Positions 1 to 43,728 of a stretch of DNA of 43,728 nt are shown here, one piece after another (within the stretch, counting starts at the first letter, position 1; the number at the start of each line of letters is the position of its first letter). The position numbers and the translations under genes are program-made. The notes beneath the pieces are model-generated. The model was not told the origin of the DNA. It did not search any database and worked only from the letters and a program-made list of their open reading frames with translations. This stretch comes from a virus (taxonomy: Duplodnaviria > Heunggongvirae > Uroviricota > Caudoviricetes), in the IMG/VR virus record IMGVR_UViG_3300015181_000003, positions 1-43,728 of that record; one strand, 5' to 3'.

Positions 1-341
1 AATTTGTTAAACGCTTCCTTAGAGAAAGGCTCGTCGTCAAAGCTCCAGCCGTTTACGACTTCTGCCGCAAGTTGCCGGTTGAGGTCTTCCGCCAGTTCGT
101 TAACCGCCAGGTTATATTCAGTATAGTCACCAGATTCTTTGGCGGCTTTTTCCAGTTCTTCAAAACGCGCCAACCCGCGACGGTACGCAATAATGAAAGC
201 ACGCCCCGCTTTAACGGCGACATCCGCATCGGGACTTACAACGTTAAGCCACTCACCGGAGTCTTCGCCGTTTGGCAGCAGAATAGGCATCTTCTTGCCT
301 ACCAGTGCTTTCTCTTCGAAATAAAAATCAGAAAGTTTCAT
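1..341 (-). CDS. tail assembly chaperone (gpG-like), 5' portion; gene crosses the window junction
   Basis: Minus-strand ORF from ATG at 341..339 (AAGGA 7 nt upstream) runs off the window start. Because 1..141 repeats 43588..43728, it continues to a TAG at 43509..43511 (420 nt, 139 aa, in frame). Sits immediately upstream of the tape measure gene. Confidence 0.5.
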   Translation of the reverse strand, partial: MKLSDFYFEEKALVGKKMPILLPNGEDSGEWLNVVSPDADVAVKAGRAFIIAYRRGLARFEELEKAAKESGDYTEYNLAVNELAEDLNRQLAAEVVNGWSFDDEPFSKEAFNK

Positions 342-449
342 TCTTTAATCCTTTGGTTAAGAGGTTACAGGTTAATGGTAAATGCGCCAGACGGGAACCA
401 CCCGCTTTTCGTGTGCGACACTAGGCGCAAAATTATTCTATCACATTAC

Positions 450-481
450 TTGCACACCCCAATATAATAGGGTACTATTCA
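450..481 (+). promoter_or_regulatory. conserved promoter/operator element (TTGCAC-N7-TATAAT-AGGGTACTATTCA) driving the 510..2097 module
   Basis: Perfect TATAAT at 463..468 about 40 nt upstream of ATG 510. Near-identical copies lie upstream of minus-strand operons at 22094..22125 and 20629..20660. Contains inverted repeat TAATAG-N4-CTATTC overlapping the -10. Confidence 0.45.
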
Positions 482-509
482 CTTACACCAACAATGAAGG
501 GGGTTTAAA

Positions 510-701
510 ATGTCCAGTTTACCAGTTTCCTTAATTCTGTTTGCACTGCTCGCTTATTTCGCGCCTTTCCTGGTCGCGTACTTCCGTAACCATAAAGCGA
601 AGTTAGCGATATTCATGGCTAATCTGTTTCTTGGTTGGATTCTGCTGCCGTGGGTCTTTATTTTAATCTGGGCGTGCAACTCGAATGTCAAAGAGAAGTG
701 A
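510..701 (+). CDS. small membrane protein, superinfection-immunity (Imm)-like
   Basis: 63 aa, two hydrophobic helices, motif NLFLGWILLPWVFILIWA resembling the Imm family signature (recalled, not searched). Strong SD GAAGGGGG before ATG 510. Confidence 0.55.
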   Translation: MSSLPVSLILFALLAYFAPFLVAYFRNHKAKLAIFMANLFLGWILLPWVFILIWACNSNVKEK

Positions 702-739
702 GCTAGTATAGGACAAATCCTAAACACGAGGAAGTAAGC

Positions 740-1870
740 ATGGCCCAGAAGAAAATAACCGACGAGCAGTTACAGGAAGAATTGAACGCCGGAACAAAGA
801 TTATCGACATATCCCGTAAATACGGCATCTCAGACCGCGTTATTCGTATCCGTAAAGCGAAGCTGGCGAAGAAAGGCGTAGGTCATGGTCGTGATGTTAG
901 TCACCTTGTGCCAGACGGCTACAAGATTAAAGGAACGTCATCACTGGTGGACGAGTTCGGCAACACTAAGCTGCAATGGGTTAAGACCGACACCGATGCG
1001 GAACGTCAGGTCGAGTTAATGAAGGCCATAATCGAGGGCATGAAGTCGGAGATTACCCCCGTTGCTCCTGTTAAAGCCGTTCGCGCCAAACGGGACGACA
1101 AGCTACTCAACCTTTACACTGTGTCTGATTTCCATCTCGGTATGCTGGCCTGGGCCGACGAGAGTGGCGACGACTGGGATATGAAGATTGCAGAAGACCT
1201 GTTCTCCCGTTGGTTCGATGCGGCATTCCAGAAAGCACCGGATGCGGGGACTGGGGTTATTAACCTGCTGGGCGACTTCGCGCACTTCGATAGTCTGGTT
1301 GCCGTTACACCTGCAAGCGGTCACGCCCTTGACGCTGACACCCGTTACCAGAAACTTGTCCGCTACATGATTCGCATGCTCCGCCGTGTTGTCGATATGG
1401 CGCTGGTTAAGCATAAAAATGTTCGCTTGCTTATCGTGCAAGGGAATCACGACGAAAGTGGCATGATTTGGTTGGCTGAGATGTTCAGTACGCTGTATGA
1501 CAATGAGCCGCGTGTGTTCGTCGATACGTCACCGGATGTTTACAAGATGGTGCAACACGGCAAAACGACGCTGTTCTTCCATCACGGGCATAAAGCACGA
1601 TTCGACGCTATTGAACCTGTTATGATTGCCAAGTTCCGTAAAGCGTTCGGCGAGAGTGTTTACAGCTACGCCCACGTAGGCCATCTGCACCACCAGAAGA
1701 TTGTAGAAAGCCGTAACATGATTGTTGAGCAACACCGCACCTTAGCGGCTAAAGACGCCTACGCCTCTCGCGGCGGATGGATGTCAGGCCGTAGTGCGAA
1801 TGTAATTACTTATAGCGCCGAATATGGCGAGGTAGCACGTTTAACTATTTCACCGGAGATGCTTGGATGA
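740..1870 (+). CDS. HTH-domain protein fused to calcineurin-like metallophosphoesterase (Mre11/SbcD-like or phosphodiesterase-like)
   Basis: 376 aa. N-terminal HTH-like segment (KIIDISRKYGISDRVIRIRKAKL). Metallophosphoesterase motifs in order: SDFHLG (DxH), GDFAHFD, GNHDE, HHGH, GHLHH. SD GAGGAAG before ATG 740. Confidence 0.7.
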   Translation: MAQKKITDEQLQEELNAGTKIIDISRKYGISDRVIRIRKAKLAKKGVGHGRDVSHLVPDGYKIKGTSSLVDEFGNTKLQWVKTDTDAERQVELMKAIIEGMKSEITPVAPVKAVRAKRDDKLLNLYTVSDFHLGMLAWADESGDDWDMKIAEDLFSRWFDAAFQKAPDAGTGVINLLGDFAHFDSLVAVTPASGHALDADTRYQKLVRYMIRMLRRVVDMALVKHKNVRLLIVQGNHDESGMIWLAEMFSTLYDNEPRVFVDTSPDVYKMVQHGKTTLFFHHGHKARFDAIEPVMIAKFRKAFGESVYSYAHVGHLHHQKIVESRNMIVEQHRTLAAKDAYASRGGWMSGRSANVITYSAEYGEVARLTISPEMLG

Positions 1871-2097
1871 CTTCAAAATACAACCGCACAATGACAAACA
1901 CTCACGGCAGCACTATGGCAGTAGACGTTTATGACGTGCTACGCGCTTTCGACATCCGCGACCCTGCGTTGCAACACGCATTGAAGAAGCTACTGTGCAT
2001 GGGCCTTCGCGGGCACAAAGACACCGGAACCGACTTAGCGGAAGCAATTGAAAGTCTGGAGAAGTTACGGGAGTACCGGAGTAATATTGATGAGTGA
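1867..2097 (+). CDS. hypothetical protein (76 aa), coupled to upstream gene
   Basis: ATG overlaps the stop of 740..1870 (ATGA); followed directly by a terminator hairpin. Confidence 0.45.
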   Translation: MTSKYNRTMTNTHGSTMAVDVYDVLRAFDIRDPALQHALKKLLCMGLRGHKDTGTDLAEAIESLEKLREYRSNIDE

Positions 2098-2100
2098 GAA

Positions 2101-2124
2101 AAAGGCCCCTTTCGGGGCCTTAGT
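2101..2124. terminator. rho-independent terminator hairpin (bidirectional)
   Basis: Stem AGGCCCC / GGGGCCT with loop TTTC, T-rich on both sides; lies between convergent genes ending at 2097 (+) and 2126 (-). Confidence 0.6.
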
Positions 2125-2125
2125 T

Positions 2126-2758
2126 TTATCGTTGCGACTTAATTACAGAAACGACTCTTGGATATATCCTCCCGTCTACGGAATCCATAAGCGGCTTAAG
2201 TTCTTCTGCTATTTCCAATTTCCGCAACGTTCTGGCCTTGATGGCTTCGTCCAAGTCAATAAAATCGCCTAAGTTTTCTCGCACCCCGGTTATGGGGTTA
2301 TTAACACGGCATCGTATCTTGCCGTTTGTTCTTCTATAAGTAAGGCCTATTGGTAGGTTTCCTCTGGCCGCTGCGCTGTCGGTCAGGAAGTTGTTTAAAA
2401 CTCTTGGGACGAAGATGCACGTCTCTGGCGAGTATTCTTTGGCGTCTGTAAGCAAATCCTTGTCTACATGCCAACCATCTACGTAATTATCTTTATACCA
2501 TTTAAAGTAGTTGGAGAAATACAGCCAGTCTTCGCATACTACCACACCCGCGTATGTTGGGTGCTTAGTGGCCCCGTGGTAGCACCTGAATATCATCGCA
2601 TACCAAATATCGTACACTGGGTGGTTAACAGACTTTTTGCCGTTGAAAATACTAGTGGTAAAATCAGCGTCGTTGATGCCGACGCCACAGATTGTTTTAC
2701 GGCATGATACCGCCCGTTTTGATGCAGGTATCTTTTCAAATTCTTCATACAGAAACAT
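2126..2758 (-). CDS. HNH-family homing endonuclease-like protein with C-terminal AP2 domain (free-standing)
   Basis: 210 aa. N-terminal motif YDIWYAMIFRC...YAGVVVCEDW...GWHVDKDLL...CIFVP typical of phage HNH endonucleases; C-terminal GLTYRRTNGKIRCRVNNPITGVRENLGDFIDLDEAIKA resembles an AP2 domain. Flanked by terminators on both sides. Confidence 0.55.
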   Translation of the reverse strand: MFLYEEFEKIPASKRAVSCRKTICGVGINDADFTTSIFNGKKSVNHPVYDIWYAMIFRCYHGATKHPTYAGVVVCEDWLYFSNYFKWYKDNYVDGWHVDKDLLTDAKEYSPETCIFVPRVLNNFLTDSAAARGNLPIGLTYRRTNGKIRCRVNNPITGVRENLGDFIDLDEAIKARTLRKLEIAEELKPLMDSVDGRIYPRVVSVIKSQR

Positions 2759-2797
2759 TATTCACCTCGTCAGGCTCGTGTATTTATCAGATAAAGG

Positions 2798-2826
2798 AAA
2801 GAGAGGGCACGACCCCTCTCTTTTTC
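2798..2826. terminator. rho-independent terminator (bidirectional)
   Basis: Stem GAGAGGG / CCCTCTC with loop CACGAC followed by TTTTT; lies just downstream of the major tail protein gene end. Confidence 0.6.
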
Positions 2827-2865
2827 GCCCGCTAAAGCTATCCTTTACACTTCTTATACCACAAG

Positions 2866-4032
2866 TTATGCGTAACTAATACGTTGAATTACGATAGACG
2901 ACTGATATTGGTTGCCCGTGGACTGCCCTTCTATACTTTGGGTAATTGATTCCGGGCCAGATATTTCTGGTGTAACCGCCGTAAGCTCGGCACGTTTCAG
3001 GCTGAAAGACATAGCCCCGTTTACCCCCGCCAGAATAGAGTTAATCTCCACCTGCTGCTCGTTGATAAACTTCTGAATCATAGCCATGTCGTACAGCTTG
3101 CCGGAGATGGAGAATGTGTTAGCTGCGCGGCCACGTTCCACGAACGCCACGCTACTGTTGCCGAGTTCGAACTGCGCGGAAGCACCGTTGTCGTTGGTGA
3201 TGGTCAGAGTATCGCAACGTAACGGCGTAGAACCGTCGAACACGGACACATCTACGGATGAGAACGGCTCGTCAGTGAATGTGACCTGAGAGAAGTCGGA
3301 ACCCGCTGGCGGGCCGGAAAGAATCTCCTGACTCAGACCGATGAACGGGAAGCTGCCAGTTACCATCGCGTTTACGGCCTGCTCGATGGTGAAACCGGAG
3401 ATTTCTACTCCTTTGGTCAACATGTACGCGTCGGGGTTCCCGCACTGTCCTTTGAACCATGTCAGGATGGAGAACGTCTTACATGCGTTACCGGTTTCCA
3501 ATTTATCGCCTGTTTTAGCGTCGGTGGTTACAGTCTCTGCTGTCAGCGTGTGCTGGATACCCGCACCCGTAACTACAAGAGCAGAAACCTCAGTCACGAT
3601 AAACGGTTTTGCGTTGTCGCCGGTTAAGTCGGTGAACGCAATCAGGTCGCCAACTTCTACACCGTCAGTAATGAAGCTACCGGCAGCGCGGGTGAATGTT
3701 TTACCTGCTGGAGCGACCGTAATTTCAGCACCCGTAATCTCTACCCCATCCTGCCACGTAGAAGTCATAGCACCCGCAAGGAAATCATCCTGGCTACGTG
3801 AGCTAAGTTCGATGGCGTACTCCCCGCTGACCTGTTTGTTACCGGTGCGGATGGATGTGGTTTCTCTGCTGCCGTCGAGTTCGTTGGAAGTCAGCGCATC
3901 ACGGGTTACCGCGGGAACACCGCCCGTATTGCGCAACGGCGACCATACCGGGTTACTTGGTGTTACGCCCGGGGTAACTTCCGCCACATAGAATTGCGCG
4001 GTATTCGCGCCCTTAAAAGGAGTTGTAGCCAT
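2866..4032 (-). CDS. major tail protein (putative)
   Basis: About 388 aa. Positioned after neck/tail-completion genes and before the chaperone and tape measure genes. Track start 4038 is GTG; the ATG at 4032 follows a GAGG SD. Confidence 0.5.
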   Translation of the reverse strand: MATTPFKGANTAQFYVAEVTPGVTPSNPVWSPLRNTGGVPAVTRDALTSNELDGSRETTSIRTGNKQVSGEYAIELSSRSQDDFLAGAMTSTWQDGVEITGAEITVAPAGKTFTRAAGSFITDGVEVGDLIAFTDLTGDNAKPFIVTEVSALVVTGAGIQHTLTAETVTTDAKTGDKLETGNACKTFSILTWFKGQCGNPDAYMLTKGVEISGFTIEQAVNAMVTGSFPFIGLSQEILSGPPAGSDFSQVTFTDEPFSSVDVSVFDGSTPLRCDTLTITNDNGASAQFELGNSSVAFVERGRAANTFSISGKLYDMAMIQKFINEQQVEINSILAGVNGAMSFSLKRAELTAVTPEISGPESITQSIEGQSTGNQYQSSIVIQRISYA

Positions 4033-4034
4033 AT

Positions 4035-4493
4035 TCACAGCCTCTTGGTGAATGCAATAAAGTTAATTGACAATGGTCTTTTGGCCCATCCGTTTTCTAC
4101 AATCAGCGGCCCCAGGCTAACCGATTGAACCTCGGCGCAGATGTCGTTACGTGAAAATGACTTACCTGCTTTAAACGCCGTGTTAAGTAAGTCTGCCATT
4201 TTATTGACTGGCGCGCTACCTTTCACCGATGCGTAGTTAATGTCTACCTGATAGATGCCAGAGCGTTGTTCCGTGAAGAACAAATCCGCCTGTTCCGTAT
4301 CAGCGAGTAGCATGTAACTCGCCAGATACGGCGTATCTGTTGACGTCGGCGCGTCGATGTTTTCAAGCACAACCTTGATGCCGTTGGCGGTTCCGAATGT
4401 TACCAGCGGCACGTCAAACGCTTTTGTTAAGTCCTCAAAGTAGCCCATCATAGACCCCACATTTAGCTTCTTCCGAGGTAAGACGGCGGTCAT
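4035..4493 (-). CDS. tail terminator/completion-like protein
   Basis: ORF immediately upstream of the major tail protein gene with overlapping stop/start; the real start may be the ATG pair near 4451. Confidence 0.4.
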   Translation of the reverse strand: MTAVLPRKKLNVGSMMGYFEDLTKAFDVPLVTFGTANGIKVVLENIDAPTSTDTPYLASYMLLADTEQADLFFTEQRSGIYQVDINYASVKGSAPVNKMADLLNTAFKAGKSFSRNDICAEVQSVSLGPLIVENGWAKRPLSINFIAFTKRL

Positions 4494-4632
4494 AAGCTAC
4501 CACAGCGCGCGCCTTCGTAGCCTGGGTCCGGGACTTTCCAAAATTAAGATGAAGCATGACGAAATCGTACCTACTTCCGGCTAGCCAATGGCATGCTCGT
4601 ATGTAATATTGACGACGTGACTTATCCATCAT
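4435..4632 (-). CDS. small hypothetical protein (65 aa)
   Basis: ATG overlaps the stop of the upstream gene (ATGA) with AAGGTG SD, suggesting translational coupling; composition is atypical, so uncertain. Confidence 0.3.
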   Translation of the reverse strand: MMDKSRRQYYIRACHWLAGSRYDFVMLHLNFGKSRTQATKARAVVAYDRRLTSEEAKCGVYDGLL

Positions 4633-5024
4633 TTCACCTTGTTGGCTTCTTCGTTAATGAGTTGCTGGAAGCGGGACACGTTAGTCCTGACAACACCGGC
4701 GGGGGCCTGTTGCGACCAGCCATACTCCAGCCGTTGTGCATACGGCAGATTATTTGTCAGCGTGAACTCGTGCCAGTCTGTAGCTTTCAGAACGAAACTC
4801 GTAGCGTTTCCGATAGCTATGTTTCCTGATTTATCCGTAGCGCCCGTAATCCCGGAAGCAGGAGTACCACTAGACGCCATCCAGTTCATACGAAAGCGAC
4901 CAGTATCTACAGGGCTCGCCTTTATGATAGCGGAAAACAGTTTGATAGACACCTGACGCATCACCTTCTCAGGGTTCTTTTTCGCCTTTTCTACGAACTT
5001 AGAGACATCAAGCGCGAAACTCAT
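4629..5024 (-). CDS. HK97 gp10-like neck/tail component
   Basis: 131 aa with PVDTGRFRMNW motif reminiscent of the HK97 gp10 family; located in the neck gene block. Confidence 0.45.
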   Translation of the reverse strand: MSFALDVSKFVEKAKKNPEKVMRQVSIKLFSAIIKASPVDTGRFRMNWMASSGTPASGITGATDKSGNIAIGNATSFVLKATDWHEFTLTNNLPYAQRLEYGWSQQAPAGVVRTNVSRFQQLINEEANKVK

Positions 5025-5380
5025 TTTCTCACCTGAATAAAATACGCCACAACATCATCGTTAACCATCTTCTTCTCAATGGCTACGACAGACCATTGCT
5101 CGCCGCCGAATTGTACCTTGTCTTCCATCTTCAGAACGACACTGCAATCCGCTTTAACAATCATGTCACCGGCCTGAATCGTCGTACCGTTTACCAGTCC
5201 TGCGTTTACCGGAACAGGAACAGCTTTCAACGGCAACACTTCATCCGCAGACCAGACGTACTCACCGAGGGCTTCATCCCACACTTTCGAGCCAGCGCGA
5301 ATCAGAGATACCGTGCTACCGAATTTGGTTAGCAGGCGTGTACCAACGCCTTGCATACGTTTACTGAAAGCGGTGCTCAT
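5021..5380 (-). CDS. head-tail joining (head closure)-like protein
   Basis: 119 aa from the internal ATG (track ORF extends to 5434 with a non-ATG start); stop/start overlap with neighbours; position between connector and tail completion genes. Confidence 0.4.
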   Translation of the reverse strand: MSTAFSKRMQGVGTRLLTKFGSTVSLIRAGSKVWDEALGEYVWSADEVLPLKAVPVPVNAGLVNGTTIQAGDMIVKADCSVVLKMEDKVQFGGEQWSVVAIEKKMVNDDVVAYFIQVRK

Positions 5381-5994
5381 CACGCGGCCTCCAGTCTCGA
5401 AATAACCAGTAATGCGGAAGGCGCAGTGCCCCATGCAGTTACGGTAGCCGCTTGCGGGTATACGCCTCCGAAGTTGCTTCCGGCGCTATCGCGCATAATC
5501 TGAACGGCGAACGTCTGGCCTGCTGTCGGGTTAATAACGACGCGAGACTCAATTGGGATTGTAATATCGGCGCTTACCAGTTTAGTAGCTGCGGGTGACC
5601 CGTACTGAGAACCGTTAAGAAGAATGCGCGATAAAAGGATTGATGTACCACTAGCACCCGTGCGCCCTGCCTGTAACTTGATGCGAACGGCGTAGTTACC
5701 CGCAGTGTTGAACGTAACAAGCCCTGCGGCATTAATCATTACCGGGTCAGATGCGCTTCCCTGAGCAGAGCCGAAAGTTAATTGCAATGCCGTATCTACT
5801 GCGGAAGGCGCTTGTGTTACGGTCGACGCGGCACGGAGAACTTCAACCTCTTTAACGCCCGGAGTAGCGTAAATAGGAGAGTCTGCCATCTGCGTCATTA
5901 CCTCGCGCAATGCGGCTGGGGTAATAAGTCCGGTGGTGTTATCGGGGAGGTTCGCACCGATAAGAGTAAACATCTCTGTTTTAGTCTTCGCCAT
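5380..5994 (-). CDS. virion structural protein, unknown function
   Basis: 204 aa, Ala/Thr/Gly-rich, inside the head-neck block. Confidence 0.4.
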   Translation of the reverse strand: MAKTKTEMFTLIGANLPDNTTGLITPAALREVMTQMADSPIYATPGVKEVEVLRAASTVTQAPSAVDTALQLTFGSAQGSASDPVMINAAGLVTFNTAGNYAVRIKLQAGRTGASGTSILLSRILLNGSQYGSPAATKLVSADITIPIESRVVINPTAGQTFAVQIMRDSAGSNFGGVYPQAATVTAWGTAPSALLVISRLEAA

Positions 5995-5996
5995 TT

Positions 5997-6509
5997 TTAG
6001 CCCCGGTACACGTTAAACGAGAAGCCATTGTTAAGACCGCCACACAGTAACGGGCGTAAGGCGTCGTCAGCAGCGGTAATCGCGGTTGTAGCTCCACTGC
6101 TGCCGTTGTTGAAGTACGTCACAGTCACCGCCCCCTCAACACGCTCGGTCTGCACGGAACGACCGTCCGAGTTGGCCCGCACTTCTGTACCCGCACCATA
6201 TGTAGCAGCGGCGATTACCTGCGCGAGAATTACCTGTTTCGGAATGACATTGTTAGCTACTGGGAAACCATTCAACGTTACCCCAGTGCGAGGGTAGGCA
6301 AGAGACTGTTCGGCGGATACGCGGCGGCCGCACATCTGCGGTTCTGCAAGCCCGACATAAGTAGCGCCGTTGCGCAAGGCTACTTCAGCCGCGGTATCGT
6401 CTTCCGGTAGATCAAGGCCATAATTAGCCGCTAACGTGCGGGCGTCAGCCAGACTAACGTAACTGTCAGCATTCGGGACGATTGCCCCCGTTTCCACGAT
6501 TAGCGGCAT
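5997..6509 (-). CDS. head-tail connector (gp6-like adaptor)
   Basis: 170 aa; N-terminal segment YVSLADARTLAANYGLDLPEDDTAAEVAL resembles phage head-tail connector proteins; GAGGAA SD. Confidence 0.5.
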   Translation of the reverse strand: MPLIVETGAIVPNADSYVSLADARTLAANYGLDLPEDDTAAEVALRNGATYVGLAEPQMCGRRVSAEQSLAYPRTGVTLNGFPVANNVIPKQVILAQVIAAATYGAGTEVRANSDGRSVQTERVEGAVTVTYFNNGSSGATTAITAADDALRPLLCGGLNNGFSFNVYRG

Positions 6510-6512
6510 AAA

Positions 6513-6692
6513 TTATTCCTCTGACTTACGGCGACGACGCTTAGTACCACCGCCGTTGTTGTGCGCTTCTTCGTTGTCTGGTTGAGTAGCGACCAGTTCA
6601 TCCGCTTCTACAACACCGCGGACAGGCATTACCTGGCCATCGACAATATCGACGTGGGTGTACTTTTCACGGATTACATAATTATCTGCCAT
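6513..6692 (-). CDS. small protein with basic C-terminal tail (59 aa)
   Basis: Not in the ORF track (under 60 aa). ATG with GGAAAGG SD; stop lies 4 nt before the next gene start; ends in GGGTKRRRRKSEE. Confidence 0.35.
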   Translation of the reverse strand: MADNYVIREKYTHVDIVDGQVMPVRGVVEADELVATQPDNEEAHNNGGGTKRRRRKSEE

Positions 6693-6728
6693 GACCTTTC
6701 CTTATTACGGCCCCGAAGGGCCGTTGTA

Positions 6729-7079
6729 TTAAGACACAGTTGCTACAGTGCTGCTGGAGATAATATTACCATACACATCGTGAACAACCACTTTATACGT
6801 GCCTGAATCTGCGGTAGTAGTGGACGCTTTAGCGTAGCTAGCCGCGGTAGCCCCCGCGATAGCGTTGTTATCCTTGTACCACTGGTAAGAATACGGTTCC
6901 AGACCACCAGTAACAACTACGGTCAGTGTCATAGTCTGCCCGGCGGTTACTGTCGTTGCGGCGTTCAGTGGGGTGGAAAAAGATGCTGGCGAGATGTTTG
7001 CCATATCGATTTCAACCTGACCATCGGCAGGAGAATCGTCAGAAACACCAGTAATACGACGTTTAATTACATCAACCAT
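6729..7079 (-). CDS. Ig-like domain protein (possible capsid decoration)
   Basis: 116 aa with YQWYKDN...DSGTYKVVVHD Ig-like signature; AAGGAG SD. Confidence 0.5.
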   Translation of the reverse strand: MVDVIKRRITGVSDDSPADGQVEIDMANISPASFSTPLNAATTVTAGQTMTLTVVVTGGLEPYSYQWYKDNNAIAGATAASYAKASTTTADSGTYKVVVHDVYGNIISSSTVATVS

Positions 7080-7091
7080 TTTTAAGCTCCT

Positions 7092-7391
7092 TTAGCTTAC
7101 AGTTCCTGCGTTTTTAAGCGCGGTTAACAGATTCGCTACCGTAGTGCGCAGCGCGGTAACATCGGTTCGGAGTTTATTGTACTCCGCTACAAGCGCATCA
7201 AACTCTGCCTTAGTCGGGTCTGCGGCGGCCTGAACTCCGGCAGCGGCAGTAATGGCCGCGGGAGCAGCTACAGTAGCTGACTTTTTAACCCCACCAACTA
7301 CGCTGGTAGTAGCAGGCGTCACTGGGATATCTAGGTCGCTAAAGTCAACGTTCTGAAGGCTGCGCGGTAAGCCTTTTCCGGTCTTAGCCAT
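7092..7391 (-). CDS. hypothetical structural protein (99 aa)
   Basis: ATG with AAGAGGT SD directly after the terminator that follows the capsid gene; Ala-rich with a coiled-coil-like C-terminus. Confidence 0.4.
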   Translation of the reverse strand: MAKTGKGLPRSLQNVDFSDLDIPVTPATTSVVGGVKKSATVAAPAAITAAAGVQAAADPTKAEFDALVAEYNKLRTDVTALRTTVANLLTALKNAGTVS

Positions 7392-7407
7392 AATTTACCT
7401 CTTAGTA

Positions 7408-7435
7408 AATGAAAAGAGGGACCGAAGTCCCTCTC
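7408..7435 (-). terminator. rho-independent terminator after major capsid gene
   Basis: Stem GAGGGAC / GTCCCTC with loop CGAA followed by a U-rich tract on the minus strand. Confidence 0.6.
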
Positions 7436-7450
7436 GATTATAGCTTAACC

Positions 7451-8500
7451 TTAAGCCCCGACACCAGTTACCAGGAAGGCAATCGGCACGTGCTTGCGGT
7501 CAACCACACGGTTCCAGTTGGAGGCGTTCGCCAGGTCCTGCCATGAAGCAGAGCGGGCGATAGTCTCAGTACCGTTACCGGTGATTACCGCGCTGGTGAA
7601 GCTGTAACCAAACGGATGCAGCAACCAGGTTTTACGGGTCCACAGGGTTTCAACTCCGCCGCCGTTGCCGCGAGACTCTTCACGCTCATAGGCCAGCGGA
7701 TTGGTTGGGTTACCTTCACCGTAGCCGATAGCACCGTTGCCAAAGATGATGGAGATGAACTTACGGTCGCCACCTGTACCGACTACGGTCATGCTGTCGT
7801 CGACAATCACACGGTAGCCCTGGTAGGTGGCGAACATGGTGTTGTTGTCGGCGTCGCGGATGAAGTCGATAAGCTGCTGCTTACGGGCCTGCGCATAAAC
7901 GAAGCTATGCATCGCGATAGCTCCCAACACTTCACCGCCGTTGCCCATCAGGGCATCACCCATAGTCTGAGTAGCGTCGATGAACGCACCTGAGTCGAAG
8001 CCCATAGTAGCGGACACGTCGATTACCATGTCATTCTGCTTGTGGTAGTCGTCGTCAGCGGTTACGTTGTCGTTGTACAGGCCGAGCGCAGTAGCAATCA
8101 GACGGCGTTGTGCCTGGCGCTGCCAGAAGTTATCCAGGCGAGAAGCCACAGATTGCAGCGGGTTCTGGCTGGTCAGTTCAACGGTCAAATCCGCCTGACC
8201 GAAACCTTCGTTCAGGTACGCAACGCGCGCCATCATCTCACCGGTCTGCACGTTACGCGGGGTAGCGACGTCCTGGTACACATCGTTCGAGTAGTTAGGC
8301 TCGATAGAAGTATCAATCGCTTTCCAGAACGGAATATTAGCGACGTTGGACGGGCCGCGGGCAATCTCGGCAGCGTATGGAGTCGGGGTAAGAATACCGG
8401 ACTGGAAGAACGCGGTTTTTTCTACCGGGTCTTCTGTCATGTAAGACGCCAGGACCGGGATGTTGCCAGTTACGATATCGCCGATAGTGGTAATTGCCAT
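7451..8500 (-). CDS. major capsid protein
   Basis: 349 aa ORF directly after the scaffold gene, followed by a terminator; GAGGAAA SD; size and position typical of an HK97-fold capsid protein. Confidence 0.75.
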   Translation of the reverse strand: MAITTIGDIVTGNIPVLASYMTEDPVEKTAFFQSGILTPTPYAAEIARGPSNVANIPFWKAIDTSIEPNYSNDVYQDVATPRNVQTGEMMARVAYLNEGFGQADLTVELTSQNPLQSVASRLDNFWQRQAQRRLIATALGLYNDNVTADDDYHKQNDMVIDVSATMGFDSGAFIDATQTMGDALMGNGGEVLGAIAMHSFVYAQARKQQLIDFIRDADNNTMFATYQGYRVIVDDSMTVVGTGGDRKFISIIFGNGAIGYGEGNPTNPLAYEREESRGNGGGVETLWTRKTWLLHPFGYSFTSAVITGNGTETIARSASWQDLANASNWNRVVDRKHVPIAFLVTGVGA

Positions 8501-8502
8501 TA

Positions 8503-9204
8503 TTATTTCCTCAGGGCTTTAAGTTGCCGTTCAAATTCGGCAGGGTTCGATTTATACAGGACTAAACGCTCTGCTTCACTCATGTCTTTAAACGCTGGTG
8601 CGGCCCCGCCGCCTTTGCTACCGGAAGCCCCGCCGCCGGAAGCTGCATTTGCTTTAATCAAATGCGAAAACGCTTTGTGTTCACGCAGATATTTACGGAA
8701 CTGTTCCGGGTCAGTCGTGATTACGTTTCCGTCTGCGCCAACAAACTTAGTAACCACATCATCACCTTCGAACTCAGTCTTAACGAACGGCGCAAGAATG
8801 TCTACTGCTTCCGGGGTGATAAAGTCGCCCGCGAAAGAGCCTAACACCGCTTTACGTTCGCTGCCGAGGATACGCTCTGCCATTTTGGAGATGCGACCAT
8901 CTTTCTCGGCTAACACCGGGTCATACTGGCTACGAATCGTTTTTTCGAACTCGTCCATCTTACCAGCGGCTTTTAATGCCTCCTGGTGCGCGCGCTGCCG
9001 TTCTTCTTCTGCCTCTTTTGCTTTACGGGCGGCTTCTTTCTTCTCCGCCAGCAGTGCTTCCTGATTAGCCTTAAGCCCGGCAACTTCTTTCTCAATCAGC
9101 GCCTGAACTTCTTCAGCGGTGAACATTTTCAGCGCGTCACCGCCACCAGATTTATCTTCTGCTCCAGCTTCTTCCTGGAACGGATAACGTAAAAAACGAT
9201 TCAT
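8503..9204 (-). CDS. scaffolding protein
   Basis: About 233 aa from ATG 9204 (track start 9258 is TTG); highly charged Ala/Glu/Lys-rich coiled-coil; immediately upstream of the capsid gene. Confidence 0.55.
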   Translation of the reverse strand: MNRFLRYPFQEEAGAEDKSGGGDALKMFTAEEVQALIEKEVAGLKANQEALLAEKKEAARKAKEAEEERQRAHQEALKAAGKMDEFEKTIRSQYDPVLAEKDGRISKMAERILGSERKAVLGSFAGDFITPEAVDILAPFVKTEFEGDDVVTKFVGADGNVITTDPEQFRKYLREHKAFSHLIKANAASGGGASGSKGGGAAPAFKDMSEAERLVLYKSNPAEFERQLKALRK

Positions 9205-9286
9205 AGTCAGTATGTCCCCTGGACGTTGGAATCCGGGCCACCCGGATTTACATGTCAAGAATAAATTATTCCAACATGCAAGGCAA

Positions 9287-9550
9287 CTATTCCAGAATAT
9301 TCCTCACGTAATCCTGCAACATGAACACTTTCAGTCTCAGTTGCCGTACACATTCGGCGTTCTGAACGTCGATAGCCAAATCCTCGTCGGCGTCGCTACT
9401 TGGCAGCGCCAGTTTGCACGGCGGCTGCATCATCGTCGTATCCGGGGATGGAATTGGCGTTGGCGACGGCGCGGGACTTGAACTGCACGCGCTCAGGGTC
9501 AAAAGTGCACACGCTGCGACCAGGCGTTTTAATGTACTTAACGACTTCAC
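9287..9550 (-). CDS. Rz1: o-spanin (Rz1-like lipoprotein)
   Basis: 87 aa with signal peptide and lipobox LTLSAC, Pro-rich mature part; ORF starts inside the Rz frame and extends past it. Confidence 0.55.
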   Translation of the reverse strand: MKSLSTLKRLVAACALLTLSACSSSPAPSPTPIPSPDTTMMQPPCKLALPSSDADEDLAIDVQNAECVRQLRLKVFMLQDYVRNILE

Positions 9551-9782
9551 GGGTAATCACCTCTGATTTCGTCTTGCCTTCGTTGTCAGCAGCGGCGGCC
9601 TTCGATTCATCCTGCTGCTGCCGTTGTGTTTTCTTCGCTAACTCAGCCTGTGCTTTCTGCTGTTGCTGCGAAACGAGATTCGCCCGGCCTTCGTTCCAGC
9701 CGCTGCGGTACTGATAGATGCCGTGTGCGTAAGCCAGGATGATGAAACATGCTCCCGCTACGACAGTTGCTTTAAGATTCAT
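9396..9782 (-). CDS. Rz: i-spanin (Rz-like)
   Basis: 128 aa with N-terminal TM helix and Gln/Lys/Ala-rich periplasmic coiled-coil; AAGGAG SD; overlapped by the Rz1-like frame. Confidence 0.6.
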   Translation of the reverse strand: MNLKATVVAGACFIILAYAHGIYQYRSGWNEGRANLVSQQQQKAQAELAKKTQRQQQDESKAAAADNEGKTKSEVITREVVKYIKTPGRSVCTFDPERVQFKSRAVANANSIPGYDDDAAAVQTGAAK

Positions 9783-10100
9783 GTTTCTCCTTTCTCGATA
9801 AGTAAAGCCCCGCCTTAAAGCGGGGTGCTAGTCCTTATCATTTAAACATAGAAACGGCGTAATCTCAGTAAACCAGTTACTTTTTACACAAGCAATAGAC
9901 TATGGCCCTTCCGAACGCGTCAGCGTAACTACACTCAGGACTTACGTCCCGCTCCGTTACCTGCCCGCGCCGCGGTCGCTTGTTCATACTTCACAAGCTC
10001 AGGTGGAGCTTAGCATATTTTTAGTGAAAAGTCAACTATTCGAATAGTTTATTCCAACATTTACAATTCGGTGGAATAACTGGAATAATCACAGGCACTA

Positions 10101-10122
10101 AAAAGCCCCTTTCGGGGCTTCA
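10101..10122 (-). terminator. rho-independent terminator
   Basis: Stem AGCCCC / GGGGCT with loop TTTC, followed by a T5 run on the minus strand; directly after the gene ending at 10125. Confidence 0.6.
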
Positions 10123-10124
10123 GT

Positions 10125-10586
10125 TTATTCTGGTTTAGTGACCTTCGCCGCTTTACTGACGGCATCTACACCATTGGCATCGGTAACTTTAACGAAGTAT
10201 TCACCAGCCGCGTTAACCGTCAGAGACAAAGCCTCTTCCGGGGCGTTTACGACTTCCTTACCGTCTTTGTACCAGGTCAGTGTATATGGTGCTTTGCCCG
10301 CCTTAACTTCGACAGTGATAGTTGCGCTGTTGTCTGTCAGTTCAGTGTCCTGAGGTTGTACAGAGAAATACACATCTCCAGCATCCGCCAGATACGGAAT
10401 TTCATAAAGCATGCCCGCCGCCGGCAGCGCAATACCCGTCTTGTCCGCAAACGGCATATCGTCTACTGGTGTACCTAGTACACTTTCGTCCTCAATAAAT
10501 ACCACGTTCTCGCCAGAGCCGGACACGCGGGCGTACTGGACTACACGACGCGACGGCACATCAGTTACTTTGAAAAAGCCCATCAT
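10125..10586 (-). CDS. Ig-like domain protein (153 aa)
   Basis: Contains TLTWYKDGKEV Ig-like signature; start overlaps the stop of the head morphogenesis gene. Confidence 0.45.
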   Translation of the reverse strand: MMGFFKVTDVPSRRVVQYARVSGSGENVVFIEDESVLGTPVDDMPFADKTGIALPAAGMLYEIPYLADAGDVYFSVQPQDTELTDNSATITVEVKAGKAPYTLTWYKDGKEVVNAPEEALSLTVNAAGEYFVKVTDANGVDAVSKAAKVTKPE

Positions 10587-11662
10587 TATTCCCCTTTCAG
10601 ATAATCAGCAACACGTTTATCTAGTTCCGCCATCTGCTTAAGCGTAAGCGGATTCCCGAAACCATCTACAGATATTACGCGAAACTCTTCCGGCGATATA
10701 CCGCTGTTACGGAAAATCTTACCCCGCACCGGGCCGAGCGCCTGGTCCTGAAACCATGCCGGTTGTTGTTTAAGGAACTCATAATAGGTGGTATCTGCGC
10801 TTACCTGGGTACCTCCGTCCGCGCCCTTAGCCACACGTTTTGCGCCTTTATCGAGGAAGTCGAACTCTGAACTTATCACCGGTGCCGTGGTACTTCGGCA
10901 ATTCGGATGGGCGGGTGGCATTGGCCCTTTACCAATTTCCCACGTCATTCCGTCCCTGGCTCTGCAAATCGTACTGGTACGGCTATCGAGCGTTGACACC
11001 CACTCGTATTTCTCGATGATGTCGTCGTTCTGGTGGTACGTCTCGTTACGGGCTTCGTTGGATACGTGAGACAGCGCGGTGCGGATTACGGTAGCTGCGT
11101 TTCGTTCAGAGATGTCAGCCAGCCCGCCGGCACCAACAACATTCTTAACAATCTGCCGTGTAGTCTGGCCTTGGACAAAGCCCATCTTAACGCCGGTTAC
11201 GAGGCGCGCGACTTCCGTTTCACCCCAGCCCGACATCAGCTTAGTGAAGTCAACCGGCTTATCACTTAGTGACAGAGGCTGAAACTCGGCGGCGGCCCAC
11301 ACCTGTTCGGCGGTAGGCGTAACAAATTCCGCGTTAACGTTGGCGGTCAGGGTCTTCGCGTTCCACTCAGCTTCATACGCCGCCAGTTCCTTAAGGTCTT
11401 CTGTCAGCTTTGTCTGCCAGTCACCTGTAAGTCCGGTCAGTGCTTCTTCCAGGTCGCGTAATAGTTTATTCAGCCGCGCAGTGCTTCGCCCGTCGTCACC
11501 GAACAACAGCACCTGCCGTTTGATTTCGTCTCGCATTTCCTGAATGAACGGTGCGAGGTCTTTCACCTCGCCTGATGCGGTGCGTTGCAGCCAAATCTGG
11601 TGGCTGATTAGGGATGTAAGTAAGCTCATAGATAAACCCTGTGGCGCTAAAGTTAATAGCAT
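10586..11662 (-). CDS. head morphogenesis protein (Mu gpF / SPP1 gp7-like)
   Basis: 358 aa with STLDSRTSTICRARDG motif typical of this family; follows portal. The start may be the internal ATG at 11629 because a hairpin sits 9 nt upstream of 11662. Confidence 0.7.
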   Translation of the reverse strand: MLLTLAPQGLSMSLLTSLISHQIWLQRTASGEVKDLAPFIQEMRDEIKRQVLLFGDDGRSTARLNKLLRDLEEALTGLTGDWQTKLTEDLKELAAYEAEWNAKTLTANVNAEFVTPTAEQVWAAAEFQPLSLSDKPVDFTKLMSGWGETEVARLVTGVKMGFVQGQTTRQIVKNVVGAGGLADISERNAATVIRTALSHVSNEARNETYHQNDDIIEKYEWVSTLDSRTSTICRARDGMTWEIGKGPMPPAHPNCRSTTAPVISSEFDFLDKGAKRVAKGADGGTQVSADTTYYEFLKQQPAWFQDQALGPVRGKIFRNSGISPEEFRVISVDGFGNPLTLKQMAELDKRVADYLKGE

Positions 11663-11670
11663 ACTATAAG

Positions 11671-11690
11671 AAAGCCCCTTTCGGGGCTAT
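11671..11690 (-). terminator. hairpin / possible terminator between portal and morphogenesis genes
   Basis: Stem AGCCCC / GGGGCT with loop TTTC. Confidence 0.45.
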
Positions 11691-11698
11691 AGGTGAAC

Positions 11699-13180
11699 TT
11701 ACTGCTGAGTGGTGACCTGTTGCTGCGCCGACTGCGGAATCTCTCCCGCCACCTGAGTAACAGCACCTAATGGCAGCGGCGCATCTTCGATAGCGTTCTG
11801 AATGTCCTCATCGGTCCAGTCAGTTACACCCGCCTTGCGCAACGCAGCATAGTAAGCGGTGGCGGGTAACAGGCCGGCGTTAATATCCGCCATCCACTGA
11901 GCACGGTCCTGCGCGGTCATTGGCTGCAGGAAGAACTCCATATTCAGTTTGAATTCAACCTCTGTGCCTTCACGCAGCCCAAGCATCGCAGCTACCCAGC
12001 GCAACGCATCGGTATACGCCATGCTTACATTACGCGCGATTGTTGCCATAACGGACGTATCCGCACCACGTTGCAGGCGGGCCGATTCTGCGGTGATTTG
12101 CTGAGTCGGGGTAATAAGCTGTGCGCCAATCTGGATTGCCTGATTCTCTTTATCCAGCATGTTTTGTTTGGCGAGGTTGTTCTCTCCTGCCTGAACCAGA
12201 AACGCGTTGCCGCCCTCACCGATGTTATGGCCTGAACGCGACCCCATGCGTACCCCGTGTGGGTTGGCTTCTTTCCACTGCTCCATGCTCATATTCCCGC
12301 CCGGGGCGATGAACAGAGTAGGCTGACCAACAACGAAGCTTGATTCCTCGTTATCCGCGCTGTTGCGGAAGTGGCCAATGTTCAGCTCAGCCAACGGCAG
12401 TAAAGGCGCATCGTCGATGGTTGCATCATTGTTGCTTGCTCCAATGAACGTGAACGGTATTTTACCGCGTAACTGTTCACCGAGTTCCGGGAAGATTTCG
12501 ATTACTTCACCCTGAGCGCCACCTTCTGCATCGAAGCGGTAAATGCGCTGGCGGTAGCGCCCGTCAATCAGGTCGAGGACGCGGTATTGCTCACCGAATT
12601 TGGTTTCAAACTCTGCACCCGGTTCTGAGTATTCCCACACCTCGCGCAGCACGACCATTGTCACGCGGTTAACTGAACCGACACGAGTCAATCGCCAGTT
12701 GATGATGTTCTCTGCGGTGTAGAATGCGATGACCGGGTTTAATAATCCCGCGTTCTGCTCTGCCGCCGTTGCTGCGGCTGTCTCCGGGGCATCAACCAGC
12801 AACCCACCACGGCCAACCGAGTCAATCTCCATTAGCGTATCCTGCGCGTGCTGCCACAACCCGACACCGGAACCGTCGGCATTGCGTAACAGGTACTCAA
12901 GCTCAGGCGGGATAATCTGCTCAGGGTCTTTGCGCATCACTGACCCCACCATCCCCGCCAGGGTACGTTTAGTGAAGTTGTAGCAGATAGCGCCGTTCTC
13001 GTATTCTTCCTGGCGCTGGGCCGCGTAGGTCGGGTCAGGCTCATTCTTCCCGACGTTGCGAAGATAGCGGATAAGGTCGCCTTCCAGTGCGTGGCGCACC
13101 TTCTGCCATTTATCGAAGTGATGTAGCCATTCCCGGTGTTTAGTCTTAACACCCTGATTCTGACCGTTCATAGTTAACAT
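11699..13180 (-). CDS. portal protein
   Basis: 493 aa ORF immediately downstream of the terminase large subunit gene; size and position typical. Confidence 0.7.
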   Translation of the reverse strand: MLTMNGQNQGVKTKHREWLHHFDKWQKVRHALEGDLIRYLRNVGKNEPDPTYAAQRQEEYENGAICYNFTKRTLAGMVGSVMRKDPEQIIPPELEYLLRNADGSGVGLWQHAQDTLMEIDSVGRGGLLVDAPETAAATAAEQNAGLLNPVIAFYTAENIINWRLTRVGSVNRVTMVVLREVWEYSEPGAEFETKFGEQYRVLDLIDGRYRQRIYRFDAEGGAQGEVIEIFPELGEQLRGKIPFTFIGASNNDATIDDAPLLPLAELNIGHFRNSADNEESSFVVGQPTLFIAPGGNMSMEQWKEANPHGVRMGSRSGHNIGEGGNAFLVQAGENNLAKQNMLDKENQAIQIGAQLITPTQQITAESARLQRGADTSVMATIARNVSMAYTDALRWVAAMLGLREGTEVEFKLNMEFFLQPMTAQDRAQWMADINAGLLPATAYYAALRKAGVTDWTDEDIQNAIEDAPLPLGAVTQVAGEIPQSAQQQVTTQQ

Positions 13181-13192
13181 TGAATAATCCTC

Positions 13193-14443
13193 TTAAAGTG
13201 CGAAAGTCACCGGGATGTTGATTACTGGTTTAACCACCGGCATCTCGTAAACTACAGGATAGCCGAGAGCATCCGCCATATGGTCAATGATGCCGTCTTT
13301 AGCTGGCTCTCCGTTATCGTCGTATGCCTGCTGCTCCAACGTCTTCGCTATCTCAGGGCATAAGTGGTCGTTAACCCACAGCTTACCTTTTTCCAGCGCG
13401 GTATTCACGGCTAAAACGCGGTCTTTAACCGGTGGGTTGGCTGATTTAGCACGAACATCAAACCCAGCCTGCTGTAGTAAGGCGATGTCGGAGATTGACG
13501 CCGAGTTTGTCTTGCGGTTCTTGCCGCTGGCGTCCGGGTAAACGACGATGCGGTGGCCTTGTGACTTCCACTTCTCCGTAATCACTCTCACGGTGTCCGG
13601 CGTATCGAACAGGCCTTTCAGTTCTGCTACCGCGTGCCAGCCGTCTTTGCGCTGTACGTATACGGCGCTGGCGTTCTTCGTAACGTTGAAGTCCTGCCCG
13701 ATGTACAGCGTGTCTCCGGGTTGAATTGTCTCTTTGCTGCGATGCTTGTGTCGGTCATACGCGTAATACACGCTGCCGGATGTCAGGTTGACGAACTCGC
13801 CGTTCAGATACGCGTTAATCAGTTGCGCCGGGTAAGTCTCCGTCAGCGAGCTAATGTAATCCGGTGGCAGGAATCGCGCGTTCTCATGTGTGGAAGCCTG
13901 CACCATCGAGTAACTTGGCGTCGGGTTATCTTTAAACTTGGCGAAGACGAACTTGAACCCTTCTGGCGTCGTGGTAACAGAAATGTGGTTGGTTACACCG
14001 GGGATAACCAGGCGCATACGGGCTACTATTTTGTTCCATGCCAGTTCAGCTTTCTCGCGACTCAATACGTCCAGCTCATCCACGACCGCCGCGGCGATTT
14101 TGAAGCCGACTATCGAGCCAGGGTTATCCATCGAGCGGCAGATAACTGTTCCGAGCACCGTCTTACCGCGAGTAACCACAACCTCTTTGTCACCGGATTT
14201 AACCAGCACATCAAGGCCGAGCAGGTTAGCCGCTTCCTCAAATGTCGGGTAGAAGATGTCACGGATAGCGGGGTATGTTGGGCCGAAGTAGCCCAGGCGA
14301 GTACCCGGGTGCTTGAGCATGAAGGTAAGCAGGTCAAGGCAGCCGACGAATGTCTTGCCGCTGCCGAATCCGCCAACATAGGCCTTGTATTTGTTATCAC
14401 AATTCAGGAACAGTGCCTGTGGCGCGGATAGCTGAATGCTCAT
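13193..14443 (-). CDS. terL: terminase large subunit
   Basis: 416 aa with Walker A GGFGSGKT near the N-terminus; start overlaps the stop of the upstream small-subunit ORF. Confidence 0.85.
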   Translation of the reverse strand: MSIQLSAPQALFLNCDNKYKAYVGGFGSGKTFVGCLDLLTFMLKHPGTRLGYFGPTYPAIRDIFYPTFEEAANLLGLDVLVKSGDKEVVVTRGKTVLGTVICRSMDNPGSIVGFKIAAAVVDELDVLSREKAELAWNKIVARMRLVIPGVTNHISVTTTPEGFKFVFAKFKDNPTPSYSMVQASTHENARFLPPDYISSLTETYPAQLINAYLNGEFVNLTSGSVYYAYDRHKHRSKETIQPGDTLYIGQDFNVTKNASAVYVQRKDGWHAVAELKGLFDTPDTVRVITEKWKSQGHRIVVYPDASGKNRKTNSASISDIALLQQAGFDVRAKSANPPVKDRVLAVNTALEKGKLWVNDHLCPEIAKTLEQQAYDDNGEPAKDGIIDHMADALGYPVVYEMPVVKPVINIPVTFAL

Positions 14444-14985
14444 TCCTCCACCTCGCCCATGTTCGTTGTTACGATTTTACCTACAGGCTCTGCAACACTG
14501 AAAACAATCTCAGTCGGTGCTGTTTCTTCGGTGGATTCAACCGGTTTCTCTTTGCCGAGGCCCAGCTTAGCTGCGGCAAACGTAGCCGAGATCCCGGCGG
14601 CCCCAGTCTCAGTGAAATACGCCTCTTCCAGCGCCTGTGCCGTCTCCCAGGCTTCTGCAAATGCGGGAATCTCGCGCAGCCACAGCTTAATAATCGGGAT
14701 AGTGACGCCGATGTGTAAGGCGAAGCGGGCCAGTGATGGCGGTTTATCCTGAATCAGCGGGCGTTCGTCACCCTTGGACGTAGGTACGAGTTCCCACGAC
14801 GTGCGGTCGAAGAAACGAATCAATTCGTCGCAATAGTCCGGGTCCCACAACGCGGCGGAATTACGTGATGATTGGTAAAGGCTCTGTTTGCCGCGCGGTC
14901 GTTTACGGCGACGGTTTGCGCTAACAGCTTCTTCATGTGCAGCTTGCACCACCTCTGGCGATGGCTGCTTGAGTTTCAGCTTCAT
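14440..14985 (-). CDS. terminase small subunit (putative)
   Basis: About 181 aa from ATG 14985 (AAGGGG SD; track start 15024 is GTG); Arg-rich segment RRRKRPRGK; coupled to terL. Confidence 0.5.
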   Translation of the reverse strand: MKLKLKQPSPEVVQAAHEEAVSANRRRKRPRGKQSLYQSSRNSAALWDPDYCDELIRFFDRTSWELVPTSKGDERPLIQDKPPSLARFALHIGVTIPIIKLWLREIPAFAEAWETAQALEEAYFTETGAAGISATFAAAKLGLGKEKPVESTEETAPTEIVFSVAEPVGKIVTTNMGEVEE

Positions 14986-15083
14986 AGAATCCCCTTGCAT
15001 ATGCGTCTGACCATCAGAGCGCACCAGACGCGCCCTACGCGTCTAAAGGGATTATATAAGGGGATTGGTCTGGATGTACAGAA

Positions 15084-15103
15084 AAGCCCTCCGTAGAGGG
15101 CTT
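15084..15103 (-). terminator. terminator hairpin at the end of the leftward early operon
   Basis: Stem AAGCCCTC / GAGGGCTT with loop CGTA. Confidence 0.45.
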
Positions 15104-15204
15104 GTATCAGTTGTATAGGCCGTGTCGTGGTGCTCTTTTACCATCACCGCCGTAATGGTCGTTAGCTACGGCGATAGCCCAAGCGTTCGGGACGATTAAC
15201 AGTT

Positions 15205-15384
15205 TCATTTTAAGAATCTCAGCGCGGCGTCCGCGATACCGGACACCACTAGCCCGAAAAACATAGGCCACCAGATATATCGTGGTAGATTGGTAAATGT
15301 TTTAGGATTGACCCAGAAAGCCATTAAAAACGCGAACCAAAACACCATGAAACCGATGTTGCTAAGTAATTCTAAGATAATCAC
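15205..15384 (-). CDS. small membrane protein (59 aa, GTG start)
   Basis: Not in the track. GTG overlapping the upstream stop with AAGGAGAAGGAAGA SD; two hydrophobic helices. Confidence 0.3.
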   Translation of the reverse strand: MIILELLSNIGFMVFWFAFLMAFWVNPKTFTNLPRYIWWPMFFGLVVSGIADAALRFLK

Positions 15385-15617
15385 TCTTCCTTCTCCTTTT
15401 TAGCAATGCGTTGCTCTGTTTTAGTGATACCCCGGCGCGTGAATAGCACCGGGCTTGTCTTAACGTGAGTCATCAGACGATTGTTATAAATTACGTGGCG
15501 CTCGCAATAGACGTCTTTGCTGTACTTCGCAATCGTCATTTCGTTGATGCCGGTTTGTCGGCATGTCTCCGCCATCGTACCAAATTCTTTAATCAGGTTC
15601 GGAATGCTGGTGATCAT
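15381..15617 (-). CDS. hypothetical early protein (78 aa)
   Basis: ATG overlaps the upstream stop (ATGA); track ORF extends to 15641 with a non-ATG start. Confidence 0.4.
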   Translation of the reverse strand: MITSIPNLIKEFGTMAETCRQTGINEMTIAKYSKDVYCERHVIYNNRLMTHVKTSPVLFTRRGITKTEQRIAKKEKEE

Positions 15618-15811
15618 TCTGGTGCAATCTCCGTTATGCACATGATTATAGCCTTTGCGCCGTGTGGTGTATTTTCTGTTGCCTCGCGTTCAATTACCCT
15701 AAGCTCATCCAGCGTGAACTTTTCCCCGTTTTTAGGTGACGCGGTGCAATTGCCAAACCCGGAGCAACTCACGCCATCAGACCAGTTATAGCTAATAAAG
15801 AACTGTTTCAT
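15614..15811 (-). CDS. hypothetical early protein (65 aa)
   Basis: ATG with AGGA SD overlapping the upstream stop; track ORF extends to 15835. Confidence 0.4.
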   Translation of the reverse strand: MKQFFISYNWSDGVSCSGFGNCTASPKNGEKFTLDELRVIEREATENTPHGAKAIIMCITEIAPE

Positions 15812-15978
15812 CCTAAGAAATTCCTCGTTGTCCACATCGCATTCGGATATTTGTTATCGCGGTCCTGCACTACGGCAATCATGTTTCCACGTTGCACCAG
15901 GCAGAAGTGCCGTTGTTGCTCGCCGTTGTAGCGACGCCAGATTGCTTCTTCGATTGCTGCGTTGATGTCACTAAACAT
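15808..15978 (-). CDS. hypothetical early protein (56 aa)
   Basis: Not in the track; ATG overlaps the stop of 15971..16228 and its stop overlaps the next ATG, consistent with a coupled operon. Confidence 0.3.
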   Translation of the reverse strand: MFSDINAAIEEAIWRRYNGEQQRHFCLVQRGNMIAVVQDRDNKYPNAMWTTRNFLG

Positions 15979-16228
15979 ACCCAGCACCCAGCATAACTAG
16001 CATTCCGACCCCGACACCAATCAGAACTGATGCTGCAAAATTAGCCCGCGCTTGGTTGCGTACAATACAAAGTTCAGCTTTGAGAAGTTTGTACTCACGG
16101 GTCAAGTTATCAATCTCCAGTTTCGCGGTGGTCAGTTCCTGAGTCGCTTTTGAATATTTACCGTTAACCTTATCCAGTGCTTTCTTAAGGTCTTTGTTGT
16201 TCTTCTTGAGTTGATCAATCTGTTCCAT
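15971..16228 (-). CDS. coiled-coil protein with C-terminal TM anchor (85 aa)
   Basis: Lys/Leu-rich coiled-coil followed by a hydrophobic C-terminal helix. Confidence 0.45.
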   Translation of the reverse strand: MEQIDQLKKNNKDLKKALDKVNGKYSKATQELTTAKLEIDNLTREYKLLKAELCIVRNQARANFAASVLIGVGVGMLVMLGAGYV

Positions 16229-16230
16229 AA

Positions 16231-16413
16231 CTACCCTACTATCTCATCACCAAGCCACGCCGTTTCCCGTATATCGTCGACCACACAGGCGGCGTGGTCA
16301 CGGCTAATTGCAAAAATGTAGAAGCTAAACTTCTTCCCGTCGGCGTCGATGTGATTAACCGAGTAAGGTTTCCACAGGACGCCATCGATAACTACTGGTT
16401 CAGGCGATTTCAT
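16231..16413 (-). CDS. hypothetical protein (60 aa)
   Basis: Track ORF in the minus-strand early operon; start overlaps the upstream stop. Confidence 0.4.
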   Translation of the reverse strand: MKSPEPVVIDGVLWKPYSVNHIDADGKKFSFYIFAISRDHAACVVDDIRETAWLGDEIVG

Positions 16414-16679
16414 CTTGTGTCGCCAAAAATGTAGTTTTGCAACTCAGTTATCTCTGCCTCAAGCCGTTGGCCTAACTCAGACTTAGTGCAATGCTCTGAC
16501 CATTCTCCAGATTCCAGTAAAGCGAGCATGTTTTCCATATCAGAAGTTATAGATAACAGTCGTTTAAACGCCTCCAGTTGAAACTCACCGTTAATTGACA
16601 GTTGCCCACCTAACGTCTGTTTCTCTGACTCAAGTACCAGGATACGGCGCTCGAGTGAGGCAATTGTGATTTTAGGCAT
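16410..16679 (-). CDS. hypothetical protein (89 aa)
   Basis: ATG at 16679 overlaps the upstream gene end; track start 16688 is GTG. Confidence 0.4.
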   Translation of the reverse strand: MPKITIASLERRILVLESEKQTLGGQLSINGEFQLEAFKRLLSITSDMENMLALLESGEWSEHCTKSELGQRLEAEITELQNYIFGDTR

Positions 16680-16857
16680 TGGCGTCACCTTTGTTCAGGT
16701 TGAAGCGGTTGATAAGTTCACGGCGTGTCTCGTAAAGCGACTCTACCATTTGTTCAGCTACAGCGATTTTAGTATTCAGGACGTGCATCACATGGCTAAT
16801 GTCTACGCCGCTGTTAACGGCCTCAACCATCATCTTTTCGTATTCACGGTCAGTCAT
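16672..16857 (-). CDS. hypothetical protein (61 aa)
   Basis: Track ORF; ATG overlaps the stop of the upstream small ORF. Confidence 0.4.
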   Translation of the reverse strand: MTDREYEKMMVEAVNSGVDISHVMHVLNTKIAVAEQMVESLYETRRELINRFNLNKGDANA

Positions 16858-17011
16858 TTTTACGCTCTCCCCACATGCGATTGAGATACTTGTTCTTGTC
16901 CGGCCCCGGGAAACTGTTGCGTTTCATCAGTTCCTCGCGTGATGGGAACGGGGTGTGATTGACTTTACGGCCAACTCGTAATGGCTGGCTTACCTGGCCT
17001 TGTTCGCTCAT
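16850..17011 (-). CDS. hypothetical protein (53 aa)
   Basis: Not in the track; ATG with GGAGAG SD; stop/start overlaps on both sides. Confidence 0.3.
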   Translation of the reverse strand: MSEQGQVSQPLRVGRKVNHTPFPSREELMKRNSFPGPDKNKYLNRMWGERKND

Positions 17012-17157
17012 TTCTTCTCTCCTGCATAAGCTGCTTTCAGTGCCTTCATCGCCGCAGCCCAGAACGAGTCCGCAGGAATGCTTCCACCAAGGTTGCTAAC
17101 GGCAATGCGCGCCATCAGTTGCGCGTCTTCGAATGCTTCGGTATCTGTGATTTTCAT
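17008..17157 (-). CDS. hypothetical protein (49 aa)
   Basis: Not in the track; ATG with AAAGGAG SD; first well-supported gene downstream of the promoter at about 17265..17293. Confidence 0.3.
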
Positions 17158-17264
17158 TTTCCAAACACTCCTTTAGTTTTCAGATTATTGCGGTAGAACT
17201 GCATCACATGTTCGTTATGGAAGTTACTCATCTTCTCTACTCCGTTCTCGTTGTCGATGAAGTA

Positions 17265-17293
17265 AATATAATAGGGTCTAAGGTAATAGTCAA
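17265..17293 (-). promoter_or_regulatory. sigma70-like promoter (TTGACT-17-TATATT) for the small-gene operon
   Basis: Minus strand reads TTGACT, 17-nt spacer, TATATT; lies between a strong terminator and the first small ORFs. Confidence 0.45.
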
Positions 17294-17313
17294 CTAGTCA
17301 TTACAGAAAATAG

Positions 17314-17347
17314 ATAAAAAAAATCCCGGCTGGGTCAGGGCCGGGAT
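17314..17347 (-). terminator. strong rho-independent terminator
   Basis: Stem TCCCGGC / GCCGGGA with 9-nt loop followed by U8 on the minus strand. Confidence 0.7.
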
Positions 17348-17379
17348 AAAACTGGAGAGCAGAGGGATGGAACAGGAGG

Positions 17380-17481
17380 TGTTAGGCGAGTAGTCAACTA
17401 GGGTCTGCCGGGCGAGCCGGAAAGTCACCGTGTGAGTCGCGTACTCACTCCCGCTAATTTAACGGTTCACTACTCGCCTAA
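17380..17481. repeat. perfect 14-bp inverted repeat enclosing two internal hairpins (candidate structured RNA or protein site)
   Basis: GTTAGGCGAGTAGT at about 17380..17393 is the exact reverse complement of ACTACTCGCCTAAC at about 17468..17481; inside are a CCGG / CCGG stem and a GTGAGT / ACTCAC stem. Confidence 0.5.
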
Positions 17482-17518
17482 CTAAGTATCGTCGGATTAG
17501 TCTCAGGTGTCAATTGGT

Positions 17519-17552
17519 AAAATAAAACCCGGATTAGCGGTCCGGGTTTTGA
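17519..17552. terminator. rho-independent terminator (bidirectional) downstream of endolysin
   Basis: Stem AACCCGGA / TCCGGGTT with loop TTAGCGG; T/A-rich runs on both sides. Confidence 0.6.
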
Positions 17553-17678
17553 TCATAAGCCCCTGAACCCTACGCAGTCTCCACCGCTTGGGCTGCTGCT
17601 TCTGGTTTACCAGGGCTTAGTATGCAAATACGAAAAACTTGGCCTAACGATAATACTAAACGCCTTCGTATTCGTCCA

Positions 17679-18164
17679 TCATTTAACTGCCCTCCCAATA
17701 GCCTCCGCCTCCTGCCACGGTTTGCCGTCGAATAGCGCCAGACGACCGGCGGTACGACGACGCAGGCCAAGTAACGGTTTGCCGTTCTGGTTGATGAACA
17801 GCGCCAGCTTAGCCCGCAGTGTCACAATATCCCCAGAACGCAGCGCCTTGCCCGTGCCAGTAGTAGCCGCAATCACACCAGCACCCGCGTTATACACCAG
17901 GTCACACACTGCATCAAACTGTTCCTGTGTAAGTGAATGGTGCGCTGCTGCGTCAACCGCAGCTACTGCCTTAGCCATATCACGATTCAGTAGCAGGAGT
18001 CCCTGCCCTGGCGTGATGGTCTTGCCTGGTGTTACGTCCGGCCCGTAGTGCCCGTACCCAATAGTCAGGTACTTCTCGTTCGACGTAGCGCGATATGCAG
18101 TGCCGCGGAATCCCTCGAATGCAGCGGTAAAATGCAGCCCATTATCTGAAATGTTTCGAGACAC
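17679..18164 (-). CDS. endolysin (phage lysozyme, GH24-like)
   Basis: 161 aa with FEGFRGTAYRATSNEKYLTIGYGH lysozyme signature. Confidence 0.85.
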   Translation of the reverse strand: MSRNISDNGLHFTAAFEGFRGTAYRATSNEKYLTIGYGHYGPDVTPGKTITPGQGLLLLNRDMAKAVAAVDAAAHHSLTQEQFDAVCDLVYNAGAGVIAATTGTGKALRSGDIVTLRAKLALFINQNGKPLLGLRRRTAGRLALFDGKPWQEAEAIGRAVK

Positions 18165-18414
18165 GCTTATGTCCTCCGTATGCCAGCCACGCCTGACGAA
18201 TCTGGCGCAGCGCGACTAATGTGATTAATGTCTCAGGCAACGTCGGGGACATGCTGCCCTGTAACAGGTGGATGCATCCGGCAGCGCAGACGATAGCTGT
18301 CAGGATATAAAGAACCCGACCAAATAATCCGTCGTCAACGCTGGGGTGATACACATTAAACAGCGATGTGCCTCCGATTGCCAGCATACCGCCGAACCAG
18401 AATAGCTCATTCAT
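18142..18414 (-). CDS. holin/antiholin-like membrane protein (90 aa)
   Basis: Internal ATG with GAGGAGG SD; two predicted TM helices; between the holin-like gene and endolysin. Track ORF extends to 18567 in a frame overlapping the holin. Confidence 0.4.
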   Translation of the reverse strand: MNELFWFGGMLAIGGTSLFNVYHPSVDDGLFGRVLYILTAIVCAAGCIHLLQGSMSPTLPETLITLVALRQIRQAWLAYGGHKRVSKHFR

Positions 18415-18715
18415 CTGGGCCTCCTCGACGTGCAATGTATTCTCCGGCGACGATGCCAGAAAGACGGGAATAGATAGGCATCCAGAGAATGGCGATGATG
18501 AAGCCCAGGCCCGCGATTTCACGGTCGCCCGTGATACCAAACCATTGAGCGGCAAGAGGTGCGCCAAATACGGCGCAGGTGAAGCCGGTTACAATAAAGA
18601 ATAAGCCGTCGATGGGACCAGAAATAACGGACTTATGTTGTCGTAGTCCGATTACCCCTCCGGCTAGTGCGGCAGCGAGAAGCCAGCCTGTCACTGTTTC
18701 AGTAAATTTATCCAA
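18407..18715 (-). CDS. holin-like membrane protein (102 aa)
   Basis: Multiple hydrophobic helices and a charged C-terminus; immediately upstream of the endolysin block. Confidence 0.45.
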   Translation of the reverse strand: MDKFTETVTGWLLAAALAGGVIGLRQHKSVISGPIDGLFFIVTGFTCAVFGAPLAAQWFGITGDREIAGLGFIIAILWMPIYSRLSGIVAGEYIARRGGPDE

Positions 18716-18790
18716 GATGAATCCTCCAGGTGCGTATTAAGTATGCAGTAACTGGAGGATAGCACGGTTAGGAATTATCTTAATAACGGT

Positions 18791-19084
18791 TTATTTATGC
18801 CTCCAGATGTATTGTCGTCTCTGTGGTTTCGTCGGGATATCTTCATAACCCAGCGATTTCCAGTAATTAAATAACCGATTAGCGATTGCTGCTCGTTCCT
18901 TTGTTTTAAACTCACCTAGATTCACAGCTTTCCCGTTCTGGAACCCACAGGCGCGGATAGCTTTACGCCGTTCTTGTATCTCGGGGTACAGCGCATTACG
19001 GCGGCGCTTATGTATTCTGGTGTTCGCTCTCGGTGACAGCGGCGTAAGGCCGCTTCGTTTCAGGATGTCAGTTGCGAGGCTCAT
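18791..19084 (-). CDS. hypothetical basic protein (97 aa)
   Basis: ATG at 19084 overlaps the upstream stop; Arg/Lys-rich; track ORF extends to 19135 with a GTG start. Confidence 0.4.
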   Translation of the reverse strand: MSLATDILKRSGLTPLSPRANTRIHKRRRNALYPEIQERRKAIRACGFQNGKAVNLGEFKTKERAAIANRLFNYWKSLGYEDIPTKPQRRQYIWRHK

Positions 19085-19278
19085 AATAACCCCAAAGTTT
19101 CGAGTTTCTCGCATAGAGAATCTGGTAATTCGCACAGATTAACCTGGTCGGTTAGTAGGCATAGAACGGCGTATAGGTCCTCATAGTCTTCGTAACTTAC
19201 CCAGCCGCCGTCCGTATCTTCCTCTAAGTCAATATGGCCAGTAACACAGTCTTCTTTTAACTCATATCTCTGCAGCAT
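19081..19278 (-). CDS. hypothetical acidic protein (65 aa), paralog of 19278..19532
   Basis: Starts MLQRYELKED...GGWVSYEDYEDL, similar to the neighbouring protein; ATG overlaps the upstream stop. Confidence 0.4.
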   Translation of the reverse strand: MLQRYELKEDCVTGHIDLEEDTDGGWVSYEDYEDLYAVLCLLTDQVNLCELPDSLCEKLETLGLL

Positions 19279-19532
19279 CACTCTACCCCTTCCACATGTG
19301 TGACCGACCCACAGTTCGCGCACTCGACGTAATCAGGGAACTGGTCCTTGTATTTCTGTAACTCGGCGTTTACTTCTGCCAGTCTTGCCACAAGCCCTTC
19401 TATCTCCATGTCCGTAGTTGTTATGTAGTCCTGGAAACTGTTGTCCAGCTCCGCGTAGTCTTCGTAACCTACCCAATCACCTTCATCGTGCGGCCCTATT
19501 AAACCACCTTGTAATAAGTATCTCTGTACCAT
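19278..19532 (-). CDS. hypothetical acidic protein (84 aa), paralog of 19081..19278
   Basis: Starts MVQRYLLQGG...GDWVGYEDYAEL; AGGAGA SD; C-terminal CxxC. Confidence 0.4.
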   Translation of the reverse strand: MVQRYLLQGGLIGPHDEGDWVGYEDYAELDNSFQDYITTTDMEIEGLVARLAEVNAELQKYKDQFPDYVECANCGSVTHVEGVE

Positions 19533-19533
19533 G

Positions 19534-19737
19534 TTATTTCTCCTGTTTACCAAGTCGCTTAGGTGAGCAGATAGCACGTACCTCTGAGTCGTTGGGCTTG
19601 TCGCCCTGAAACAGGAAGTGCGCGTTCTCTGCGGCGCGTGCCGCTGACTGGCACGCCCCCATAGAGTAAAACGTTTCTGCTGTCGCGAGGTGCATCTGGC
19701 CTGCGGACAGTACCCATATAAAGAGGATGCTGGTCAT
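19534..19737 (-). CDS. small secreted protein with signal peptide (67 aa)
   Basis: N-terminal hydrophobic signal-like segment MTSILFIWVLSAGQMHLATA; ATG overlaps the upstream stop. Confidence 0.4.
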   Translation of the reverse strand: MTSILFIWVLSAGQMHLATAETFYSMGACQSAARAAENAHFLFQGDKPNDSEVRAICSPKRLGKQEK

Positions 19738-20156
19738 CAGAAGTATTCCCCGCACGTTTTACATACTTTCGTACCGAACGGTGCGGAGCCATCTGTTACT
19801 ACATAATAGAAACTGTAGGGCCATCTCTGAGTATCGTCCTTACGGCAACCAGATTGTTCCGGCGTTACGGGCGTCGGGGTGCACCGACAATTTACCGTCG
19901 CCCCGGGCACATGTTCACCCACTACATAGCGCTGACCTGCGGGGATGTACCCACCTTTGCGGATAAGTTTGTACGCCTCCACGTCACCCGTAGCTTGGGC
20001 CAATGCCAGATGCAACTCCTTAATCTGCGCCGACGCGTCACGTAACTGATTCTTAAGTGACTGCACCTCATGCGCCAGGTCTTCGCACTGGTTGTTATTT
20101 ACCTGCTGCCGTAACTGGTCAATCAGGTACTCGAATACTTCGTTTTTATTACTCAT
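19737..20156 (-). CDS. coiled-coil protein with C-terminal Cys-rich domain (139 aa)
   Basis: ATG at 20156 with GGAGGAG SD (track start 20258 lies inside the upstream gene); CxC...C...CxxC cluster at the C-terminus. Confidence 0.45.
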   Translation of the reverse strand: MSNKNEVFEYLIDQLRQQVNNNQCEDLAHEVQSLKNQLRDASAQIKELHLALAQATGDVEAYKLIRKGGYIPAGQRYVVGEHVPGATVNCRCTPTPVTPEQSGCRKDDTQRWPYSFYYVVTDGSAPFGTKVCKTCGEYF

Positions 20157-20367
20157 CTTCTGTCTCCTCCCCGTTATATTCTTCGAACACAATGTCATCA
20201 TCTGCGGATAGCGCCCATCGGCCGTAACCAGTGTAATAGACCTCAAGTTCAGTGCCATTGCCGTCTATTATGTAGCAGCGGCTCTCGTCGCCGTCTTCTT
20301 TGAGGTGATACAAGTCGTTTTTAGTCAGCACCCAATAGCCATTGTAAGATTTGCATTCCAGGAACAT
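20149..20367 (-). CDS. hypothetical acidic protein (72 aa)
   Basis: Track ORF in the early operon; acidic C-terminus. Confidence 0.4.
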   Translation of the reverse strand: MFLECKSYNGYWVLTKNDLYHLKEDGDESRCYIIDGNGTELEVYYTGYGRWALSADDDIVFEEYNGEETEDE

Positions 20368-20389
20368 CTTCTGCCTCTCCTCTCGTTAG

Positions 20390-20599
20390 TTAAGCAACAA
20401 CCGCGACAATCACCGATACGCACAAGAAAACGGTTATTGCGAAAAATAGCATGAACGACCACTCAGATAACTTACCAATAGCTGTGCGGTATGTGACGTT
20501 TGTGCAATTACGTGTCATGTGCATATCCACAACACCGAAACCTACGCCTGCGGCGAACGCCAGCACTCCAACCAAGGCAACCGCGATAAAAATAATCAT
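20390..20599 (-). CDS. small membrane protein (69 aa)
   Basis: ATG at 20599 with GGATAAGGAA SD; two hydrophobic helices; directly downstream of a conserved promoter element. Confidence 0.45.
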   Translation of the reverse strand: MIIFIAVALVGVLAFAAGVGFGVVDMHMTRNCTNVTYRTAIGKLSEWSFMLFFAITVFLCVSVIVAVVA

Positions 20600-20628
20600 C
20601 TTCAAATTCCTTATCCCGTTTGTGTAAA

Positions 20629-20660
20629 TGAATAGTAGCCTATTCTATCTTAGCGTGCAA
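20629..20660 (-). promoter_or_regulatory. conserved promoter/operator element (minus strand: TTGCAC-N7-TAGAAT-AGGCTACTATTCA)
   Basis: Third copy of the element found at 450..481 and 22094..22125; contains perfect inverted repeat GAATAG-N4-CTATTC; about 40 nt upstream of ATG 20599. Confidence 0.45.
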
Positions 20661-20667
20661 GTAAATT

Positions 20668-20952
20668 TTATTGGTGTTTGTATTGTTGCATCTCCTGCAG
20701 CGCGGAGAATGCTTCAATAACTCCGTTAGCCTTTAGCCAGTGGTACACGAACACATCGCTCGGAGACGGCGCTCCAAGAATCCCGACGATATTTAGGTGT
20801 GACACTAACCCTTCAATTTCGCGCATGGAATAAATATCATGCGAACGACCGCTTTCAAGGGTTAGTGTCGCGTCACTGAATGGCGTGCCGTCGGTATGAC
20901 CTACGCCTGTCATGAAGCCGCGTAAGAATTCTATCTTCTCTCTGTCTGTCAT
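20668..20952 (-). CDS. hypothetical protein (94 aa)
   Basis: Track ORF; ATG preceded by a GGAGA SD. Confidence 0.45.
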   Translation of the reverse strand: MTDREKIEFLRGFMTGVGHTDGTPFSDATLTLESGRSHDIYSMREIEGLVSHLNIVGILGAPSPSDVFVYHWLKANGVIEAFSALQEMQQYKHQ

Positions 20953-21008
20953 TGTTGCGTCTCCTGCAATAGTCGCTTCGATTGTTGCGTTTTGTGAAAT
21001 AGAACAAA

Positions 21009-21043
21009 AATGAGAAAAATGATACGCTGCTGTGTAGCAGCGT
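21009..21043 (-). terminator. rho-independent terminator after DUF551-like gene
   Basis: Stem ACGCTGCT / AGCAGCGT with loop GTGT followed by a U-rich tract on the minus strand. Confidence 0.5.
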
Positions 21044-21085
21044 AAGTCACTCAGTAAAAGCCCAAACTATTGTTACAATATAACA

Positions 21086-21280
21086 TCACACTTCCGGCGG
21101 CTCTGGTAACGGCATCCAGTGAGTTACATCGTCAATATCGATGTTTGAGCTACGCGGCGCCCAACAATCCCAGAAACCGTCGCAATCCCACCACATCACC
21201 TCAACGTTACCACCATCCGAAACCAGCACATATTCAAAATCATCCGGCATCCGCTCGCTACACTTAATCCACCCACCCAT
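21086..21280 (-). CDS. DUF551-like phage protein
   Basis: 64 aa with CSERMP...W...W...VTHWMPLPEPPE pattern recalled from the DUF551 family. Confidence 0.55.
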   Translation of the reverse strand: MGGWIKCSERMPDDFEYVLVSDGGNVEVMWWDCDGFWDCWAPRSSNIDIDDVTHWMPLPEPPEV

Positions 21281-21283
21281 AAA

Positions 21284-21427
21284 TCACCTCTGATTCGCGA
21301 TAAACAACACACCAGCTTTCCACGCCCGCCACGCGAGACGGGTCTTAACATTTAGGTACTCTTTCTTTGAACCCTTGTTAACCGGCAGACCCTCGACGAC
21401 GGCCCACCGTTCGAATGCTTCTCTCAT
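21284..21427 (-). CDS. hypothetical protein (47 aa)
   Basis: Not in the track; ATG with GGAGG SD at 7-nt spacing; tightly packed between neighbours. Confidence 0.3.
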   Translation of the reverse strand: MREAFERWAVVEGLPVNKGSKKEYLNVKTRLAWRAWKAGVLFIANQR

Positions 21428-21430
21428 AAC

Positions 21431-21622
21431 TCAGTCCTCCAGAACTTCACATTCACGGTTACGTACGTACAGTTCCTCGCCGCGGTGTTCGACGAAGTGG
21501 CCAAAATCATTACTCGACGTAACCTCGAACTCATCCCCGACTGAGATACCAAAGTATCGCAGTGGGCGGTCGCCATAACCTGACGGCAACACATAATCAA
21601 CATCAGTTATACGTATTTTCAT
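21431..21622 (-). CDS. hypothetical protein (63 aa)
   Basis: ATG at 21622 with GAGGGAGG SD (track start 21631 is TTG). Confidence 0.4.
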   Translation of the reverse strand: MKIRITDVDYVLPSGYGDRPLRYFGISVGDEFEVTSSNDFGHFVEHRGEELYVRNRECEVLED

Positions 21623-21658
21623 TAACGGCAACCTCCCTCAGAGTCGTTGGCACGAGCA

Positions 21659-21877
21659 TCATGATTCGATGCCGTTGTGAATGATGCGGAAACAACATTG
21701 AAGAAAACTAACGGTTAAAGTCTCGTCCACAGTGTCCTCTAAATCCCATTCATCACCGTCTTCATCTAAAACGTATCGACGGCCGTCGTAATATACTCCT
21801 GACGAATATTTGTTACCTTTCACAAACCAATCCTGCACATCCTGGCTGGATCCAATACAAATTAATTCTTCCATCAC
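21659..21877 (-). CDS. hypothetical acidic protein (72 aa)
   Basis: Track ORF; start overlaps the upstream stop. Confidence 0.4.
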   Translation of the reverse strand: MMEELICIGSSQDVQDWFVKGNKYSSGVYYDGRRYVLDEDGDEWDLEDTVDETLTVSFLQCCFRIIHNGIES

Positions 21878-22062
21878 TTCGCCCCTTTGAATTTAAAATT
21901 GTTGCCGATGAGTTCTAAATATTCCGCGCTTACAGTTGCATGACCGCCAGTAAATACATTGCGAAGTTTACAAATAGAGGAACTGCCTCTGTTGTTGGTG
22001 GAAAATACGGAGTACAAACATCCCGACTTTTTACTACGGACCAACTGACCCTTCTTAAACAT
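21874..22062 (-). CDS. hypothetical protein (62 aa), first gene of the leftward early operon
   Basis: ATG at 22062 with GAGGG SD (track start 22071 is GTG); about 45 nt downstream of the conserved promoter element. Confidence 0.4.
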   Translation of the reverse strand: MFKKGQLVRSKKSGCLYSVFSTNNRGSSSICKLRNVFTGGHATVSAEYLELIGNNFKFKGAK

Positions 22063-22093
22063 AACCCTCACTCCTCTGTCCCGTTTCGATAAG

Positions 22094-22125
22094 TGAATAG
22101 TATCCTATTATATCGGGGTGTGCAA
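22094..22125 (-). promoter_or_regulatory. conserved promoter/operator element (minus strand: TTGCAC-N7-TATAAT-AGGATACTATTCA), leftward early promoter
   Basis: Perfect TATAAT on the minus strand at about 22112..22107; nearly identical to 450..481 (+) and 20629..20660 (-). Confidence 0.5.
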
Positions 22126-22197
22126 GAGAATAGTTACGTTGCCGTTGTGATTCTTCAGGCAGGGTTGTGCCTTTATTCTTATTACTTGGTAACTAAA

Positions 22198-22218
22198 GGG
22201 CAGGCCTTAAGCCTGCCC
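22198..22218. promoter_or_regulatory. perfect GC-rich hairpin/palindrome in the early control region
   Basis: GGGCAGGC-CTTAA-GCCTGCCC, 8-bp perfect stem. Confidence 0.35.
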
Positions 22219-22505
22219 AATAATCGTTACATTTTTACGGTTGCGAATCTACGGCATTTTAAGAAAATCAGATACTTAAGATATATGCTGCCGATGAGAA
22301 TAGAGCTTGCCCAGGGCAACCGGAGATACTTAGGAAGGAAAGTTACGATAATTCTCATGTTCAGTAAACTTTCGCTTAACACTTTGCTTGCGCTGCGCGC
22401 AGCTGCGTTTTAAGCGGTTTTACAAGGTGAACAGGAATCAAAGTAACTAAGATATAGAAGCACCTTAAACGAAGATTTTCATAATGTCAATAGGTGCAAT
22501 TATGT

Positions 22506-22534
22506 TTGATTTCCCATTATTCGCAATGTATACT
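22506..22534 (+). promoter_or_regulatory. candidate rightward early promoter (TTGATT-17-TATACT)
   Basis: -35-like TTGATT, 17-nt spacer, -10-like TATACT about 33 nt upstream of ATG 22567 with GAGGG SD. Confidence 0.4.
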
Positions 22535-22566
22535 TGGTTTCGTTAACTGATAATGAGGGCTTTGGA

Positions 22567-22737
22567 ATGACACAGAATGAAGTGGCAGAGCGTATCGGGG
22601 TTACCCGTCGCACGCTGAATAACTGGTTAAAGAGCGGGAAGTTCCCGGATTGTTGTATTCGCATTATGGGTCGTCGTCAGCCAGGTACATTTGACCCGGA
22701 GAAAGTGGAAGCGTGGATTAAGGAGAACGTAAAATGA
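22567..22737 (+). CDS. HTH DNA-binding protein (AlpA/excisionase-like small regulator)
   Basis: 56 aa from ATG 22567 (track start 22534 is TTG and overlaps the promoter); motif VAERIGVTRRTLNNWLKSGKFP. Confidence 0.55.
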   Translation: MTQNEVAERIGVTRRTLNNWLKSGKFPDCCIRIMGRRQPGTFDPEKVEAWIKENVK

Positions 22738-22967
22738 CCGAGTTCCAGTCACGCGTATTTACGGCGGTCGTTTCGCTAACACGTAAAAAAGGGTCGTGCA
22801 GCGTTATCGACTTGCGCCGTAGTTATTTTAAGTACTATAGTTCCGCCATTATTGAAGGGTCGTTGAAGGTGCTGGTTAAATCCGGTGTCGTGAAAAATGT
22901 TGGTGGGAAATATAGCGCCGTTGCAGAAGTTCGCGGAATGACCGCTACTTTAGAAGACCTGGAATAA
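22734..22967 (+). CDS. hypothetical protein (77 aa)
   Basis: ATG overlaps the upstream stop (ATGA). Confidence 0.45.
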   Translation: MTEFQSRVFTAVVSLTRKKGSCSVIDLRRSYFKYYSSAIIEGSLKVLVKSGVVKNVGGKYSAVAEVRGMTATLEDLE

Positions 22968-23025
22968 AAGAAAGCCCCGACGCGGTGAACGCCGAGGCCA
23001 AATTACTTGCTGAAGGAAATACAAC

Positions 23026-25266
23026 ATGTCCGATGTAATTTTATCCTACTCGTGGTCTCGTCGCAACGCGCGGGCGGAGAAAAAGGATATAAACGTCAGA
23101 ACCACACACACGGCAACACTGGACGACCTGAAAGAGTTAATCCGGCCGCTCGATGCTGTTCGTGACGGGATTAACCCCAAGACCGCGCCGGGGTATATCA
23201 CTGCCGCGTGTGACTCTACACACAGCACCGTAAAAGACCTGGAAACCGGTGACTTTAAGCAAGCGCGCAAAGGCTTCTTCTACCGCTGTGACGCGTCCGT
23301 AAGCAAATCATCGCTGGCGTACCTGGACTTTGACAGCGCAACGCCGGAAGAGTACCAGGAAGCGGTGCGCCTGGTTAAGCGCAGCCGCCTGGCTATGTGC
23401 CTCTACACCACGGCATCACATACTGACGAGTCACCGCGCTTTCGCGTAGTCATGCCGCTGGCCCGCCCGGTCGAAGGCGGTGACATCATTCGAGTTCGTC
23501 ACGGATTGCTGGAGCACTTCTTCAAAGGCATGGGCGCTGACCGCAGCGGGTTTACGCTGTCCCAGCCTATGTACCTGCCGCCGGTTGGCTCTCAGGTTAT
23601 CTGGTCGCGTCGCAACGACCTGATCGACCCGGACGAGTTACTGGAAGGCACCCCCGCCGTTGACGTTAGCAGCGCATCGGATTACCAGATACCTGAAGAA
23701 CTGCGCACCGCGTTTACTGATGCGTTCGAGGCACTGGCGTTTGAGTACGGCGGCATCATGACGCCCCGCGGCCTTAAGATGCCAGCTACACCAGAACACG
23801 CAGAAAACTACAGCGACCCGACGCCTCGCCCGGACGACTTCCTGTTGTGTTTTCCGCGCGAGGGATATGAAGCGCCGAACGTAACCATGATTCACGACAC
23901 CGACATTACGGCAACTGAAGGCATGTCTCCGAAAGAGGTGTGGAAGTATGCGTGCGACGCGACCGGGCTGCCGTTCAGTGAAGTGGCAGAGGCCATAGGT
24001 TGGGGTGCGCGTGAATCCGTTTCATGCAGCCTCGACGACCTGGAAGACGAGGATGACTCAGAGGAGTACGAGCTACCGGAACCTGTAAAGGCTGATTTCG
24101 TCGTAGAAGGGTATATGCCGTCGGATTGTATATGGGATATCGTCGGGGAGTCGGGCACATACAAATCGTTCTATACTCTGGGGATGATGTACCTTAGCGC
24201 CGCCGGATACCGGTTCGCCGGGGCGGACACCCAGCGTTGCCATCACTTCTATATCGACGGTGAGGGGGGTGCTGCTACACGTACACGTATTGACGCACTC
24301 GCGGCTAAATACGGCGAGGAAGGTAAAGATTATGTACACGTCATCGATATGGGCGAAGTCGGCAAACTGAAGAGCCTGATTAAGTTAATGCGCGAAACTG
24401 CTGGCGACGAGCCGATCGGCATGGTTGCGTTCGACACCCTTAACCAGACCCTGGCCCTGACGATTGATAAATTCGACGAGAACAGTTCATCGACGGCGAT
24501 TGGCATGGGTAAAGTTATCGCCATTCTGAAAGAAGTACGCGACGCAACTAAAGCCGCGGTAGGCGTTGTTCACCACACACCGAAAGGTGGAAAGAAAGCC
24601 CGTGGCAGCGGGGCACTGTATGCGGGTGTCGACGTGGAGCTAACAATTGAACGTGCGACCGACCGCCAGATAAACGTATACCACTCTAAATTTAAGCACG
24701 GGCCGCAACAGAAGACGGTTGGTATGGTGCTGGAGTCTGTACAGTTCCGTGAAGCCCCGCCGCCGAAAGAGTACCGTGCGGTTGAGTTCCTGGGTAACAC
24801 AGAGGAATACGGCACAATCATAAACCTCGACCTGCCGGAGCCGCATAAGGCACTTGTACTGATGCCGTGGGGCTTTGAGCCGTTTAAGACTGACGAGGAG
24901 AAAGAGCGGGAAGAAGGGCTGACAAAGGAAGGTAAAGAAAACGTAAAGAACGCTGTAAAACGTGGAAAGGATGAAGGGCGTAAGGAATCAATACTTGCCG
25001 CGCTGGAAGACCTGCAACAGTCAGACGACACCGGACTAGGTTTTACACAACGGCAGATAGTGGCGAATTCGGGCGACCACGCCATAACCAACCATCATCT
25101 CGAGAAGATGCTGAAAGACGGTGAGTTGATGCTTGGATGTGATATTAACGGTGAAGTTATACCTGGTACCTACCGGATACCAGAAAAGATGGGTGACAGA
25201 TTAAGGCCGAAGACAATATACGAACCGAATGAAATGCTAACAGTGACAGAGGAGGATTTGGAATAG
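23026..25266 (+). CDS. putative DNA primase/helicase (N-terminal primase-like region, central P-loop ATPase, Lys/Glu-rich tail)
   Basis: 746 aa. DxD-containing N-terminal region (LAYLDFDSA); Walker A-like GESGTYKS and hhhhD-like MVAFDT. Family assignment is by motif recall only. Confidence 0.5.
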   Translation: MSDVILSYSWSRRNARAEKKDINVRTTHTATLDDLKELIRPLDAVRDGINPKTAPGYITAACDSTHSTVKDLETGDFKQARKGFFYRCDASVSKSSLAYLDFDSATPEEYQEAVRLVKRSRLAMCLYTTASHTDESPRFRVVMPLARPVEGGDIIRVRHGLLEHFFKGMGADRSGFTLSQPMYLPPVGSQVIWSRRNDLIDPDELLEGTPAVDVSSASDYQIPEELRTAFTDAFEALAFEYGGIMTPRGLKMPATPEHAENYSDPTPRPDDFLLCFPREGYEAPNVTMIHDTDITATEGMSPKEVWKYACDATGLPFSEVAEAIGWGARESVSCSLDDLEDEDDSEEYELPEPVKADFVVEGYMPSDCIWDIVGESGTYKSFYTLGMMYLSAAGYRFAGADTQRCHHFYIDGEGGAATRTRIDALAAKYGEEGKDYVHVIDMGEVGKLKSLIKLMRETAGDEPIGMVAFDTLNQTLALTIDKFDENSSSTAIGMGKVIAILKEVRDATKAAVGVVHHTPKGGKKARGSGALYAGVDVELTIERATDRQINVYHSKFKHGPQQKTVGMVLESVQFREAPPPKEYRAVEFLGNTEEYGTIINLDLPEPHKALVLMPWGFEPFKTDEEKEREEGLTKEGKENVKNAVKRGKDEGRKESILAALEDLQQSDDTGLGFTQRQIVANSGDHAITNHHLEKMLKDGELMLGCDINGEVIPGTYRIPEKMGDRLRPKTIYEPNEMLTVTEEDLE

Positions 25267-25269
25267 GTA

Positions 25270-25295
25270 AAAAGAAAGGGGCGTTAAGCCCCTTC
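25270..25295 (-). terminator. terminator hairpin between convergent genes
   Basis: Stem AAGGGGC / GCCCCTT with loop GTTAA; U-rich on the minus-strand side. Confidence 0.45.
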
Positions 25296-25499
25296 ACCTA
25301 ATGCCAGCCACTTGGCGTCTACTTGCAGCACTTCCGCCAGTTTAAACAGCGTCGCCGGGCGGACGTCCTGAGTTACCCCAAGCGCAAGCTGGTTAATTGC
25401 GCCCTGGGAAACGCCAGCCAGGACCGCCAGACGGCGCTGGGAGATGCCGAGTTCTTTACGGCGTTGTTCTACACGGATGCCTAGTTCAGATGGTTGCAT
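25284..25499 (-). CDS. XRE-family (Cro/CI-type) HTH transcriptional regulator
   Basis: 71 aa with HTH ISQRRLAVLAGVSQGAINQL; AAGGAG SD; transcribed divergently from the 25625 operon across an operator-bearing region. Confidence 0.7.
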   Translation of the reverse strand: MQPSELGIRVEQRRKELGISQRRLAVLAGVSQGAINQLALGVTQDVRPATLFKLAEVLQVDAKWLALGEGA

Positions 25500-25563
25500 G
25501 TCAGTTACTCCTTAGTCAGTTGATATGCGAATAGTACCATATTAATTATTTTAGAAAAGCCCA

Positions 25564-25593
25564 TTGACAACATGAATAGCTAGCTATTATAGT
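25564..25593 (+). promoter_or_regulatory. sigma70-like promoter with embedded palindromic operator
   Basis: TTGACA at 25564..25569, TATAGT at 25588..25593 (18-nt spacer); spacer contains perfect palindrome AATAGCTAGCTATT. Confidence 0.5.
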
Positions 25594-25624
25594 TAGCCCA
25601 TACCAAACGGGAGGAGAGAAACAA

Positions 25625-26140
25625 ATGTTAGACCAATTCTTAAAATTACTGGAACGTTTCGTAGTCGCACATGAACTGATTGCTGCGAATAGTTCGAAAC
25701 AAGTTGTCGTCGCCGAAGTAGATGGGTTAACCGCAGAGACTAAAGCAGACGTAGTTCGTTCCGTTGTAAAAGCTGAAGAAACAAAAGAAATCCCAGTCGA
25801 AGGTGAAGACCCAGTCGAAGGTGAAGACCTTGTTGACACTAAACCGGCAGAAGAAGAGAAGCCTAAACGCAAGCCGCGTAAAGCTAAAGCCGAGGAACCG
25901 ACGCCAGAACCGGAAGAAGAGAAAGAAGAAGTCGATTATCAGTCTCTTCGTGACCAGATTCAGGCTATCGACGATGCGATTAACGAAGGTCCGAGCGATG
26001 CCGCATGCGATGACTCCGATGAACTGCTGGAAGAGTTCACTGGTAAGAAGATGAAGATTGCCGCGATTAAAGACGAAGACCTGGCTGAATACCTGGAACG
26101 CCTGACGGCAATCAAGAACAAGTATTTCGAAGAAGAATAA
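25625..26140 (+). CDS. acidic low-complexity protein (171 aa)
   Basis: GGAGGAG SD; Glu/Asp-rich with PVEGED x2 encoded by an 18-bp tandem repeat at 25793..25828. Confidence 0.5.
   Translation: MLDQFLKLLERFVVAHELIAANSSKQVVVAEVDGLTAETKADVVRSVVKAEETKEIPVEGEDPVEGEDLVDTKPAEEEKPKRKPRKAKAEEPTPEPEEEKEEVDYQSLRDQIQAIDDAINEGPSDAACDDSDELLEEFTGKKMKIAAIKDEDLAEYLERLTAIKNKYFEEE
25793..25828 (+). repeat. 18-bp perfect tandem repeat x2 (CCAGTCGAAGGTGAAGAC)
   Basis: Two exact adjacent copies inside the coding region of 25625..26140. Confidence 0.8.
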
Positions 26141-26183
26141 TTATCCCGCGGCCTTCGGGCCGCTTTAACTGAGGGTCGGAAAT

Positions 26184-26393
26184 ATGATTATTAAAGATTT
26201 CTTTGACGATGCTACCGAAGTTTCCGTTAAAGTTCGGGACACGATGCAAGGTAAACAAAAGTTAGTATCTATTGACTTCAACCCGTTTGACTGCGGGTAT
26301 GATTTGAATTTTATGGAGTATACGCCTGATGTGGCGCGAGAACTTGCTAAAGCGCTTATTGCCGCCGCAGATGAAGCGGAGTATATGTCATGA
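26184..26393 (+). CDS. hypothetical acidic protein (69 aa)
   Basis: Track ORF with GAGGG SD; preceded by a GCGGCC / GGCCGC hairpin. Confidence 0.45.
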   Translation: MIIKDFFDDATEVSVKVRDTMQGKQKLVSIDFNPFDCGYDLNFMEYTPDVARELAKALIAAADEAEYMS

Positions 26394-26662
26394 TTTACCA
26401 ACTCTACCGGGCCGTTGACAGGCGGGATAATACGGAGGCGCTATGGTTATTGCGTGCACCGTCCGGCGCGCACCAGATGGAAGAGATGGCGTACTTAGGA
26501 AAAGTACCGCGGCCTAAAGATATAGGCCGCCACGTGTCGCAGATTAAGCGCACGACTTTCGCCAAACCTGACTTTTATGTCTTCGAGTCAATGTATGGGT
26601 GGGCTATGCATTGTCATCACCAAACGCGACATTTAATTGACCAGTGGGAGAACAGGGTATGA
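26390..26662 (+). CDS. hypothetical protein (90 aa)
   Basis: ATG overlaps the upstream stop; its own stop overlaps the next ATG. Confidence 0.45.
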   Translation: MIYQLYRAVDRRDNTEALWLLRAPSGAHQMEEMAYLGKVPRPKDIGRHVSQIKRTTFAKPDFYVFESMYGWAMHCHHQTRHLIDQWENRV

Positions 26663-27924
26663 TTTTAAAGGAACGCGGCGGCAACAACGATGTGCACGCC
26701 TTACTATCACCGTCGGGTGCTAAGAAGTGGCTAACCTGCGCGGCGTCACTGGCCTGTGAAAAAGATATTCCTAACACGTCAGGTAAGGCCGCAGTGTTAG
26801 GCACAGCTATGCACACTATAGCTGAGGTCCATCTAAACCAGTACATCAAAGGCACTGCGTTACCGTTAGAGCGCGAAGTTGGCGCTTACGTGCTGGATGA
26901 GGGTAAAGGCCAGATTAAGGCGCTAATCAGCCAGATGAAATGTGCGGTGCTGATTACGGCGGACATGATTGAACAGGTGCGCAAGTACACAGACTACTGC
27001 AAAGCGATTATCGATGTAGCGACTTACGCCAAACTCGAGATGCGTGTCAATCTTACTGAGGTATTGCATCCGGGGTACATCCATAGCCCTGGCGGACGGC
27101 AAGAAGAACTACAGACGTTCGGAACGGCTGACCTTGTTGCCGTTCAGGAACTGGCTAACACCGACGAGCACATGCTTATCATCGGCGACCTGAAAACTGG
27201 ACGGCATCGTGTCGAAGCGAAAGAAAACAAACAGCTTATGCTCTACGCTCTCGGTGTTTATCGCCGCCTCAAGAGACGATATAACATCACAGTTGTTCGT
27301 CTGGTAATCTTCCAGCCGTACGCTGGCGGCGCGTCGGAGTGGGACATTTCTGTTGAAGGTCTGGAACTGTTCGCCAAGTTTGCGCAGAAACGAGCACTGT
27401 TAGCTCTTGATGCGTATTTCCGTGGTAAAAAGAACCTGAAAGCGTCGGACTTCAGGCCGTCGGTCGATGGTTGCCAGTGGTGTCGGTTCTCTGAACAATG
27501 CGCCGCGCGTACAAAGACGGTTAATTCTGTACTTGCGGAAGAACTGGAAGACGACTTTGCTCTTGAACTTACGCCTGAGCAACTCGTAGTCGAGTATGAG
27601 AAGCTGCCGCTGTTGCGCCAGCACATCGACAAGGTTGAGAAAGCGATGACCGCCGCGTTGCATTCCGGTAAGAAAGTGCCGGGGTACAAGCTGGTTGGAG
27701 GCCGCCCGGGTAATCGTGCGTGGAAAGATTCCGATGCAGTATTCGAGAAGTACGGCACTATGCTGCAAAAGGTAGTTCTCATGACGCCGACCGAAGCTGT
27801 TAAAGTAATACCGGAAGAAGAACTGAAAGACTTTATTACCCGTAAGCCTGGTGCACCATGCGTTGCAACGACAGACGATAAACGGCCTGAGTGGAATCAG
27901 GTTAGCGAAGAAGATTTAGAATAA
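26659..27924 (+). CDS. PD-(D/E)XK Cas4-like exonuclease (DUF2800-type)
   Basis: N-terminal LSPSGAKKWLTC and C-terminal Cys cluster CQWCRFSEQC (Fe-S-like), recalled as the phage Cas4-like nuclease family signature. Confidence 0.6.
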   Translation: MILKERGGNNDVHALLSPSGAKKWLTCAASLACEKDIPNTSGKAAVLGTAMHTIAEVHLNQYIKGTALPLEREVGAYVLDEGKGQIKALISQMKCAVLITADMIEQVRKYTDYCKAIIDVATYAKLEMRVNLTEVLHPGYIHSPGGRQEELQTFGTADLVAVQELANTDEHMLIIGDLKTGRHRVEAKENKQLMLYALGVYRRLKRRYNITVVRLVIFQPYAGGASEWDISVEGLELFAKFAQKRALLALDAYFRGKKNLKASDFRPSVDGCQWCRFSEQCAARTKTVNSVLAEELEDDFALELTPEQLVVEYEKLPLLRQHIDKVEKAMTAALHSGKKVPGYKLVGGRPGNRAWKDSDAVFEKYGTMLQKVVLMTPTEAVKVIPEEELKDFITRKPGAPCVATTDDKRPEWNQVSEEDLE

Positions 27925-27928
27925 AGTG

Positions 27929-27957
27929 TTGACACCTGAATAGTTAGCTATTATAGT
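27929..27957 (+). promoter_or_regulatory. sigma70-like promoter with embedded operator
   Basis: TTGACA at 27929..27934, 17-nt spacer containing GAATAG-N4-CTATTA, TATAGT at 27952..27957. Confidence 0.5.
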
Positions 27958-28013
27958 TCTAATCACTGGCCGGGCAGCTTCCCGGAGTAAACTGAAAACT
28001 GAGGAATCGAGAA

Positions 28014-28652
28014 ATGGGTATCAAAGTTAAACTGAGCAACGTGCGTATCGGATGGGTAGACGTTTATAAGAAAGCCGCGGACCGTGTAAACAGTCAGGGC
28101 CAACAAGTAGAAGGCCAATACCAGCTTACCGCGTATCTTGATAAAGATGACCCGCAAATTGAGAAAATTGAAGACGCGGTAACTGAGGTTATGACGGAAG
28201 CATTAGGTAGCGCTTCTGCCGCCGAAAAATGGATGTCAAAAAACTTCGGCTTCGGAAACCATGCGGATAAATGCGCATTCCGCGACCTAGCACAGCGCGA
28301 CTCACCGATTGAAGGTCTTGAGGAAGGTTTGTACTTCATGGCTAAGAGCCGTAAGCAACCTATGATTGCAACTTCTGAAGGTGAGGTGCAGTGTCAACGC
28401 GGCGGCCGTGTAGTTAAGGGTCTTACCGAAGCAGGGGATGATGTAGAAGGTAAAGAAGTTTATTCTGGTTGCTACGCTAATATTGTAGTTGATGTCTATT
28501 GGTACTCAACTTATAAAAACCTCGGGGTAGAACTACTCGGTGTTCGCTTTAAGGATGACGGTGAAGCGTTCGGCGGGGCCGGTGCTACCGTAGACCTTAA
28601 TGACCTTGAGGATGATGAACCAGCACCGCGCCGTGAACGCCGTCGCCGCTAA
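28014..28652 (+). CDS. ssDNA-binding protein-like (DUF2815-type)
   Basis: 212 aa following the Cas4-like nuclease gene (a recurring pairing in phage replication modules); acidic C-terminal stretch DLNDLEDDEP. Confidence 0.45.
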   Translation: MGIKVKLSNVRIGWVDVYKKAADRVNSQGQQVEGQYQLTAYLDKDDPQIEKIEDAVTEVMTEALGSASAAEKWMSKNFGFGNHADKCAFRDLAQRDSPIEGLEEGLYFMAKSRKQPMIATSEGEVQCQRGGRVVKGLTEAGDDVEGKEVYSGCYANIVVDVYWYSTYKNLGVELLGVRFKDDGEAFGGAGATVDLNDLEDDEPAPRRERRRR

Positions 28653-28671
28653 TATCTGAATCAATTTAACT

Positions 28672-28696
28672 AAGGCCCTTCATTGGGCCTTTTTAC
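28672..28696 (+). terminator. rho-independent terminator
   Basis: Stem AAGGCCC / GGGCCTT with loop TTCATTG followed by T5. Confidence 0.6.
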
Positions 28697-28706
28697 CGGA
28701 GTCAGA

Positions 28707-29181
28707 ATGGAACATATAAAAGATTTTCTAAGCTACGACCGAGAGACAGGGGTATTCACGTGGATACAGCCTACTTACCGTCGAGGGCGACCGGGAGACA
28801 TCGCGGGGTGCATCAATAGTAGTGGATACTGGCGAATTCCGTACATGGGTCGATATTACATGGCGCACAGGCTAGCGTGGTTTTTCGAGTATGGTGAATG
28901 GCCCGAAGGCCCTCTTGACCATATAAACCGTGACAGGTTAGACAATAGGATTTCTAACCTAAGGAAAGCAACAACCGCTGATAATGTGCGAAACGCTAAA
29001 AATAAGGGAGCTAGAACAGGAGTTAAGGGGGGTAGTTAAAAACGGCAACCGATTTTACGGGCGTGTGCATTTTAACTACAAAAGTTATAACGCCGGTAGC
29101 TACGGAACTCTTGAAGAAGCAGAAAGCGCTGTAAAGAAATTAAGAGAAAAACTGCACAAGGAATTTTATTGCCATGACTAG
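28707..29181 (+). pseudogene. HNH-AP2 homing endonuclease, split by a frameshift in a G6 run
   Basis: Frame 1 (28707..29039) carries the HNH motif YMAHRLAWFFEYGEWPEGPLDHINRDRLDNRISNLR. Frame 2 (28984..29181) carries an AP2-like domain GVVKNGNRFYGRVHFNYKSYNAGSYGTLEEAESA. Frames switch at GGGGGG 29027..29032; one extra G would fuse them. Confidence 0.55.
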
Positions 29182-31372
29182 TTTATTATACCTGGATACC
29201 GAGACGTTCTCTGGAGCGGACTTAAAGAAAGTCGGGTCGTATGCGTACGCGGAGCACCCAACGACAGAGGTTATAATTTGCACATATGCCGTTGATGATG
29301 GTCCTGTAGAAGTATGGGATTGCACTTCCGAACCAGTAATGCCAATAAGCCTACGTGTTGCGCTCCGTAATGTTATGCGCGGACGTATGAAAATCGTGGG
29401 CCATAACTTTTTAATGTTCGACCGCCTCATCATGAAACACTGCTGGGGTTTTGATATTCCCGTAAGTAACACCATTGATACGATGATTTGGGCGTTTCGT
29501 CACGCGCTGCCGGGTTCTCTCGATGCCTTGTGCCAAGTGCTGGGCGTATCTGCGGACAACGCGAAAGATAAACGCGGCAAGGCGCTGATTAAGCGTTTTT
29601 CTAAACCTACGCCAAAGAACTACAAAATTCGCCGGTACACCGCCGAGACACACCCTGATGAGTGGGCGCTGTTCATCAAGTACGCCGTGAGTGACATCAC
29701 TGCGATGCGTGAAGTATTCCATAAGCTGCCGCGGTGGGGTAACTCTGAGTTCGAGGACCGTGTACTGGAACTCGACCAGTTAATCAATGACCGCGGGTTT
29801 AAGGTTGACGTGGCACTGGCAGAAGCCGCGATTGAAGCCGTGGAGAAACACAAAGCACAGTTACAGGAAGAAGCCCAACGCAAATACGGCGGCTCGCTTA
29901 CCGGTAAAGACTTCCTTCCGATTCTACGTGAACTGGCTCCTGCGCACCGAATACACAACGCACAGAAATCGACGCTGAATGACCTGTTGGCAGACGATGA
30001 TTTACCTGACGACGCCCGCACGATTATCGAAATGCGACTCGGGGCCGCGTCCACCGCGTCAACGAAATATAACCCGCTGCTGTTGGGCCGCTCGTCGGAC
30101 GACCGCCGTCGTGGTTGCTTGCAGTACGGCGGGGCAAAACGCACTCTGCGATGGGCAGGTAAAGGCTTCCAGCCGCAGAACCTCGCGCGCGGGTACTATC
30201 ACGATGACGAACTGGATAAAGGCATTTCAGCGTTACTTAAGGGTCGCGCTCATCGCCGTTTCGACGTAGCCAAGCTAACGGCATCGACGGTTCGTAGCTG
30301 CATTATCCCGGAAGCAGGACATAAGTTTGTCGTCGCCGATTACTCGAACGTTGAAGGCCGGGGGCTTGCGTGGCTGGCTGGCGAAGAAACCGCGCTCGAT
30401 ACGTTCCGCGCTGGACTGGATATTTACTGCGTAACAGCAGGTAAGATGTTCGACATGGACCCCGACGATATTAAGAAAAACTTCAAGGAAATCAGACAGA
30501 TAGGCAAGGCTTGCGAGCTTGGCCTCGGCTATGAGGGCGGCGTCGGAGCGTTCGTTACATTCGCCAAAAACTTAGGTCTTGACCTTATTGAGATGGCAAA
30601 AACAATGGACGGTACATTCCCCGACCACATCTGGGCCGCTACCTCACGTGGGTATGAGTGGGCGCGAATTCAGGAAGCAAAGCGACCACCGCATCCGGGT
30701 GAAAAGGATGACAGACCATCGTATATTCTTGATAAGAAAGTGTGGCGCACATGTGACGCAATCAAGCGTATGTGGCGCGAGTCACACCCCGAAACAGTAG
30801 CGTTCTGGCGCGACCTTAAAGATGGAATCTTGGCCGCTGTTCGTAATCCTGGTCGTGAATTTTGGGCGGGAGCACACTTACGCAGGAATGGGGAAAGGGC
30901 CATCCGCATATGGCGTACTGTTGAATTTGATTCGTCCGGTAGGAAGGTTCCTGGTTGGTGGTTGTGTATGGAGTTGCCGTCAGGTCGCATCCTCTCGTAT
31001 CCGGGAATCGGGGTTAGTGTGACAAAGGAAACAGATGAAGACGGACGGGTGAACACAAATGTGCGAATCAAGTATCAAGGCGAAAACCAGTTAACCCGCC
31101 AATGGACTACCCTGTATACCCACGGCGGCAAAGCCTGTGAAAACATTGTTCAAGCGTTGTGCCGTGATTTACTCGCATATGCGATGATTAATGTTGAGGG
31201 TGGCGGGTACCCCATCGTGCTTTCGGTACACGATGAACTGGTGTGCGAAACTCCAGATGCGCCGGAATACAATGTCGCTGAACTCGAGCGGTTGATGTGC
31301 GAATTACCGGAATGGGCGGAGGGGTTCCCTCTTGTGGCGGAAGGACAGGAGTTAAAACGTTATGCTAAGTAA
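29174..31372 (+). CDS. DNA polymerase, family A, with 3'-5' exonuclease domain
   Basis: 732 aa; N-terminal exonuclease-like motif LYLDTETFS; long polymerase body. Confidence 0.85.
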   Translation: MTSLLYLDTETFSGADLKKVGSYAYAEHPTTEVIICTYAVDDGPVEVWDCTSEPVMPISLRVALRNVMRGRMKIVGHNFLMFDRLIMKHCWGFDIPVSNTIDTMIWAFRHALPGSLDALCQVLGVSADNAKDKRGKALIKRFSKPTPKNYKIRRYTAETHPDEWALFIKYAVSDITAMREVFHKLPRWGNSEFEDRVLELDQLINDRGFKVDVALAEAAIEAVEKHKAQLQEEAQRKYGGSLTGKDFLPILRELAPAHRIHNAQKSTLNDLLADDDLPDDARTIIEMRLGAASTASTKYNPLLLGRSSDDRRRGCLQYGGAKRTLRWAGKGFQPQNLARGYYHDDELDKGISALLKGRAHRRFDVAKLTASTVRSCIIPEAGHKFVVADYSNVEGRGLAWLAGEETALDTFRAGLDIYCVTAGKMFDMDPDDIKKNFKEIRQIGKACELGLGYEGGVGAFVTFAKNLGLDLIEMAKTMDGTFPDHIWAATSRGYEWARIQEAKRPPHPGEKDDRPSYILDKKVWRTCDAIKRMWRESHPETVAFWRDLKDGILAAVRNPGREFWAGAHLRRNGERAIRIWRTVEFDSSGRKVPGWWLCMELPSGRILSYPGIGVSVTKETDEDGRVNTNVRIKYQGENQLTRQWTTLYTHGGKACENIVQALCRDLLAYAMINVEGGGYPIVLSVHDELVCETPDAPEYNVAELERLMCELPEWAEGFPLVAEGQELKRYAK

Positions 31373-31493
31373 ACTGATTATCGCGGTACTGGCGGGATTT
31401 GCTGCCGGTGTCTACTGTCACGAGGGTCAATACGGCATGATGGTCGCCGTATTGTGTATGTTGGTAGCAATTTATCTGTGGGTGCTGGAATGA
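31362..31493 (+). CDS. small membrane protein (43 aa)
   Basis: Not in the track; ATG overlapping the end of the polymerase gene with AGGAG SD; two hydrophobic helices. Confidence 0.3.
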   Translation: MLSKLIIAVLAGFAAGVYCHEGQYGMMVAVLCMLVAIYLWVLE

Positions 31494-31579
31494 AAATCTA
31501 CTGGTTTTATGAAGAAGACTGCCGAATCTGTCCGCGCTGCGGGATTGAGCATACGAAACGTGAGGGGTGTGTAATATGA
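31490..31579 (+). CDS. Cys-rich micro-protein (29 aa)
   Basis: ATGA overlaps at both ends; contains CRICPRC. Very short, speculative. Confidence 0.2.
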   Translation: MKIYWFYEEDCRICPRCGIEHTKREGCVI

Positions 31580-31770
31580 GTAACAAACCATTTAGTAAGA
31601 AACTAGCTGCGTTGGTGGATATGCCAGAATGGGAATTTATCATGGTAATGGGTGACGGGTTCTTCAGTGACGTTTGCGCCGGTTGTACGCACAAAGGCGT
31701 TTACTATTCGGAACACGACATCTATCAAGCGTACTTCCTGCGTAATCCAGATGCGGAGCCTTTGCTGTGA
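31576..31770 (+). CDS. hypothetical protein (64 aa)
   Basis: ATG at 31576 with GAGGGG SD (track start 31567 is GTG). Confidence 0.4.
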   Translation: MSNKPFSKKLAALVDMPEWEFIMVMGDGFFSDVCAGCTHKGVYYSEHDIYQAYFLRNPDAEPLL

Positions 31771-32069
31771 CACCGGAAGGCAAGATTCAGAAATACGCAA
31801 AAGAGCGATTCGAGGCCATTGGTGGCCTCGTCCGTAAGCTGTCATACGAAAACAGACGCGCGGCAATGGACCTGTTAGTGGTTCTCCCCCGCGGCGTCAT
31901 CTGGTTCGTCGAGGTCAAGAAAGACGGGAACACGAAGCCAGACCCGCACCAGCTACGGGAACATGAGAGATTCCGAAAACGTGGAGCTAATGTTTTTGTC
32001 GTTGGTTCGTTCAAACAGGTTGACGACCTAATAGCAGACTATTATAGTAGTCATACACCAACAATATAA
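31767..32069 (+). CDS. VRR-NUC domain nuclease
   Basis: 100 aa with DLLVVLPRGVIWFVEVKKDG...FRKRGANVFVV pattern recalled from the VRR-NUC family. Confidence 0.6.
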   Translation: MTPEGKIQKYAKERFEAIGGLVRKLSYENRRAAMDLLVVLPRGVIWFVEVKKDGNTKPDPHQLREHERFRKRGANVFVVGSFKQVDDLIADYYSSHTPTI

Positions 32070-32080
32070 GGAATTGAGAA

Positions 32081-32272
32081 ATGAAATACGAATATGACCG
32101 CAAACCAGCACGTGACATCGTACCTGGCGACATGATTTTCAACGTTAAAACACGTCGTCCTGTTGCCGTTGATACGGTGTTCGTCGAGTCGAACTGTAAA
32201 CTGGTTATCGAAGATGTAACTGGTAACGTTACGGCGTTCGGGCGTAAAGAGCTGGTTTTGGTGGCGAAATGA
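32081..32272 (+). CDS. hypothetical protein (63 aa)
   Basis: AAGGAA SD; its stop overlaps the methyltransferase start. Confidence 0.4.
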   Translation: MKYEYDRKPARDIVPGDMIFNVKTRRPVAVDTVFVESNCKLVIEDVTGNVTAFGRKELVLVAK

Positions 32273-33072
32273 ACTATTACAACGAATGGGATAAAGGTGC
32301 AGCCGCGTGGCTACGTGAATTAATAAAACAGGGCCACATACCTTTTGGGGTTGTAGATGAAAGAAGCATTACCGAAGTTAAGCCAGAAGACCTTGACGGG
32401 TTCACCCAGTGTCATTTTTTCGCTGGTATCGGCGGCTGGCCTCTCGCGCTCAGACTTGCGGGAGTTTCGGAAGATACGCCTTGCTGGACGGGAAGCCCGC
32501 CTTGCCAACCGTTTAGCGCGGCGGGAAAGCAACTCGGACAGTTCGACCCGAGACACCTCGCGCCAGTCTTCCTCGACCTCATCAGCGAGTGCCGCCCTCC
32601 AGTCCTCTTTGGGGAGCAGGTTGCGCCAGCAATTGCAAAATCGTGGATGTGCGATTTACAAAATCGCCTGGAAGGAGAAGACTACGCCGTCGGGTTTGCC
32701 GTACTCCCAGCTTGTGGCGTCGGTGCCCCGCACAAACGCGACAGACTGTTCTTCGGCGCGTACAACCTGGCCGAGTCCTTGTGCGCAGAACGGGGCCGTG
32801 AACGGCTACACGGATTGGGAAAAAGTAATCAAACGCAAGGAAGCAGGACGGCAGCAGAACCTACAGGACGTTGTGATTCTGGCGGTTTCTGGTCAGATGC
32901 TGATTGGCTCGGATGCAGGGACGGAAAATTCAGGCCAGTTAAACCCGGCACATTCCCGCTGGCTAATGGGATACCCGCCAGAGTGGGACGATTGCGCGGT
33001 TATGGCAATGCCATCGTCCCGCAAGTAGCCGCTGAATTTATAAAGGCATTCATGGGGGCGGTCAATGAGTAA
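32269..33072 (+). CDS. DNA (cytosine-5)-methyltransferase
   Basis: 267 aa with motif I FAGIGG, motif IV PPCQPFSAAG and C-terminal GNAIVPQV. Confidence 0.7.
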   Translation: MNYYNEWDKGAAAWLRELIKQGHIPFGVVDERSITEVKPEDLDGFTQCHFFAGIGGWPLALRLAGVSEDTPCWTGSPPCQPFSAAGKQLGQFDPRHLAPVFLDLISECRPPVLFGEQVAPAIAKSWMCDLQNRLEGEDYAVGFAVLPACGVGAPHKRDRLFFGAYNLAESLCAERGRERLHGLGKSNQTQGSRTAAEPTGRCDSGGFWSDADWLGCRDGKFRPVKPGTFPLANGIPARVGRLRGYGNAIVPQVAAEFIKAFMGAVNE

Positions 33073-34489
33073 GTTTCAAAGGCGCGAGTACCAGAAACTC
33101 ATGACCTCGTTCATGTTGCGGCACCATCGCTGTAACATATGGGCGAGCATGGGCGCTGGGAAGACTGGCAGCGTACTGTGGGCATTAAACCGACTGTTCC
33201 GCAACGGCCAACTTAATGACGACGACCGAGTGTTAATCCTCGCCCCGTTGCGCGTTGCATCAGGTACATGGCCCGCAGAACAAGATAAATGGAAATTTCC
33301 ATGTCTTCGTGTCGTCGATGCAACTGGTTCGGAGAAGCGCCGCATAGCGGCGCTGGAATCAGACGCTAACGTGGTGTGCACAAACTACGAAGTTATCGAG
33401 TGGCTTATTGACTACTACGGCAAAGACGACTGGCCTTTTACGGTTATCGTCGCCGACGAAAGCACGAAGCTGAAATCGTTTCGCAGCCGTTCAGGCGGTA
33501 GCAAGAGGGCCAAGGCGCTAAGCAAAGTGGCATTCGGTAGGGTTAAGCGTTTCATTAACCTGACTGGCACACCATCCCCAAACGGCCTCAAAGACTTGTG
33601 GGGCCAGAACTGGTTTATCGACGCTGGTGAGCGCCTCGGTTCTTCATACACAGCATTCACCGACCGATGGTTTAACTCAGTACAGAAAGGCAAATCCGCG
33701 ATGGCGCGTGAGTATCATGCGCGCCCGGGTGCGGATAATGAAATTCACCAGAAGATGAAGGACATTAGTCTCACGATTGACGCCGCCGAGTGGTTTGGTT
33801 GCGAAGCGCCTGTTATCGTGCCGGTTGAAATCGACCTGCCTAAGAAAGCGCGTCAGGCGTACGTAGATATGGAAGAGAAGTTATTTGCGGAACTGGAGAG
33901 CGGAGAAGTTGAAGCGGCTAACGCGGCGGCGAAGACGTCGAAGTGCTTGCAGATTGCATCCGGTGCCGTGTATGTATCAGGGCCAGACGGCGAAGCAACG
34001 AAAGACTGGGAGAAAGTGCACGACACTAAACTTGATGCGCTGGAGTCCATTGTTGAGGAGTTACAGGGTGCACCGTTACTGGTGGCCTATCAGTTCAAGC
34101 ATGAACTGGAGCGCATTCTTAAGCGATTCCCGCAGGCGCAGGCGTTTGCAAAAGGCGCTAATGGTAATAAGCAGATGGAAGCGTGGAACCGTGGCGAAAT
34201 AGAAATCTTATGCGTACACCCCGCGTCAGCAGGGCATGGTTTGAATTTACAGGACGGCGGGCATCATCTGGCGTTTATTTCTCAAGGGTGGAACCTTGAG
34301 CACTATTTGCAGGTTGTAGAGCGCATAGGCCCAGTCCGACAGAAACAGGCAGGCCACGAGCGCCCGGTGTTCCTGTATCACATCGTTGCTAAAGACACGC
34401 TTGACGAGGTTGTTGCCGCACGTACGGACGAGAAGAAATCGGTACAGGAAGAATTGCTTAACTATATGAAGAGACGAGGTAAGAAATGA
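33065..34489 (+). CDS. SNF2-family (DExx-box) helicase
   Basis: 474 aa; Walker A GAGKTG, DExx-like VIVADEST, C-terminal helicase-like region. Confidence 0.7.
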   Translation: MSKFQRREYQKLMTSFMLRHHRCNIWASMGAGKTGSVLWALNRLFRNGQLNDDDRVLILAPLRVASGTWPAEQDKWKFPCLRVVDATGSEKRRIAALESDANVVCTNYEVIEWLIDYYGKDDWPFTVIVADESTKLKSFRSRSGGSKRAKALSKVAFGRVKRFINLTGTPSPNGLKDLWGQNWFIDAGERLGSSYTAFTDRWFNSVQKGKSAMAREYHARPGADNEIHQKMKDISLTIDAAEWFGCEAPVIVPVEIDLPKKARQAYVDMEEKLFAELESGEVEAANAAAKTSKCLQIASGAVYVSGPDGEATKDWEKVHDTKLDALESIVEELQGAPLLVAYQFKHELERILKRFPQAQAFAKGANGNKQMEAWNRGEIEILCVHPASAGHGLNLQDGGHHLAFISQGWNLEHYLQVVERIGPVRQKQAGHERPVFLYHIVAKDTLDEVVAARTDEKKSVQEELLNYMKRRGKK

Positions 34490-34689
34490 ACAATGAATTT
34501 GATATTGACGCTTGCAACGAATTGATAAAATCTGCCCTTAATGCCCGCGAGCAACTTCTTGCTATGCAGCTAAAGCGAGAGATAAAACGTATCAAGGAAC
34601 TCGAAGAAGAGGTTATACGCCTGCGGCAGCAAAGAGATGCCGCTAATGCGCAATTGGCGTTTGTACTGGAGAAGTTATCAGAAGAGTAG
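34486..34689 (+). CDS. hypothetical coiled-coil protein (67 aa)
   Basis: Track ORF overlapping the helicase stop; last gene before a bidirectional terminator. Confidence 0.45.
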   Translation: MNNEFDIDACNELIKSALNAREQLLAMQLKREIKRIKELEEEVIRLRQQRDAANAQLAFVLEKLSEE

Positions 34690-34690
34690 A

Positions 34691-34722
34691 GAAAAGGCCC
34701 CGAAAGGGGCCTTAGTTTTATT
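34691..34722. terminator. bidirectional rho-independent terminator between the replication operon and the tailspike gene
   Basis: Stem AGGCCCC / GGGGCCT with loop GAAA; T-rich on both sides. Confidence 0.65.
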
Positions 34723-34724
34723 AT

Positions 34725-36947
34725 TTAAAAGGAGGATACACAGTCCAGAACGCCATTTAGCATATGTACAAACTGGAATAGTTGCGTTCGAGTAGTAGTT
34801 TTACTTGTACCGTCCGCAAAACGGAACCTTACACCATCACTACCAACCAGGTTACCTATCGTAATACCTGACGGTACGCGTAGTGTTACTGTAGCCCCTA
34901 CCGGAACATTATATATACCATTTATCTGCGTAGTCCCCGATACGTTTATAATCATGGCATCCGATATCCATAGTGGCGTCATTGTGTTCGCGGCGGTGAT
35001 ATTTTGTTCTGTAAACACCGACCCTGACCCTGCGCTATCCGCGGTGTTGTTCTTAAAGTACCCTGTTGATATAGCGGTGATACTCTGACCGGTACTGGCT
35101 CCATTAACCTGGTTGCCCATTACGCGGGCACTTGCAGTGCAACGTATGCCGTAACCGGCGGACATAGTAACTTTGTTATTGATAACGTCAGTGTCGTAGC
35201 TTGCACTACCAGATACGCTTATACCCGTACCACTTGCAGCAGTCGACGAATCAATAACGTTACCCTGTATAAGTGAATTTTGAAGCCCTACTGCGGATAT
35301 ACCCGCAACAGAAGCATAAATAGAATTACCTGTAACCCTAAGGTACTTATGTGCACCTGATGATGCGGAGTCTTCCAATAACACCCCCTGTGTACCTGTC
35401 AGGCTGCAATCTATACTATTGTTAATTATAGCAACACGCGTAGAGGTTCTAGCTCTCACCCCGGCTCTGGAGCATCCACTTATACGGTTGCTGTCAACAA
35501 TAGAGTCAGTCCCATCAAGGATAATCCCATTAGAGCCACTGGTAGAAATAACGTTGTTAGCTATGATAAAACCCGTTACCGACCCGAAACCAATGCCAGC
35601 GGGCGACAATGTGCCAAAGTTATTAGTGTTTACACAAACGTTGTCTATGATATTCCCACTTATAACATGCGACCTGACATTTTGACCGTATATCCCCGAC
35701 CCATGAGTATACGGCGTCGATGGAGTTGCTGAGTTATAAAAGGTCCCATACACATCCTTGATTGTGTTGTTGCTTATCACCACATTATACAAGGACGCAC
35801 TAGACCGGTAACTTATAATTCCGTAGGAACTGCACCCTTTTATATCGTTCTCGGTGACGGTTATGTTAAAGGAGTCGGTATCACCAGAAACATTCTGAAG
35901 CATAACCCCATGCCCTACATTTCGGCAGGTATTACCCTTAACCAGCACATCATGCGCAAAGTCTACAAAAATAGCATTAGGACTCGCTACTGTAGATGAG
36001 GTCTGCGCCGTACTGGCATCGTAGCTTCCGTCGGTAGAGTAGTAACCATTAACAACCTTCACATCTGAAGATTCTGCCGTAACCAGTACAGAAGTTCCGA
36101 TACTTGACGTGTAACTTTTAATACCATCAATTACCACTCTGGTACTGTTACTGATAAGAACATTACAAGACAAGGTGCTAGACCCAGGGTTGCTAGCCAA
36201 ACTACGAGAAACTTGAATCCCTTTAATGGTTACATTATCTACACCATGTACCTTTAAAACCGCGTCTGTTTGGTTGGTGGATGTAATTTTACCCGGGCCG
36301 AAAATGTACGTATCTGATAGTACTATAAGCGGGTTTTGTACGGTATAAACACCATCTGGTACGTATATATAGCCTTTATTGTTCAGAGCACTTTGGATAT
36401 ATGCCGTCTGGTCCCCGGAAGCCCCAGCGGTGGCCCCGAAGTCAGTGATACTAATAGCCTCCTGGAATTTTTCGTGAGCCGTCCTTCCCACCGCACCATC
36501 TGCCACTATCTTGACACCTATTAAGTTGTCCCCCAGTAGTGCGTCTGATGTGCTGGCCAGGTCCTCACGCAAATCAGGGTCTGTCTGAGGCCCCCAGTCC
36601 GCATTACCGACAGGGTTAAACCCCGCCGGAACTATCACCGGCAGCGAGCCAGTGTACGAGTACCACGTTTTACTTACGGGGTCGTAAACAACTTTGTCGC
36701 GGTCGTTAACTGTTAGCGTCCCGCCGGTAGAGAAATCCCACGATACAGGAGAAAAGCCGGAGTCACGCAACACGGCGGGAAGTGTCTTCTGAGTCTGCCC
36801 GGTAACCTGGTTGGTGGCGTAATCAATATCCGCGCCACTGGCAACACCACCGGACTTGCCCGTGATAACCTCGGCTTCGAAAATCTGGTGTTTCTTGGCG
36901 GTTTGTAAATCCGCCAGACTTAAAACGTCACCGCATCCGCTTGACAT
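34725..36947 (-). CDS. tailspike protein with right-handed beta-helix (pectate-lyase-like depolymerase) region
   Basis: 740 aa, last gene of the tail operon; ITDFGATAGASGDQTAYIQSAL motif and many Asn/Gly/Ser/Thr-rich beta-helix-like repeats. Confidence 0.65.
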   Translation of the reverse strand: MSSGCGDVLSLADLQTAKKHQIFEAEVITGKSGGVASGADIDYATNQVTGQTQKTLPAVLRDSGFSPVSWDFSTGGTLTVNDRDKVVYDPVSKTWYSYTGSLPVIVPAGFNPVGNADWGPQTDPDLREDLASTSDALLGDNLIGVKIVADGAVGRTAHEKFQEAISITDFGATAGASGDQTAYIQSALNNKGYIYVPDGVYTVQNPLIVLSDTYIFGPGKITSTNQTDAVLKVHGVDNVTIKGIQVSRSLASNPGSSTLSCNVLISNSTRVVIDGIKSYTSSIGTSVLVTAESSDVKVVNGYYSTDGSYDASTAQTSSTVASPNAIFVDFAHDVLVKGNTCRNVGHGVMLQNVSGDTDSFNITVTENDIKGCSSYGIISYRSSASLYNVVISNNTIKDVYGTFYNSATPSTPYTHGSGIYGQNVRSHVISGNIIDNVCVNTNNFGTLSPAGIGFGSVTGFIIANNVISTSGSNGIILDGTDSIVDSNRISGCSRAGVRARTSTRVAIINNSIDCSLTGTQGVLLEDSASSGAHKYLRVTGNSIYASVAGISAVGLQNSLIQGNVIDSSTAASGTGISVSGSASYDTDVINNKVTMSAGYGIRCTASARVMGNQVNGASTGQSITAISTGYFKNNTADSAGSGSVFTEQNITAANTMTPLWISDAMIINVSGTTQINGIYNVPVGATVTLRVPSGITIGNLVGSDGVRFRFADGTSKTTTRTQLFQFVHMLNGVLDCVSSF

Positions 36948-36959
36948 ATAGAGTCCTCT

Positions 36960-39509
36960 TTAACTAAAACCGTTGCTGAATCCGTCGGAGAAACCGCTGC
37001 CGTATGGCGCGACGCCGTCGTATTTATAGAAATCTGCTTCGTAGTTAATACCGGTAATCTTAACTGTTCTGTCATCTCCCGGGTCAACTGTAGAAACAAG
37101 AATCATCTGGGCATTATGCCTTGCTTCGTTGCCGAATGAAAACTCAGTTTTTAGTGCACTATTCCCTGTGTAAATTGCCTCCTGCGGCGCGGATAACATA
37201 ATCACTTCACGGTCGTGGCTTCCAGGCACAACGGCAACACTTTGAACTCCGCCGTCTCGCTTCTTAAGGATGAGTGAATGGTCGTCTCCTGGTGTGAACT
37301 TAACCGGTTGTGATAACGTCAGAGTAAGGCCATTAACGGCGATTACATAGCCGTCTTGAGGGGCCATGCGCGGACCTTTTACCACACTTACCGCACGCCC
37401 AGGCATTGCAAAAATCCCTTCTTCTGTCGCCGTGAATGATACTGTTACCTTCTTCAACAGGTTTTTCTGGTAACGGCGGTATGCGGCCCAGTACGCCTGT
37501 CGATAATTGCGGATACCTTTAGAGTCGTACGTTTCAGTATTAACCCCGCCTTCGGCTGGAATACTAATAGTCTCTTTGACGTTAGTATCTGGGTCGATGT
37601 ATGAAAACTTGAGACTATCGTATACCTGGGCGTCGTTAAACGTGCGCGTCCACTTCTCCGTAGCGGTAGTTTTGCTGCGGTGGGTGAATACCATCTCGGG
37701 GCCAATCCGCGGGCGTTCAAAGTCCAGAAGAATATCCGCGCCTCTACGATATGGAGTGCAGAAAATTGCTTCCGCTATCGTAGTTACTATGTCCTGCATC
37801 GTAGTTTTATAGTCATCAAACGTGTAGCAAAACTCCCCCGCAGATGCGCTACCGAAATAACTCTCAATTTCGCTCTGTACCGCTAACAGTTTATCCATAT
37901 TTGCCGTTGTCAGATTCAAGTCCCCGACATCCTGGTCACGAGCAAGACGAATCAGCGACTGTACTGCTTGCGTGTTTGGCGTTCTTACGGAGTCAAAAAC
38001 ACCGTTACCGCGATACTTGTACACCATCTCAGTTACTACCATTCGTAGTTGTGGCTGTTTAACCTCTGCGGCCCTTGGTGTCTGTTTACGTGCGGAATGT
38101 ACGGTTGTTCTGTTGCCGTAGTTAGGTGTAGTATCGCGTATTTGCCCGTACAGGTTTATGTACGAAACCTCGTCCACTACCGTACCCTCGAAAGCAAGGT
38201 CCAGGTTTGTTACCCTGCGCGCCCGTACACGAACATTAGACGCCGATGGCAGGTCAGCATAGATTGTCACGCCAGTATAATCCGAGGAGCGCCCGGAGAT
38301 AGTGCCTTGCTTACTATATACAGGTCCGTAAGGCGTTCCTGTGTCGTCAAGTAACTGATACTGCAACTCGACGGTGACAGAGGCCCTTAGTTTACTGCCA
38401 TTGTCTTTATACATGCCATTGGCGGCGGCGATATTAGCAACGATGCGCTCTACTGGCAGACGGTTAAGCGTTGTCCAGTCGGTTAATGATTTATCATATG
38501 TGTTTGAGGGTGAAATCCACGCCTCATTGCCCTGTGTCAGCCGGGTAAAACCAGACGGCAACTTCTGCCATTCGGTGAGCATACCCCCTACAGCGACCCT
38601 AACCTCGAAATCATCGACGTAAGTAACTGTATAATTGCCGCTTACGTTGGCAACATCTTTTACCAGAATGAGATTGAAAACGGCTACATCACCAACTGAC
38701 AGAATTTCTGTAAACGCAGAATCCCCTGTTGCATCACGTACAATACCCGTCGCCCCTTGCAGCGATATCTCGCCGGTATCGCTTGGGTTTACTCTTATGC
38801 CATTTTGAGCTTTCAGTACCGCACCGTCTACTTCATTAGATGCGATGGTGATATACAACTTTTGGTCGATAGGTTCGCCGACAAGAAGTTGCGGAGAGCT
38901 TGTGTTATTGGGTGATGTGTACGGAGCGTACACAGCGACAGAGGTTCCGGTTATCTCCTGGACTTTGGTGTCACCGTCGGTGATGTTTTCCGCTCTAACG
39001 TCCAGATACCCGCGACCGGCATCATAGTAGCCGTACTCGATGATGCGGCCCGCGTTATCGAAAACCTTATAAGTGGTCATAAGGTTATTGGGTATCGTCT
39101 GCACGCGACCGCAGATGTCATAAGTTCGCTCGTATGGGCGGGCCTTGTTATTCCGGTCTGTCAGGCTGTTGTTCGGAGAGTCTGCTTGCTGGTTAGCGAG
39201 ATTGTTAGACGCACCCTTTGTTGACGGTGTGAGTAATTTAGCCAGCGGTTTAAGGATTATGCTGAACACTTTCATCACACCCTTGATAGCACCGCCGCCA
39301 GCGCCCTCGAGGATGTGGAAAACGGCATCCTGTTTTAACGCGTCGAAATTTTCTGTTACGTCGTTATCCTCTCCTATCTCTTCGAGGAAAACGCGAAACG
39401 GCACACCATCAGGGATATGGTTTACGACGAAATTCAGCGGCGAGTCGTTATGCCGTTTTTGTGAGAACGTCCCGTCTTCGTTGCGGGTGTAGTGGATGAC
39501 TATCGCCAA
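36960..39509 (-). CDS. central tail fiber / host-specificity protein (gpJ-like), TTG start
   Basis: 849 aa. The only in-frame start after the upstream stop is TTG at 39509, with AGGAG 8 nt upstream; overlaps the end of the K-like gene. Confidence 0.6.
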   Translation of the reverse strand: MAIVIHYTRNEDGTFSQKRHNDSPLNFVVNHIPDGVPFRVFLEEIGEDNDVTENFDALKQDAVFHILEGAGGGAIKGVMKVFSIILKPLAKLLTPSTKGASNNLANQQADSPNNSLTDRNNKARPYERTYDICGRVQTIPNNLMTTYKVFDNAGRIIEYGYYDAGRGYLDVRAENITDGDTKVQEITGTSVAVYAPYTSPNNTSSPQLLVGEPIDQKLYITIASNEVDGAVLKAQNGIRVNPSDTGEISLQGATGIVRDATGDSAFTEILSVGDVAVFNLILVKDVANVSGNYTVTYVDDFEVRVAVGGMLTEWQKLPSGFTRLTQGNEAWISPSNTYDKSLTDWTTLNRLPVERIVANIAAANGMYKDNGSKLRASVTVELQYQLLDDTGTPYGPVYSKQGTISGRSSDYTGVTIYADLPSASNVRVRARRVTNLDLAFEGTVVDEVSYINLYGQIRDTTPNYGNRTTVHSARKQTPRAAEVKQPQLRMVVTEMVYKYRGNGVFDSVRTPNTQAVQSLIRLARDQDVGDLNLTTANMDKLLAVQSEIESYFGSASAGEFCYTFDDYKTTMQDIVTTIAEAIFCTPYRRGADILLDFERPRIGPEMVFTHRSKTTATEKWTRTFNDAQVYDSLKFSYIDPDTNVKETISIPAEGGVNTETYDSKGIRNYRQAYWAAYRRYQKNLLKKVTVSFTATEEGIFAMPGRAVSVVKGPRMAPQDGYVIAVNGLTLTLSQPVKFTPGDDHSLILKKRDGGVQSVAVVPGSHDREVIMLSAPQEAIYTGNSALKTEFSFGNEARHNAQMILVSTVDPGDDRTVKITGINYEADFYKYDGVAPYGSGFSDGFSNGFS

Positions 39510-39865
39510 AATTCAATCTCCTGATATGTGTCGCGTAAATCGTCCAGGCGGTCAAGGCGCACTTGTCTGGACGCTAACTCGCAGTGGCTCACCATTCCAT
39601 CATAATACACGCCCGCATGCCACACTACACGCCCCCTGTGATAAGTGCCAAGCAACACCGCATCATAATTCTGCGGACTGGCGGCGCGTTCCAGACCTTT
39701 CGGGTTGGAGTGCCCTGCATCAAACGCCGAGGGTATCGCAGTTGGTGATGTTACATCGAAAGATGGTGTTTATAGGCCAACATCACCGCGCACCCTGCGC
39801 ACGTGATGCCAACAATTGTAGCGACGGAAGTCATAAGGGAGCCCCGTATAGTCAGTGATATTCAT
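39500..39865 (-). pseudogene. tail K-like NlpC/P60-type protein interrupted by an in-frame TAA
   Basis: ATG at 39865 overlaps the upstream stop (ATGA). Frame reads 31 aa (MNITDYTGLPYDFRRYNCWHHVRRVRGDVGL), then TAA at 39770..39772, then 89 further codons in the same frame with NlpC/P60-like His region VVWHAGVYYDGMVSHCE, ending TAG 39500..39502. Confidence 0.5.
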
Positions 39866-40377
39866 GACAAAAGTACCCCACGCAGCAGCGGAATTTCTTC
39901 CGGTGTCATCAGGATTCCGGTCTGCCGTTGGTTGAGCATAGGTGTTCCTGTCTCTGCGGTGAACACGCCTTTTTCTTGCGTCAACGTCTGCAACTCGTAT
40001 ACCACCGGGCCGTCGCACGGGTACGACAGGTCTGTGCTTACATAACGGCGGAATATGAATTTTGGTAACTCTGTATTGCTGTACGGGATGCGGTCCATCT
40101 CTTCATCGAGAATGTTAAGAACATCCGGCAGCGAGAACGAGGCTGTCTGGTCCATGTCATTATTGTTTGCTGCGTTCTTGGCGTCCATGGGCGTGGCCTC
40201 GAACGTAACAGTTTCGCCAGTTTCAAGAGTAGCGGTAAGGTCAGAAGTACCGCGCACAAGTAACCACCGCTTCGAGAGAAGCGGGTGTGTTATTTCGAGC
40301 GTAATGTAGTCCAGTTCGCCGTCTGGGTTAGATGCCAGTTTACGGCGATAGGCGGCTTCTACTGATTCCTGACTCAT
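39862..40377 (-). CDS. minor tail protein
   Basis: About 171 aa from ATG 40377 overlapping the upstream stop; located between tape measure and tip genes. Confidence 0.45.
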   Translation of the reverse strand: MSQESVEAAYRRKLASNPDGELDYITLEITHPLLSKRWLLVRGTSDLTATLETGETVTFEATPMDAKNAANNNDMDQTASFSLPDVLNILDEEMDRIPYSNTELPKFIFRRYVSTDLSYPCDGPVVYELQTLTQEKGVFTAETGTPMLNQRQTGILMTPEEIPLLRGVLLS

Positions 40378-40868
40378 TGCATTGGGTCCCAAATTCGTGG
40401 AAACGTTGATTGCGCGGCTCCGTATGCCTTAAGGAAACCGCCTAAGCAATCCCCATAGCAGCCGAACAAATCCGGTAGATTCTTCGTAAGACATGTGTCT
40501 TCCTGAATCGCTGTGCGTTCTGCTGTTGCTGTGAACGTAATCACCCAGTTCTTGCCATCGTCGGTGCTGTCGCTAATAGTTGATGTGATGAGTACCTGGT
40601 GGTCCTCGATGCCCATACCCGTATCGTGTGGCATGATGAAAGACGATGCGCCGCCGTCGATGTTGTTCAGGAAGCTATAGAAAGCCTGACGCCCGAGAGA
40701 AGACACGACGAGCGTAACGCTAATCGGCACCGGTTCAAAGTACGTGTCTCGCCCCTGACGGGGTAGGCCACCCTGAACCTCGGTGCGCCAGATATTACTC
40801 CCCCTTGTCTGAGAGTAGCCCTTCGACACTATAGGGCGAAGGGACATAGGGAATCTCAAATCGCTCAT
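40374..40868 (-). CDS. minor tail protein
   Basis: 164 aa ORF starting 4 nt after the tape measure stop. Confidence 0.45.
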   Translation of the reverse strand: MSDLRFPMSLRPIVSKGYSQTRGSNIWRTEVQGGLPRQGRDTYFEPVPISVTLVVSSLGRQAFYSFLNNIDGGASSFIMPHDTGMGIEDHQVLITSTISDSTDDGKNWVITFTATAERTAIQEDTCLTKNLPDLFGCYGDCLGGFLKAYGAAQSTFPRIWDPMQ

Positions 40869-40871
40869 TAA

Positions 40872-43151
40872 TTAGTACCCCGGCTGACCGCGAGTAGAGC
40901 GGCGAGCTTTAGAAATCGGTGAGTTGTTGTCCTGTAACTGCGACGCTACTGTTTCACTGATTATAATACGTAACCGCCCTTCGTCATCACGTTCTGTTAC
41001 AGCGGAATCAACGCGTCCGGTGGTGTTGTTGACGATTGTCACGTTATCGCCGCCGGACGGGCCGCCGTTTTGCCCCATAATCTCTTTCATCTGCTGCGCT
41101 GTGCGGACACGCGATGCGCCCGCCGGCATGATAACTTCTGGTTTACCGCGTTCCGCTATAGTTGACATCTGGCCCGCTGATAACTGACCACCCTGCTCGC
41201 GTGCCGAGCGGATTTTGGCGATATTAGCCAGCCCCGCAGCAACGGCGGTAGCCGCGGCAACCGGTGCCAGGAAGGGGCCGACAACAGGGATAGCAGCCGT
41301 TGACTTATACGCCTCGATAGCCGATGTGTATGTTGCGATAGTGGCCTGGGCAATAGCGAACGCCTTGTATGCGGAGGACGCCTCGCCAAATGCCGTTTTA
41401 GCATTAGCTGCCATGTCACCGAAAGAACTACCTAAAGCATCGGCGCGCTTCGCGGCATACTGCTCATTGATAGCGTTAAGCGCCGCCTGATACTGTTCCT
41501 CGTTAATCAGCCCCTGTTCGCGGTATTTATCTGCGACCGCCAGCTTCTGCTGTTCCTGGATGTCGAGAAGCTCAAGCTCAGCGGCGTTCTGACCCATAAT
41601 CTGAGCCATGAAGTCGTCGCCTTTCTGTTGCTTTTCCTGGGCTTCTTTCTGGCGTTTATCCAGTTCATCTTGTCGGTTTTGCCCGGCTTCGAGGACAATA
41701 GCCGTTTTTGCTTGCTCGTATTCTTTCAGAGACAACGCGCCCTGGCTGTAGAACTCTTTTGCTTTAGCCAGTTTCTGCTGTTCCTGCGCATCGATAGCTT
41801 TTAACTCGTCGTTATTCTGGCGGGCCAGAGTATCGAGATAATCTTGCGCCTGTTTACGCAATTGCTCCGCTTTCTTGGCGGCGGCTTTCGCGTCTTTGTC
41901 GTTGGTGTTTCCTGTTCCACCGGCCCCGCCAGTTCCCCCCTTTCCGTCAACAAGGCTGGCCAGGTCAATTTCTTGCTTCTTGCGCTCGTTGTACTGCTTG
42001 CGCTGTTCCTCAATTTCTTTCTTACGCTGCTTAGACCTGTTGGTAATGGCCTGGGATTCTGCTTCTGCACGTTTTATGCTGGCGTCGTATGCGGCGTCAG
42101 CCTCCGCGGTCAGGTTTTTAAATGTGAGCGCTGCCGTTTTGCTAGGGTCGAACACGTCGGCAAGGGTCTGTCCTAACGCTACGGCGTAATCGTCAATGCG
42201 CTGGAACCACGCAATAACCTCGTGGAATGTCTGCTGAATGTCGGGCAACCACTCTCTGATAGCGTCAGGGATAGCTCCCAGCGAGTCTGACATGTCCGCG
42301 GATTTGTCCTCGGTGTCGTATGCCAGGTCATTCAAGGCGTCAGAAATAAACTTGAACGACTCATTGAACAGCGTCGCCCAGTCCTGGAGTGTGGAGGCTA
42401 TCTCATTAGACGCGATGGCGTCGGTGAGTGCGGTGATAGCGTCTTCCGCTGTTGCTGCTTGTTCACCTACCGCGTCACCAAAACCAGACTGTGCTACGGC
42501 AAGAACAAGGCCGTCGAAGGAGTCGGCGAGGCTCGACAACTGACCATCTAAGGTCTTCGAACGCGTCTCCATCGCTCCGGCGAAATCAGTGTTGCCGATG
42601 TTTAGCAGGTATTTCTGAATCTCTTCGGAGTTCTTCTTAACCGTGGTCGTTACGCCACGGAACGTAAACGAAACTGTATCTGCCTGCTGTGACGATTTAA
42701 TGCCAAACTCTTTTAAGCGCTCAAATTCAAATGTACTGGCGTCCGCCACGGCCTCAATCATCTGATTAAGGTCTTTACCCATCGCCGCGGCGGTGTTGCC
42801 GTAGGAAATTAATGCTTCTTTGCTGGGGTTTAGGCCGAGAGCTACAAGTTTTGTGAAACCCTCTACCGCCTGATTGAGACCGTACGGGGTTTCTTTTGCG
42901 AACTGTTGCAGGACGCTGAAAGCCTTAGCCGCGTTCTCAGCACTCCCGGTCATTGTGATGAGGCCGGAGTTCAGCTTATCGAAATTGCGCTGAGAGTCCA
43001 CCAGCGCACTGAACACCTGCTTAGCGGTTTCCAGGCTGACAACGGCGGCAGCCGCAGCACCTGCGGCTTTAGTAAGCCCGTTCAGTTGTGATGTGACTTT
43101 ATCGACGCCGGTTGCGGATACTCGTACTATCAAGCTAGCGATATCAGCCAT
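40872..43151 (-). CDS. tape measure protein
   Basis: About 759 aa from ATG 43151 (track start 43166 is TTG); long Ala/Gln/Glu/Lys-rich coiled-coil; follows the chaperone genes. Confidence 0.8.
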   Translation of the reverse strand: MADIASLIVRVSATGVDKVTSQLNGLTKAAGAAAAAVVSLETAKQVFSALVDSQRNFDKLNSGLITMTGSAENAAKAFSVLQQFAKETPYGLNQAVEGFTKLVALGLNPSKEALISYGNTAAAMGKDLNQMIEAVADASTFEFERLKEFGIKSSQQADTVSFTFRGVTTTVKKNSEEIQKYLLNIGNTDFAGAMETRSKTLDGQLSSLADSFDGLVLAVAQSGFGDAVGEQAATAEDAITALTDAIASNEIASTLQDWATLFNESFKFISDALNDLAYDTEDKSADMSDSLGAIPDAIREWLPDIQQTFHEVIAWFQRIDDYAVALGQTLADVFDPSKTAALTFKNLTAEADAAYDASIKRAEAESQAITNRSKQRKKEIEEQRKQYNERKKQEIDLASLVDGKGGTGGAGGTGNTNDKDAKAAAKKAEQLRKQAQDYLDTLARQNNDELKAIDAQEQQKLAKAKEFYSQGALSLKEYEQAKTAIVLEAGQNRQDELDKRQKEAQEKQQKGDDFMAQIMGQNAAELELLDIQEQQKLAVADKYREQGLINEEQYQAALNAINEQYAAKRADALGSSFGDMAANAKTAFGEASSAYKAFAIAQATIATYTSAIEAYKSTAAIPVVGPFLAPVAAATAVAAGLANIAKIRSAREQGGQLSAGQMSTIAERGKPEVIMPAGASRVRTAQQMKEIMGQNGGPSGGDNVTIVNNTTGRVDSAVTERDDEGRLRIIISETVASQLQDNNSPISKARRSTRGQPGY

Positions 43152-43476
43152 GGTTTCTACCTTCAAAGATTGCTTCTAAGCCCATGATAATGTCTATCTC
43201 GAACAGGCTAAGCTGTTTTTGCGTAACATCGAGATAGGCTTTCAGGTCTTGCCACGTAACAGATTCTCTTGCGAACAATACTACAGCGTCCTCGCGCACG
43301 TGTCGCGTAAACTTAATGTCGCAATACGTCTCAAAGGTGGATATAAAAAGGGGCGGGCATTCTGGCCCACCCCGTCGCGCTGCACGTTTTTTCTTATCGA
43401 TTACACCCATCGCGATAAGCGCCTGTTCGTGACCGTCAGCTATAGAATCAAACTCTCTGATTTTATGCTTATCCAC
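43144..43476 (-). CDS. tail assembly chaperone T segment (probably expressed as a G-T fusion by -1 frameshift)
   Basis: No ATG start (track start is GTG). This frame stays open upstream to about 43533 and overlaps the last 22 nt of the gpG-like ORF in the -1 frame; its stop overlaps the tape measure start. Confidence 0.5.
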   Translation of the reverse strand: MDKHKIREFDSIADGHEQALIAMGVIDKKKRAARRGGPECPPLFISTFETYCDIKFTRHVREDAVVLFARESVTWQDLKAYLDVTQKQLSLFEIDIIMGLEAIFEGRNHG

Positions 43477-43508
43477 AAACTCGTAGGTGGCGAACCTGTA
43501 CAGCGCGT

Positions 43509-43728
43509 CTACTTTTCCTGTAATGCCTTGCGCTCAGCGTTATGGAACGCCGCCACCTGGGTTCCAAGCCCTTTGAACTGGTCTAGCAATTTGTTAAACG
43601 CTTCCTTAGAGAAAGGCTCGTCGTCAAAGCTCCAGCCGTTTACGACTTCTGCCGCAAGTTGCCGGTTGAGGTCTTCCGCCAGTTCGTTAACCGCCAGGTT
43701 ATATTCAGTATAGTCACCAGATTCTTTG
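43509..43728 (-). CDS. tail assembly chaperone (gpG-like), 3' portion
   Basis: Continuation of the ORF starting at 341 across the junction; 43588..43728 duplicates 1..141; stop TAG at 43509..43511. Confidence 0.5.
   Translation of the reverse strand, partial: KESGDYTEYNLAVNELAEDLNRQLAAEVVNGWSFDDEPFSKEAFNKLLDQFKGLGTQVAAFHNAERKALQEK

What the first reader, a model, noticed from the sequence alone, without database searches (positions are those of the whole stretch)
342..2125. Early-type accessory module inserted in reverse orientation inside the tail gene cluster
The tail operon runs on the minus strand, but between the major tail protein gene and the chaperone gene sit three plus-strand genes (510..701 Imm-like membrane protein, 740..1870 HTH-metallophosphoesterase fusion, 1867..2097 small coupled ORF) plus a free-standing homing-endonuclease gene. 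The module has its own promoter at 450..481, a near-copy of the leftward early promoter element, and its own terminator at about 2101..2124. The enzyme motifs fit either an Mre11/SbcD-type nuclease or a class III cyclic-nucleotide phosphodiesterase. The Imm-like pairing suggests superinfection exclusion or counter-defence rather than virion assembly. This is the best candidate for an undescribed system in the window.
Basis: partly seen in the sequence, partly recalled or inferred. Interest (0 to 1): 0.75.

Follow-up and report, generated by a model that had tools for sequence, protein, structure and literature searches.

The report
Conserved nuclease-like operon splitting tail genes
Between two tail genes this Kagunavirus-type phage carries a small, separately controlled operon whose constant gene is probably a DNA-cutting enzyme with a DNA-binding head; the operon is real, but it is a standard, already annotated feature of its phage subfamily, and the enzyme is a core gene of thousands of phages that nobody has tested.

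Summary

The window is a complete Kagunavirus-like (Guernseyvirinae) genome. All eight relatives inspected, from both genera, carry the unit between the tail tube and tail chaperone genes, so it is not a recent insertion.

Only the 376-aa gene is constant. The Imm-like gene upstream and the genes downstream are swapped between relatives, so the three genes are not one system.

The 376-aa protein is a core gene. Homologues occur in 2075 phage records, and a published survey found its family in 508 of 522 T1-like phages. It has an N-terminal helix-turn-helix domain and an intact binuclear metallophosphoesterase domain. Its closest structures are PolD-DP1, Mre11 and SbcD nucleases, with the cyclic-nucleotide phosphodiesterase Rv0805 lower.

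Best reading: a DNA nuclease of phage DNA and nucleotide metabolism, functionally like T5 A1 but not demonstrably homologous to it. A counter-defence phosphodiesterase is not excluded. Interest is modest, because the kind is known but the biochemistry is untested.

The parts
1..341 (-). 5' part of the tail assembly chaperone gene (left flank). The gene continues across the window ends, because 1-141 equals 43588-43728.
   Evidence: phrog_15027 E=1.3e-55; identical ends.
342..449 (.). Conserved intergenic region upstream of the chaperone gene. Its core, 384-435, is unique in the genome. It may hold a divergent minus-strand promoter (TGATAGAAT, 443-435).
   Evidence: Near-invariant between Kagunavirus and Jerseyvirus. 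Unique in the window. No Rfam hit. No significant RNA fold, z=0.15. The extended -10 motif is not enriched genome-wide.
450..481 (+). Sigma-70-type promoter of the unit: TTGCAC (450-455), 17-nt spacer, TACTAT (473-478). The transcription start is inferred near 485.
   Evidence: Three copies of the motif in the genome against 0.06 expected. 95% identical over 37 nt to the copy at 22090-22126. Hexamer positions conserved in Jerseyvirus. A PHIRE-predicted promoter is annotated at the same place in phage fBC-Eco01.
510..701 (+). Imm-family two-transmembrane protein of 63 aa. It is swappable cargo in the promoter-proximal slot.
   Evidence: PF14373 E=1.3e-12, above the cut-off. phrog_1039 E=7.9e-23. 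Two hydrophobic segments. Absent in JSSK01 and replaced in fFiEco02. dN/dS 0.19-0.26.
740..1870 (+). Constant gene of the unit: HTH-metallophosphoesterase, 376 aa. Domains: HTH at aa 8-44 (nt 761-871); beta-hairpin plus helix at aa 61-102; metallophosphoesterase domain at aa 119-376 (nt 1094-1867).
1867..2097 (+). Translationally coupled 76-aa protein with a beta-hairpin and three helices; no family assignment. It fills the variable downstream slot.
   Evidence: 4-nt ATGA overlap. phrog_2452 E=8.1e-36, matching only the C-terminal part of that profile. No Pfam or PDB match. AlphaFold2 pLDDT 87.8. dN/dS 0.03-0.04.
2102..2121 (.). Bidirectional intrinsic terminator, GGCCCC-TTTC-GGGGCC, with T-runs on both strands. 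It ends the plus-strand unit and the converging minus-strand transcription.
   Evidence: Related hairpins at 10099, 11668, 28668 and 34691. In Bas74 it directly abuts the tail tube stop codon.
2126..2758 (-). Free-standing HNH endonuclease gene, part of a roughly 740-bp mobile insertion (about 2130-2865).
   Evidence: phrog_953 E=4e-70. Absent from Bas74 and present in ORH_001. GC 44.5% against 50.8% for the genome. No Pfam hit.
2798..2823 (-). Second terminator-like hairpin, just downstream of the tail tube gene. It lies inside the HNH insertion.
   Evidence: 10 pairs. Absent from Bas74 together with the HNH gene.
2866..4038 (-). Tail tube gene (right flank).
   Evidence: PF18906 E=2e-36.
22094..22125 (-). 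Sister promoter heading the leftward cluster of small ORFs.
20629..20660 (-). Third copy of the promoter motif, inside the leftward cluster and about 2 kb upstream of the holin and endolysin genes.

Best explanation
The region is a self-contained transcription unit read by host RNA polymerase. It sits at the natural break between the tail-tube transcription unit and the chaperone/tape-measure unit in all eight Guernseyvirinae genomes inspected.

Its one constant gene encodes an N-terminal helix-turn-helix domain fused to a binuclear-metal phosphoesterase of the Mre11/SbcD/PolD-DP1 structural type. I take this to be a metal-dependent DNA nuclease held on DNA by its HTH. It would serve phage DNA and nucleotide metabolism, most likely by breaking down host DNA or processing DNA ends to feed replication. 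In function it resembles T5 A1, with the A2-like DNA-binding part fused on.

The genes around it are interchangeable cargo that uses the same promoter and terminator:
- Upstream: an Imm-family membrane protein, which probably hinders DNA entry by superinfecting phage.
- Downstream: the 76-aa helical protein, or a PNKP-type 3'-phosphatase plus a dNMP-kinase-like protein, or HNH or Ant genes.

Shown: the anatomy, its conservation, the protein fold, the intact active site, and the fact that cargo is swapped.
Inferred: the substrate (DNA), the physiological role, the timing of expression, and the function of Imm.
For: - Anatomy: promoter family, bidirectional terminator, coupled ORFs.
- Same slot in eight inspected Guernseyvirinae genomes, in both genera. 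DNA matches in 452 records, against 524 records with the tail tube protein.
- Breadth of the enzyme family: 2075 phage records, 1959 of them full length; 4635 clusters at 50% identity; part of a module persistent in 508 of 522 Drexlerviridae (PMC13164509).
- All metallophosphoesterase motifs are invariant across 53 diverse homologues.
- N-terminal regions of family members match Sigma70_r4_2 (1.5e-9), GerE (2.4e-8) and HTH_8 (2.6e-7).
- Neighbouring genes. A PNKP-type HAD phosphatase and a dNMP-kinase-like gene follow the enzyme in Kagunavirus CM001 and VIPECOTH07 and in Klebsiella Webervirus. They are the commonest followers in Drexlerviridae. In a Campylobacter phage the gene lies next to a ligase and a Holliday-junction resolvase.
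- T5 A1 is a predicted metallophosphatase with the same structural neighbours. It is necessary and sufficient for host DNA degradation (bioRxiv 10.64898/2026.04.02.716235). Its neighbourhood is parallel: the A2 DNA-binding protein, a two-transmembrane ORF, A1 and the HAD enzyme Dmp. In a Vibrio T5-like phage a 'polynucleotide kinase' gene follows A1.
Against: - No biochemical or genetic data exist for any member of this family that I could find.
- Foldseek ties Mre11 with the cAMP phosphodiesterase Rv0805, both at E=2.1e-08. The motif set is shared by nucleases and class III phosphodiesterases.
- There is no capping domain and no Rad50/SbcC partner.
- The genome already encodes an exonuclease (phrog_69) and a Gp2.5-like annealing protein, so a recombination role would be redundant.
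- Profile comparison with the T5 A1 family aligns only motif III (probability 21%).
- Pfam scores for the window protein are below the gathering thresholds.
- Host DNA degradation by Guernseyvirinae is not documented in what I searched.
Confidence: 0.55

Rival explanations
1. The enzyme is a counter-defence phosphodiesterase. It would destroy cyclic nucleotide or oligonucleotide alarm signals from CBASS, Pycsar, Thoeris or type III CRISPR systems, in the manner of a class III cNMP phosphodiesterase.
For: The motif set is the same as in class III phosphodiesterases. Foldseek ranks Rv0805 level with Mre11 at E=2.1e-08. The promoter is host-type and independent of the tail genes. An exclusion-type gene lies next to it.
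Confidence: 0.12
2. The enzyme heals nucleic-acid ends as a 2',3'-cyclic phosphodiesterase or 3'-phosphatase, like the phosphoesterase module of bacterial Pnkp. It would work with the HAD phosphatase and P-loop kinase often encoded just downstream, repairing RNA or DNA cut by host nucleases.
For: A PNKP-type HAD phosphatase (PF25109, E=6.7e-20) and a P-loop kinase recur directly after the enzyme in two phage families. The HAD protein is 31-42% identical to the Pnk gene region of T4-like phages. That bacterial Pnkp carries a calcineurin-type phosphoesterase module is from my own knowledge.
Against: The window itself and many relatives lack the HAD and kinase genes. In other T1-like phages the HAD gene lies far from the enzyme, for example 12 kb away in BEK12B. 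I saw no ligase gene in the unit. A second 3'-phosphatase would duplicate the HAD enzyme. The closest structures are exonucleases and endonucleases.
Confidence: 0.12
3. This is the reader's view: Imm and the enzyme (with the 76-aa protein) form one superinfection-exclusion system. Imm would block entry and the nuclease would destroy incoming rival DNA.
For: The genes share one promoter and terminator and are tightly packed. Imm family membership is solid.
Against: Imm is absent or replaced in close relatives that keep the enzyme. Imm homologues occur in 368 records against 2075 for the enzyme. The 76-aa family sits away from the enzyme outside this subfamily. The selection regimes differ: dN/dS is about 0.2 for imm and 0.03 for the enzyme.
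Confidence: 0.07
4. The protein is mainly a regulator. The HTH, which resembles sigma-70 region 4 or GerE, would bind DNA or RNA polymerase to switch transcription, with the phosphoesterase domain playing a secondary part.
For: Sigma70_r4_2 and GerE hits in family members. T5 A1 is reported to interact with RNA polymerase and to dampen pre-early transcription.
Against: Every catalytic residue is invariant across 53 divergent homologues, so catalysis is under selection. The Campylobacter-phage homologue matches only from aa 65 onward, so it appears to lack the HTH.
Confidence: 0.05

Closest known systems
phrog_704 'DNA repair exonuclease', the HTH-metallophosphoesterase family of Drexlerviridae, Dhillonvirus and Guernseyvirinae
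   Same: Full-length match at E=3.4e-164. The domain order is the same. Identity to T1-like and Dhillonvirus proteins is 41-75%.
   Different: Nothing structural differs; the window protein is a member. Only the genomic position differs. In this subfamily the gene lies between tail genes with an Imm gene. In Drexlerviridae, Dhillonvirus, and the Vibrio and Rhodobacter phages inspected, it lies next to the lysis cassette. The family name is an annotation, not a tested function.
Mre11 / SbcD nucleases and the PolD DP1 proofreading exonuclease
   Different: Sequence identity is only 12-17%. The AlphaFold2 model shows no capping domain after the core. No Rad50/SbcC or DP2 partner was found among the ORFs I annotated. 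The protein adds an N-terminal HTH and a conserved family-specific segment after motif II (aa 183-201; T190 invariant, L197 and D198 nearly so).
Bacteriophage T5 A1, the pre-early host-DNA-degrading metallophosphatase, with A2 and Dmp
   Same: Both are stand-alone phage metallophosphoesterases with Mre11-like and DP1-like structural neighbours. The neighbourhoods are parallel: a DNA-binding HTH, a small two-transmembrane protein, and a HAD phosphatase.
   Different: Homology cannot be shown beyond motif III (hhalign probability 21%). A1 is 556 aa with a large unrelated N-terminal half, and its DNA-binding partner A2 is a separate protein.
T4 Imm (PF14373)
   Same: The Pfam match is above threshold. 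The protein is small and has two transmembrane segments.
   Different: It is 63 aa and belongs to a siphovirus. The exclusion function is untested here, and the gene is dispensable among close relatives.
Class III cyclic-nucleotide phosphodiesterases (Rv0805, CpdA)
   Same: Same superfamily and motif pattern. Foldseek E=2.1e-08.

Membership tests
Calcineurin-like metallophosphoesterase superfamily | Five metal-binding motifs: DxH, GD, GNH(D/E), H, GHxH | tested here: met
   D130-x-H132, G178-D179, G235-N236-H237-D238, H282 and G314-H315-x-H317 are invariant or nearly so in 53 homologues.
Calcineurin-like metallophosphoesterase superfamily | Pfam model score above the gathering threshold | tested here: inconclusive
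   Metallophos_2 scores 21.2 bits against 27. Metallophos scores 18.9 against 21.5. Other family members reach E=3.9e-05.
Calcineurin-like metallophosphoesterase superfamily | Four-layer alpha/beta sandwich fold | tested here: met
Mre11/SbcD | Nuclease core most similar to Mre11/SbcD | tested here: met
Mre11/SbcD | C-terminal capping domain | tested here: not met
   The model ends with the phosphoesterase core at residue 376, and only 185-190 residues align to Mre11/SbcD.
Mre11/SbcD | Rad50/SbcC ATPase partner gene | tested here: not met
   None lies adjacent, and none was found among the large ORFs I annotated. Not every ORF in the window was scanned.
Mre11/SbcD | Mn2+-dependent exonuclease and endonuclease activity | not testable with these tools
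   Needs an enzyme assay.
Class III cNMP phosphodiesterase | Signature D-(x)n-GD-(x)n-GNH[E/D]-(x)n-H-(x)n-GHxH | tested here: met
   Present, but the signature does not separate this class from nucleases.
Class III cNMP phosphodiesterase | Closest structural neighbours are cNMP phosphodiesterases | tested here: not met
T5 A1 family | Detectable sequence or profile homology across the domain | tested here: not met
   BLASTP E=0.26. hhalign aligns 27 columns at probability 21%.
Imm_superinfect (T4 Imm, PF14373) | Pfam match above the gathering score and two transmembrane helices | tested here: met
   47.9 bits against 27.9. Hydropathy peaks at about aa 4-25 and 31-56.
Imm_superinfect (T4 Imm, PF14373) | Blocks DNA entry of superinfecting phage | not testable with these tools
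   Needs plating and DNA-entry assays.
HNH homing endonuclease | HNH family match | tested here: inconclusive
   phrog_953 E=4e-70, but no Pfam HNH hit. The annotators of the fFiEco02 orthologue note similarity to the I-HmuI HNH motif.
HNH homing endonuclease | Presence/absence polymorphism between close relatives at a fixed site | tested here: met
   The roughly 740-bp cassette is absent in Bas74 and present in ORH_001.
Multi-gene defence or anti-defence system | Components co-occur and are co-inherited across lineages | tested here: not met
   Imm is found in 368 records, the 76-aa gene in 774 and the enzyme in 2075. Partners are swapped within the genus. There are no PADLOC hits.

The most novel reading that the evidence does not exclude
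The HTH-metallophosphoesterase family is the stand-alone nuclease that T1-like, Dhillonvirus-type and Guernseyvirinae phages use to take over the host and degrade its chromosome. It would be a functional counterpart of T5 A1 with the A2-like DNA-binding part fused on. That would make it a core enzyme of more than 2000 sequenced phages that has never been characterised.
Probability: 0.25. Interest if true: 0.6.

Novelty: new member of a known kind. Interest (0 to 1): 0.35.

Why it matters
For this window it matters little. The unit is the standard arrangement in its subfamily and is already annotated in hundreds of genomes.

The wider point is that the 376-aa enzyme belongs to one of the most widespread core gene families of virulent enterobacterial siphophages (Drexlerviridae, Dhillonvirus, Guernseyvirinae), many of which are phage-therapy candidates. 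It is labelled 'DNA repair exonuclease' without any experiment behind the name. Knowing whether it degrades host DNA, processes replication ends or removes defence signals would clarify how these small phages take over the cell. It would also show whether the gene can be removed or exploited in engineered phages such as CM001.

The slot around the enzyme is also a natural place where cargo is exchanged (Imm, phosphatase and kinase, Ant, HNH). It could be used as an insertion site.

Tried and rejected
- Sequence search of the PDB with the single protein and with a 53-sequence profile found nothing significant. The best hits were GerE at 0.03 and Mre11 at 0.33.
- NCBIfam and PADLOC gave no meaningful hits.
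- Rfam found nothing in the whole window.
- Folding the conserved intergenic region as RNA gave no signal, z=0.15.
- I tested whether the small ORFs that follow the enzyme in a T1-like phage and a Dhillonvirus match the 76-aa ORF. By eye they do not. The T1-like one corresponds in position to the SH3 protein described in PMC13164509.
- I tested whether the 76-aa family stays next to the enzyme outside Guernseyvirinae. It does not. It has no Pfam or PDB assignment. A resemblance to DUF3310 that I recalled from memory found no support.
- Homology to T5 A1 was rejected at both the sequence and the profile level. The viral fold library showed no named A1 hit in the top 50, although many entries carry no name.
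- Literature searches for experiments on this family in Kagunavirus, Jerseyvirus or T1-like phages found none.
- The supplements of the K1B4 RNA-seq paper did not give the expression class of the enzyme gene.
- An extended -10 motif as a general late-promoter signal was rejected: 6 sites found against 4.9 expected.
Full report
**What the window is.** The two ends are identical over 141 bp. Megablast places the region in Kagunavirus phages at about 90% DNA identity, with weaker matches throughout Salmonella Jerseyvirus (452 records). The window is therefore a complete genome of the subfamily Guernseyvirinae.
- Structural genes run on the minus strand, from the terminase near 15 kb down to the tail tube at 2866-4038. 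They continue across the window ends with the chaperone, tape-measure and distal tail genes.
- Replication genes run on the plus strand from about 22.5 to 34.5 kb.

**The observation.**
- ORFs lie at 510-701, 740-1870 and 1867-2097 on the plus strand, and an HNH gene lies at 2126-2758 on the minus strand.
- The flanks are a tail tube gene (PF18906, E=2e-36) and a tail assembly chaperone (phrog_15027, E=1.3e-55).
- The promoter TTGCAC-N17-TACTATTCA at 450-481 has two more exact-motif copies, both on the minus strand at 22125 and 20660. That is 3 found against 0.06 expected. The copy at 22090-22126 is 95% identical over 37 nt.
- In Jerseyvirus the two hexamers keep their position while the spacer differs. 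This is the pattern expected of a real promoter.
- A related promoter at 32020 (+) shares the ACACCAACAAT leader.
- The hairpin at 2102-2121 has T-runs on both sides. In phage Bas74 it directly abuts the tail tube stop codon. It therefore ends both converging units.
- All three plus-strand ORFs are under purifying selection.

**It is not an insertion and not accessory.** Eight Guernseyvirinae genomes from both genera have the same unit between the chaperone and tail tube genes. They are ORH_001, buks, fBC-Eco01, Bas74, Jersey, CM001, VIPECOTH07 and JSSK01/fFiEco02. Only the 376-aa gene is constant.
- The upstream slot holds Imm (63 aa) here, nothing annotated in JSSK01, and an unrelated 108-aa ORF in fFiEco02.
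- The downstream slot holds one of four sets of genes:
  - the 76-aa ORF alone (this window, Bas74);
  - extra small ORFs;
  - an HNH gene, the 76-aa ORF and an Ant/Rha protein (buks, Jersey);
  - a PNKP-type HAD 3'-phosphatase with a dNMP-kinase-like protein (CM001, VIPECOTH07).
- The HNH cassette of the window is an indel of about 740 bp relative to Bas74 and has low GC.
- The enzyme gene has the GC content of the genome.

**The enzyme family.**
- tblastn finds the 376-aa protein in 2075 phage records, nearly all at full length. They include Drexlerviridae, Dhillonvirus, and Vibrio, Rhodobacter, Ralstonia and Campylobacter phages.
- An exhaustive search finds 4635 clusters at 50% identity.
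[quoted passage not shown] It also reports a polynucleotide kinase and a dNMP kinase as the genes that most often follow the exonuclease (PMC13164509). I saw the same trio in a Klebsiella Webervirus, whose HAD protein is 57% identical to that of Kagunavirus CM001.
- Outside Guernseyvirinae the 76-aa family is not next to the enzyme. Imm homologues are largely confined to this subfamily.
- The three genes are therefore not a co-inherited system.

**What the enzyme looks like.**
- An alignment of 53 homologues at 33-50% identity shows all metallophosphoesterase motifs invariant: D130/H132, G178/D179, N236/H237, H282 and G314/H317. A family-specific conserved segment follows motif II.
- The AlphaFold2 model is confident, with pLDDT 90.9. 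It has a three-helix N-terminal domain (aa 8-44), a beta-hairpin plus helix (aa 61-102) and the catalytic domain (aa 119-376).
- N-terminal domains of family members match Sigma70_r4_2, GerE and Fis-type HTH models. The family profile weakly matches GerE.
- There is no capping domain and no Rad50/SbcC partner, so this is not an Mre11/SbcD orthologue. It is a separate clade of the same fold.

**Most likely function.** The evidence points to DNA as the substrate:
- a conserved DNA-binding domain;
- nuclease-type structural neighbours;
- core-gene status;
- nucleic-acid and nucleotide enzymes as recurrent neighbours.

The closest functional precedent is T5 A1. It is a predicted metallophosphatase with the same structural neighbours, and it is necessary and sufficient for host DNA degradation. 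Its neighbourhood includes the DNA-binding protein A2, a two-transmembrane ORF and the HAD enzyme Dmp. Dmp shares the DLDGT...HR motif with the Kagunavirus HAD protein. In a Vibrio T5-like phage a 'polynucleotide kinase' gene follows A1. Homology to A1 cannot be shown, because only motif III aligns, so this is an analogy. That classical T1 genetics describes host DNA degradation is my recollection, and I could not find support in the library.

**Expression timing.** The promoter type argues for host RNA polymerase and for regulation independent of the flanking tail genes. One of its sister promoters lies about 2 kb upstream of the holin and endolysin genes, so the label 'early' is an inference. 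The one Kagunavirus RNA-seq study puts imm in a class with the DNA polymerase and methylases, apart from the tail genes, but calls that class 'late' on a coarse 120-minute scale.

**Verdict.** The unit is an ordinary, conserved and already annotated feature. Its central gene is a new member of a known enzyme kind whose real activity is untested.

Noticed in passing
window 1-141 and 43588-43728: The two ends of the window are identical over 141 bp. The window is therefore a whole circularly closed or permuted phage genome, and the chaperone gene at the left edge continues at the right edge.
   Followed up: partly
window 342-449 (core 384-435): The intergenic stretch upstream of the chaperone gene is almost invariant between Kagunavirus and Jerseyvirus. 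It is unique in the genome, has no Rfam match and no significant RNA fold. A minus-strand extended -10 (TGATAGAAT, 443-435) keeps its position in Jerseyvirus (TGTTATTCT). This suggests a divergent promoter for the chaperone/tape-measure unit, but the motif is not enriched genome-wide.
   Followed up: partly
window 32020-32080 (+): A fourth host-type promoter, TTGACG-N17-TATAGT, is followed by the same ACACCAACAAT leader as the imm transcript. It lies in the rightward replication region, just upstream of an ATG at 32082.
   Followed up: no
window 2102, 10099, 11668, 28668, 34691: A family of near-identical GGCCCC-loop-GGGGCC hairpins lies between transcription units. Several have T-runs on both sides. 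In ORH_001 the loop at the 2102 site reads GAAA instead of TTTC while the stem is unchanged.
   Followed up: partly
L015:4711-5750 (UTI-CM001); L017:3628-4667; L016:4535-5727: A PNKP-type HAD 3'-phosphatase and a dNMP-kinase-like P-loop protein directly follow the enzyme in some Kagunaviruses and in Klebsiella Webervirus (HAD proteins 57% identical). The same three-gene block is thus shared between unrelated siphophage groups.
   Followed up: partly
window 1867-2097; L007:2635-3216: The 76-aa protein matches only the C-terminal part of larger PHROG profiles (positions 150-220 of 235). In an Acinetobacter phage it forms the C-terminal end of a 193-aa ORF. It is therefore a mobile small domain (beta-hairpin plus three helices) of unknown function, with a strongly conserved DVYDVL...QHALKKLLC.GLRGHKD motif.
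   Followed up: partly
window 29174-31372 (+), aa 444-537: The DNA polymerase ORF has a secondary PHROG match to an 'endonuclease' family within its middle region. I did not examine it.
   Followed up: no
window 72-467 (+): A 131-aa ORF lies antisense to the chaperone gene and upstream of the promoter. It is probably spurious, although short ORFs in this stretch are annotated as hypothetical proteins in some GenBank relatives.
   Followed up: no
Jerseyvirus loci L004 and L010 compared with H29/H30: Jerseyvirus genomes carry two very different alleles of the enzyme, about 87% and about 55% identical to the window protein. This suggests allele exchange within the subfamily.
   Followed up: no

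What the first reader, a model, noticed from the sequence alone, without database searches (positions are those of the whole stretch)
2101..2826. Free-standing HNH-AP2 homing endonuclease gene boxed in by two terminators
The 210-aa HNH/AP2 gene (2126..2758) is a single-gene unit bracketed by hairpin terminators at about 2101..2124 and 2798..2826, between tail genes. This is the classic moron or mobile homing-endonuclease layout and is a second, intact family member alongside the frameshifted copy at 28.7 kb.
Basis: partly seen in the sequence, partly recalled or inferred. Interest (0 to 1): 0.45.

Follow-up and report, generated by a model that had tools for sequence, protein, structure and literature searches.

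The report
Mobile atypical HNH-AP2 nuclease gene cassette
A 740-base selfish gene cassette sits just after the tail-tube gene of this E. coli phage; it encodes a known but unusual type of homing nuclease, and the hairpin upstream of the gene is part of a conserved RNA leader rather than a plain terminator.

Summary
A 210-aa ORF lies at 2126..2758 on the minus strand, with strong hairpins at 2102..2121 and 2798..2823.

The window is a Kagunavirus, an E. coli siphophage. The ORF belongs to a 740-bp insert (2130..2869, with a 4-nt TTAT ambiguity). The insert lies exactly between the tail-tube stop codon and a resident bidirectional terminator. Only 12 of about 118 related phage records carry it, always at this site, and most of the rest have a clean empty site.

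dN/dS of 0.05-0.15 shows the protein is maintained by selection. Nuclease activity and homing are inferred, not shown.

The 28.7-kb gene is a different family, a classical HNH_3-AP2 gene broken by a G6-versus-G5 frameshift.

Unexpectedly, the upstream "terminator" is stem P3 of an int-alpA-like RNA leader (Rfam RF02996). The same leader precedes several kinds of HNH genes in unrelated phage contigs.

Verdict: an ordinary new member of a known family, with one interesting regulatory detail.

The parts
2102..2121 (.). Resident bidirectional intrinsic terminator hairpin (AAGGCCCC-TTTC-GGGGCCTT). It ends the plus-strand genes (stop codon at 2095..2097) and now also the nuclease gene (stop codon at 2126..2128). 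It is not part of the insert.
   Evidence: z = -4.3 on both strands. The same hairpin lies directly next to the tail-tube stop codon at empty sites in Bas71, phiEc3, AV104 and fBC-Eco01.
2130..2869 (-). The 740-bp insert, i.e. the mobile cassette. Its ends are ambiguous by 4 nt because TTAT occurs at both junctions, so 2126..2865 is equally valid.
   Evidence: Comparison of the empty site ...GGGGCCTTAGTTTTAT|GCGTAGG (Bas71) with the window junctions ...AGTTTTAT|CGTTGCG... and ...CAAGTTAT|GCGTAAC. Twelve records carry the insert, all at this site.
2126..2758 (-). ORF of 210 aa, an IPA-HNH family protein. Its stop codon occupies the position that the tail-tube stop codon has at empty sites.
   Evidence: PHROG 953, 4e-70; ICP1 Gp209: 2e-19 and 99.6%; dN/dS 0.05-0.15.
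2354..2701 (-). N-terminal domain (aa 20-135), a putative atypical His-Me-finger nuclease. The beta-beta-alpha unit spans aa 96-125 (2384..2473). Nearly invariant residues are D99, K100, D101, Y109, C114 and N122. There is no conserved His.
2201..2353 (-). C-terminal AP2 DNA-binding domain (aa 136-186).
2763..2768 (-). Shine-Dalgarno GAGGTG, 4 nt before the ATG. It is conserved in the distant relative L012.
2791..2848 (-). int-alpA-like structured RNA leader. P1 pairs 2848..2841 with 2798..2791. The invariant core UAGCUUUAGCGGGCGAAAA is at 2840..2822.
   Evidence: Rfam RF02996 gives a full-length match of 19-25 bits, below the 35.8 gathering score. Elements with the identical core score 36-54 bits in L014-L019. 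P1 and P3 covary. The leader is 96-100% identical among insert-bearing phages while the ORF has dS of 0.22-0.57.
2853..2861 (-). Extended -10-like box TGGTATAAG, 4 nt upstream of P1. It is a putative promoter belonging to the cassette (inferred).
   Evidence: Read directly from the sequence. TGGTATA is invariant in L012. Similar boxes precede the element in L014, L015/L018 and L016, and at window 367..431. The two-hexamer promoter scan did not flag it.
2866..4038 (-). Tail tube gene (Phage_tube_2). Its 3' end is the presumed homing target region. The codons next to the junction differ between insert-bearing genomes (GTAACTAAT) and empty genomes (GTAGGTGAT).
   Evidence: 2e-36; 5 of 5 against 4 of 4 genomes.

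Best explanation
The window is a Kagunavirus genome. Positions 2130..2869 are a 740-bp mobile cassette that sits precisely between the stop codon of the tail-tube gene and the phage's own bidirectional terminator.

Read on the minus strand, the cassette contains, in order:
- a -10-like box;
- a Shine-Dalgarno sequence;
- a 210-aa gene of the IPA-HNH homing-endonuclease family.

The protein has a C-terminal AP2 domain that binds DNA (shown by homology and fold). Its N-terminal domain has a beta-beta-alpha topology. In that domain the usual HNH histidine is replaced, and D99/D101, Y109 and N122 are nearly invariant.

The most likely mechanism has four steps, all inferred:
1. In a mixed infection the protein recognises the empty junction of a cassette-free relative, that is, the GC-rich terminator stem plus the last tail-tube codons.
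2. It nicks or cuts there with a PacI-like Asp/Asn-metal plus tyrosine active site.
3. Recombinational repair copies the cassette into the break, together with the nearest few bases of the tail-tube gene.
4. The structured leader keeps expression low or timed, by attenuating read-through from the highly expressed tail-tube gene and/or by heading the cassette's own transcript.
For: Identity of the phage:
- 92-93% identity to fFiEco03 and related Kagunaviruses.

Precise insertion and sporadic presence:
- Empty and filled junctions were compared directly.
- 12 of about 118 records (8 distinct phages) carry the gene, all at this site.
- At least 133 records have an uninterrupted empty junction.
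- A 62%-identical homologue in an unrelated metagenomic phage sits at the same place: after the tail-tube stop, before an AAGGCCCC..GGGGCCTT hairpin, and with the same leader core.

Family membership:
- ICP1 Gp209, a founding IPA-HNH member, matches at BLASTP 2e-19 and hhalign 99.6%.
- The hit spectrum (ICP1, Rheinheimera Barba phages, Pseudomonas Flu phages) matches the description in PMC10448857.

AP2 domain:
-.

N-domain:
- Confident AF2 models show strands at aa 96-99 and 115-118 and a helix at aa 119-125.
- PacI lacks the catalytic His and uses a Tyr in the omega loop, with Asp and Asn holding the metal (PMC5714182 and PMC4081073).
- In this family D99, K100, D101, Y109 and N122 are kept in 147-149 of 150 diverse representatives, while H97 is kept in 45 of 150.

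Selection:
- dN/dS is 0.05-0.15 at dS up to 0.57.

Linked changes beside the junction:
- Three substitutions within 13 nt of the junction separate 5 of 5 filled genomes from 4 of 4 empty ones.

Hot spot:
- A different HNH_3-AP2 gene occupies the same junction in KMB36 and Ro145c2, with the terminator hairpin duplicated.

Leader:
-.
Against: - No nuclease activity or homing has been shown for this protein, and the 2023 paper as read here reports none for any IPA-HNH member.
- The canonical catalytic histidine is absent.
- No Pfam HNH model matches, and hhalign finds no similarity between the N-domain and classical HNH_3 (3% probability).
- The cassette is not more conserved than its flanks (88-95% against 80-98%), so there is no sign of a recent sweep. 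Strong purifying selection over dS of 0.57 would also fit a domesticated DNA-binding protein.
- The junction-linked substitutions rest on only nine genomes and could reflect shared ancestry.
- The promoter and terminator roles of the leader are read from sequence only.
Confidence: 0.68

Rival explanations
1. It is a domesticated or degenerate nuclease relative. The protein would be a sequence-specific DNA-binding protein (AP2 plus an inactive His-Me-like domain) that the phage keeps as a regulator or anti-host factor. In that case it is a 'moron' acquired by recombination, not an active homing gene.
For: - There is no catalytic His and no Pfam HNH hit.
- Purifying selection is very strong over deep divergence at a single site.
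- The cassette is no more conserved than its flanks.
- There are precedents. His-Me domains without His or Tyr are inactive DNA binders, as in Smad MH1 (PMC5714182). Phage AP2 proteins can act purely as repressors, as in the CasPR preprint 10.64898/2026.02.23.707548.
- The layout, a promoter-like box, then the gene, then a terminator, is the classic moron layout.
Against: - The residues that stay nearly invariant in thousands of relatives are the kind used for catalysis (Asp, Lys, Asp, Tyr, Asn). The Tyr lies in the omega loop, as in active PacI.
- Family members occur in several copies per genome beside polymerase, RNR, terminase and tail genes, and often as frameshifted wrecks. That is selfish-element behaviour (PMC10448857).
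- A 62%-identical homologue sits at the identical junction in a distant phage.
- CasPRs have a CapR zinc domain, not this N-domain.
Confidence: 0.22
2. It is an ordinary accessory gene that was ancestral at this site and was lost repeatedly by deletion. In that case there is presence/absence polymorphism without any mobility.
For: - dS of up to 0.57 between two lineages of the gene at the same site shows long residence.
- The region is a general variable spot with other accessory genes, such as an acid phosphatase/PNK and small ORFs.
Against: - Empty sites are exact, with only 4 nt of microhomology and no remnants, in at least 133 records including the sister genus. Many independent precise deletions are unlikely.
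- Insert-bearing phages are scattered among insert-free ones in flank similarity, giving a mosaic pattern.
Confidence: 0.07
3. It is a packaging-associated HNH that assists the terminase.
For: Many siphophages encode such an HNH (PMC3592412, listed).
Against: - The gene is not next to the terminase.
- It lacks the canonical H-N-H and the CxxC zinc site.
- It carries an AP2 domain.
- It is absent from about 90% of relatives.
Confidence: 0.01

Closest known systems
IPA-HNH homing endonuclease genes (ICP1 Gp59, Gp115/116, Gp209; Barth, Dunham & Seed 2023, PMC10448857)
   Same: - The same protein family (2e-19 and 99.6% to Gp209).
- A divergent N-domain that Pfam HNH_3 does not see, plus a C-terminal AP2 domain.
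- A free-standing gene next to an essential gene.
- Sporadic presence among close relatives.
   Different: - The host phage group is Kagunavirus. I did not see the group named in the passages of that paper I read, and I did not check its supplementary tables.
- The insertion site is defined here to the base.
- The cassette carries an int-alpA-like leader, which four other IPA-HNH loci examined lack.
- Neither that paper nor this work has biochemistry.
Classical HNH_3-AP2 homing endonucleases (Magnani et al. 2004, as cited in PMC10448857). Examples here are the 28.7-kb gene of this window and the KMB36 gene.
   Same: - The AP2 DNA-binding domain (hhalign 97.5%).
- A small free-standing gene placed beside a GC-rich terminator hairpin.
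- The KMB36 type uses the very same junction.
   Different: - The N-domains cannot be aligned.
- The classical proteins keep the D-H...N...N motif and hit PF13392.
PacI restriction endonuclease (PDB 3M7K / 3LDY)
   Same: - It is a His-Me finger without the catalytic His, with a Tyr in the omega loop as general base and Asp/Asn on the metal. The family here keeps exactly Asp, Tyr and Asn.
   Different: - Sequence identity is 13%.
- PacI has two Cys4 zinc sites and no AP2 domain, and is a homodimeric restriction enzyme.
- Residue equivalence was not verified.
Regulated free-standing phage homing genes such as T4 I-TevI and Aeh1 mobE (from my own knowledge of Edgell and Gibb's work; not checked here)
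   Same: Expression of the nuclease is insulated from the neighbouring highly expressed gene by hairpins and leaders upstream of the ORF.
   Different: The leader here is a defined Rfam-type three-stem motif that is shared between unrelated HNH genes.
int-alpA RNA (Rfam RF02996, listed as an sRNA)
   Same: - A three-stem architecture with P1, P2, a GAAAA linker and P3.
- Relatives with the identical 20-nt core pass the Rfam threshold.
   Different: - The window copies score below threshold (19-25 and 32.5 bits) because P3 is lengthened.
- The context is the 5' leader of nuclease genes and of the tail chaperone operon, not int/alpA genes.

Membership tests
IPA-HNH homing endonuclease family | Significant sequence similarity to the founding ICP1 proteins | tested here: met
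   ICP1 Gp209 (MW794143 119487..120119): BLASTP 2e-19 with 31% identity over 166 aa; hhalign 99.65%.
IPA-HNH homing endonuclease family | N-domain too divergent for the Pfam HNH_3 profile | tested here: met
   None of 129 family members hits any Pfam HNH model at E <= 0.01.
IPA-HNH homing endonuclease family | C-terminal AP2 DNA-binding domain | tested here: met
His-Me finger (HNH) nuclease superfamily | Beta-beta-alpha-metal fold | tested here: inconclusive
   [not shown]
His-Me finger (HNH) nuclease superfamily | Catalytic histidine at the end of strand 1 | tested here: not met
   The position is K100 in 148 of 150 representatives. The nearby H97 is kept in only 45 of 150. An invariant Y109 in the loop could substitute, as in PacI, but this was not verified.
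His-Me finger (HNH) nuclease superfamily | Asp/Asn metal ligands | tested here: inconclusive
   D99, D101 and N122 are kept in 147 of 150 representatives, and N122 lies on the helix. The geometry was not examined.
Homing endonuclease gene (functional definition) | Presence/absence polymorphism at one precise site among close relatives | tested here: met
   The same site is used in the distant phage L012.
Homing endonuclease gene (functional definition) | Cleavage of the insert-free allele and super-Mendelian inheritance | not testable with these tools
   This needs enzyme assays and phage crosses.
Homing endonuclease gene (functional definition) | Co-conversion or immunity changes next to the insertion | tested here: inconclusive
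   GTAACTAAT (5 of 5 filled genomes) against GTAGGTGAT (4 of 4 empty genomes) within 13 nt of the junction. The sample is small and ancestry was not controlled.
Intrinsic terminator | GC-rich hairpin followed by a U-run | tested here: met
   At 2102..2121 this holds on both strands. At 2798..2823 the hairpin is strong but the U-run is interrupted (UUUCCUUUAU), and that run forms the 3' strand of P1 of the leader.
int-alpA RNA (Rfam RF02996) | Covariance-model score at or above the gathering score (35.8 bits) | tested here: not met
   Window 2777..2848(-) scores 19.2-25.0 bits and window 367..431(-) scores 32.5 bits. Elements with the identical core pass: L014 39.8, L015 36.2, L016 36.9, L017 50.0, L018 36.2 and L019 53.8 bits. 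L012 scores 30.3.
int-alpA RNA (Rfam RF02996) | Three-stem architecture kept through compensatory changes | tested here: met
   P1 has seven different sequences that keep 6-8 of 8 pairs (for L016, about 6 pairs by my manual pairing, because the script picked a different 3' partner). P3 has seven different stems, all paired.

The most novel reading that the evidence does not exclude
The int-alpA RNA motif, an orphan Rfam family listed as an sRNA, may be a portable promoter-proximal leader. It travels with free-standing His-Me-finger nuclease genes of at least four different architectures in unrelated phages. It also heads the tail-chaperone/tape-measure operon of all Guernseyvirinae. If so, it is a cis-acting control element for selfish nuclease expression and for phage late transcription, for example an attenuator or a transcript-stability switch. 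In addition, the IPA-HNH nucleases may be PacI-like tyrosine enzymes rather than histidine enzymes.
Probability: 0.4. Interest if true: 0.6.

Novelty: new member of a known kind. Interest (0 to 1): 0.38.

Why it matters
As a gene, this is one more copy of a selfish nuclease family that was described in 2023 and is already annotated as 'HNH endonuclease' in sister genomes. It matters little for phage biology beyond marking a recombination hot spot at the tail-tube / terminator junction.

Three by-products are more useful:
- The insertion site is defined to the base, and insert-free natural partners exist (the BASEL phages Bas70-76). That makes a direct homing cross and a cleavage assay easy to set up for a family with no biochemistry.
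- The family-wide Asp-Lys-Asp / Tyr / Asn signature, together with the PacI fold match, gives a concrete and testable catalytic hypothesis for a family with more than 11,000 cluster representatives.
- The link between an orphan RNA family (int-alpA) and nuclease-gene leaders gives that RNA a context in which its function can be tested.

Tried and rejected
- Pfam scans of the protein and of 128 relatives gave no nuclease family, only AP2.
- A PDB sequence-profile search gave only AP2/ERF hits.
- hhalign of the N-domain against a 63-sequence classical HNH_3-AP2 alignment gave 3% probability. I therefore rejected the idea that this gene and the 28.7-kb gene are the same family. An HMM cross-search of the six-frame translation agrees.
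- CasPR (CapR+AP2 anti-CRISPR repressors) was considered after a literature hit. I rejected membership because CasPRs have a Cys-rich CapR domain and come from Bacillota prophages.
- A PD-(D/E)XK reading of 'DKD' and a hammerhead-like reading of the leader were considered from the sequence and dropped, because the other required motifs are absent.
- The two-hexamer promoter scan found nothing upstream of the gene. The extended -10 box is my own reading.
- The PacI structure paper (PMC2886031) and the supplement of the paper that defined int-alpA (PMC5737381) are not held. What that paper says about int-alpA's gene neighbours could therefore not be checked.
- Four other IPA-HNH loci (L020-L023) were scanned for the leader and none has it. 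The leader is therefore not a family-wide feature.
Full report
**1. What is in the sequence**

The ORF at 2126..2758 is real and lies on the minus strand. It encodes 210 aa, starts with ATG, and has a GAGGTG ribosome-binding site 4 nt upstream.

Two hairpins flank it.
- AAGGCCCC-TTTC-GGGGCCTT at 2102..2121 has T-runs on both sides. It folds better than all 200 shuffles on either strand (z about -4.3).
- A 10-pair hairpin at 2798..2823 has z of -2.4 to -3.2.

The neighbouring genes are as follows.
- To the right, on the same strand, are the tail-tube gene (2866..4038; Phage_tube_2, 2e-36) and the tail terminator protein gene.
- To the left, on the opposite strand, are a metallophosphatase / DNA-repair exonuclease (740..1870) and a small gene (1867..2097).
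- Beyond that plus-strand island, the minus strand resumes with the tail assembly chaperone gene (ATG at 339, running off the window start) and the tape-measure gene at the window end.

The locus therefore lies inside a split tail module. Its immediate left neighbour is not a tail gene.

**2. Which phage, and the insertion site**

The window is a Kagunavirus (Guernseyvirinae), 90-93% identical to fFiEco03, fPoEco01, fEg-Eco19, PDP21P8, Hrm2 and others. About 118 records share the tail-tube region. Only 12 records, representing 8 phages, contain a close homologue of the ORF, always at this place.

Insert-free relatives such as the BASEL phages Bas70-76 read ...TGA GAAAAAGGCCCCgaaaGGGGCCTTAGTTTTAT|GCGTAGGTGATACG. 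In them the tail-tube stop codon lies directly next to the terminator. At least 133 records have this uninterrupted junction.

In the window the same two flanks are separated by 740 bp (2130..2869). TTAT occurs at both ends, so the boundaries are ambiguous by 4 nt. The nuclease gene's stop codon takes the place that the tail-tube stop codon has at empty sites.

The left hairpin is therefore the phage's own bidirectional terminator. The right hairpin is cargo of the insert.

A homologue only 62% identical in protein, found on a 36-kb metagenomic phage contig (L012), occupies the same position. It follows the tail-tube stop and precedes an AAGGCCCC..GGGGCCTT hairpin.

In KMB36 and Ro145c2 the same junction holds a different gene on the other strand. 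That gene is a classical HNH_3-AP2 gene, and the terminator hairpin is duplicated on both sides of it. The junction is therefore a hot spot for AP2-carrying nuclease genes.

**3. What the protein is**

Pfam finds nothing in the protein itself. PHROGs places it in 'HNH endonuclease' families (phrog_953, 4e-70).

The family is very large. It has 11,284 representatives of 50%-identity clusters at E <= 1e-3.

The C-terminal third is an AP2 domain.
- A family profile hits WRI1 and ERF1 in the PDB (6.8e-5).
- 37 of 129 relatives hit Pfam AP2.
- hhalign aligns this part with the AP2 part of classical HNH_3-AP2 proteins at 97.5%.

The N-terminal 135 residues are another matter.
- None of the 129 relatives hits any Pfam HNH model.
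- hhalign against the HNH_3 domain gives 3% probability.
- Whole-model fold searches see only AP2.

The literature search found the explanation. Barth, Dunham and Seed (2023, PMC10448857) defined 'IPA-HNH' homing endonuclease genes from ICP1 Gp59, Gp115/116 and Gp209. They describe them as too divergent for the Pfam HNH_3 profile, detectable only by HHsearch, carrying a C-terminal AP2 domain, and abundant in Barbaviruses and Flaumdraviruses.

My tblastn hit spectrum is exactly that one. The ICP1 hit is Gp209. It matches the window protein at 2e-19 and 99.65% hhalign probability. Membership is therefore established.

**4. The active site**

In 130 close and 150 diverse relatives the nearly invariant polar residues are D99, K100, D101, Y109, C114 and N122. 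The histidine in 'WHVDKD' (H97) is kept in only about a third of them.

The model places D99 at the end of strand 1, Y109 in the loop between the two strands, and N122 on the following helix.

PacI is the known His-Me-finger enzyme in which the histidine is missing. A tyrosine in the omega loop acts as general base, and the metal is held by one Asp and one Asn (PMC5714182 and PMC4081073).

The family signature fits that scheme, so I infer a PacI-like Asp/Asn-metal plus Tyr mechanism. This step is an inference. The fold match is weak, and I could not superpose residues.

**5. Is the gene functional and mobile?**

Among five insert-bearing phages the ORF has dN/dS of 0.05-0.15 at dS of 0.13-0.57, so the protein is under strong purifying selection.

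The ORF is no more conserved than the flanks (88-95% against 80-98%). The cassette has therefore lived in this genus for a long time rather than sweeping recently.

Flank similarities are mosaic with respect to cassette presence.

Three substitutions within 13 nt of the junction (GTAACTAAT against GTAGGTGAT, in the last tail-tube codons) separate all 5 filled from all 4 empty genomes examined. This is what co-conversion or target immunity would produce, but nine genomes are too few to exclude shared ancestry.

Taken together, I consider an active or recently active homing gene the best explanation (0.68). The supporting points are the precise junction, the sporadic distribution, the same site in a distant phage, a second nuclease gene at the same junction, and the behaviour of the family elsewhere.

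The main rival (0.22) is a domesticated DNA-binding protein.

**6. The upstream 'terminator' is part of a conserved RNA leader**

The 110 non-coding bases between the tail-tube stop and the ATG are 96-100% identical among the five phages. This is far more than the synonymous divergence of the ORF would allow.

A 22-nt core, GGATAGCTTTAGCGGGCGAAAA, is identical in the distant L012 cassette. The hairpin behind it differs there by compensatory changes.

Searching the exact 20-mer in the three public collections found six further places. Each lies 58-91 nt upstream of an ORF.
- L014: a NUMOD4 + HNH_3 + HTH gene (Pfam).
- L015 and L018: a zinc-ribbon endonuclease-VII-like HNH gene right after an SSB-like gene.
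- L017: another such HNH gene.
- L016: a gene related to the IPA-HNH N-domain but without AP2 (PHROGs for L015-L017).
- L019: an unknown bacterial gene.

Rfam identifies all of these as int-alpA RNA (RF02996) above its gathering score, at 36-54 bits. L012 scores 30 bits, and the window copy scores 19-25 bits because its third stem is lengthened.

The three-stem structure (P1, P2, GAAAA, P3) is kept through many compensatory changes in P1 and P3.

Each element is preceded by a -10-like box, often with an extended TG. In the window this is TGGTATAAG at 2861..2853, 4 nt before P1. The element is therefore probably the 5' end of a transcript. This is my reading of the sequence and is not verified.

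A second int-alpA-like element (32.5 bits) lies at 367..431 on the minus strand, directly upstream of the tail chaperone gene. That region is conserved across 485 Guernseyvirinae records.

Four other IPA-HNH loci lack the leader. The leader is therefore not a property of this protein family. It is a module shared among different nuclease cassettes.

I found no paper in the held library that gives int-alpA a function. The defining paper's supplement is not held.

**7. The 28.7-kb gene**

It is a classical HNH_3 gene (PF13392, 1.5e-15) followed out of frame by an AP2 segment. The break is one extra G in a G-run: G6 at 29027..29032 against G5 in the intact 157-aa gene of phage P AB-2017. This could be a real inactivation or a homopolymer sequencing error.

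The gene sits right after a similar hairpin (AAGGCCC..GGGCCTT, 28672..28691). Only 6 of 106 relatives have it.

It shares only the AP2 domain with the gene under study.

**8. Verdict**

The object is a new member of a known kind, an IPA-HNH homing-endonuclease cassette that is already annotated as 'HNH endonuclease' or 'hypothetical protein' in sister genomes.

Interest in the gene itself is low. The interest score is raised modestly by three things: the testable tyrosine-enzyme hypothesis, the base-level target site with natural empty partners, and the int-alpA leader shared among unrelated nuclease genes.

Noticed in passing
window 2791..2861 (-); L012 3914..3981; L014 12908..12974; L015 7455..7517 (-); L016 615..682 (-); L017 2958..3026; L018 1144..1206; L019 1446..1517 (-): An int-alpA-type RNA motif (Rfam RF02996) with the identical core AUAGCUUUAGCGGGCGAAAA lies in the 5' leader of His-Me-finger nuclease genes. 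These genes have at least four architectures: IPA-HNH+AP2, an IPA-like N-domain alone, NUMOD4-HNH_3-HTH, and zinc-ribbon endoVII-like. This holds for 6 of 7 independent instances. P1 and P3 covary, and a -10-like box precedes P1.
   Followed up: partly
window 367..431 (-): A second int-alpA-like element (32.5 bits, E 0.005 for the whole window) lies directly upstream of the tail assembly chaperone gene (ATG at 339, minus strand). It is preceded by TGATAGAAT. The region is conserved in 485 Guernseyvirinae records, so it belongs to the core genome.
   Followed up: partly
window 28708..29181 (+), G-run 29027..29032: A classical HNH_3-AP2 homing gene is split by one extra G (G6 against G5 in phage P AB-2017). 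It lies between the ssDNA-binding/annealing protein gene and the DNA polymerase gene, right after the hairpin AAGGCCC..GGGCCTT (28672..28691). Only 6 of 106 relatives have it. The frameshift may be real decay or a homopolymer sequencing error.
   Followed up: partly
L003 (KMB36) 1281..1845; L010 (Ro145c2YLVW) 1587..2135: The same terminator / tail-tube junction holds a different plus-strand HNH_3-AP2 gene, flanked by two copies of the AAGGCCCCTTTCGGGGCCTT hairpin. Both AP2-type nuclease genes of this phage group thus lie beside GC-rich terminator stems, which may be what the AP2 domains recognise (a hypothesis).
   Followed up: partly
window 2110..2113 compared with L001, L002, L005-L008: The terminator loop reads TTTC in some genomes and GAAA in others, on the same strand. 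The palindromic hairpin is therefore present in both orientations among close relatives.
   Followed up: no
window 2870..2882; loci L001-L010: The last tail-tube codons differ in step with what occupies the junction: GTAGGTGAT at empty sites, GTAACTAAT with the IPA-HNH cassette, and GTAGCTAAT with the HNH_3-AP2 gene.
   Followed up: partly
window 510..2097 (+) and the equivalent regions of L004, L008, L009 and L010: The plus-strand island between the tail tube and the tail chaperone varies between relatives. Extras include an acid phosphatase / polynucleotide kinase gene (phiEc3, K-01), another HNH gene between the exonuclease and the small gene (AV104, Ro145c2), and small ORFs (fBC-Eco01, phiEc3).
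   Followed up: no
window 1..339 (-) and 43144..43728: The tail assembly chaperone ORF runs off the window start and appears to continue at the window end. The 43,728-bp window is therefore probably a complete, circularly permuted genome opened inside that gene.
   Followed up: no

What the first reader, a model, noticed from the sequence alone, without database searches (positions are those of the whole stretch)
9259..10124. Spanin genes displaced from the lysis cassette and flanked by repeated 12-mers
Holin and endolysin are at 17.7..18.7 kb, but the overlapped Rz/Rz1-like pair is about 8 kb away at 9287..9782, between head morphogenesis and scaffold genes. The cassette follows a 340-bp noncoding region and has a hairpin about 20 nt before its SD. 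The 12-mer TTATTCCAACAT occurs on both flanks (about 9267..9278 and 10049..10060), each near TATTCCAG-type repeats and a TTGAC(A/T) hexamer, and a perfect palindrome CTATTCGAATAG lies at about 10036..10047. The repeats may be late-promoter or activator sites, or the footprint of cassette insertion.
Basis: seen in the sequence. Interest (0 to 1): 0.55.

Follow-up and report, generated by a model that had tools for sequence, protein, structure and literature searches.

The report
Structured leader RNA upstream of spanins
The spanin (outer-membrane lysis) genes of this E. coli phage sit among the head genes, as in all its relatives, and the "empty" DNA in front of them holds a conserved promoter, a folded RNA not found in Rfam or the papers searched, repeated regulator-type sites and a slot where related phages carry accessory genes.

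Summary
The spanin displacement itself is ordinary: the window is a Kagunavirus genome, and the order Hoc-like | Rz/Rz1 | scaffold holds in every Guernseyvirinae lineage checked. It is already annotated in RefSeq.

An exact 12-mer repeated within 1 kb is expected by chance. Here, however, it is half of a 19-bp site built on GAATA-N3-TATTC. That palindrome occurs only twice in the genome, once in each flanking intergenic region, and its core recurs in all four lineages sampled. An insertion footprint is not supported.

The new content is the 342-bp "noncoding" region. It contains:
- a bidirectional terminator;
- an empty accessory-gene slot with its own outward promoter (filled in 31 of 40 relatives);
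- the palindrome;
- an extended -10 sigma-70 promoter;
- a ~110-nt RNA of two stem-loops supported by compensatory changes, absent from Rfam;
- a two-tier hairpin before the spanin ribosome site.

Among Kagunaviruses the RNA is 98-99% identical (85-92% in two variant copies), against 83-98% for flanking genes. Phage Jersey has a diverged homologue. Some Kagunaviruses carry a second promoter+RNA copy in the early control region.

Best reading: a cis-acting leader of the spanin-scaffold-capsid transcript. A free-standing small RNA is a close rival. Function is inferred only.

The parts
10103..10120 (.). Bidirectional terminator hairpin after the Hoc-like gene (AAGCCCC-GAAA-GGGGCTT). It also closes the accessory-gene slot.
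   Evidence: The equivalent element is annotated as a two-way terminator in fBC-Eco01.
10089..10102 (+). Empty accessory-gene ('moron') slot. Relatives carry 211-875 bp inserts here, with their full-length ORFs on the + strand.
   Evidence: 9 of 40 loci are empty (44-47 nt between anchors, as here) and 31 are filled. By reading the translated ORFs, the inserts include lipoprotein-like, small hydrophobic, HNH-type and DNA methyltransferase-like products. Searches give the annotated examples.
10060..10089 (+). Outward promoter for the slot: TTTACA-18 nt-(TGG)AATAAT.
   Evidence: 10 of 12 consensus positions plus TG. Both hexamers are conserved in Jersey; the -10 block is also conserved in phiEap-2. 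A phage promoter is predicted at the same place in fBC-Eco01.
10036..10060 (.). Operator-like block between the two divergent -35 hexamers. It comprises CTATTCGAATAG (10036..10047), GAATAGTTTATTC (10042..10054) and the 12-mer (10049..10060).
   Evidence: The GGAATA-N3-TATTC core lies 6 nt from the -35 in both Kagunavirus and Jersey. In phiEap-2 it is a perfect GGAATAAATTATTCC.
10007..10035 (-). Leader promoter: -35 TTGACT (10035..10030), 17-nt spacer, extended -10 TGc-TAAGCT (10015..10007).
   Evidence: The 17-nt spacing, the TG and the T/A/T positions of the -10 are kept in the Kagunavirus, Jersey and phiEap-2 types. The fBC-Eco01 authors predicted it as 'Host promoter1'.
9890..10006 (-). Structured RNA core. 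P1 hairpin: 9998..9993 pairs with 9983..9978. One unpaired G follows. The long irregular stem runs 9975..9911 and is capped by GGAC-GUAA-GUCC (9949..9938). The tail UUCGGAAGGGCC (9915..9904) and UCUAUUGC (9899..9892) is conserved. The predicted transcription start is near 10000.
   Evidence: Model R1 scores 142.6 bits here. RNAalifold on an unfitted MAFFT alignment finds 3 compensatory pairs. On a model-fitted alignment 98.7% of cells pair, against 23-46% when partners are slid. Phage Jersey has a homologue at 48.8 bits.
9832..9889 (-). A/U-rich middle part of the leader.
   Evidence: It is 96-100% identical among Kagunaviruses and partly alignable with Jersey by eye.
9797..9839 (-). Two-tier hairpin before the spanin SD. 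Lower stem: GAUAAG/CUUAUC (9839..9834 with 9802..9797). Upper stem: CCCCGC/GCGGGG (9825..9808). It looks terminator-like in this genome only.
   Evidence: terminator-like; the same two-tier fold forms in four lineages with different sequences, and the SD is left single-stranded.
9396..9782 (-). i-spanin (Rz-like), 128 aa. SD AAGGAG at 9792..9787.
9287..9550 (-). o-spanin (Rz1-like lipoprotein), 87 aa, lipobox LSAC. It overlaps and extends past the i-spanin gene. Its last codons carry the tandem GGAATATTCTGGAATAG (9303..9287).
9258..9286 (-). Scaffold promoter candidate, TTGCCT (9286..9281)-17 nt-TATTCT (9263..9258). The second palindrome GGAATAATTTATTC (9272..9259) and the 12-mer (9277..9266) lie over its spacer and -10.
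   Evidence: By eye, the TTGC(C/A)(T/A)-17-TATTCT arrangement is present in the window, Jersey, phiEap-2 and TS6.
9214..9248 (-). 5' hairpin AAUCCGGG-UGG-CCCGGAUU (9248..9230), followed by the mini-hairpin/SD GUCCAGGGGAC, ahead of the scaffold ATG at 9204.
   Evidence: the hairpin forms in four lineages with compensatory flanking changes.

Best explanation
The interval is the spanin cassette of a Kagunavirus together with its control region. I read the 342-bp upstream region as a compound regulatory hub, not as spacer DNA.

Shown:
- The Rz/Rz1 pair is genuine, and its place between the Hoc-like and scaffold genes is a subfamily-wide trait.
- After the terminator of the Hoc-like gene come two back-to-back promoters. 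One points outward into a slot that relatives fill with accessory genes. The other (TTGACT-17-TGcTAAGCT) points toward the spanins.
- The first ~110 nt downstream of the inward promoter fold into two stem-loops. This fold is maintained by compensatory changes between paralogues and between genera.
- A two-tier hairpin precedes the spanin ribosome-binding site in all four lineages examined.
One copy sits between the divergent promoters. The other overlaps the candidate promoter of the scaffold gene.

Inferred:
- Host sigma-70 RNA polymerase starts near position 10000.
- The nascent structured RNA then acts in cis, either on the polymerase (processive read-through of terminators, as HK022 put RNA does) or on its own transcript (stability, processing or translation). 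This sets how much transcription and translation continues through the hairpin into spanins, scaffold and major capsid protein. That stretch is bounded by the strong terminator after the capsid gene (7435..7414).
- An unidentified dimeric DNA-binding protein uses the GGAATA palindromes and tandem repeats to time the three promoters.
For: Identity and synteny:
- The window is about 94% identical to K1ind1, ST20 and PDP21P8.
- The same gene order is seen in seven relatives.
- A spanin homologue (37% identity) lies immediately after a lysozyme-like ORF in Klebsiella phage Kp4862-1, that is, in a normal lysis-cassette position.

Constraint on the noncoding DNA:
- The 342 bp is 95-99% identical in 179 phage records.
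- Per segment among Kagunaviruses, the RNA core is 98-99% identical, except for two variant copies at 85% and 92%. The middle of the leader is 96-100% and the spanin-scaffold intergenic region 92-100%. Flanking coding segments are 83-98%.
- The Jerseyvirus LSPA1 has the Kagunavirus-type leader at 96-98%, yet its spanin segments are only 72-84% identical.

RNA structure:
- RNAalifold on a MAFFT alignment gives compensatory pairs CG/UA/AU and UA/GC/AU.
- On 31 distinct sequences, 98.7% of cells pair against 23-46% when partners are slid. Seven pairs change on both sides. The covariation score is 0.275 against at most 0.073.
- Jersey keeps the fold with other sequences: ACGCU/AGCGU and UGCGGUCGCG/CGCGACCGCA.
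- The minimum-free-energy z-score of the leader is -2.5.

Not protein-coding:
- One-nucleotide indels between variants fall inside the only ORF there, 36 aa at 9877..9987.

Promoter:
- The -35, the 17-nt spacing, the TG and the -10 are conserved in three lineages.
- Other authors predicted the same promoter independently.

Context that favours read-through control:
- Intrinsic-terminator-like sites on the gene strand lie after the portal gene (11688..11673), before the spanins (9825..9808), after the capsid gene (7435..7414) and at 2823..2798. The Hoc-gene hairpin was called on the opposite strand only.

Operator sites:
Against: - No transcript data exist. The transcription start, the RNA ends and any effect on downstream genes are all predictions.
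- The second copy of promoter+RNA found in some Kagunaviruses replaces a self-contained promoter-RNA-terminator cassette. It is followed by a further promoter-like site, identified by eye. That looks like a portable stand-alone RNA gene, which favours a trans-acting role.
- The pre-SD hairpin has a usable U-tract only in Kagunavirus. In the other lineages the would-be U-tract is base-paired in the lower stem. Regulated intrinsic termination is therefore unlikely to be the conserved mechanism.
- Model R1 finds nothing in the HK022 genome, so the element is not homologous to put.
- The PHROG scans found no Q/N-type antiterminator or sigma-like protein. They covered 10 of about 25 small leftward early ORFs and 10 of 12 rightward genes.
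- The high identity of the noncoding DNA is partly due to mosaic exchange and not only to selection.
Confidence: 0.42

Rival explanations
1. The promoter+RNA unit is a free-standing small RNA gene. It would be either terminated or processed at the pre-SD hairpin, or be a 5'-UTR-derived sRNA. It would act in trans on phage or host targets or sequester a protein, and its position before the spanins would simply be inherited synteny.
For: - The module is portable. A paralogue at 80-90% identity, with the same promoter, occupies the early control region in several Kagunaviruses (L005, L012, L018, L023, L035, L038, L043, L078).
- There it replaces another promoter-RNA-terminator cassette. That cassette is the one present in this window at 22489..22198, with z = -4.7 and a strong terminator.
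- The genome carries a third such unit at 17513..17308.
- In this genome the leader ends in a terminator-like hairpin.
- An A/U-rich stretch followed by a hairpin resembles the 3' module of Hfq-type sRNAs (my own knowledge).
Against: - In Jersey, phiEap-2 and TS6 I found no convincing terminator between the RNA and the spanin start. Transcripts from this promoter should therefore run into the spanin genes.
- No target or seed region was identified.
- The apical loops vary freely.
Confidence: 0.33
2. The repeats are DNA-level recombination or insertion sites. They would be either footprints of insertion of the spanin cassette or sites used to exchange cassettes such as the accessory genes.
For: - The region is a hotspot of gene exchange: 31 of 40 relatives carry different inserts.
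- In phiEap-2 the accessory gene is flanked by inverted copies of GGAATAACTGGAATAA.
- In the window the leader+spanin block is flanked by inverted tandem GGAATA pairs and by direct 19-bp repeats.
- Mosaic boundaries fall nearby in LSPA1 and L031.
Against: - The 12-mer identity is not conserved. In Jersey the two flanking sites share only GGAATA...TATTC.
- The sites keep fixed positions relative to promoter hexamers across genera, which is operator behaviour.
- No recombinase or transposase lies nearby.
- An exact 12-mer pair within 1 kb is expected by chance.
Confidence: 0.08
3. The region is a replication origin. The GGAATA repeats would be iterons, and the promoter, G-rich structured transcript and A/T-rich stretch would prime or activate replication, as in T4 or ColE1-type transcription-dependent origins.
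For: - It contains direct and inverted short repeats, a promoter, a G-rich RNA-sense strand and an adjacent A/T-rich stretch.
- Some genomes have two copies of the promoter+RNA unit.
Against: - The second copy lacks the GGAATA repeats.
- The repeats also occur on the scaffold promoter, where no structured RNA follows.
- The replication genes lie on the other arm of the genome, 23-34.5 kb.
- Covariation preserves RNA helices and not merely base composition.
Confidence: 0.05
4. The conserved stretch encodes a small protein. Candidates are the 36-aa ORF at 9877..9987, annotated in Bas76 and fBC-Eco01, and 'gp08' in Jersey.
For: Some genome records annotate hypothetical proteins there.
Against: - One-nucleotide indels between close variants lie inside the ORF.
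- The Jersey 'gp08' ORF starts inside the -35 hexamer and is in no conserved frame with the Kagunavirus ORF.
- Substitutions are compensatory in RNA helices.
- No SD precedes the ATG, which lies in the loop of P1.
Confidence: 0.02

Closest known systems
HK022 put RNAs (putL/putR), cis-acting processive antiterminators
   Same: In both cases a structured RNA is transcribed directly downstream of a sigma-70 promoter. Both have two stem-loops separated by about one unpaired nucleotide. Both exist as two paralogous copies in one genome, at the heads of long operons that contain terminators (put features from PMC9378689; this element).
   Different: There is no detectable homology, since model R1 finds nothing in the HK022 genome. 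The proportions differ: about 21 plus 65 nt here, against two stems within a ~70-nt RNA for put. The host phage is not lambdoid. The second copy is optional and replaces a terminated cassette. No functional data exist.
Lambda late leader: PR' - 6S RNA - tR' - S R Rz Rz1 - head/tail genes, with Q antitermination (my own knowledge)
   Same: Both have a promoter followed by a short leader of about 190 nt that ends in a terminator-like hairpin. Lysis genes (here Rz/Rz1 only) come immediately after, followed by morphogenesis genes with internal terminators.
   Different: No Q-like gene was recognised. A -10-like repeat at the transcription start occurs only in the Kagunavirus and Jersey types. In this phage the holin and endolysin genes are elsewhere, and the leader body is a conserved structured RNA, which I do not know to be the case for the lambda leader.
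'Jersey' family of overlapped two-component spanins (Kongari et al. 2018, PMC6139136); T4 pseT.3/pseT.2 as spanins located apart from holin and endolysin
   Same: The window's pair belongs to the same family as K1G, K1H, K1ind1-3, SETP3 and Jersey. As in T4, the spanin genes are not next to the holin and endolysin genes.
   Different: Nothing differs for the proteins. The spanin part of the finding is already known.
Phage 'morons': accessory genes with their own promoter and terminator between structural genes (HK97/lambda literature, my own knowledge)
   Same: The slot at 10089..10102 has a dedicated conserved promoter and a terminator. It holds different single genes in different relatives, all transcribed against the structural genes.
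   Different: In this window the slot is empty. Its promoter shares an operator-like block with the spanin leader promoter.

Membership tests
Two-component spanin (Rz/Rz1), overlapped architecture | The i-spanin has an N-terminal transmembrane segment and a periplasmic domain | tested here: met
   The hydrophobic N-terminus MNLKATVVAGACFIILAYA is visible in the translation. The whole protein matches phrog_2536 at 3e-56.
Two-component spanin (Rz/Rz1), overlapped architecture | The o-spanin is an outer-membrane lipoprotein with a lipobox Cys, and its gene starts inside the i-spanin gene in another frame | tested here: met
   The signal ends in LTLSAC. The coordinates 9287..9550 and 9396..9782 overlap out of frame. 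It matches phrog_5672 and phrog_1267.
Two-component spanin (Rz/Rz1), overlapped architecture | Required for outer-membrane disruption at lysis | not testable with these tools
   This needs a spanin knockout and lysis curves with and without divalent cations.
HK022 put-type antiterminator RNA | Sequence or structure homology to putL/putR | tested here: not met
   Model R1 gave no hit at E <= 10 in the complete HK022 genome. Rfam gave no relevant hit.
HK022 put-type antiterminator RNA | Two stem-loops transcribed between a promoter and the first terminator | tested here: inconclusive
   The architecture and position fit. The stem sizes differ from put, and the terminator is canonical only in Kagunavirus.
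HK022 put-type antiterminator RNA | Acts in cis on RNA polymerase (beta' zinc-binding domain) to suppress termination | not testable with these tools
   This needs in vitro transcription or reporter assays, including rpoC zinc-binding-domain mutants.
Lambda-type Q-dependent late leader | A Q-family antiterminator gene in the genome | tested here: not met
   No such PHROG match was found among the 20 early-arm proteins scanned; most of the 10 small leftward ones scanned are of unknown function, and 15 or so small early ORFs were not scanned.
Lambda-type Q-dependent late leader | A -10-like pause element in the initially transcribed region | tested here: inconclusive
   TGAGCT lies 5 nt after the -10 TAAGCT in Kagunavirus, and TACGCT is repeated in Jersey. 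Nothing equivalent is seen in phiEap-2.
Any curated RNA family (Rfam 15) | A covariance-model match | tested here: not met
   There were no hits at gathering scores in the whole window. At E <= 10 in 9200..10200 there were only 3 hits, all far below their gathering scores and none on the RNA core.
Trans-acting Hfq-type sRNA | Own promoter, Rho-independent terminator with a U-tail, and a conserved seed complementary to targets | tested here: inconclusive
   The promoter criterion is met. The terminator is acceptable only in Kagunavirus. Seeds and targets were not searched.
Insertion footprint / target-site duplication | Direct repeats at cassette ends that mark the insertion and have no other constraint | tested here: not met
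   The repeats are palindromic and sit at fixed distances from promoter hexamers. Only their GGAATA...TATTC core is conserved in Jersey.

The most novel reading that the evidence does not exclude
The promoter-linked two-hairpin RNA is a new class of phage antiterminator RNA, unrelated to put. On this reading it is made as the first ~110 nt of the transcript and stays with E. coli or Salmonella RNA polymerase. It then lets the polymerase read through the intrinsic terminators of the late, and in some phages the early, arm of Guernseyvirinae. That would make it the first put-like system in non-lambdoid phages that I know of, present in several hundred sequenced phages.
Probability: 0.17. Interest if true: 0.78.

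Novelty: new member of a known kind. Interest (0 to 1): 0.55.

Why it matters
- Guernseyvirinae (Kagunavirus, Jerseyvirus, Cornellvirus) are among the most frequently isolated E. coli K1 and Salmonella phages. To my knowledge they are also common biocontrol and therapy candidates. I know of no description of how they time gene expression without their own RNA polymerase.
- A conserved promoter-coupled structured RNA at the head of the spanin-scaffold-capsid block, together with a shared operator motif on three promoters, gives concrete and mutable targets for working that out.
- If the RNA modifies RNA polymerase, it would widen a mechanism that, as far as I know, has been shown only for HK022-type put RNAs.
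- Practically, the naturally variable slot at 10089..10102 is an obvious landing pad for engineered payloads. It has a ready-made promoter and terminator, and nature already fills it with many different genes.
- For annotation, several records call hypothetical proteins on top of this RNA (Bas76_0007, fBCEco01_09, Jersey gp08). These calls are probably spurious.

Tried and rejected
- Rfam at gathering scores on the whole window, and at E <= 10 on 9200..10200, gave nothing relevant. The tRNA/tmRNA scan found none.
- A blastn search of complete E. coli genomes with the 342 bp found no match, so this is not a host or prophage element there.
- Model R1 was run against HK022 and found no put homology.
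- Two IMG/VR pattern scans gave many chance matches. Only Kagunavirus- and Jersey-type loci survived the model. A 17.6-bit hit (L057) lies inside a capsid gene and was discarded. A weak hit in Kp4862-1 is in coding sequence.
- Regulated intrinsic termination at the pre-SD hairpin is weakened by the lack of a free U-tract outside Kagunavirus. I also found no conserved alternative (antiterminator) pairing by eye.
- A second promoter just before the hairpin ('Host promoter2' of fBC-Eco01) is not conserved, because Jersey has a 3-4 nt deletion in its spacer.
- A sigma-dependent pause element was considered, but the evidence is suggestive in only two lineages.
- TGGAATAAT as a recurring extended -10 was rejected as the general reading. 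The TG is not conserved (Jersey and phiEap-2 have AGGAATA), whereas GGAATA is.
- Resemblances of the repeats to DnaA, ArgR, RcsAB, TyrR and sigma-54 sites were considered from memory. Each mismatched at critical positions or spacing, and none was tested.
- The PHROG scans of 20 early-arm proteins found no antiterminator, sigma or late activator.
- Literature searches found no description of this RNA or of Guernseyvirinae transcription signals beyond in silico promoter lists.
Full report
**What the window is.** The 2.5 kb around the finding is 93-95% identical to Kagunavirus genomes such as PDP21P8, XY2, ST20 and K1ind1-2, and weaker matches extend to several hundred Salmonella Jersey-like phages. 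All genes from about 22.07 kb down to 2.1 kb, continuing from 43.2 to 34.7 kb, are on the minus strand. In order they are small early genes, two holins and an endolysin, more small genes, terminase, portal, head morphogenesis, Hoc-like, spanins, scaffold, major capsid and tail genes. Replication genes occupy the plus strand from 22.5 to 34.5 kb.

**Checking the observation.**
- The i-spanin is 9396..9782 and the o-spanin is 9287..9550, with lipobox LSAC. Both match PHROG 'Rz-like spanin' families.
- The holins and endolysin lie at 17679..18715.
- The noncoding stretch is 9783..10124.
- The 12-mer is exact at 9266..9277 and 10049..10060 and occurs nowhere else.
- The palindrome is at 10036..10047.

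Statistically the 12-mer is not special. Shuffled copies of the genome contain 0-8 exact 12-mer pairs within 1 kb. The motif family is special. TATTCCA occurs 11 times against 4.6 expected, and five of those lie in the two short intergenic regions. GGAATA/TATTCC clusters only there, and GAATA-N3-TATTC occurs only at 9259 and 10042. The real repeat is therefore a 19-bp site, GAATA(A/G)(A/T)TTATTCCAACAT.

**The spanin displacement is a family trait.** The order head morphogenesis, Hoc-like, Rz, Rz1, scaffold, capsid is annotated in K1ind1, Golestan and Bas76 and in Jersey and LSPA1. It is recognisable in phiEap-2 and TS6, which are unclassified Guernseyvirinae. Kongari et al. 2018 list a 'Jersey' family of overlapped spanins that includes K1G, K1H and K1ind1-3, and they note that T4 spanins are likewise apart from t and e. 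A distant homologue (37% identity) in Klebsiella phage Kp4862-1 lies immediately after a 164-aa ORF whose translation looks like a lysozyme. The relocation is therefore old and specific to this subfamily. This part of the finding is already known.

**The 342 bp is more conserved than the genes around it.** It is 95-99% identical in 179 phage records. Segment by segment among Kagunaviruses:
- RNA core (see below): 98-99%, apart from two variant copies at 85% and 92%;
- middle of the leader: 96-100%;
- spanin-scaffold intergenic region: 92-100%;
- flanking coding segments: 83-98%.

LSPA1 is classified as a Jerseyvirus. It has the Kagunavirus-type leader at 96-98% while its spanin segments are 72-84% identical. 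Other Salmonella phages combine a ~96% identical leader with an i-spanin only 76-79% identical in protein. Both selective constraint and mosaic exchange are at work.

**Anatomy of the region, read in the gene direction (minus strand).**
1. A terminator hairpin at 10120..10103 closes the Hoc-like gene.
2. A 44-nt gap follows. In 31 of 40 related loci it holds a 211-875 bp insert whose full-length ORFs are on the opposite strand. One is annotated 'endonuclease VII' (LSPA1_07). By reading the translations, the others include a lipoprotein-like product, small hydrophobic proteins and DNA methyltransferase-like proteins. I did not run these inserts against protein families.
3. A plus-strand promoter, TTTACA-18-(TGG)AATAAT at 10060..10089, points into that slot. 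Both hexamers are conserved in Jersey, and the -10 block also in phiEap-2.
4. The palindromic block at 10036..10060 sits exactly between the two -35 hexamers.
5. The minus-strand promoter is TTGACT-17-TGcTAAGCT at 10035..10007. The 17-nt spacing, the TG and the T, A and T of the -10 are kept in the Kagunavirus, Jersey (TTGACT or TAGACT-17-TGtTACGCT) and phiEap-2 (TGGACT-17-TGaTAACCT) types. The fBC-Eco01 authors predicted the same promoter.
6. The transcribed region begins with the structured core (10006..9890) and continues with an A/U-rich stretch.
7. A two-tier hairpin at 9839..9797 ends 4 nt before the SD.

**The RNA.** A blast search of the fetched loci showed that the segment 10035..9893 (promoter plus ~110 nt) has a second copy, 80-90% identical, in several Kagunavirus genomes. 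This second copy has different flanks. In this window the corresponding position is 22155..22567.

The variants differ by compensatory changes. RNAalifold on a plain MAFFT alignment predicts the following:
- a hairpin P1 (GCUUGU/ACAAGC);
- one unpaired G;
- a long irregular stem closed by CCG/CGG;
- pairs that switch CG/UA/AU and UA/GC/AU;
- an apical hairpin that switches GGAC/GUCC, GUGC/GCAC and GGGC/GCCC.

A covariance model built from this alignment (R1) finds a much more diverged homologue in phage Jersey at 48.8 bits, E about 1e-12. It lies on top of the annotated 'hypothetical protein gp08'. There P1 is ACGCU/AGCGU and the long stem is a perfect UGCGGUCGCG/CGCGACCGCA. Eight further Jersey-type loci and two more paralogue variants came from IMG/VR.

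On the model-fitted alignment of 31 distinct sequences:
- 98.7% of cells form pairs, against 23-46% when partners are slid by 1-3 columns;
- seven pairs change on both sides;
- the covariation score is 0.275, against at most 0.073.

That alignment leans toward the model, but the unfitted alignment and the Jersey sequence read by eye agree with it. phiEap-2 gives a weak hit at 14 bits, E 0.008. TS6 has a leader that shares only AUAGUCUAUU and the 3' hairpin module.

The stretch is not protein-coding. One-nucleotide indels between close variants fall inside the only ORF, 36 aa at 9877..9987. Nothing in Rfam 15 matches, and the full-text searches found no description of it.

**The hairpin before the SD and the second intergenic region.** In all four lineages the 60-80 nt before the spanin start fold into a lower stem plus a G+C-rich upper stem, built from different sequences, and the SD stays free. 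Only in Kagunavirus does this resemble an intrinsic terminator.

The spanin-scaffold spacer contains three conserved elements:
- a TTGC(C/A)(T/A)-17-TATTCT promoter-like arrangement, conserved by eye;
- the second palindrome, GGAATAATTTATTC, lying over its spacer and -10;
- a conserved hairpin CCGGG-NGG-CCCGG with compensatory flanks, just ahead of the scaffold SD.

**Interpretation.** The repeats behave as operators for a dimeric DNA-binding protein that would act on three promoters: slot, leader and scaffold. I could not identify that protein.

For the RNA I favour a cis-acting leader.
- It is universal at this position.
- In the non-Kagunavirus lineages transcription from its promoter should run into the spanins.
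- The block it heads is bounded by terminators: after the Hoc-like gene upstream, and after the capsid gene at 7435..7414.

A put-like action on RNA polymerase is the most interesting sub-case. It is supported only by architecture and position (put features). The element is not homologous to put.

The strongest counter-argument concerns the second copy. It replaces a self-contained promoter-RNA-terminator cassette, the one at 22489..22198 in this window, and is followed by another promoter-like site identified by eye. The genome also holds a third such unit at 17513..17308. This portability fits a stand-alone small RNA almost as well.

Insertion-footprint, origin and coding readings are much weaker, for the reasons given under the rival explanations.

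**Verdict.**
- The headline (displaced spanins) is already known.
- The 12-mer is half of a real, conserved operator-like site and not an insertion scar.
- The region contains a well-supported structured RNA family with a conserved promoter that I could not find in Rfam or the literature searched. It also contains an accessory-gene slot.
- Function remains inferred.

Noticed in passing
window 17308..17553 (-): The space where spanins would sit in a canonical lysis cassette, directly after the endolysin gene, is occupied by other elements. In order they are a terminator-like hairpin (read by eye), a strong sigma-70 promoter (TTGACA-17-GATACT), a ~170-nt RNA and a U8 terminator (read by eye). 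The RNA has a 14-bp closing stem and a CU-rich, anti-SD-like single strand (CACCUCCUGUUCCAUCCCUCUGCUCUCC). Its MFE z-score is -4.5. It gives sub-threshold Rfam hits to CU-rich sRNAs. The RNA body is present in full only in this genome and in phage EC3-1. This is a candidate trans-acting sRNA.
   Followed up: partly
window 22198..22489 (-): The early divergent control region holds the promoter TTGACA-17-TAAGGT, a ~270-nt RNA with a very stable fold (z = -4.7) and a strong terminator (22218..22198). It is found in 397 phage records, including most Jerseyviruses at 60-80% identity, and is usually unannotated. In some Kagunaviruses this cassette is swapped for the paralogue of the spanin-leader promoter+RNA. 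The divergence available should allow a covariation test.
   Followed up: partly
window 10089..10102; relatives L002, L003, L116, L020, L109 and others: This is a hotspot for accessory genes transcribed against the structural genes. At least a dozen different inserts are seen, including a lipoprotein-like ORF (Golestan gp05), the annotated 'endonuclease VII' (LSPA1_07) and DNA methyltransferase-like ORFs. The slot is empty in this window. The functions other than LSPA1_07 were read from the translations and not checked against protein families.
   Followed up: yes
window 9214..9248 (-): A hairpin (CCGGG-NGG-CCCGG) and a mini-hairpin overlapping the scaffold SD (GUCCAGGGGAC) are conserved in four lineages. 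This could be a translational operator. From my own knowledge, P22 scaffolding protein is known to autoregulate post-transcriptionally.
   Followed up: partly
L116 (Salmonella phage LSPA1) and L031: The genomes are mosaic. LSPA1, a Jerseyvirus, carries a Kagunavirus-type Hoc-like gene and leader (85-98% identity) next to Jersey-type spanin and scaffold genes (72-84%). L031 has the Kagunavirus leader but a divergent o-spanin region (66-67%).
   Followed up: partly
Public records: Bas76_0007, fBCEco01_09, Jersey gp08 (N271_gp08); o-spanin calls in Golestan and Bas76: Hypothetical proteins are annotated on top of the structured RNA and are probably spurious. Some records also call a truncated 47-aa o-spanin that lacks the lipoprotein signal, in place of the 87-aa form.
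   Followed up: partly
window 25792..25829: A short tandem direct repeat with an 18-bp period accounts for a run of repeated 12-mers.
   Followed up: no
window 28683..29039 (+): An HNH endonuclease ORF (phrog_99, 1.7e-43) lies between the Gp2.5-like single-strand-binding protein gene and the DNA polymerase gene. It is probably a homing endonuclease.
   Followed up: no

What the first reader, a model, noticed from the sequence alone, without database searches (positions are those of the whole stretch)
17314..17552. Structured noncoding block between lysis genes and the small-gene operon
Within about 240 nt are a strong terminator (17314..17347), a perfect 14-bp inverted repeat enclosing two inner hairpins (17380..17481, about 100 nt), and a second terminator (17519..17552). 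The central element is larger and more elaborate than a terminator. It does not fold as a tRNA by eye. It could be a small RNA, a replication or packaging site, or a protein-binding site.
Basis: seen in the sequence. Interest (0 to 1): 0.5.

Follow-up and report, generated by a model that had tools for sequence, protein, structure and literature searches.

The report
Orphan palindromic insert in phage control region
The two "terminators" are ordinary, conserved transcription stops of a K1G-like E. coli phage. The elaborate 100-base hairpin between them is a rare insertion found in only two known phages, sitting at the start of a conserved short transcript, so it is an accessory passenger and not a core phage element.

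Summary
The window is a Kagunavirus (K1G-like siphophage), and all local genes are on the minus strand. T1 (17347..17315) and T2 (17550..17517) are intrinsic terminators for that strand.

The central 102-nt element (17381-17482) has a 14-bp perfect inverted repeat, and its RNA fold has z about -4.8. It is a clean insertion: 4 nt are replaced, for a net gain of 98 nt. It is absent from 48 of 50 distinct versions of this region and from all but one of 445 matching phage records. Only phage EC3-1 shares it, at 101/102 identity, although the two genomes are about 86% identical overall.

No copy was found in E. coli genomes, plasmids, GTDB genomes, IMG/VR or JGI metagenomes. There is no target-site duplication, no Rfam match and no tRNA.

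The insert lies between the -10 box and the leader of a conserved, unannotated promoter, P_A (TTGACA-17-GATACT). The hexamers and 17-nt spacing are fixed while the spacer sequence varies. In all relatives P_A precedes a pyrimidine-rich, anti-Shine-Dalgarno-like leader that ends at T1.

Best reading: an orphan, recently spread palindromic insert, co-transcribed as a 5'-terminal hairpin on that short RNA. It is not an essential small RNA, origin or packaging site. Interest is modest. The conserved P_A-leader-T1 unit is the more interesting lead.

The parts
17517..17550 (-). T2. Intrinsic terminator behind the endolysin gene: AAAACCCGGA / TCCGGGTTTT stem followed by ATTTTAC. It belongs to a roughly 165-bp 'long-type' extension (17514-17678) that only some relatives have.
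   Evidence: Present in XY1, K1G, Golestan, L009, L015 and others. Absent in short-type relatives (22664BS2, ZCEC5, Jersey, EC3-1), where the endolysin stop codon overlaps the TTGACA of P_A.
17485..17513 (-). P_A. Conserved sigma-70-type promoter: TTGACA (17513..17508), 17-nt spacer, GATACT (17490..17485). Not annotated in the related records inspected.
   Evidence: 10 of 12 consensus positions; in 50 distinct versions TTGACA occurs 48/50, GATACT 48/50 and a 17-nt spacer 50/50, while the spacer sequence occurs in 22 variants of three deeply different classes. P_A is one of only two strong promoter-like sites on the minus strand of the whole window.
17381..17482 (-). 102-nt palindromic insert. 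It has 14-bp perfect terminal inverted repeats (GTTAGGCGAGTAGT / ACTACTCGCCTAAC) and a structured 74-nt interior. It replaces the 4 nt AATC of the empty site.
   Evidence: Searches give the empty versus filled sites (unit length 283 nt versus 183-189 nt); only EC3-1 shares it, at 99.2% identity; no other copy anywhere; fold z about -4.8.
17348..17380 (-). Conserved pyrimidine-rich leader: ACCUCCUGUUCCAUCCCUCUGCUCUCCAGUUUU. It is predicted to be single-stranded. CUCCUG is invariant across the subfamily.
   Evidence: conservation; no consensus pairing. (unpaired with or without the insert); together with T1 it weakly resembles the anti-SD sRNA family RF02278 (25 bits, gathering score 50).
17315..17347 (-). 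T1. Conserved intrinsic terminator (ATCCCGGC / GCCGGGAT plus T8). It ends the lysis operon in short-type relatives and would also end the P_A transcript.
   Evidence: Annotated as a terminator in phage Schulenburg; 8 pairs, one with a compensatory C-G to U-A change in 6 Jersey-group sequences and one G-C to G-U change.
17265..17293 (-). P_B. Early-operon promoter TTGACT-17-TATATT, with an invariant TAGTTGACTA.
   Evidence: Annotated as a promoter in Salmonella phage Jersey KF148055.
17154..17231 (-). First gene of the small-gene operon: a 25-aa homolog of T4 Stp. It is context only and not part of the element.
   Evidence: (PF08133, 70 bits, E 1e-19).
17679..18164 (-). Endolysin, the upstream neighbour and last gene of the lysis cassette.
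   Evidence: PF00959. Annotated as endolysin in XY1 and EC3-1.

Best explanation
The block is the main minus-strand control region of a Kagunavirus genome. Reading the minus strand, it runs: lysis genes, terminator T2, promoter P_A, a short pyrimidine-rich leader, terminator T1, promoter P_B, then the early small-gene operon, which begins with an Stp-like peptide.

The elaborate central element is not part of that conserved design. It is a 102-bp non-coding palindromic DNA segment that was inserted 2 nt downstream of the P_A -10 box. It replaced 4 nt of the empty site and left no target-site duplication. It has since spread, by recombination within the conserved block or by re-insertion, into at least two otherwise divergent Kagunaviruses.

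Shown: it is an insertion, it is rare, it is nearly identical in two divergent genomes, it has no detectable relatives elsewhere, and it folds far better than shuffled sequence.

Inferred: transcription from P_A starts near 17478-17479, inside the 5' arm. The element would then be copied into RNA as a 5'-terminal hairpin of about 96 nt with an 11-bp closing stem. This hairpin would be fused to the unchanged single-stranded CU-rich leader and to T1, giving a roughly 165-nt RNA in place of the roughly 68-nt RNA of relatives.

Its most likely effect is neutral, or modulatory through stabilisation or RNase III processing of that short RNA. It is dispensable for the phage.
For: Identity of the window: Kagunavirus, ENA contig ERZ27315466:k141_25491.

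Insertion:
- Alignments of filled and empty sites.
- 48 of 50 distinct units are 183-189 nt long; the only two of 283 nt are the window and EC3-1.
- 115 phage records carry the empty junction, and none matches a hypothetical TA-duplication empty site.

Rarity and orphan status.

Recent spread: the window and EC3-1 align over 76% of the genome at a mean of 86% identity, yet the element is 101/102 identical, and the genes on both sides of the shared block differ.

P_A is a real promoter: hexamers and spacing are fixed while the spacer turns over, and it is one of only two strong minus-strand promoters in the window.

T1 is a real terminator: compensatory change and an annotation in Schulenburg.

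Fold of the predicted chimeric RNA: 5'-terminal hairpin, 36 unpaired nt, then T1. The RNA from an empty site is shown.

Dispensability of this neighbourhood: natural deletion of T2 and P_A in L060.

No coding capacity, no tRNA and no Rfam family.
Against: - No transcript data exist, so the P_A start site and the RNA itself are predictions.
- There are only two copies, differing at a single loop position. No covariation test of any structure is possible.
- The perfect 14-bp arms and the strong fold could reflect selection for a function and not just the origin of the DNA.
- The donor and the insertion mechanism are unidentified.
- The two carriers differ at a spacer position 16 nt from the insert. 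This requires either a very close crossover or independent site-specific insertion, and the latter would argue for an active targeting mechanism that I have not explained.
- The database scans of GTDB, IMG/VR and JGI required exact pattern matches, so diverged relatives could have been missed.
Confidence: 0.55

Rival explanations
1. It is a genuine non-autonomous transposable element (MITE- or REPIN-like), mobilised in trans by a transposase or RAYT of a host or co-resident element that recognises the 14-bp terminal inverted repeats.
For: About 100 bp long, non-coding, with perfect terminal inverted repeats and hairpin-forming potential. The insertion has sharp boundaries in an AT-rich site, TTAAAT. 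It is near-identical in two divergent genomes.
Against: - There is no target-site duplication, and 4 nt are lost at the site.
- It occurs as a single copy per genome.
- No copy was found in 5,426 E. coli genomes, 72,556 plasmids, 50,697 phage records, GTDB species genomes, IMG/VR or JGI metagenomes.
- No transposase is annotated in EC3-1.
Confidence: 0.15
2. It is a functional RNA module, for example a structured small RNA, a decoy against a host defence, or a put-like cis-acting element that changes how RNA polymerase from P_A treats T1. On this view the two phages acquired it as a beneficial cassette.
For: It is placed directly after a strong conserved promoter and ahead of a terminator. The fold is very stable (z -4.8) and leaves the conserved leader unpaired. 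Its 99% identity across genomes that are 86% identical overall is compatible with selection. The slot also hosts other non-coding inserts in relatives.
Against: - No Rfam family matches, even at E<10.
- No covariation is available.
- It is absent from about 98% of relatives, which have the same promoter, leader and terminator.
- The flanking conserved block is itself about 96% identical between the two carriers, so the high identity needs no special selection.
- No significant complementarity to the phage's own transcripts was found.
Confidence: 0.2
3. It is a DNA-level site: a replication origin, a packaging site, or the binding site of a protein.
For: Inverted repeats can bind dimeric proteins or extrude as cruciforms. 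The region is a mosaic junction in this phage family.
Against: - It is missing in nearly all relatives, which replicate and package with homologous machinery.
- It has no iterons and no AT-rich unwinding region.
- The arms are 74 bp apart.
- The motif does not recur elsewhere in the genome.
Confidence: 0.05
4. It is an assembly or sequencing artefact, such as a chimeric hairpin.
For: The window is a metagenome-assembled contig.
Against: The same 102 nt sits at the same junction in an independently sequenced cultured phage from another source, EC3-1 (PQ571288), with one substitution.
Confidence: 0.02

Closest known systems
MITEs and REPINs (miniature inverted-repeat transposable elements; REP doublets forming hairpins). 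Properties cited from general knowledge.
   Same: About 100 bp, non-coding, with terminal inverted repeats. Folds into a long hairpin when transcribed. Intergenic, with presence/absence polymorphism between close relatives.
   Different: No target-site duplication. Single copy, with no family in any searched genome collection. No cognate transposase or RAYT found. It resides in a virulent phage and not in a bacterial chromosome.
PeSL composite terminator/promoter cassettes of T4-like phages (PMC4122927, PMC2839356)
   Same: The conserved block around the insert (T1 hairpin plus early promoters) is a short terminator/promoter composite. It sits exactly where otherwise unrelated modules are joined: five different upstream contexts all meet at the TTGACA of P_A, and the first early gene downstream also varies.
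   Different: It occurs once per genome, not as a repeated motif. It is in a siphophage subfamily. It contains an additional promoter-leader unit, P_A. The 102-nt insert itself is not a PeSL.
Anti-Shine-Dalgarno small RNAs such as Rfam RF02278 (Betaproteobacteria toxic sRNA). This comparison applies to the conserved P_A-leader-T1 unit.
   Same: A short RNA with an unpaired C/U-rich (CCUCC) stretch followed directly by an intrinsic terminator. It is the best, though weak, Rfam resemblance (25 bits, E 0.005-0.008).
   Different: The score is half the gathering threshold of 50, so it is not a member. Expression and targets are untested. In the window the RNA would carry the extra 5' hairpin.
5'-terminal stabilising stem-loops (e.g. 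the ompA 5' UTR) and RNase III hairpins between phage genes (T7 R sites, lambda sib). Cited from general knowledge.
   Same: A long, nearly perfect stem that begins at or next to the predicted 5' end of a transcript.
   Different: There is no evidence of processing or stabilisation here. The 14-18-bp stem is at the short end for RNase III substrates.
HK022 put RNA (cis-acting antiterminator made of two stem-loops just downstream of a promoter). Cited from general knowledge.
   Same: A promoter-proximal structured RNA placed upstream of a terminator that precedes an operon.
   Different: No sequence or structure model was available for testing. The element is not conserved in relatives that share the same promoter and terminator. 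A second promoter, P_B, already serves the operon.

Membership tests
MITE | Short (<~500 bp), non-coding, with terminal inverted repeats | tested here: met
   102 bp with 14-bp perfect terminal inverted repeats. The only ORF is a 44-codon GTG frame that runs through T1 and has no ribosome-binding site.
MITE | Target-site duplication flanking the element | tested here: not met
   Empty site GATACTTA-AATC-ACCTCC versus filled site GATACTTA-[102 nt]-ACCTCC. There is no direct repeat and 4 nt are replaced. No relative carries the empty site predicted by a TA duplication.
MITE | Multiple copies, or a family sharing ends with an autonomous IS | tested here: not met
   One copy in the window. No match in E. 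coli genomes, plasmids or phages. No match in GTDB, IMG/VR or JGI by exact-pattern scans. Diverged copies could have escaped the exact-pattern scans.
REPIN / REP-RAYT system | Two inverted REP units forming a hairpin, present in tens to hundreds of copies in a genome that encodes a RAYT | tested here: not met
   The hairpin form is present, but no other copies occur in any collection searched. The RAYT partner was not testable.
Intrinsic (Rho-independent) terminator (T1, T2) | G+C-rich hairpin followed by a U-run on the transcribed strand, at the end of a transcription unit | tested here: met
   T1 shows a compensatory change and is annotated as a terminator in Schulenburg. The tool's strict consensus scan did not list either hairpin: T1's 9-nt loop exceeds its 3-8 limit, and I infer that T2 was missed because its T's fall within the stem. 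Termination in vivo is not testable here.
Sigma-70 promoter (P_A, P_B) | -35 and -10 hexamers at 17-nt spacing, conserved independently of the spacer sequence | tested here: met
   P_B is annotated in Jersey. Transcription start sites are not testable here.
Any Rfam RNA family (including RF02278, C4, Y RNA, ribozymes, riboswitches) | Score at or above the family's gathering threshold | tested here: not met
   No hits at gathering thresholds over the whole window. At E<10 nothing covers 17381-17482. RF02278 scores 25 bits against a threshold of 50 on the leader plus T1.
tRNA / tmRNA | Cloverleaf detectable by ARAGORN | tested here: not met
   no genes in the window.
PeSL-type promoter/terminator shuffling cassette | Composite stem-loop plus early promoter, repeated at the borders of variable gene cassettes | tested here: inconclusive
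   The composite, and its position at a mosaic junction, are met. Repetition within the genome is not met.
Conserved structured RNA (general) | Covariation supporting the helices across homologs | not testable with these tools
   Only two copies exist. They differ at one position, in the loop of an inner hairpin.

The most novel reading that the evidence does not exclude
Guernseyvirinae phages may make, from the unannotated strong promoter P_A, an abundant short early RNA whose single-stranded anti-Shine-Dalgarno-like leader acts on ribosome-binding sites or on an RNA-binding host factor. In Kagunavirus the leader reads AUCACCUCCU, identical to the 3' end of 16S rRNA, and CUCCUG is invariant. 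The 102-nt element would then be a previously undescribed phage-borne palindromic element that targets the first transcribed bases of this unit, adding a protective or functional 5' domain.
Probability: 0.15. Interest if true: 0.6.

Novelty: new member of a known kind. Interest (0 to 1): 0.33.

Why it matters
For the finding as given, the value is mostly clarification. The conspicuous hairpin is an accessory insertion, not a conserved small RNA, origin or packaging site, and the two terminators are routine.

Two points could matter beyond that.

1. Small non-coding palindromic insertions are rarely documented in virulent phage genomes. This one has a cultured carrier (EC3-1) and many natural insert-free relatives, so its effect could be measured directly.
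2. The analysis exposes a conserved, unannotated promoter-leader-terminator unit at the main mosaic junction of an entire phage subfamily, one used in phage therapy work. This is a concrete candidate for an early phage small RNA and for a recombination linker sequence.

Tried and rejected
- tRNA or tmRNA: none found.
- Rfam at gathering thresholds and at E<10: nothing on the element.
- Donor search with BLAST (word size 11) in phages, plasmids and E. coli genomes: only EC3-1.
- Exact-pattern scans for the inverted-repeat pair (28, 24 and 20 specified bases) and for the interior (19 and 24 bases) in IMG/VR, GTDB and JGI: nothing. The exceptions were two GC-rich contigs with unrelated AGTAGGCGAGTAG low-complexity palindromes, which I rejected as spurious.
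- TA or TTAA target duplication: rejected, because no relative has the predicted empty site.
- Derivation from the phage's own sequence: the best internal matches are 11-13 nt (CTAGTTGACTA, shared with the P_B -35 region) and are not significant.
- Promoter inside the element: none found.
- Coding capacity: none credible.
- Partner transposase in EC3-1: none annotated, only an HNH endonuclease elsewhere in the genome.
- Recovering more carriers through exact-protein look-ups of four neighbouring genes in ENA, Logan, JGI and NCBI: dozens of contigs, none with the element except the window's own contig.
- Target prediction for the CU-rich leader against the window's transcripts: no convincing site.
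- Literature search for Kagunavirus or Jerseyvirus small RNAs or transcriptomes: nothing found.
- CRISPR-repeat, retron, hammerhead, CRP, DnaA and IHF resemblances were considered by eye and dropped as unsupported.

Full report
**Context.** The window is a complete-length Kagunavirus contig (K1G-like siphophage of E. coli, Guernseyvirinae). It is ENA record ERZ27315466:k141_25491, and its closest records in this region are 94-98% identical.

Every gene around the finding is on the minus strand:
- two holins and the endolysin (18715..17679, PF00959);
- the non-coding block;
- a run of small genes (an Stp-like peptide, a 49-aa ORF, DUF2737, a NinH-like protein and others);
- the terminase and the structural genes.

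The block therefore has to be read on the minus strand.

**Check of the observation.** The three features exist at the stated coordinates.
- T1 is an 8-bp GC-rich stem (17323-17330/17340-17347) followed on the minus strand by eight T's.
- T2 is a 10-bp stem (17524-17533/17541-17550) followed by ATTTTAC.
- Both fold better than shuffled sequence, with z about -4.
- The central element has perfect 14-bp arms at 17381-17394 and 17469-17482, extendable to 18 bp with one mismatch.
- It is the longest spaced inverted repeat in the window.
- It folds at -45.5 kcal/mol as sense-strand RNA, z -4.83.

The 'two inner hairpins' are the plus-strand fold. The sense-strand optimum pairs the interior differently, and nothing available can decide between the two.

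**What the central element is.** BLAST of 17250-17620 against 50,697 phage records gave 445 matching records, but none covered the middle of the query.

Alignment with XY1, K1G-type, Golestan, 22664BS2, ZCEC5 and many metagenomic relatives shows a clean presence/absence difference. Read on the minus strand:
- relatives read GATACTTA-AATC-ACCTCCTG;
- the window reads GATACTTA-[102 nt]-ACCTCCTG.

I collected 50 distinct versions of the region from INPHARED, IMG/VR, ENA, Logan, JGI and NCBI. In 48 of them the unit from P_A to the first gene is 183-189 nt. It is 283 nt only in the window and in Escherichia phage EC3-1, PQ571288. EC3-1 carries the same 102 nt with one substitution, in a hairpin loop.

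The element has no other match anywhere:
- not in phages, plasmids or 5,426 complete E. coli genomes, using BLAST with word size 11;
- not in IMG/VR, GTDB species genomes or JGI metagenomes, using exact-pattern scans;
- the two JGI hits are unrelated GC-rich low-complexity palindromes;
- it is not derived from the phage's own sequence.

It matches no Rfam family even at E<10, it is not a tRNA, and it has no credible ORF. There is no target-site duplication, and no relative has the empty site that a TA duplication would predict.

The window and EC3-1 are different species-level genomes: 76% aligned at a mean of 86% identity. They carry different endolysin alleles and different first early genes. 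Yet they share the roughly 290-bp block at 95.6% identity and the element at 101/102. The element has therefore been exchanged recently, riding on the conserved block or re-inserting at the same site.

An artefact is excluded, because EC3-1 is an independently sequenced cultured phage.

**What surrounds it.** The comparison shows that the conserved part of the block is a compact regulatory unit, whereas everything upstream of it is mosaic.

Five unrelated upstream contexts all join the conserved sequence exactly at the TTGACA at 17513:
- the short endolysin end, whose stop codon overlaps TTGACA;
- the T2-bearing extension seen in the window;
- a 25-aa ORF;
- a 33-aa membrane-peptide ORF;
- a different non-coding insert of about 125 nt.

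From there the order is as follows.
- TTGACA-17 nt-GATACT. The hexamers are kept in 48/50 versions and the spacing in 50/50, while the spacer has 22 sequence variants in three deeply divergent classes. This is the classic signature of a functional sigma-70 promoter, which I call P_A.
- A leader of about 36 nt that is pyrimidine-rich and predicted to be unpaired. CUCCUG is invariant and CAUCCCUCU is nearly so.
- T1, with one compensatory C-G to U-A pair in the Jersey group. It is annotated as a terminator in phage Schulenburg.
- P_B (TAGTTGACTA...TATATT), annotated as a promoter in phage Jersey.
- A conserved leader and ribosome-binding site.

P_A and P_B are the only two strong promoter-like sites on the minus strand of the whole genome.

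In Kagunavirus the leader begins AUCACCUCCU. From general knowledge, this equals the 3'-terminal anti-Shine-Dalgarno sequence of 16S rRNA. The leader plus T1 is the only part of the block with any Rfam resemblance: RF02278, an anti-SD 'toxic' sRNA, at 25 bits against a threshold of 50. That makes it an analogy, not a membership.

One relative, L060, has lost T2, P_A and the 5' part of the leader through a deletion between ATCCCT repeats. The unit is therefore not strictly essential.

**How the element most likely works.** The insert lies 2 nt downstream of the P_A -10 box, so the predicted start (about 7 nt downstream of the -10, near 17478-17479) falls inside its 5' arm.

The predicted transcript has three domains:
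- a 5'-terminal hairpin of about 96 nt, closed by an 11-bp perfect stem that begins at the first nucleotide;
- the unchanged 36-nt single-stranded CU-rich leader;
- T1.

Insert-free phages would make a roughly 68-nt RNA consisting of the leader and T1 only.

The insert has no U-tract after its stem on either strand, so it is not a terminator. It contains no promoter.

I therefore commit to this reading: an orphan palindromic insertion, co-transcribed as a 5' hairpin. It is neutral, or it modulates the stability or processing of the P_A RNA. General knowledge about 5'-terminal stem-loops and RNase III hairpins supports this, but it is an inference. The element is dispensable for the phage.

Confidence is about 0.55, because there are no expression data and no covariation.

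**Rivals.**
- A true MITE or REPIN (0.15). The form fits, but the target-site duplication, multicopy family and transposase tests fail.
- A functional RNA module such as a decoy, a regulator or a put-like antiterminator (0.2). The position and fold fit, but there is no family, no conservation and no covariation.
- A DNA-level origin, packaging site or binding site (0.05). The distribution contradicts this.
- An artefact (0.02). EC3-1 excludes it.

**Comparison with known systems.** The insert looks like a MITE or REPIN but cannot be filed as one.

The conserved block behaves like the PeSL terminator/promoter cassettes, which act as recombination linkers in T4-like phages (PMC4122927, PMC2839356). 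Here, however, it is single-copy and includes an extra promoter-leader unit.

The terminators and promoters are ordinary members of their classes.

**Verdict.** The finding is real but mostly ordinary. It consists of two routine terminators, two conserved promoters, and a rare accessory palindromic insertion of unknown origin.

The small-RNA idea is only indirectly supported, through the conserved P_A-leader-T1 unit that the insert interrupts. That unit, and the fact that a palindromic element landed precisely on its first transcribed bases in two divergent phages, are the parts worth an experiment.

Noticed in passing
window 17154-17231 (-): The first ORF after promoter P_B encodes a 25-aa peptide, [25 protein letters not shown]. 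It matches Pfam PF08133 (anticodon nuclease activator, the T4 Stp family) at 70 bits, E 1e-19. It is not among the genes called on the source contig, so it is easily missed. It suggests the small-gene operon is an early anti-defence operon.
   Followed up: partly
window 17315-17513 (-), and the same region in loci L001-L069: A promoter-leader-terminator unit conserved across Kagunavirus and Jerseyvirus: P_A TTGACA-17-GATACT, a CU-rich unpaired leader with invariant CUCCUG, then T1. In Kagunavirus the leader starts AUCACCUCCU, identical to the 16S rRNA 3' end. It is a candidate early small RNA and is not annotated as a promoter in the related records inspected.
   Followed up: partly
L061:1350-1478 (also L017, L034, L042): Some relatives carry a different non-coding insert of about 125 nt between T2 and P_A. 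One helix shows an apparently compensatory change (GAGGG/CCCTC versus GCGGG/CCCGC). It has no Rfam match, and the overall fold is not significant (z -1.4).
   Followed up: partly
L060 (Logan SRR30978873), region homologous to window 17370-17650: A natural deletion between two ATCCCT repeats removes T2, P_A and the 5' part of the leader. This shows that part of the block is dispensable in at least one assembled genome.
   Followed up: no
window 17514-17678 and homologous regions of L012, L033, L036, L044, L046, L056, L060, L065: The stretch between the endolysin and P_A is a hot spot for tiny alternative ORFs: an 8-aa MMDEYEGV in the window, a 33-aa hydrophobic peptide MTE(I/F)DF..., and a 25-aa MALQEFTNPVKSRDDIDESIGYGEG. 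The stop codons of the 25-aa ORF, of one version of the 33-aa ORF and of the short endolysin allele overlap the TTGACA of P_A.
   Followed up: no
window 20801-20816 / 20854-20869: The second-longest spaced inverted repeat in the window (16 nt, 94% complementary, 37-nt loop). It lies inside the 94-aa minus-strand ORF 20668..20952.
   Followed up: no
window 25564-25593, 27929-27957, 32020-32048 (+): Three of the five strong sigma-70-like promoter matches on the plus strand (the two others, at 10060 and 10993, fall under minus-strand ORFs). Each of the three sits in an intergenic gap of the replication module.
   Followed up: no
L003:4462-4550 and L004:317-412 (JGI contigs JAABUM010000422, JAABUN010000675): GC-rich bacterial contigs contain intergenic palindromes built from AGTAGGCGAGTAG-like repeats. 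They matched the search pattern by chance and are unrelated to the phage element.
   Followed up: no

What the first reader, a model, noticed from the sequence alone, without database searches (positions are those of the whole stretch)
22094..22125. Recurring palindromic promoter/operator motif at five operon heads
Three intergenic sites share about 32 bp: 450..481 (+), 20629..20660 (-), 22094..22125 (-), reading TTGCAC-N7-TATAAT-AGG-N-TACTATTCA, each about 35 to 45 nt upstream of the first start codon. Two more promoters (25564..25593, 27929..27957) have TTGACA and TATAGT with the same inverted repeat GAATAG-N4-CTATT in the spacer. A dimeric regulator binding site overlapping the -10 would explain this, implying coordinated control of the early operons and the tail-embedded module. 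The TTGCAC box is too close to the -10 to be a normal -35.
Basis: seen in the sequence. Interest (0 to 1): 0.6.

Follow-up and report, generated by a model that had tools for sequence, protein, structure and literature searches.

The report
Repressor operator on phage early promoters
A 14-bp palindrome (AATAG-N4-CTATT) lies on the core of at least seven ordinary host-type promoters of this Kagunavirus phage and is most likely the binding site of the phage's own small Cro-like repressor; this is a familiar kind of control, and the motif has already been listed, with a wrong label, in published genomes of related phages.

Summary
The window is a Kagunavirus (Guernseyvirinae) genome. The three 32-bp sites exist (0 expected by chance). 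All share the dyad AATAG-N4-CTATT with the two TTGACA/TATAGT promoters, with a sixth promoter at 32020-32048, and in imperfect form with the promoter of the 71-aa XRE gene. That gives 6 exact copies against 0.05 expected.

TTGCAC-N17-TACTAT is a normally spaced sigma-70 promoter, and the "TATAAT" lies in its spacer.

The dyad is the commonest exact dyad in Kagunavirus and Jerseyvirus genomes. Its arms are fixed while its centre varies (28 variants). It sits in three different registers relative to the -10. In Cornellvirus a related dyad, TATTA-N6-TAATA, replaces it. This fits an operator for a dimeric repressor that blocks RNA polymerase.

The best candidate binder is the XRE protein. Its best solved relative is 434 Cro, and its gene lies between two dyads. 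A conserved 56-aa HTH_17 protein is a serious rival. No binding or transcript data exist.

Two Kagunavirus genome papers already list these sites as PHIRE "phage promoters". Modest interest; a new member of a known kind.

The parts
450..481 (+). Type A promoter plus operator. -35 TTGCAC 450-455, 17-nt spacer, -10 TACTAT 473-478, dyad AATAG-GGTA-CTATT 466-479 (centre about -12.5). Drives the superinfection-immunity gene (510-701) and the metallophosphatase-like gene (740-1870).
20629..20660 (-). Type A promoter plus operator. -35 TTGCAC 20660-20655, -10 TACTAT 20637-20632, dyad 20631-20644. Drives the leftward small early genes that run into the lysis cassette.
22094..22125 (-). Type A promoter plus operator (the reported finding). 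-35 TTGCAC 22125-22120, -10 TACTAT 22102-22097, dyad 22096-22109. Drives five small early genes (22062 to 21086), ending at terminator 21044-21023.
25564..25593 (+). Type B promoter plus operator. TTGACA, 18-nt spacer, TATAGT. Dyad AATAG-CTAG-CTATT 25575-25588 lies in the spacer (centre about -18.5). Drives the 171-aa acidic protein and the DUF2800/PD-(D/E)XK nuclease. Divergent from the XRE gene.
25530..25543 (-). Imperfect dyad AATAT-GGTA-CTATT over the -10 (TACTAT 25536-25531) of the XRE gene's own promoter. No usable -35. The G-to-T deviation creates a TGn extended -10 (TGGTACTAT). Nearly invariant in 38 unique Kagunavirus sequences: a single variant, in the spacer column, and the arms never vary.
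27929..27957 (+). Type B promoter plus operator. TTGACA-N17-TATAGT, dyad 27939-27952. Drives the Enc34-type ssDNA-binding protein, an HNH gene and DNA polymerase A.
32020..32048 (+). TTGACG-N17-TATAGT, dyad TAATAG-CAGA-CTATTA 32029-32044. Drives a 63-aa protein, a C5 methylase and an SNF2 helicase.
25284..25499 (-). Gene for the 71-aa XRE/HTH_3 protein, the best candidate binder of the dyad. Best solved relative is phage 434 Cro, also 71 aa.
22567..22737 (+). Gene for the 56-aa HTH_17 (excisionase/MerR-like winged helix) protein, the rival candidate binder. 87-89% identical in Jerseyvirus and not detected in Cornellvirus.
17285..17298 (-). One-mismatch dyad (ACTAG-TTGA-CTATT on the minus strand) that overlaps the -35 hexamer TTGACT of promoter-like site 17293-17265, downstream of the lysozyme gene. 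The mismatch is on the opposite arm in Jerseyvirus.
10027..10047 (-). Array of three half-sites, CTATT-CG-AATAG-TTGA-CTTTT, around the -35 TTGACT of a promoter-like site that heads a 260-nt leader. Conserved in other Kagunaviruses.
11655..11668 (-). One-mismatch dyad TATAG-TATG-CTATT that overlaps the start codon (11662) of the Mu-F-like head gene, directly after terminator 11688-11673. Whether it belongs to the system is uncertain.

Best explanation
The recurring element is a 14-16 bp operator, (T/G)AATAG-N4-CTATT(A/C), laid over the core of ordinary sigma-70 promoters of a virulent Kagunavirus phage.

Host RNA polymerase reads two promoter builds:
- Type A is TTGCAC-N17-TACTAT. The right arm of the dyad supplies most of the -10.
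- Type B is TTGAC(A/G)-N17/18-TATAGT. The dyad fills the spacer.

A phage-encoded dimeric helix-turn-helix protein binds the dyad and blocks RNA polymerase. The most likely binder is the 71-aa 434-Cro-like XRE protein (25284-25499, minus strand). Binding would shut down, together, the leftward early operons, the three rightward replication operons and the immunity module embedded among the tail genes.

The XRE gene's own promoter is an extended -10 promoter carrying a weakened copy of the dyad, so it would be repressed last (negative autoregulation).

Shown here: the motif, its excess over chance, its promoter context, its conservation pattern, and the family of the XRE protein.

Inferred, not shown: that any protein binds the dyad, which protein it is, the direction of the effect (repression) and its timing.
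For: Excess over chance:
- 6 exact and 10 one-mismatch copies, against 0.05 and 1.16 expected.
- The exact copies lie in intergenic promoter positions, except 32030, which falls in the last 40 nt of the uncertain ORF 31767-32069.

Promoter context:
- The three best sigma-70 matches in 15000-34900 all carry the dyad.
- TTGCAC-N17-TACTAT holds in all three type A sites.
- No RNA polymerase or sigma gene was found among the large ORFs or in annotated relatives.

The dyad is an element of its own:
- Its centre lies at about -12.5 (type A) and -18.5 (type B).
- In Jersey's ortholog of the 450 promoter it lies at about -15.5.

Conservation pattern:
- Kagunavirus genomes carry 9-13 copies and Jerseyvirus genomes 7-10.
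- The N4 centre has 28 variants in 45 unique Kagunavirus sites.
- In 38 unique Kagunavirus sequences aligned on the XRE gene, independently of the motif, the arms never vary. The variable columns are the dyad centre and the linker to the -35.

Genus-level change:
- Two Cornellvirus genomes have no copy even with one mismatch.
- They carry TATTA-N6-TAATA at equivalent promoters instead: 3 exact against 0.03-0.05 expected. That dyad is absent from the window.
- Jerseyvirus half-sites are TAATAG in 32 of 32 cases. Kagunavirus also allows G in that flank position.

The XRE protein as binder:
- Pfam HTH_3 scores 48 bits against a cut-off of 23.
- The best solved relative is 434 Cro, of equal length. 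From my own knowledge, 434 Cro binds 14-bp dyads.
- Its gene lies between a perfect and an imperfect dyad, the layout expected for autoregulation.
- It is the only HTH regulator found in all three genera.
- The related DicA repressor has a tested inverted-repeat operator with half-site GTTAG (PMC3441716).
Against: - No binding, footprint or transcript 5'-end data exist for any member of this phage subfamily. The one RNA-seq study of a Kagunavirus is too coarse to use.
- The XRE proteins of Kagunavirus and Jerseyvirus are only 49% identical and differ at four of eight positions of the recognition helix (SQGAINQL against SQSLITHL), yet the two genera share the dyad.
- The recognition helix of Jerseyvirus is closer to that of Cornellvirus (TQSAISHL), which uses a different dyad.
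- The HTH_17 protein is 87-89% identical between the two genera that share the dyad and was not detected in Cornellvirus.
- The XRE-proximal intergenic region is highly conserved throughout in Kagunavirus, so invariant arms there carry limited weight.
- The information-content figures are inflated because sites were selected by their arms.
- The Cornellvirus dyad is more heterogeneous than the Kagunavirus one.
- DicA's operator has N6 spacing, not N4.
Confidence: 0.55

Rival explanations
1. The dyad is an operator, but it is bound by the 56-aa HTH_17 winged-helix protein (22567-22737), made from a promoter without a dyad at the head of the primase-helicase operon. The XRE protein would then have other targets.
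For: - The protein is 87-89% identical between Kagunavirus and Jerseyvirus, the two genera that share AATAG-N4-CTATT.
- It was not detected in the two Cornellvirus genomes that lack the dyad.
- Its homologs in the phage collection are confined to the Kagunavirus/Jerseyvirus group (443 records).
- Its modest-confidence model weakly resembles domain-only MerR-like DNA binders (RacA, BldC, Xis, RdfS). From my own knowledge, RacA binds a 14-bp inverted repeat.
Against: - No dyad lies near its own gene.
- Most small proteins of this fold bind direct repeats head to tail rather than short palindromes (own knowledge).
- The fold matches are all weak; none reaches E of 0.001 or better, and the model has pLDDT 76.
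- Cornellvirus keeps the same layout of a dyad over the core promoter without this protein.
- The outer flank of the half-site differs consistently between genera, which is less expected for a nearly identical binder.
Confidence: 0.15
2. No dedicated regulator exists. The shared sequence is a promoter cassette copied within the genome, and the dyad arms are kept because they form part of the -10 and spacer read by host RNA polymerase.
For: - In type A sites the right arm contributes CTAT to the -10 TACTAT. In type B sites its last T begins TATAGT.
- Leaders downstream of the promoters also share sequence (ACACCAACAAT, AAACGGGA), as expected for duplicated cassettes.
Against: - The left arm lies in the spacer, where sigma-70 promoters have little sequence requirement, yet it is as conserved as the right arm.
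- The symmetry is kept in three different registers relative to the -10.
- The centre and the linker vary freely while the arms do not.
- Cornellvirus changed both arms.
- Degenerate copies also occur over -35 hexamers.
Confidence: 0.12
3. A host transcription factor binds the dyad, and the phage uses it to tie early transcription to host physiology.
For: The same dyad is used by phages of E. coli and of Salmonella even though their XRE proteins have diverged.
Against: - Cornellviruses infect Salmonella too and lack the dyad.
- I know of no E. coli regulator with this consensus; the TrpR and ArgR boxes are only superficially similar (own knowledge, not tested).
- A phage-encoded Cro-like protein sits beside two copies of the dyad.
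Confidence: 0.08
4. The sites are promoters for a phage-encoded RNA polymerase or sigma factor, as two Kagunavirus genome papers state on the basis of the PHIRE program.
For: PHIRE recovers the same seven sites in fBC-Eco01 and VB_EcoS-Golestan, and the fBC-Eco01 paper calls them phage-RNAP promoters (PMC9825357 Table S2; PMC7203180 Table S4).
Against: - No RNA polymerase or sigma family was found among the large ORFs tested here. The 849-aa ORF has no Pfam match and was taken by position to be the counterpart of Jersey's tail protein gp32; this was not tested.
- Annotated relatives list none either.
- Every site has a well-spaced sigma-70 -35 and -10.
- PHIRE only finds repeated sequence and does not identify the polymerase.
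Confidence: 0.02
5. The bound protein is an activator of the MerR type, which sits in the spacer and realigns the -35 and -10, rather than a repressor.
For: The dyad lies between the -35 and -10 in type B promoters, and the HTH_17 protein has weak MerR-like similarity.
Against: - MerR-type activation needs over-long spacers of 19-20 bp (own knowledge). Here the spacers are 17-18 bp and the hexamers are near consensus.
- The register of the dyad varies by 6 bp between promoter types, which an activator with fixed geometry would not tolerate.
Confidence: 0.05

Closest known systems
Phage 434 Cro/cI with the 14-bp operators OR1-3 and OL1-3 (lambdoid immunity region)
   Same: - A small HTH_3 protein of the same length (71 aa); 434 Cro is the best solved relative of the window's XRE protein (E 1.8e-6, full length).
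- A 14-bp dyad with conserved outer bases and a free centre.
- Operators overlap the core of sigma-70 promoters.
- The regulator gene lies in a divergent promoter region with more than one operator.
   Different: - The half-site is AATAG, not ACAA.
- The operators are single and dispersed over at least seven promoters across the genome, not clustered in two tripartite arrays.
- No cI partner or integrase is annotated in the relatives examined or reported in the papers read. The phage group is described as strictly lytic.
- Binding is untested.
DicA repressor of E. coli cryptic prophages and its operator Oc (TTGTTAGTCATAACTAACAA)
   Same: - An XRE-family HTH about 42% identical to the window's protein.
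- An inverted-repeat operator in a divergent promoter region, with in vivo evidence of binding (PMC3441716).
- The half-site ends in TAG (GTTAG), like AATAG here and ATTAG in Cornellvirus.
   Different: - DicA is 135 aa and has an extra C-terminal domain.
- The arms are 6 nt apart, not 4.
- The one tested operator lies at its own locus, not across a genome-wide set of promoters.
Dispersed repressor sites of temperate phages: P1 C1 operators and mycobacteriophage L5 gp71 stoperators
   Same: One phage repressor recognises many copies of a short site scattered over the genome, several of them over promoters (own knowledge).
   Different: - Those sites are asymmetric and belong to temperate phages that maintain lysogeny.
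- L5 stoperators act inside transcription units rather than on core promoters.
PHIRE 'phage-specific promoters' reported for Kagunavirus fBC-Eco01 and VB_EcoS-Golestan
   Same: They are the same sequences. The fBC-Eco01 consensus is tgAATAGTa-ccTATTat-T; seven sites are listed per genome, including the imperfect copy beside the XRE gene.
   Different: Those papers treat them as promoters (fBC-Eco01: for a phage RNA polymerase). They mention neither the dyad symmetry, nor the sigma-70 hexamers around it, nor a repressor.

Membership tests
Sigma-70 (host housekeeping) promoter | A -35 hexamer resembling TTGACA with the TTG kept | tested here: met
   TTGCAC three times, TTGACA twice, TTGACG once. 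TTGCAC is strongly conserved in 73 unique relatives.
Sigma-70 (host housekeeping) promoter | A spacer of 17 +/- 1 bp to a -10 hexamer of the form TAnnnT | tested here: met
   TACTAT at 17 nt in the three type A sites. TATAGT at 17, 17 and 18 nt in the type B sites. The XRE promoter has TGnTACTAT (extended -10) and no -35.
Sigma-70 (host housekeeping) promoter | Transcription starts 6-8 nt downstream of the -10 | not testable with these tools
   No 5'-end data. The published RNA-seq of Kagunavirus K1B4 gives only gene-level time classes.
Cro/CI-type (XRE, HTH_3) repressor-operator system | A regulator with an HTH_3 domain | tested here: met
   Pfam HTH_3 at 48.1 bits against a cut-off of 23. 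PHROG families of transcriptional repressors. 434 Cro and 434 repressor are the top solved relatives.
Cro/CI-type (XRE, HTH_3) repressor-operator system | A dyad-symmetric operator of about 14-18 bp with conserved arms and a variable centre | tested here: met
   AATAG-N4-CTATT. The arms are invariant and the centre has 28 variants in 45 unique sites.
Cro/CI-type (XRE, HTH_3) repressor-operator system | The operator overlaps the core promoter, and copies lie next to the regulator gene | tested here: met
   Dyad centres lie between about -12.5 and -18.5. Copies at 25530-25543 and 25575-25588 flank the XRE gene's upstream region.
Cro/CI-type (XRE, HTH_3) repressor-operator system | The protein binds the operator as a dimer and represses transcription | not testable with these tools
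   Needs a gel shift or footprint and in vitro transcription. The distribution among genera does not separate the XRE protein from the HTH_17 protein.
Lambdoid lysis-lysogeny switch | A paired CI-type maintenance repressor together with integration or plasmid-maintenance genes | tested here: not met
   Only one XRE gene was found among the proteins tested. No integrase is annotated in Jersey, Shemara, VSiA or SZH-1. Papers on the genus report no lysogeny genes.
Phage-RNA-polymerase promoter (as claimed from PHIRE output) | The phage encodes its own RNA polymerase or sigma factor | tested here: not met
   No such family among the ten largest ORFs or among the early-region proteins tested. None is annotated in relatives.
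MerR-type activator acting from the spacer | An over-long 19-20 bp spacer between -35 and -10 | tested here: not met
   All spacers are 17 or 18 bp.

The most novel reading that the evidence does not exclude
These phages are treated as strictly virulent and are used for therapy and food biocontrol. They may nevertheless carry a complete repressor circuit able to silence almost the whole early genome.
- A lone Cro-like protein would be made from an extended -10 promoter that needs no -35.
- It would act on operators of graded strength: perfect on the early and replication promoters, weakened on its own promoter and on the promoters leading to the lysis and late genes.
- This could give either a timing cascade run by host polymerase alone or, more provocatively, a reversible silent carrier state without integration.
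Probability: 0.1. Interest if true: 0.6.

Novelty: new member of a known kind. Interest (0 to 1): 0.3.

Why it matters
Kagunavirus and Jerseyvirus phages are widely isolated for therapy and for biocontrol of Salmonella and E. coli, yet their gene regulation has not been studied.

Recognising the repeated motif as a repressor operator on host-type promoters matters in three ways:
- It corrects a published mislabel ("phage RNA polymerase promoters").
- It defines the early regulon: seven promoters covering the immunity, early, replication and methylase/helicase modules.
- It names two small proteins to test.

It also provides a compact, portable promoter-operator pair for engineering these phages. 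If the repressor can silence the early genome, it would bear on the assumption that these phages are strictly lytic.

Tried and rejected
1. Rfam at gathering thresholds over the whole window gave no hit. The dyad lies upstream of the likely transcript starts, so an RNA element was rejected.

2. I looked for XRE relatives outside the subfamily to test co-variation between the recognition helix and the dyad.
- The IMG/VR scan gave 58 loci. Nearly all are Kagunavirus, Jerseyvirus or Cornellvirus. The single intermediate (77% identity, L045) has the same helix and the same dyad.
- The scan of bacterial genomes gave only one close hit, probably phage contamination, and otherwise generic XRE proteins.
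- Co-variation therefore could not be pushed beyond three genera.

3. Phage GE_vB_HIL looked like a natural XRE variant, but its XRE reading frame shifts partway through in an "UNVERIFIED" record. I read this as sequencing error; it was not informative.

4. I searched for a separate repeated motif near the HTH_17 gene that could be its own target. Only short two-copy repeats turned up.

5. The temporal RNA-seq paper on Kagunavirus K1B4 has only 57 gene calls and three coarse classes. Its gene numbers could not be mapped to the XRE gene from the held supplements.

6. A single-sequence model of the HTH_17 protein was searched against solved structures. The matches were only weak and did not settle whether it binds palindromes.

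7. The promoter scanner proposed ATCACA-N17-TATAAT at 440-468. I rejected it because the other two type A sites and the relatives have no equivalent -35.

8. A sigma-54 reading of TTGCAC was rejected because there is no GC element at the -12 position.

Full report
**What the window is.** Megablast of 20000-26000 finds 422 phage records, the best about 90% identical. All are Escherichia or Salmonella siphoviruses of the subfamily Guernseyvirinae, genus Kagunavirus. Pfam assigns terminase, portal, tail tube, tape measure, tailspike, DNA polymerase A and a primase-helicase to the large ORFs. No RNA polymerase or sigma factor appears among them, and annotated relatives list none. All transcription must therefore use host RNA polymerase.

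**The observation.**
- The 32-bp pattern matches three times with at most one mismatch, against none in 100 shuffles.
- What all five sites share is the dyad AATAG-N4-CTATT.
- In an unbiased count of every 5-N(0-8)-5 exact dyad it is the most frequent in the window, with six copies at 466, 20631, 22096, 25575, 27939 and 32030.
- Markov shuffles give 0.05 exact copies and 1.16 copies with one mismatch. The observed counts are 6 and 10.
This is one of the three best sigma-70 matches between 15000 and 34900, and all three carry the dyad.
- The one-mismatch copies are at 25530 (next to the XRE gene), at 17285 and 10027 (both overlapping a TTGACT -35 hexamer) and at 11655 (overlapping the start codon of a head gene).

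**Reading the promoters.** In all three type A sites TTGCAC is followed after exactly 17 nt by TACTAT:
- 450-455 and 473-478;
- 20660-20655 and 20637-20632;
- 22125-22120 and 22102-22097.

TACTAT is invariant, whereas the "TATAAT" is TAGAAT at 20660 and CATAAT in relatives. In phage Jersey the orthologous promoter has a perfect TTGACA 18 nt before TACTAT and only 8 nt before CATAAT. Among 73 unique relatives TTGCAC is strongly conserved, and the bases 10 nt further upstream are not.

The scanner's alternative at site 1, ATCACA-N17-TATAAT, has no counterpart at the other two sites. The type A sites are therefore normally spaced sigma-70 promoters, and the "TATAAT" lies in their spacer. Type B sites are TTGAC(A/G)-N17/18-TATAGT.

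**The dyad is an element of its own.**
- Relative to the -10, its centre lies at about -12.5 in type A and about -18.5 in type B.
- In Jersey's ortholog of the 450 promoter (TTGCAT-N17-TATTAT) it lies at about -15.5.
- A promoter-recognition element or an activator site would keep a fixed register. A site that only has to block polymerase need not.

**Comparative evidence.**
- The dyad (up to one mismatch) occurs 9-13 times in four other Kagunavirus genomes and 7-10 times in two Jerseyvirus genomes, always at the equivalent promoters.
- It does not occur at all in two Cornellvirus genomes.
- Cornellvirus promoters carry TATTA-N6-TAATA instead: 3 exact copies against 0.03-0.05 expected, and 6-8 with one mismatch against about 1. 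That dyad is not enriched in the window or in Jersey.
- The two dyads have the same geometry and differ by one symmetric transversion per half-site (AATA against ATTA).
- Among 45 unique Kagunavirus sites the N4 centre takes 28 forms.
- I aligned 38 unique Kagunavirus sequences on the XRE gene, so that sites were not chosen by the motif. The arms never vary there. The variable columns are two positions of the dyad centre and the linker to the -35, which also carries a 1-nt indel. That region is conserved overall, so this is supportive rather than decisive.
- Jerseyvirus half-sites read TAATAG in 32 of 32 cases. Kagunavirus has T 45, G 33, C 6 and A 6 at that flank position.

**The XRE protein as candidate binder.**
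- The 71-aa protein at 25284-25499 (minus strand) is an HTH_3 protein, scoring 48 bits against a cut-off of 23.
- Its best solved relatives are 434 Cro, also 71 aa and aligned end to end, and 434 repressor.
- From my own knowledge, 434 operators are 14-bp dyads with fixed outer bases and a free centre.
- The gene is divergent from the 25564 promoter, which carries a perfect dyad.
- Its own promoter carries AATAT-GGTA-CTATT over the -10. That promoter has no usable -35, and the single G-to-T deviation creates TGGTACTAT, an extended -10. This is inference from sequence, but it is nearly invariant in Kagunavirus: one variant, in a spacer column.
- The XRE protein is the only HTH regulator detected in all three genera.
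- DicA, about 42% identical in the HTH domain, has an operator with in vivo support, TTGTTAGTCATAACTAACAA (PMC3441716). A related prophage locus shows the same GTTAG-N6-CTAAC dyads. The half-site resembles ours, but the spacing differs.

**The rival binder.**
- The XRE proteins are only 49% identical between Kagunavirus and Jerseyvirus, and the recognition helix differs (SQGAINQL against SQSLITHL). The Jerseyvirus helix is closer to that of Cornellvirus, TQSAISHL.
- The 56-aa HTH_17 protein at 22567-22737 is 87-89% identical between Kagunavirus and Jerseyvirus, was not detected in Cornellvirus, and is confined to this group in the phage collection.
- Its model (pLDDT 76) weakly resembles RacA, BldC, Pukovnik Xis and RdfS, with no match at E of 0.001 or better.
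- No dyad lies near its gene.
- I could not separate the two candidates by computation. I rate the XRE protein clearly more likely, on three grounds: operator geometry, the autoregulatory layout, and the fact that Cornellvirus keeps the same architecture without the HTH_17 protein.

**Mechanism proposed.** Host sigma-70 polymerase starts at seven promoters:
- the immunity and metallophosphatase module (450);
- two leftward early operons, one running into the lysis genes (22125, 20660);
- three rightward replication operons (25564, 27929, 32020);
- the XRE gene itself.

The XRE dimer accumulates, occupies the perfect dyads and blocks polymerase. At higher levels it would occupy its own weakened site. 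The copies at 17285 and 10027 are also imperfect and may likewise be weaker sites, but that is untested. The 15080 late promoter and the HTH_17/primase operon carry no dyad. Every step after "promoters with a conserved dyad" is inferred.

**What is already known.** Two Kagunavirus genome papers list these very sites as PHIRE "promoters", seven per genome, including the imperfect copy beside the XRE gene. One gives the consensus tgAATAGTa-ccTATTat-T and assigns the sites to a phage RNA polymerase (PMC9825357; PMC7203180). Jersey's GenBank record annotates the same positions as sigma-70 promoters. I found no paper that notes the dyad symmetry, proposes a repressor, or reports binding or 5'-end data.

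**Verdict.** The motif itself is therefore not new. What this analysis adds is the operator reading, the corrected promoter anatomy, and the Cornellvirus variant. The kind of system, Cro-type operators on sigma-70 promoters, is textbook. This is a new member of a known kind, and of modest interest.

Noticed in passing
window 22126-22566: A 440-nt stretch without a convincing gene lies between the divergent 22125 promoter and the HTH_17/primase operon. It holds a strong terminator-like hairpin on the minus strand (22218-22198) directly upstream of the promoter, and two copies of AGATACTTA(A/G)GA 54 nt apart. It could be a replication origin or a small RNA gene. Rfam gave no hit.
   Followed up: partly
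window 9783-10047 (minus strand): A promoter-like TTGACT is embedded in an array of three half-sites (CTATT-CG-AATAG-TTGA-CTTTT). A leader of about 260 nt follows, with a hairpin at 9825-9808, before the 128-aa gene that starts at 9782. The array is conserved in other Kagunaviruses. The purpose of the long leader is unexplained.
   Followed up: no
window 11655-11668: A one-mismatch dyad (TATAG-TATG-CTATT on the minus strand) overlaps the ATG of the Mu-F-like head morphogenesis gene, immediately after terminator 11688-11673. It is conserved in two relatives and is listed as a PHIRE promoter in VB_EcoS-Golestan. It could be a chance match or a real late-gene control site.
   Followed up: no
window 28014-28652: The Enc34-type ssDNA-binding protein is 65% identical to the Cornellvirus protein but only 45% identical to the Jerseyvirus one and to that of another Kagunavirus (L004). 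This reverses the pattern of the neighbouring genes, so the gene appears to have been exchanged between genera while its dyad-bearing promoter stayed in place.
   Followed up: partly
window 2126-2758 (minus) and 28683-29039 (plus): Two HNH homing-endonuclease genes interrupt otherwise co-linear modules (the PHROG HNH families match the first strongly). One sits inside the dyad-controlled module embedded among the tail genes.
   Followed up: no
L069 (NZ_JACVEL010000022.1, assigned to Taishania pollutisoli): A 19-kb scaffold assigned to a Bacteroidota isolate encodes an XRE protein as similar to the query as the Jerseyvirus proteins are (49% identity). This is probably phage contamination of the assembly.
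   Followed up: no
Published records for fBC-Eco01 (PMC9825357) and VB_EcoS-Golestan (PMC7203180): The seven repeated sites are published as phage-specific promoters. In fBC-Eco01 they are assigned to a phage-encoded RNA polymerase, although no such gene exists in the genus. That annotation should be corrected.
   Followed up: yes
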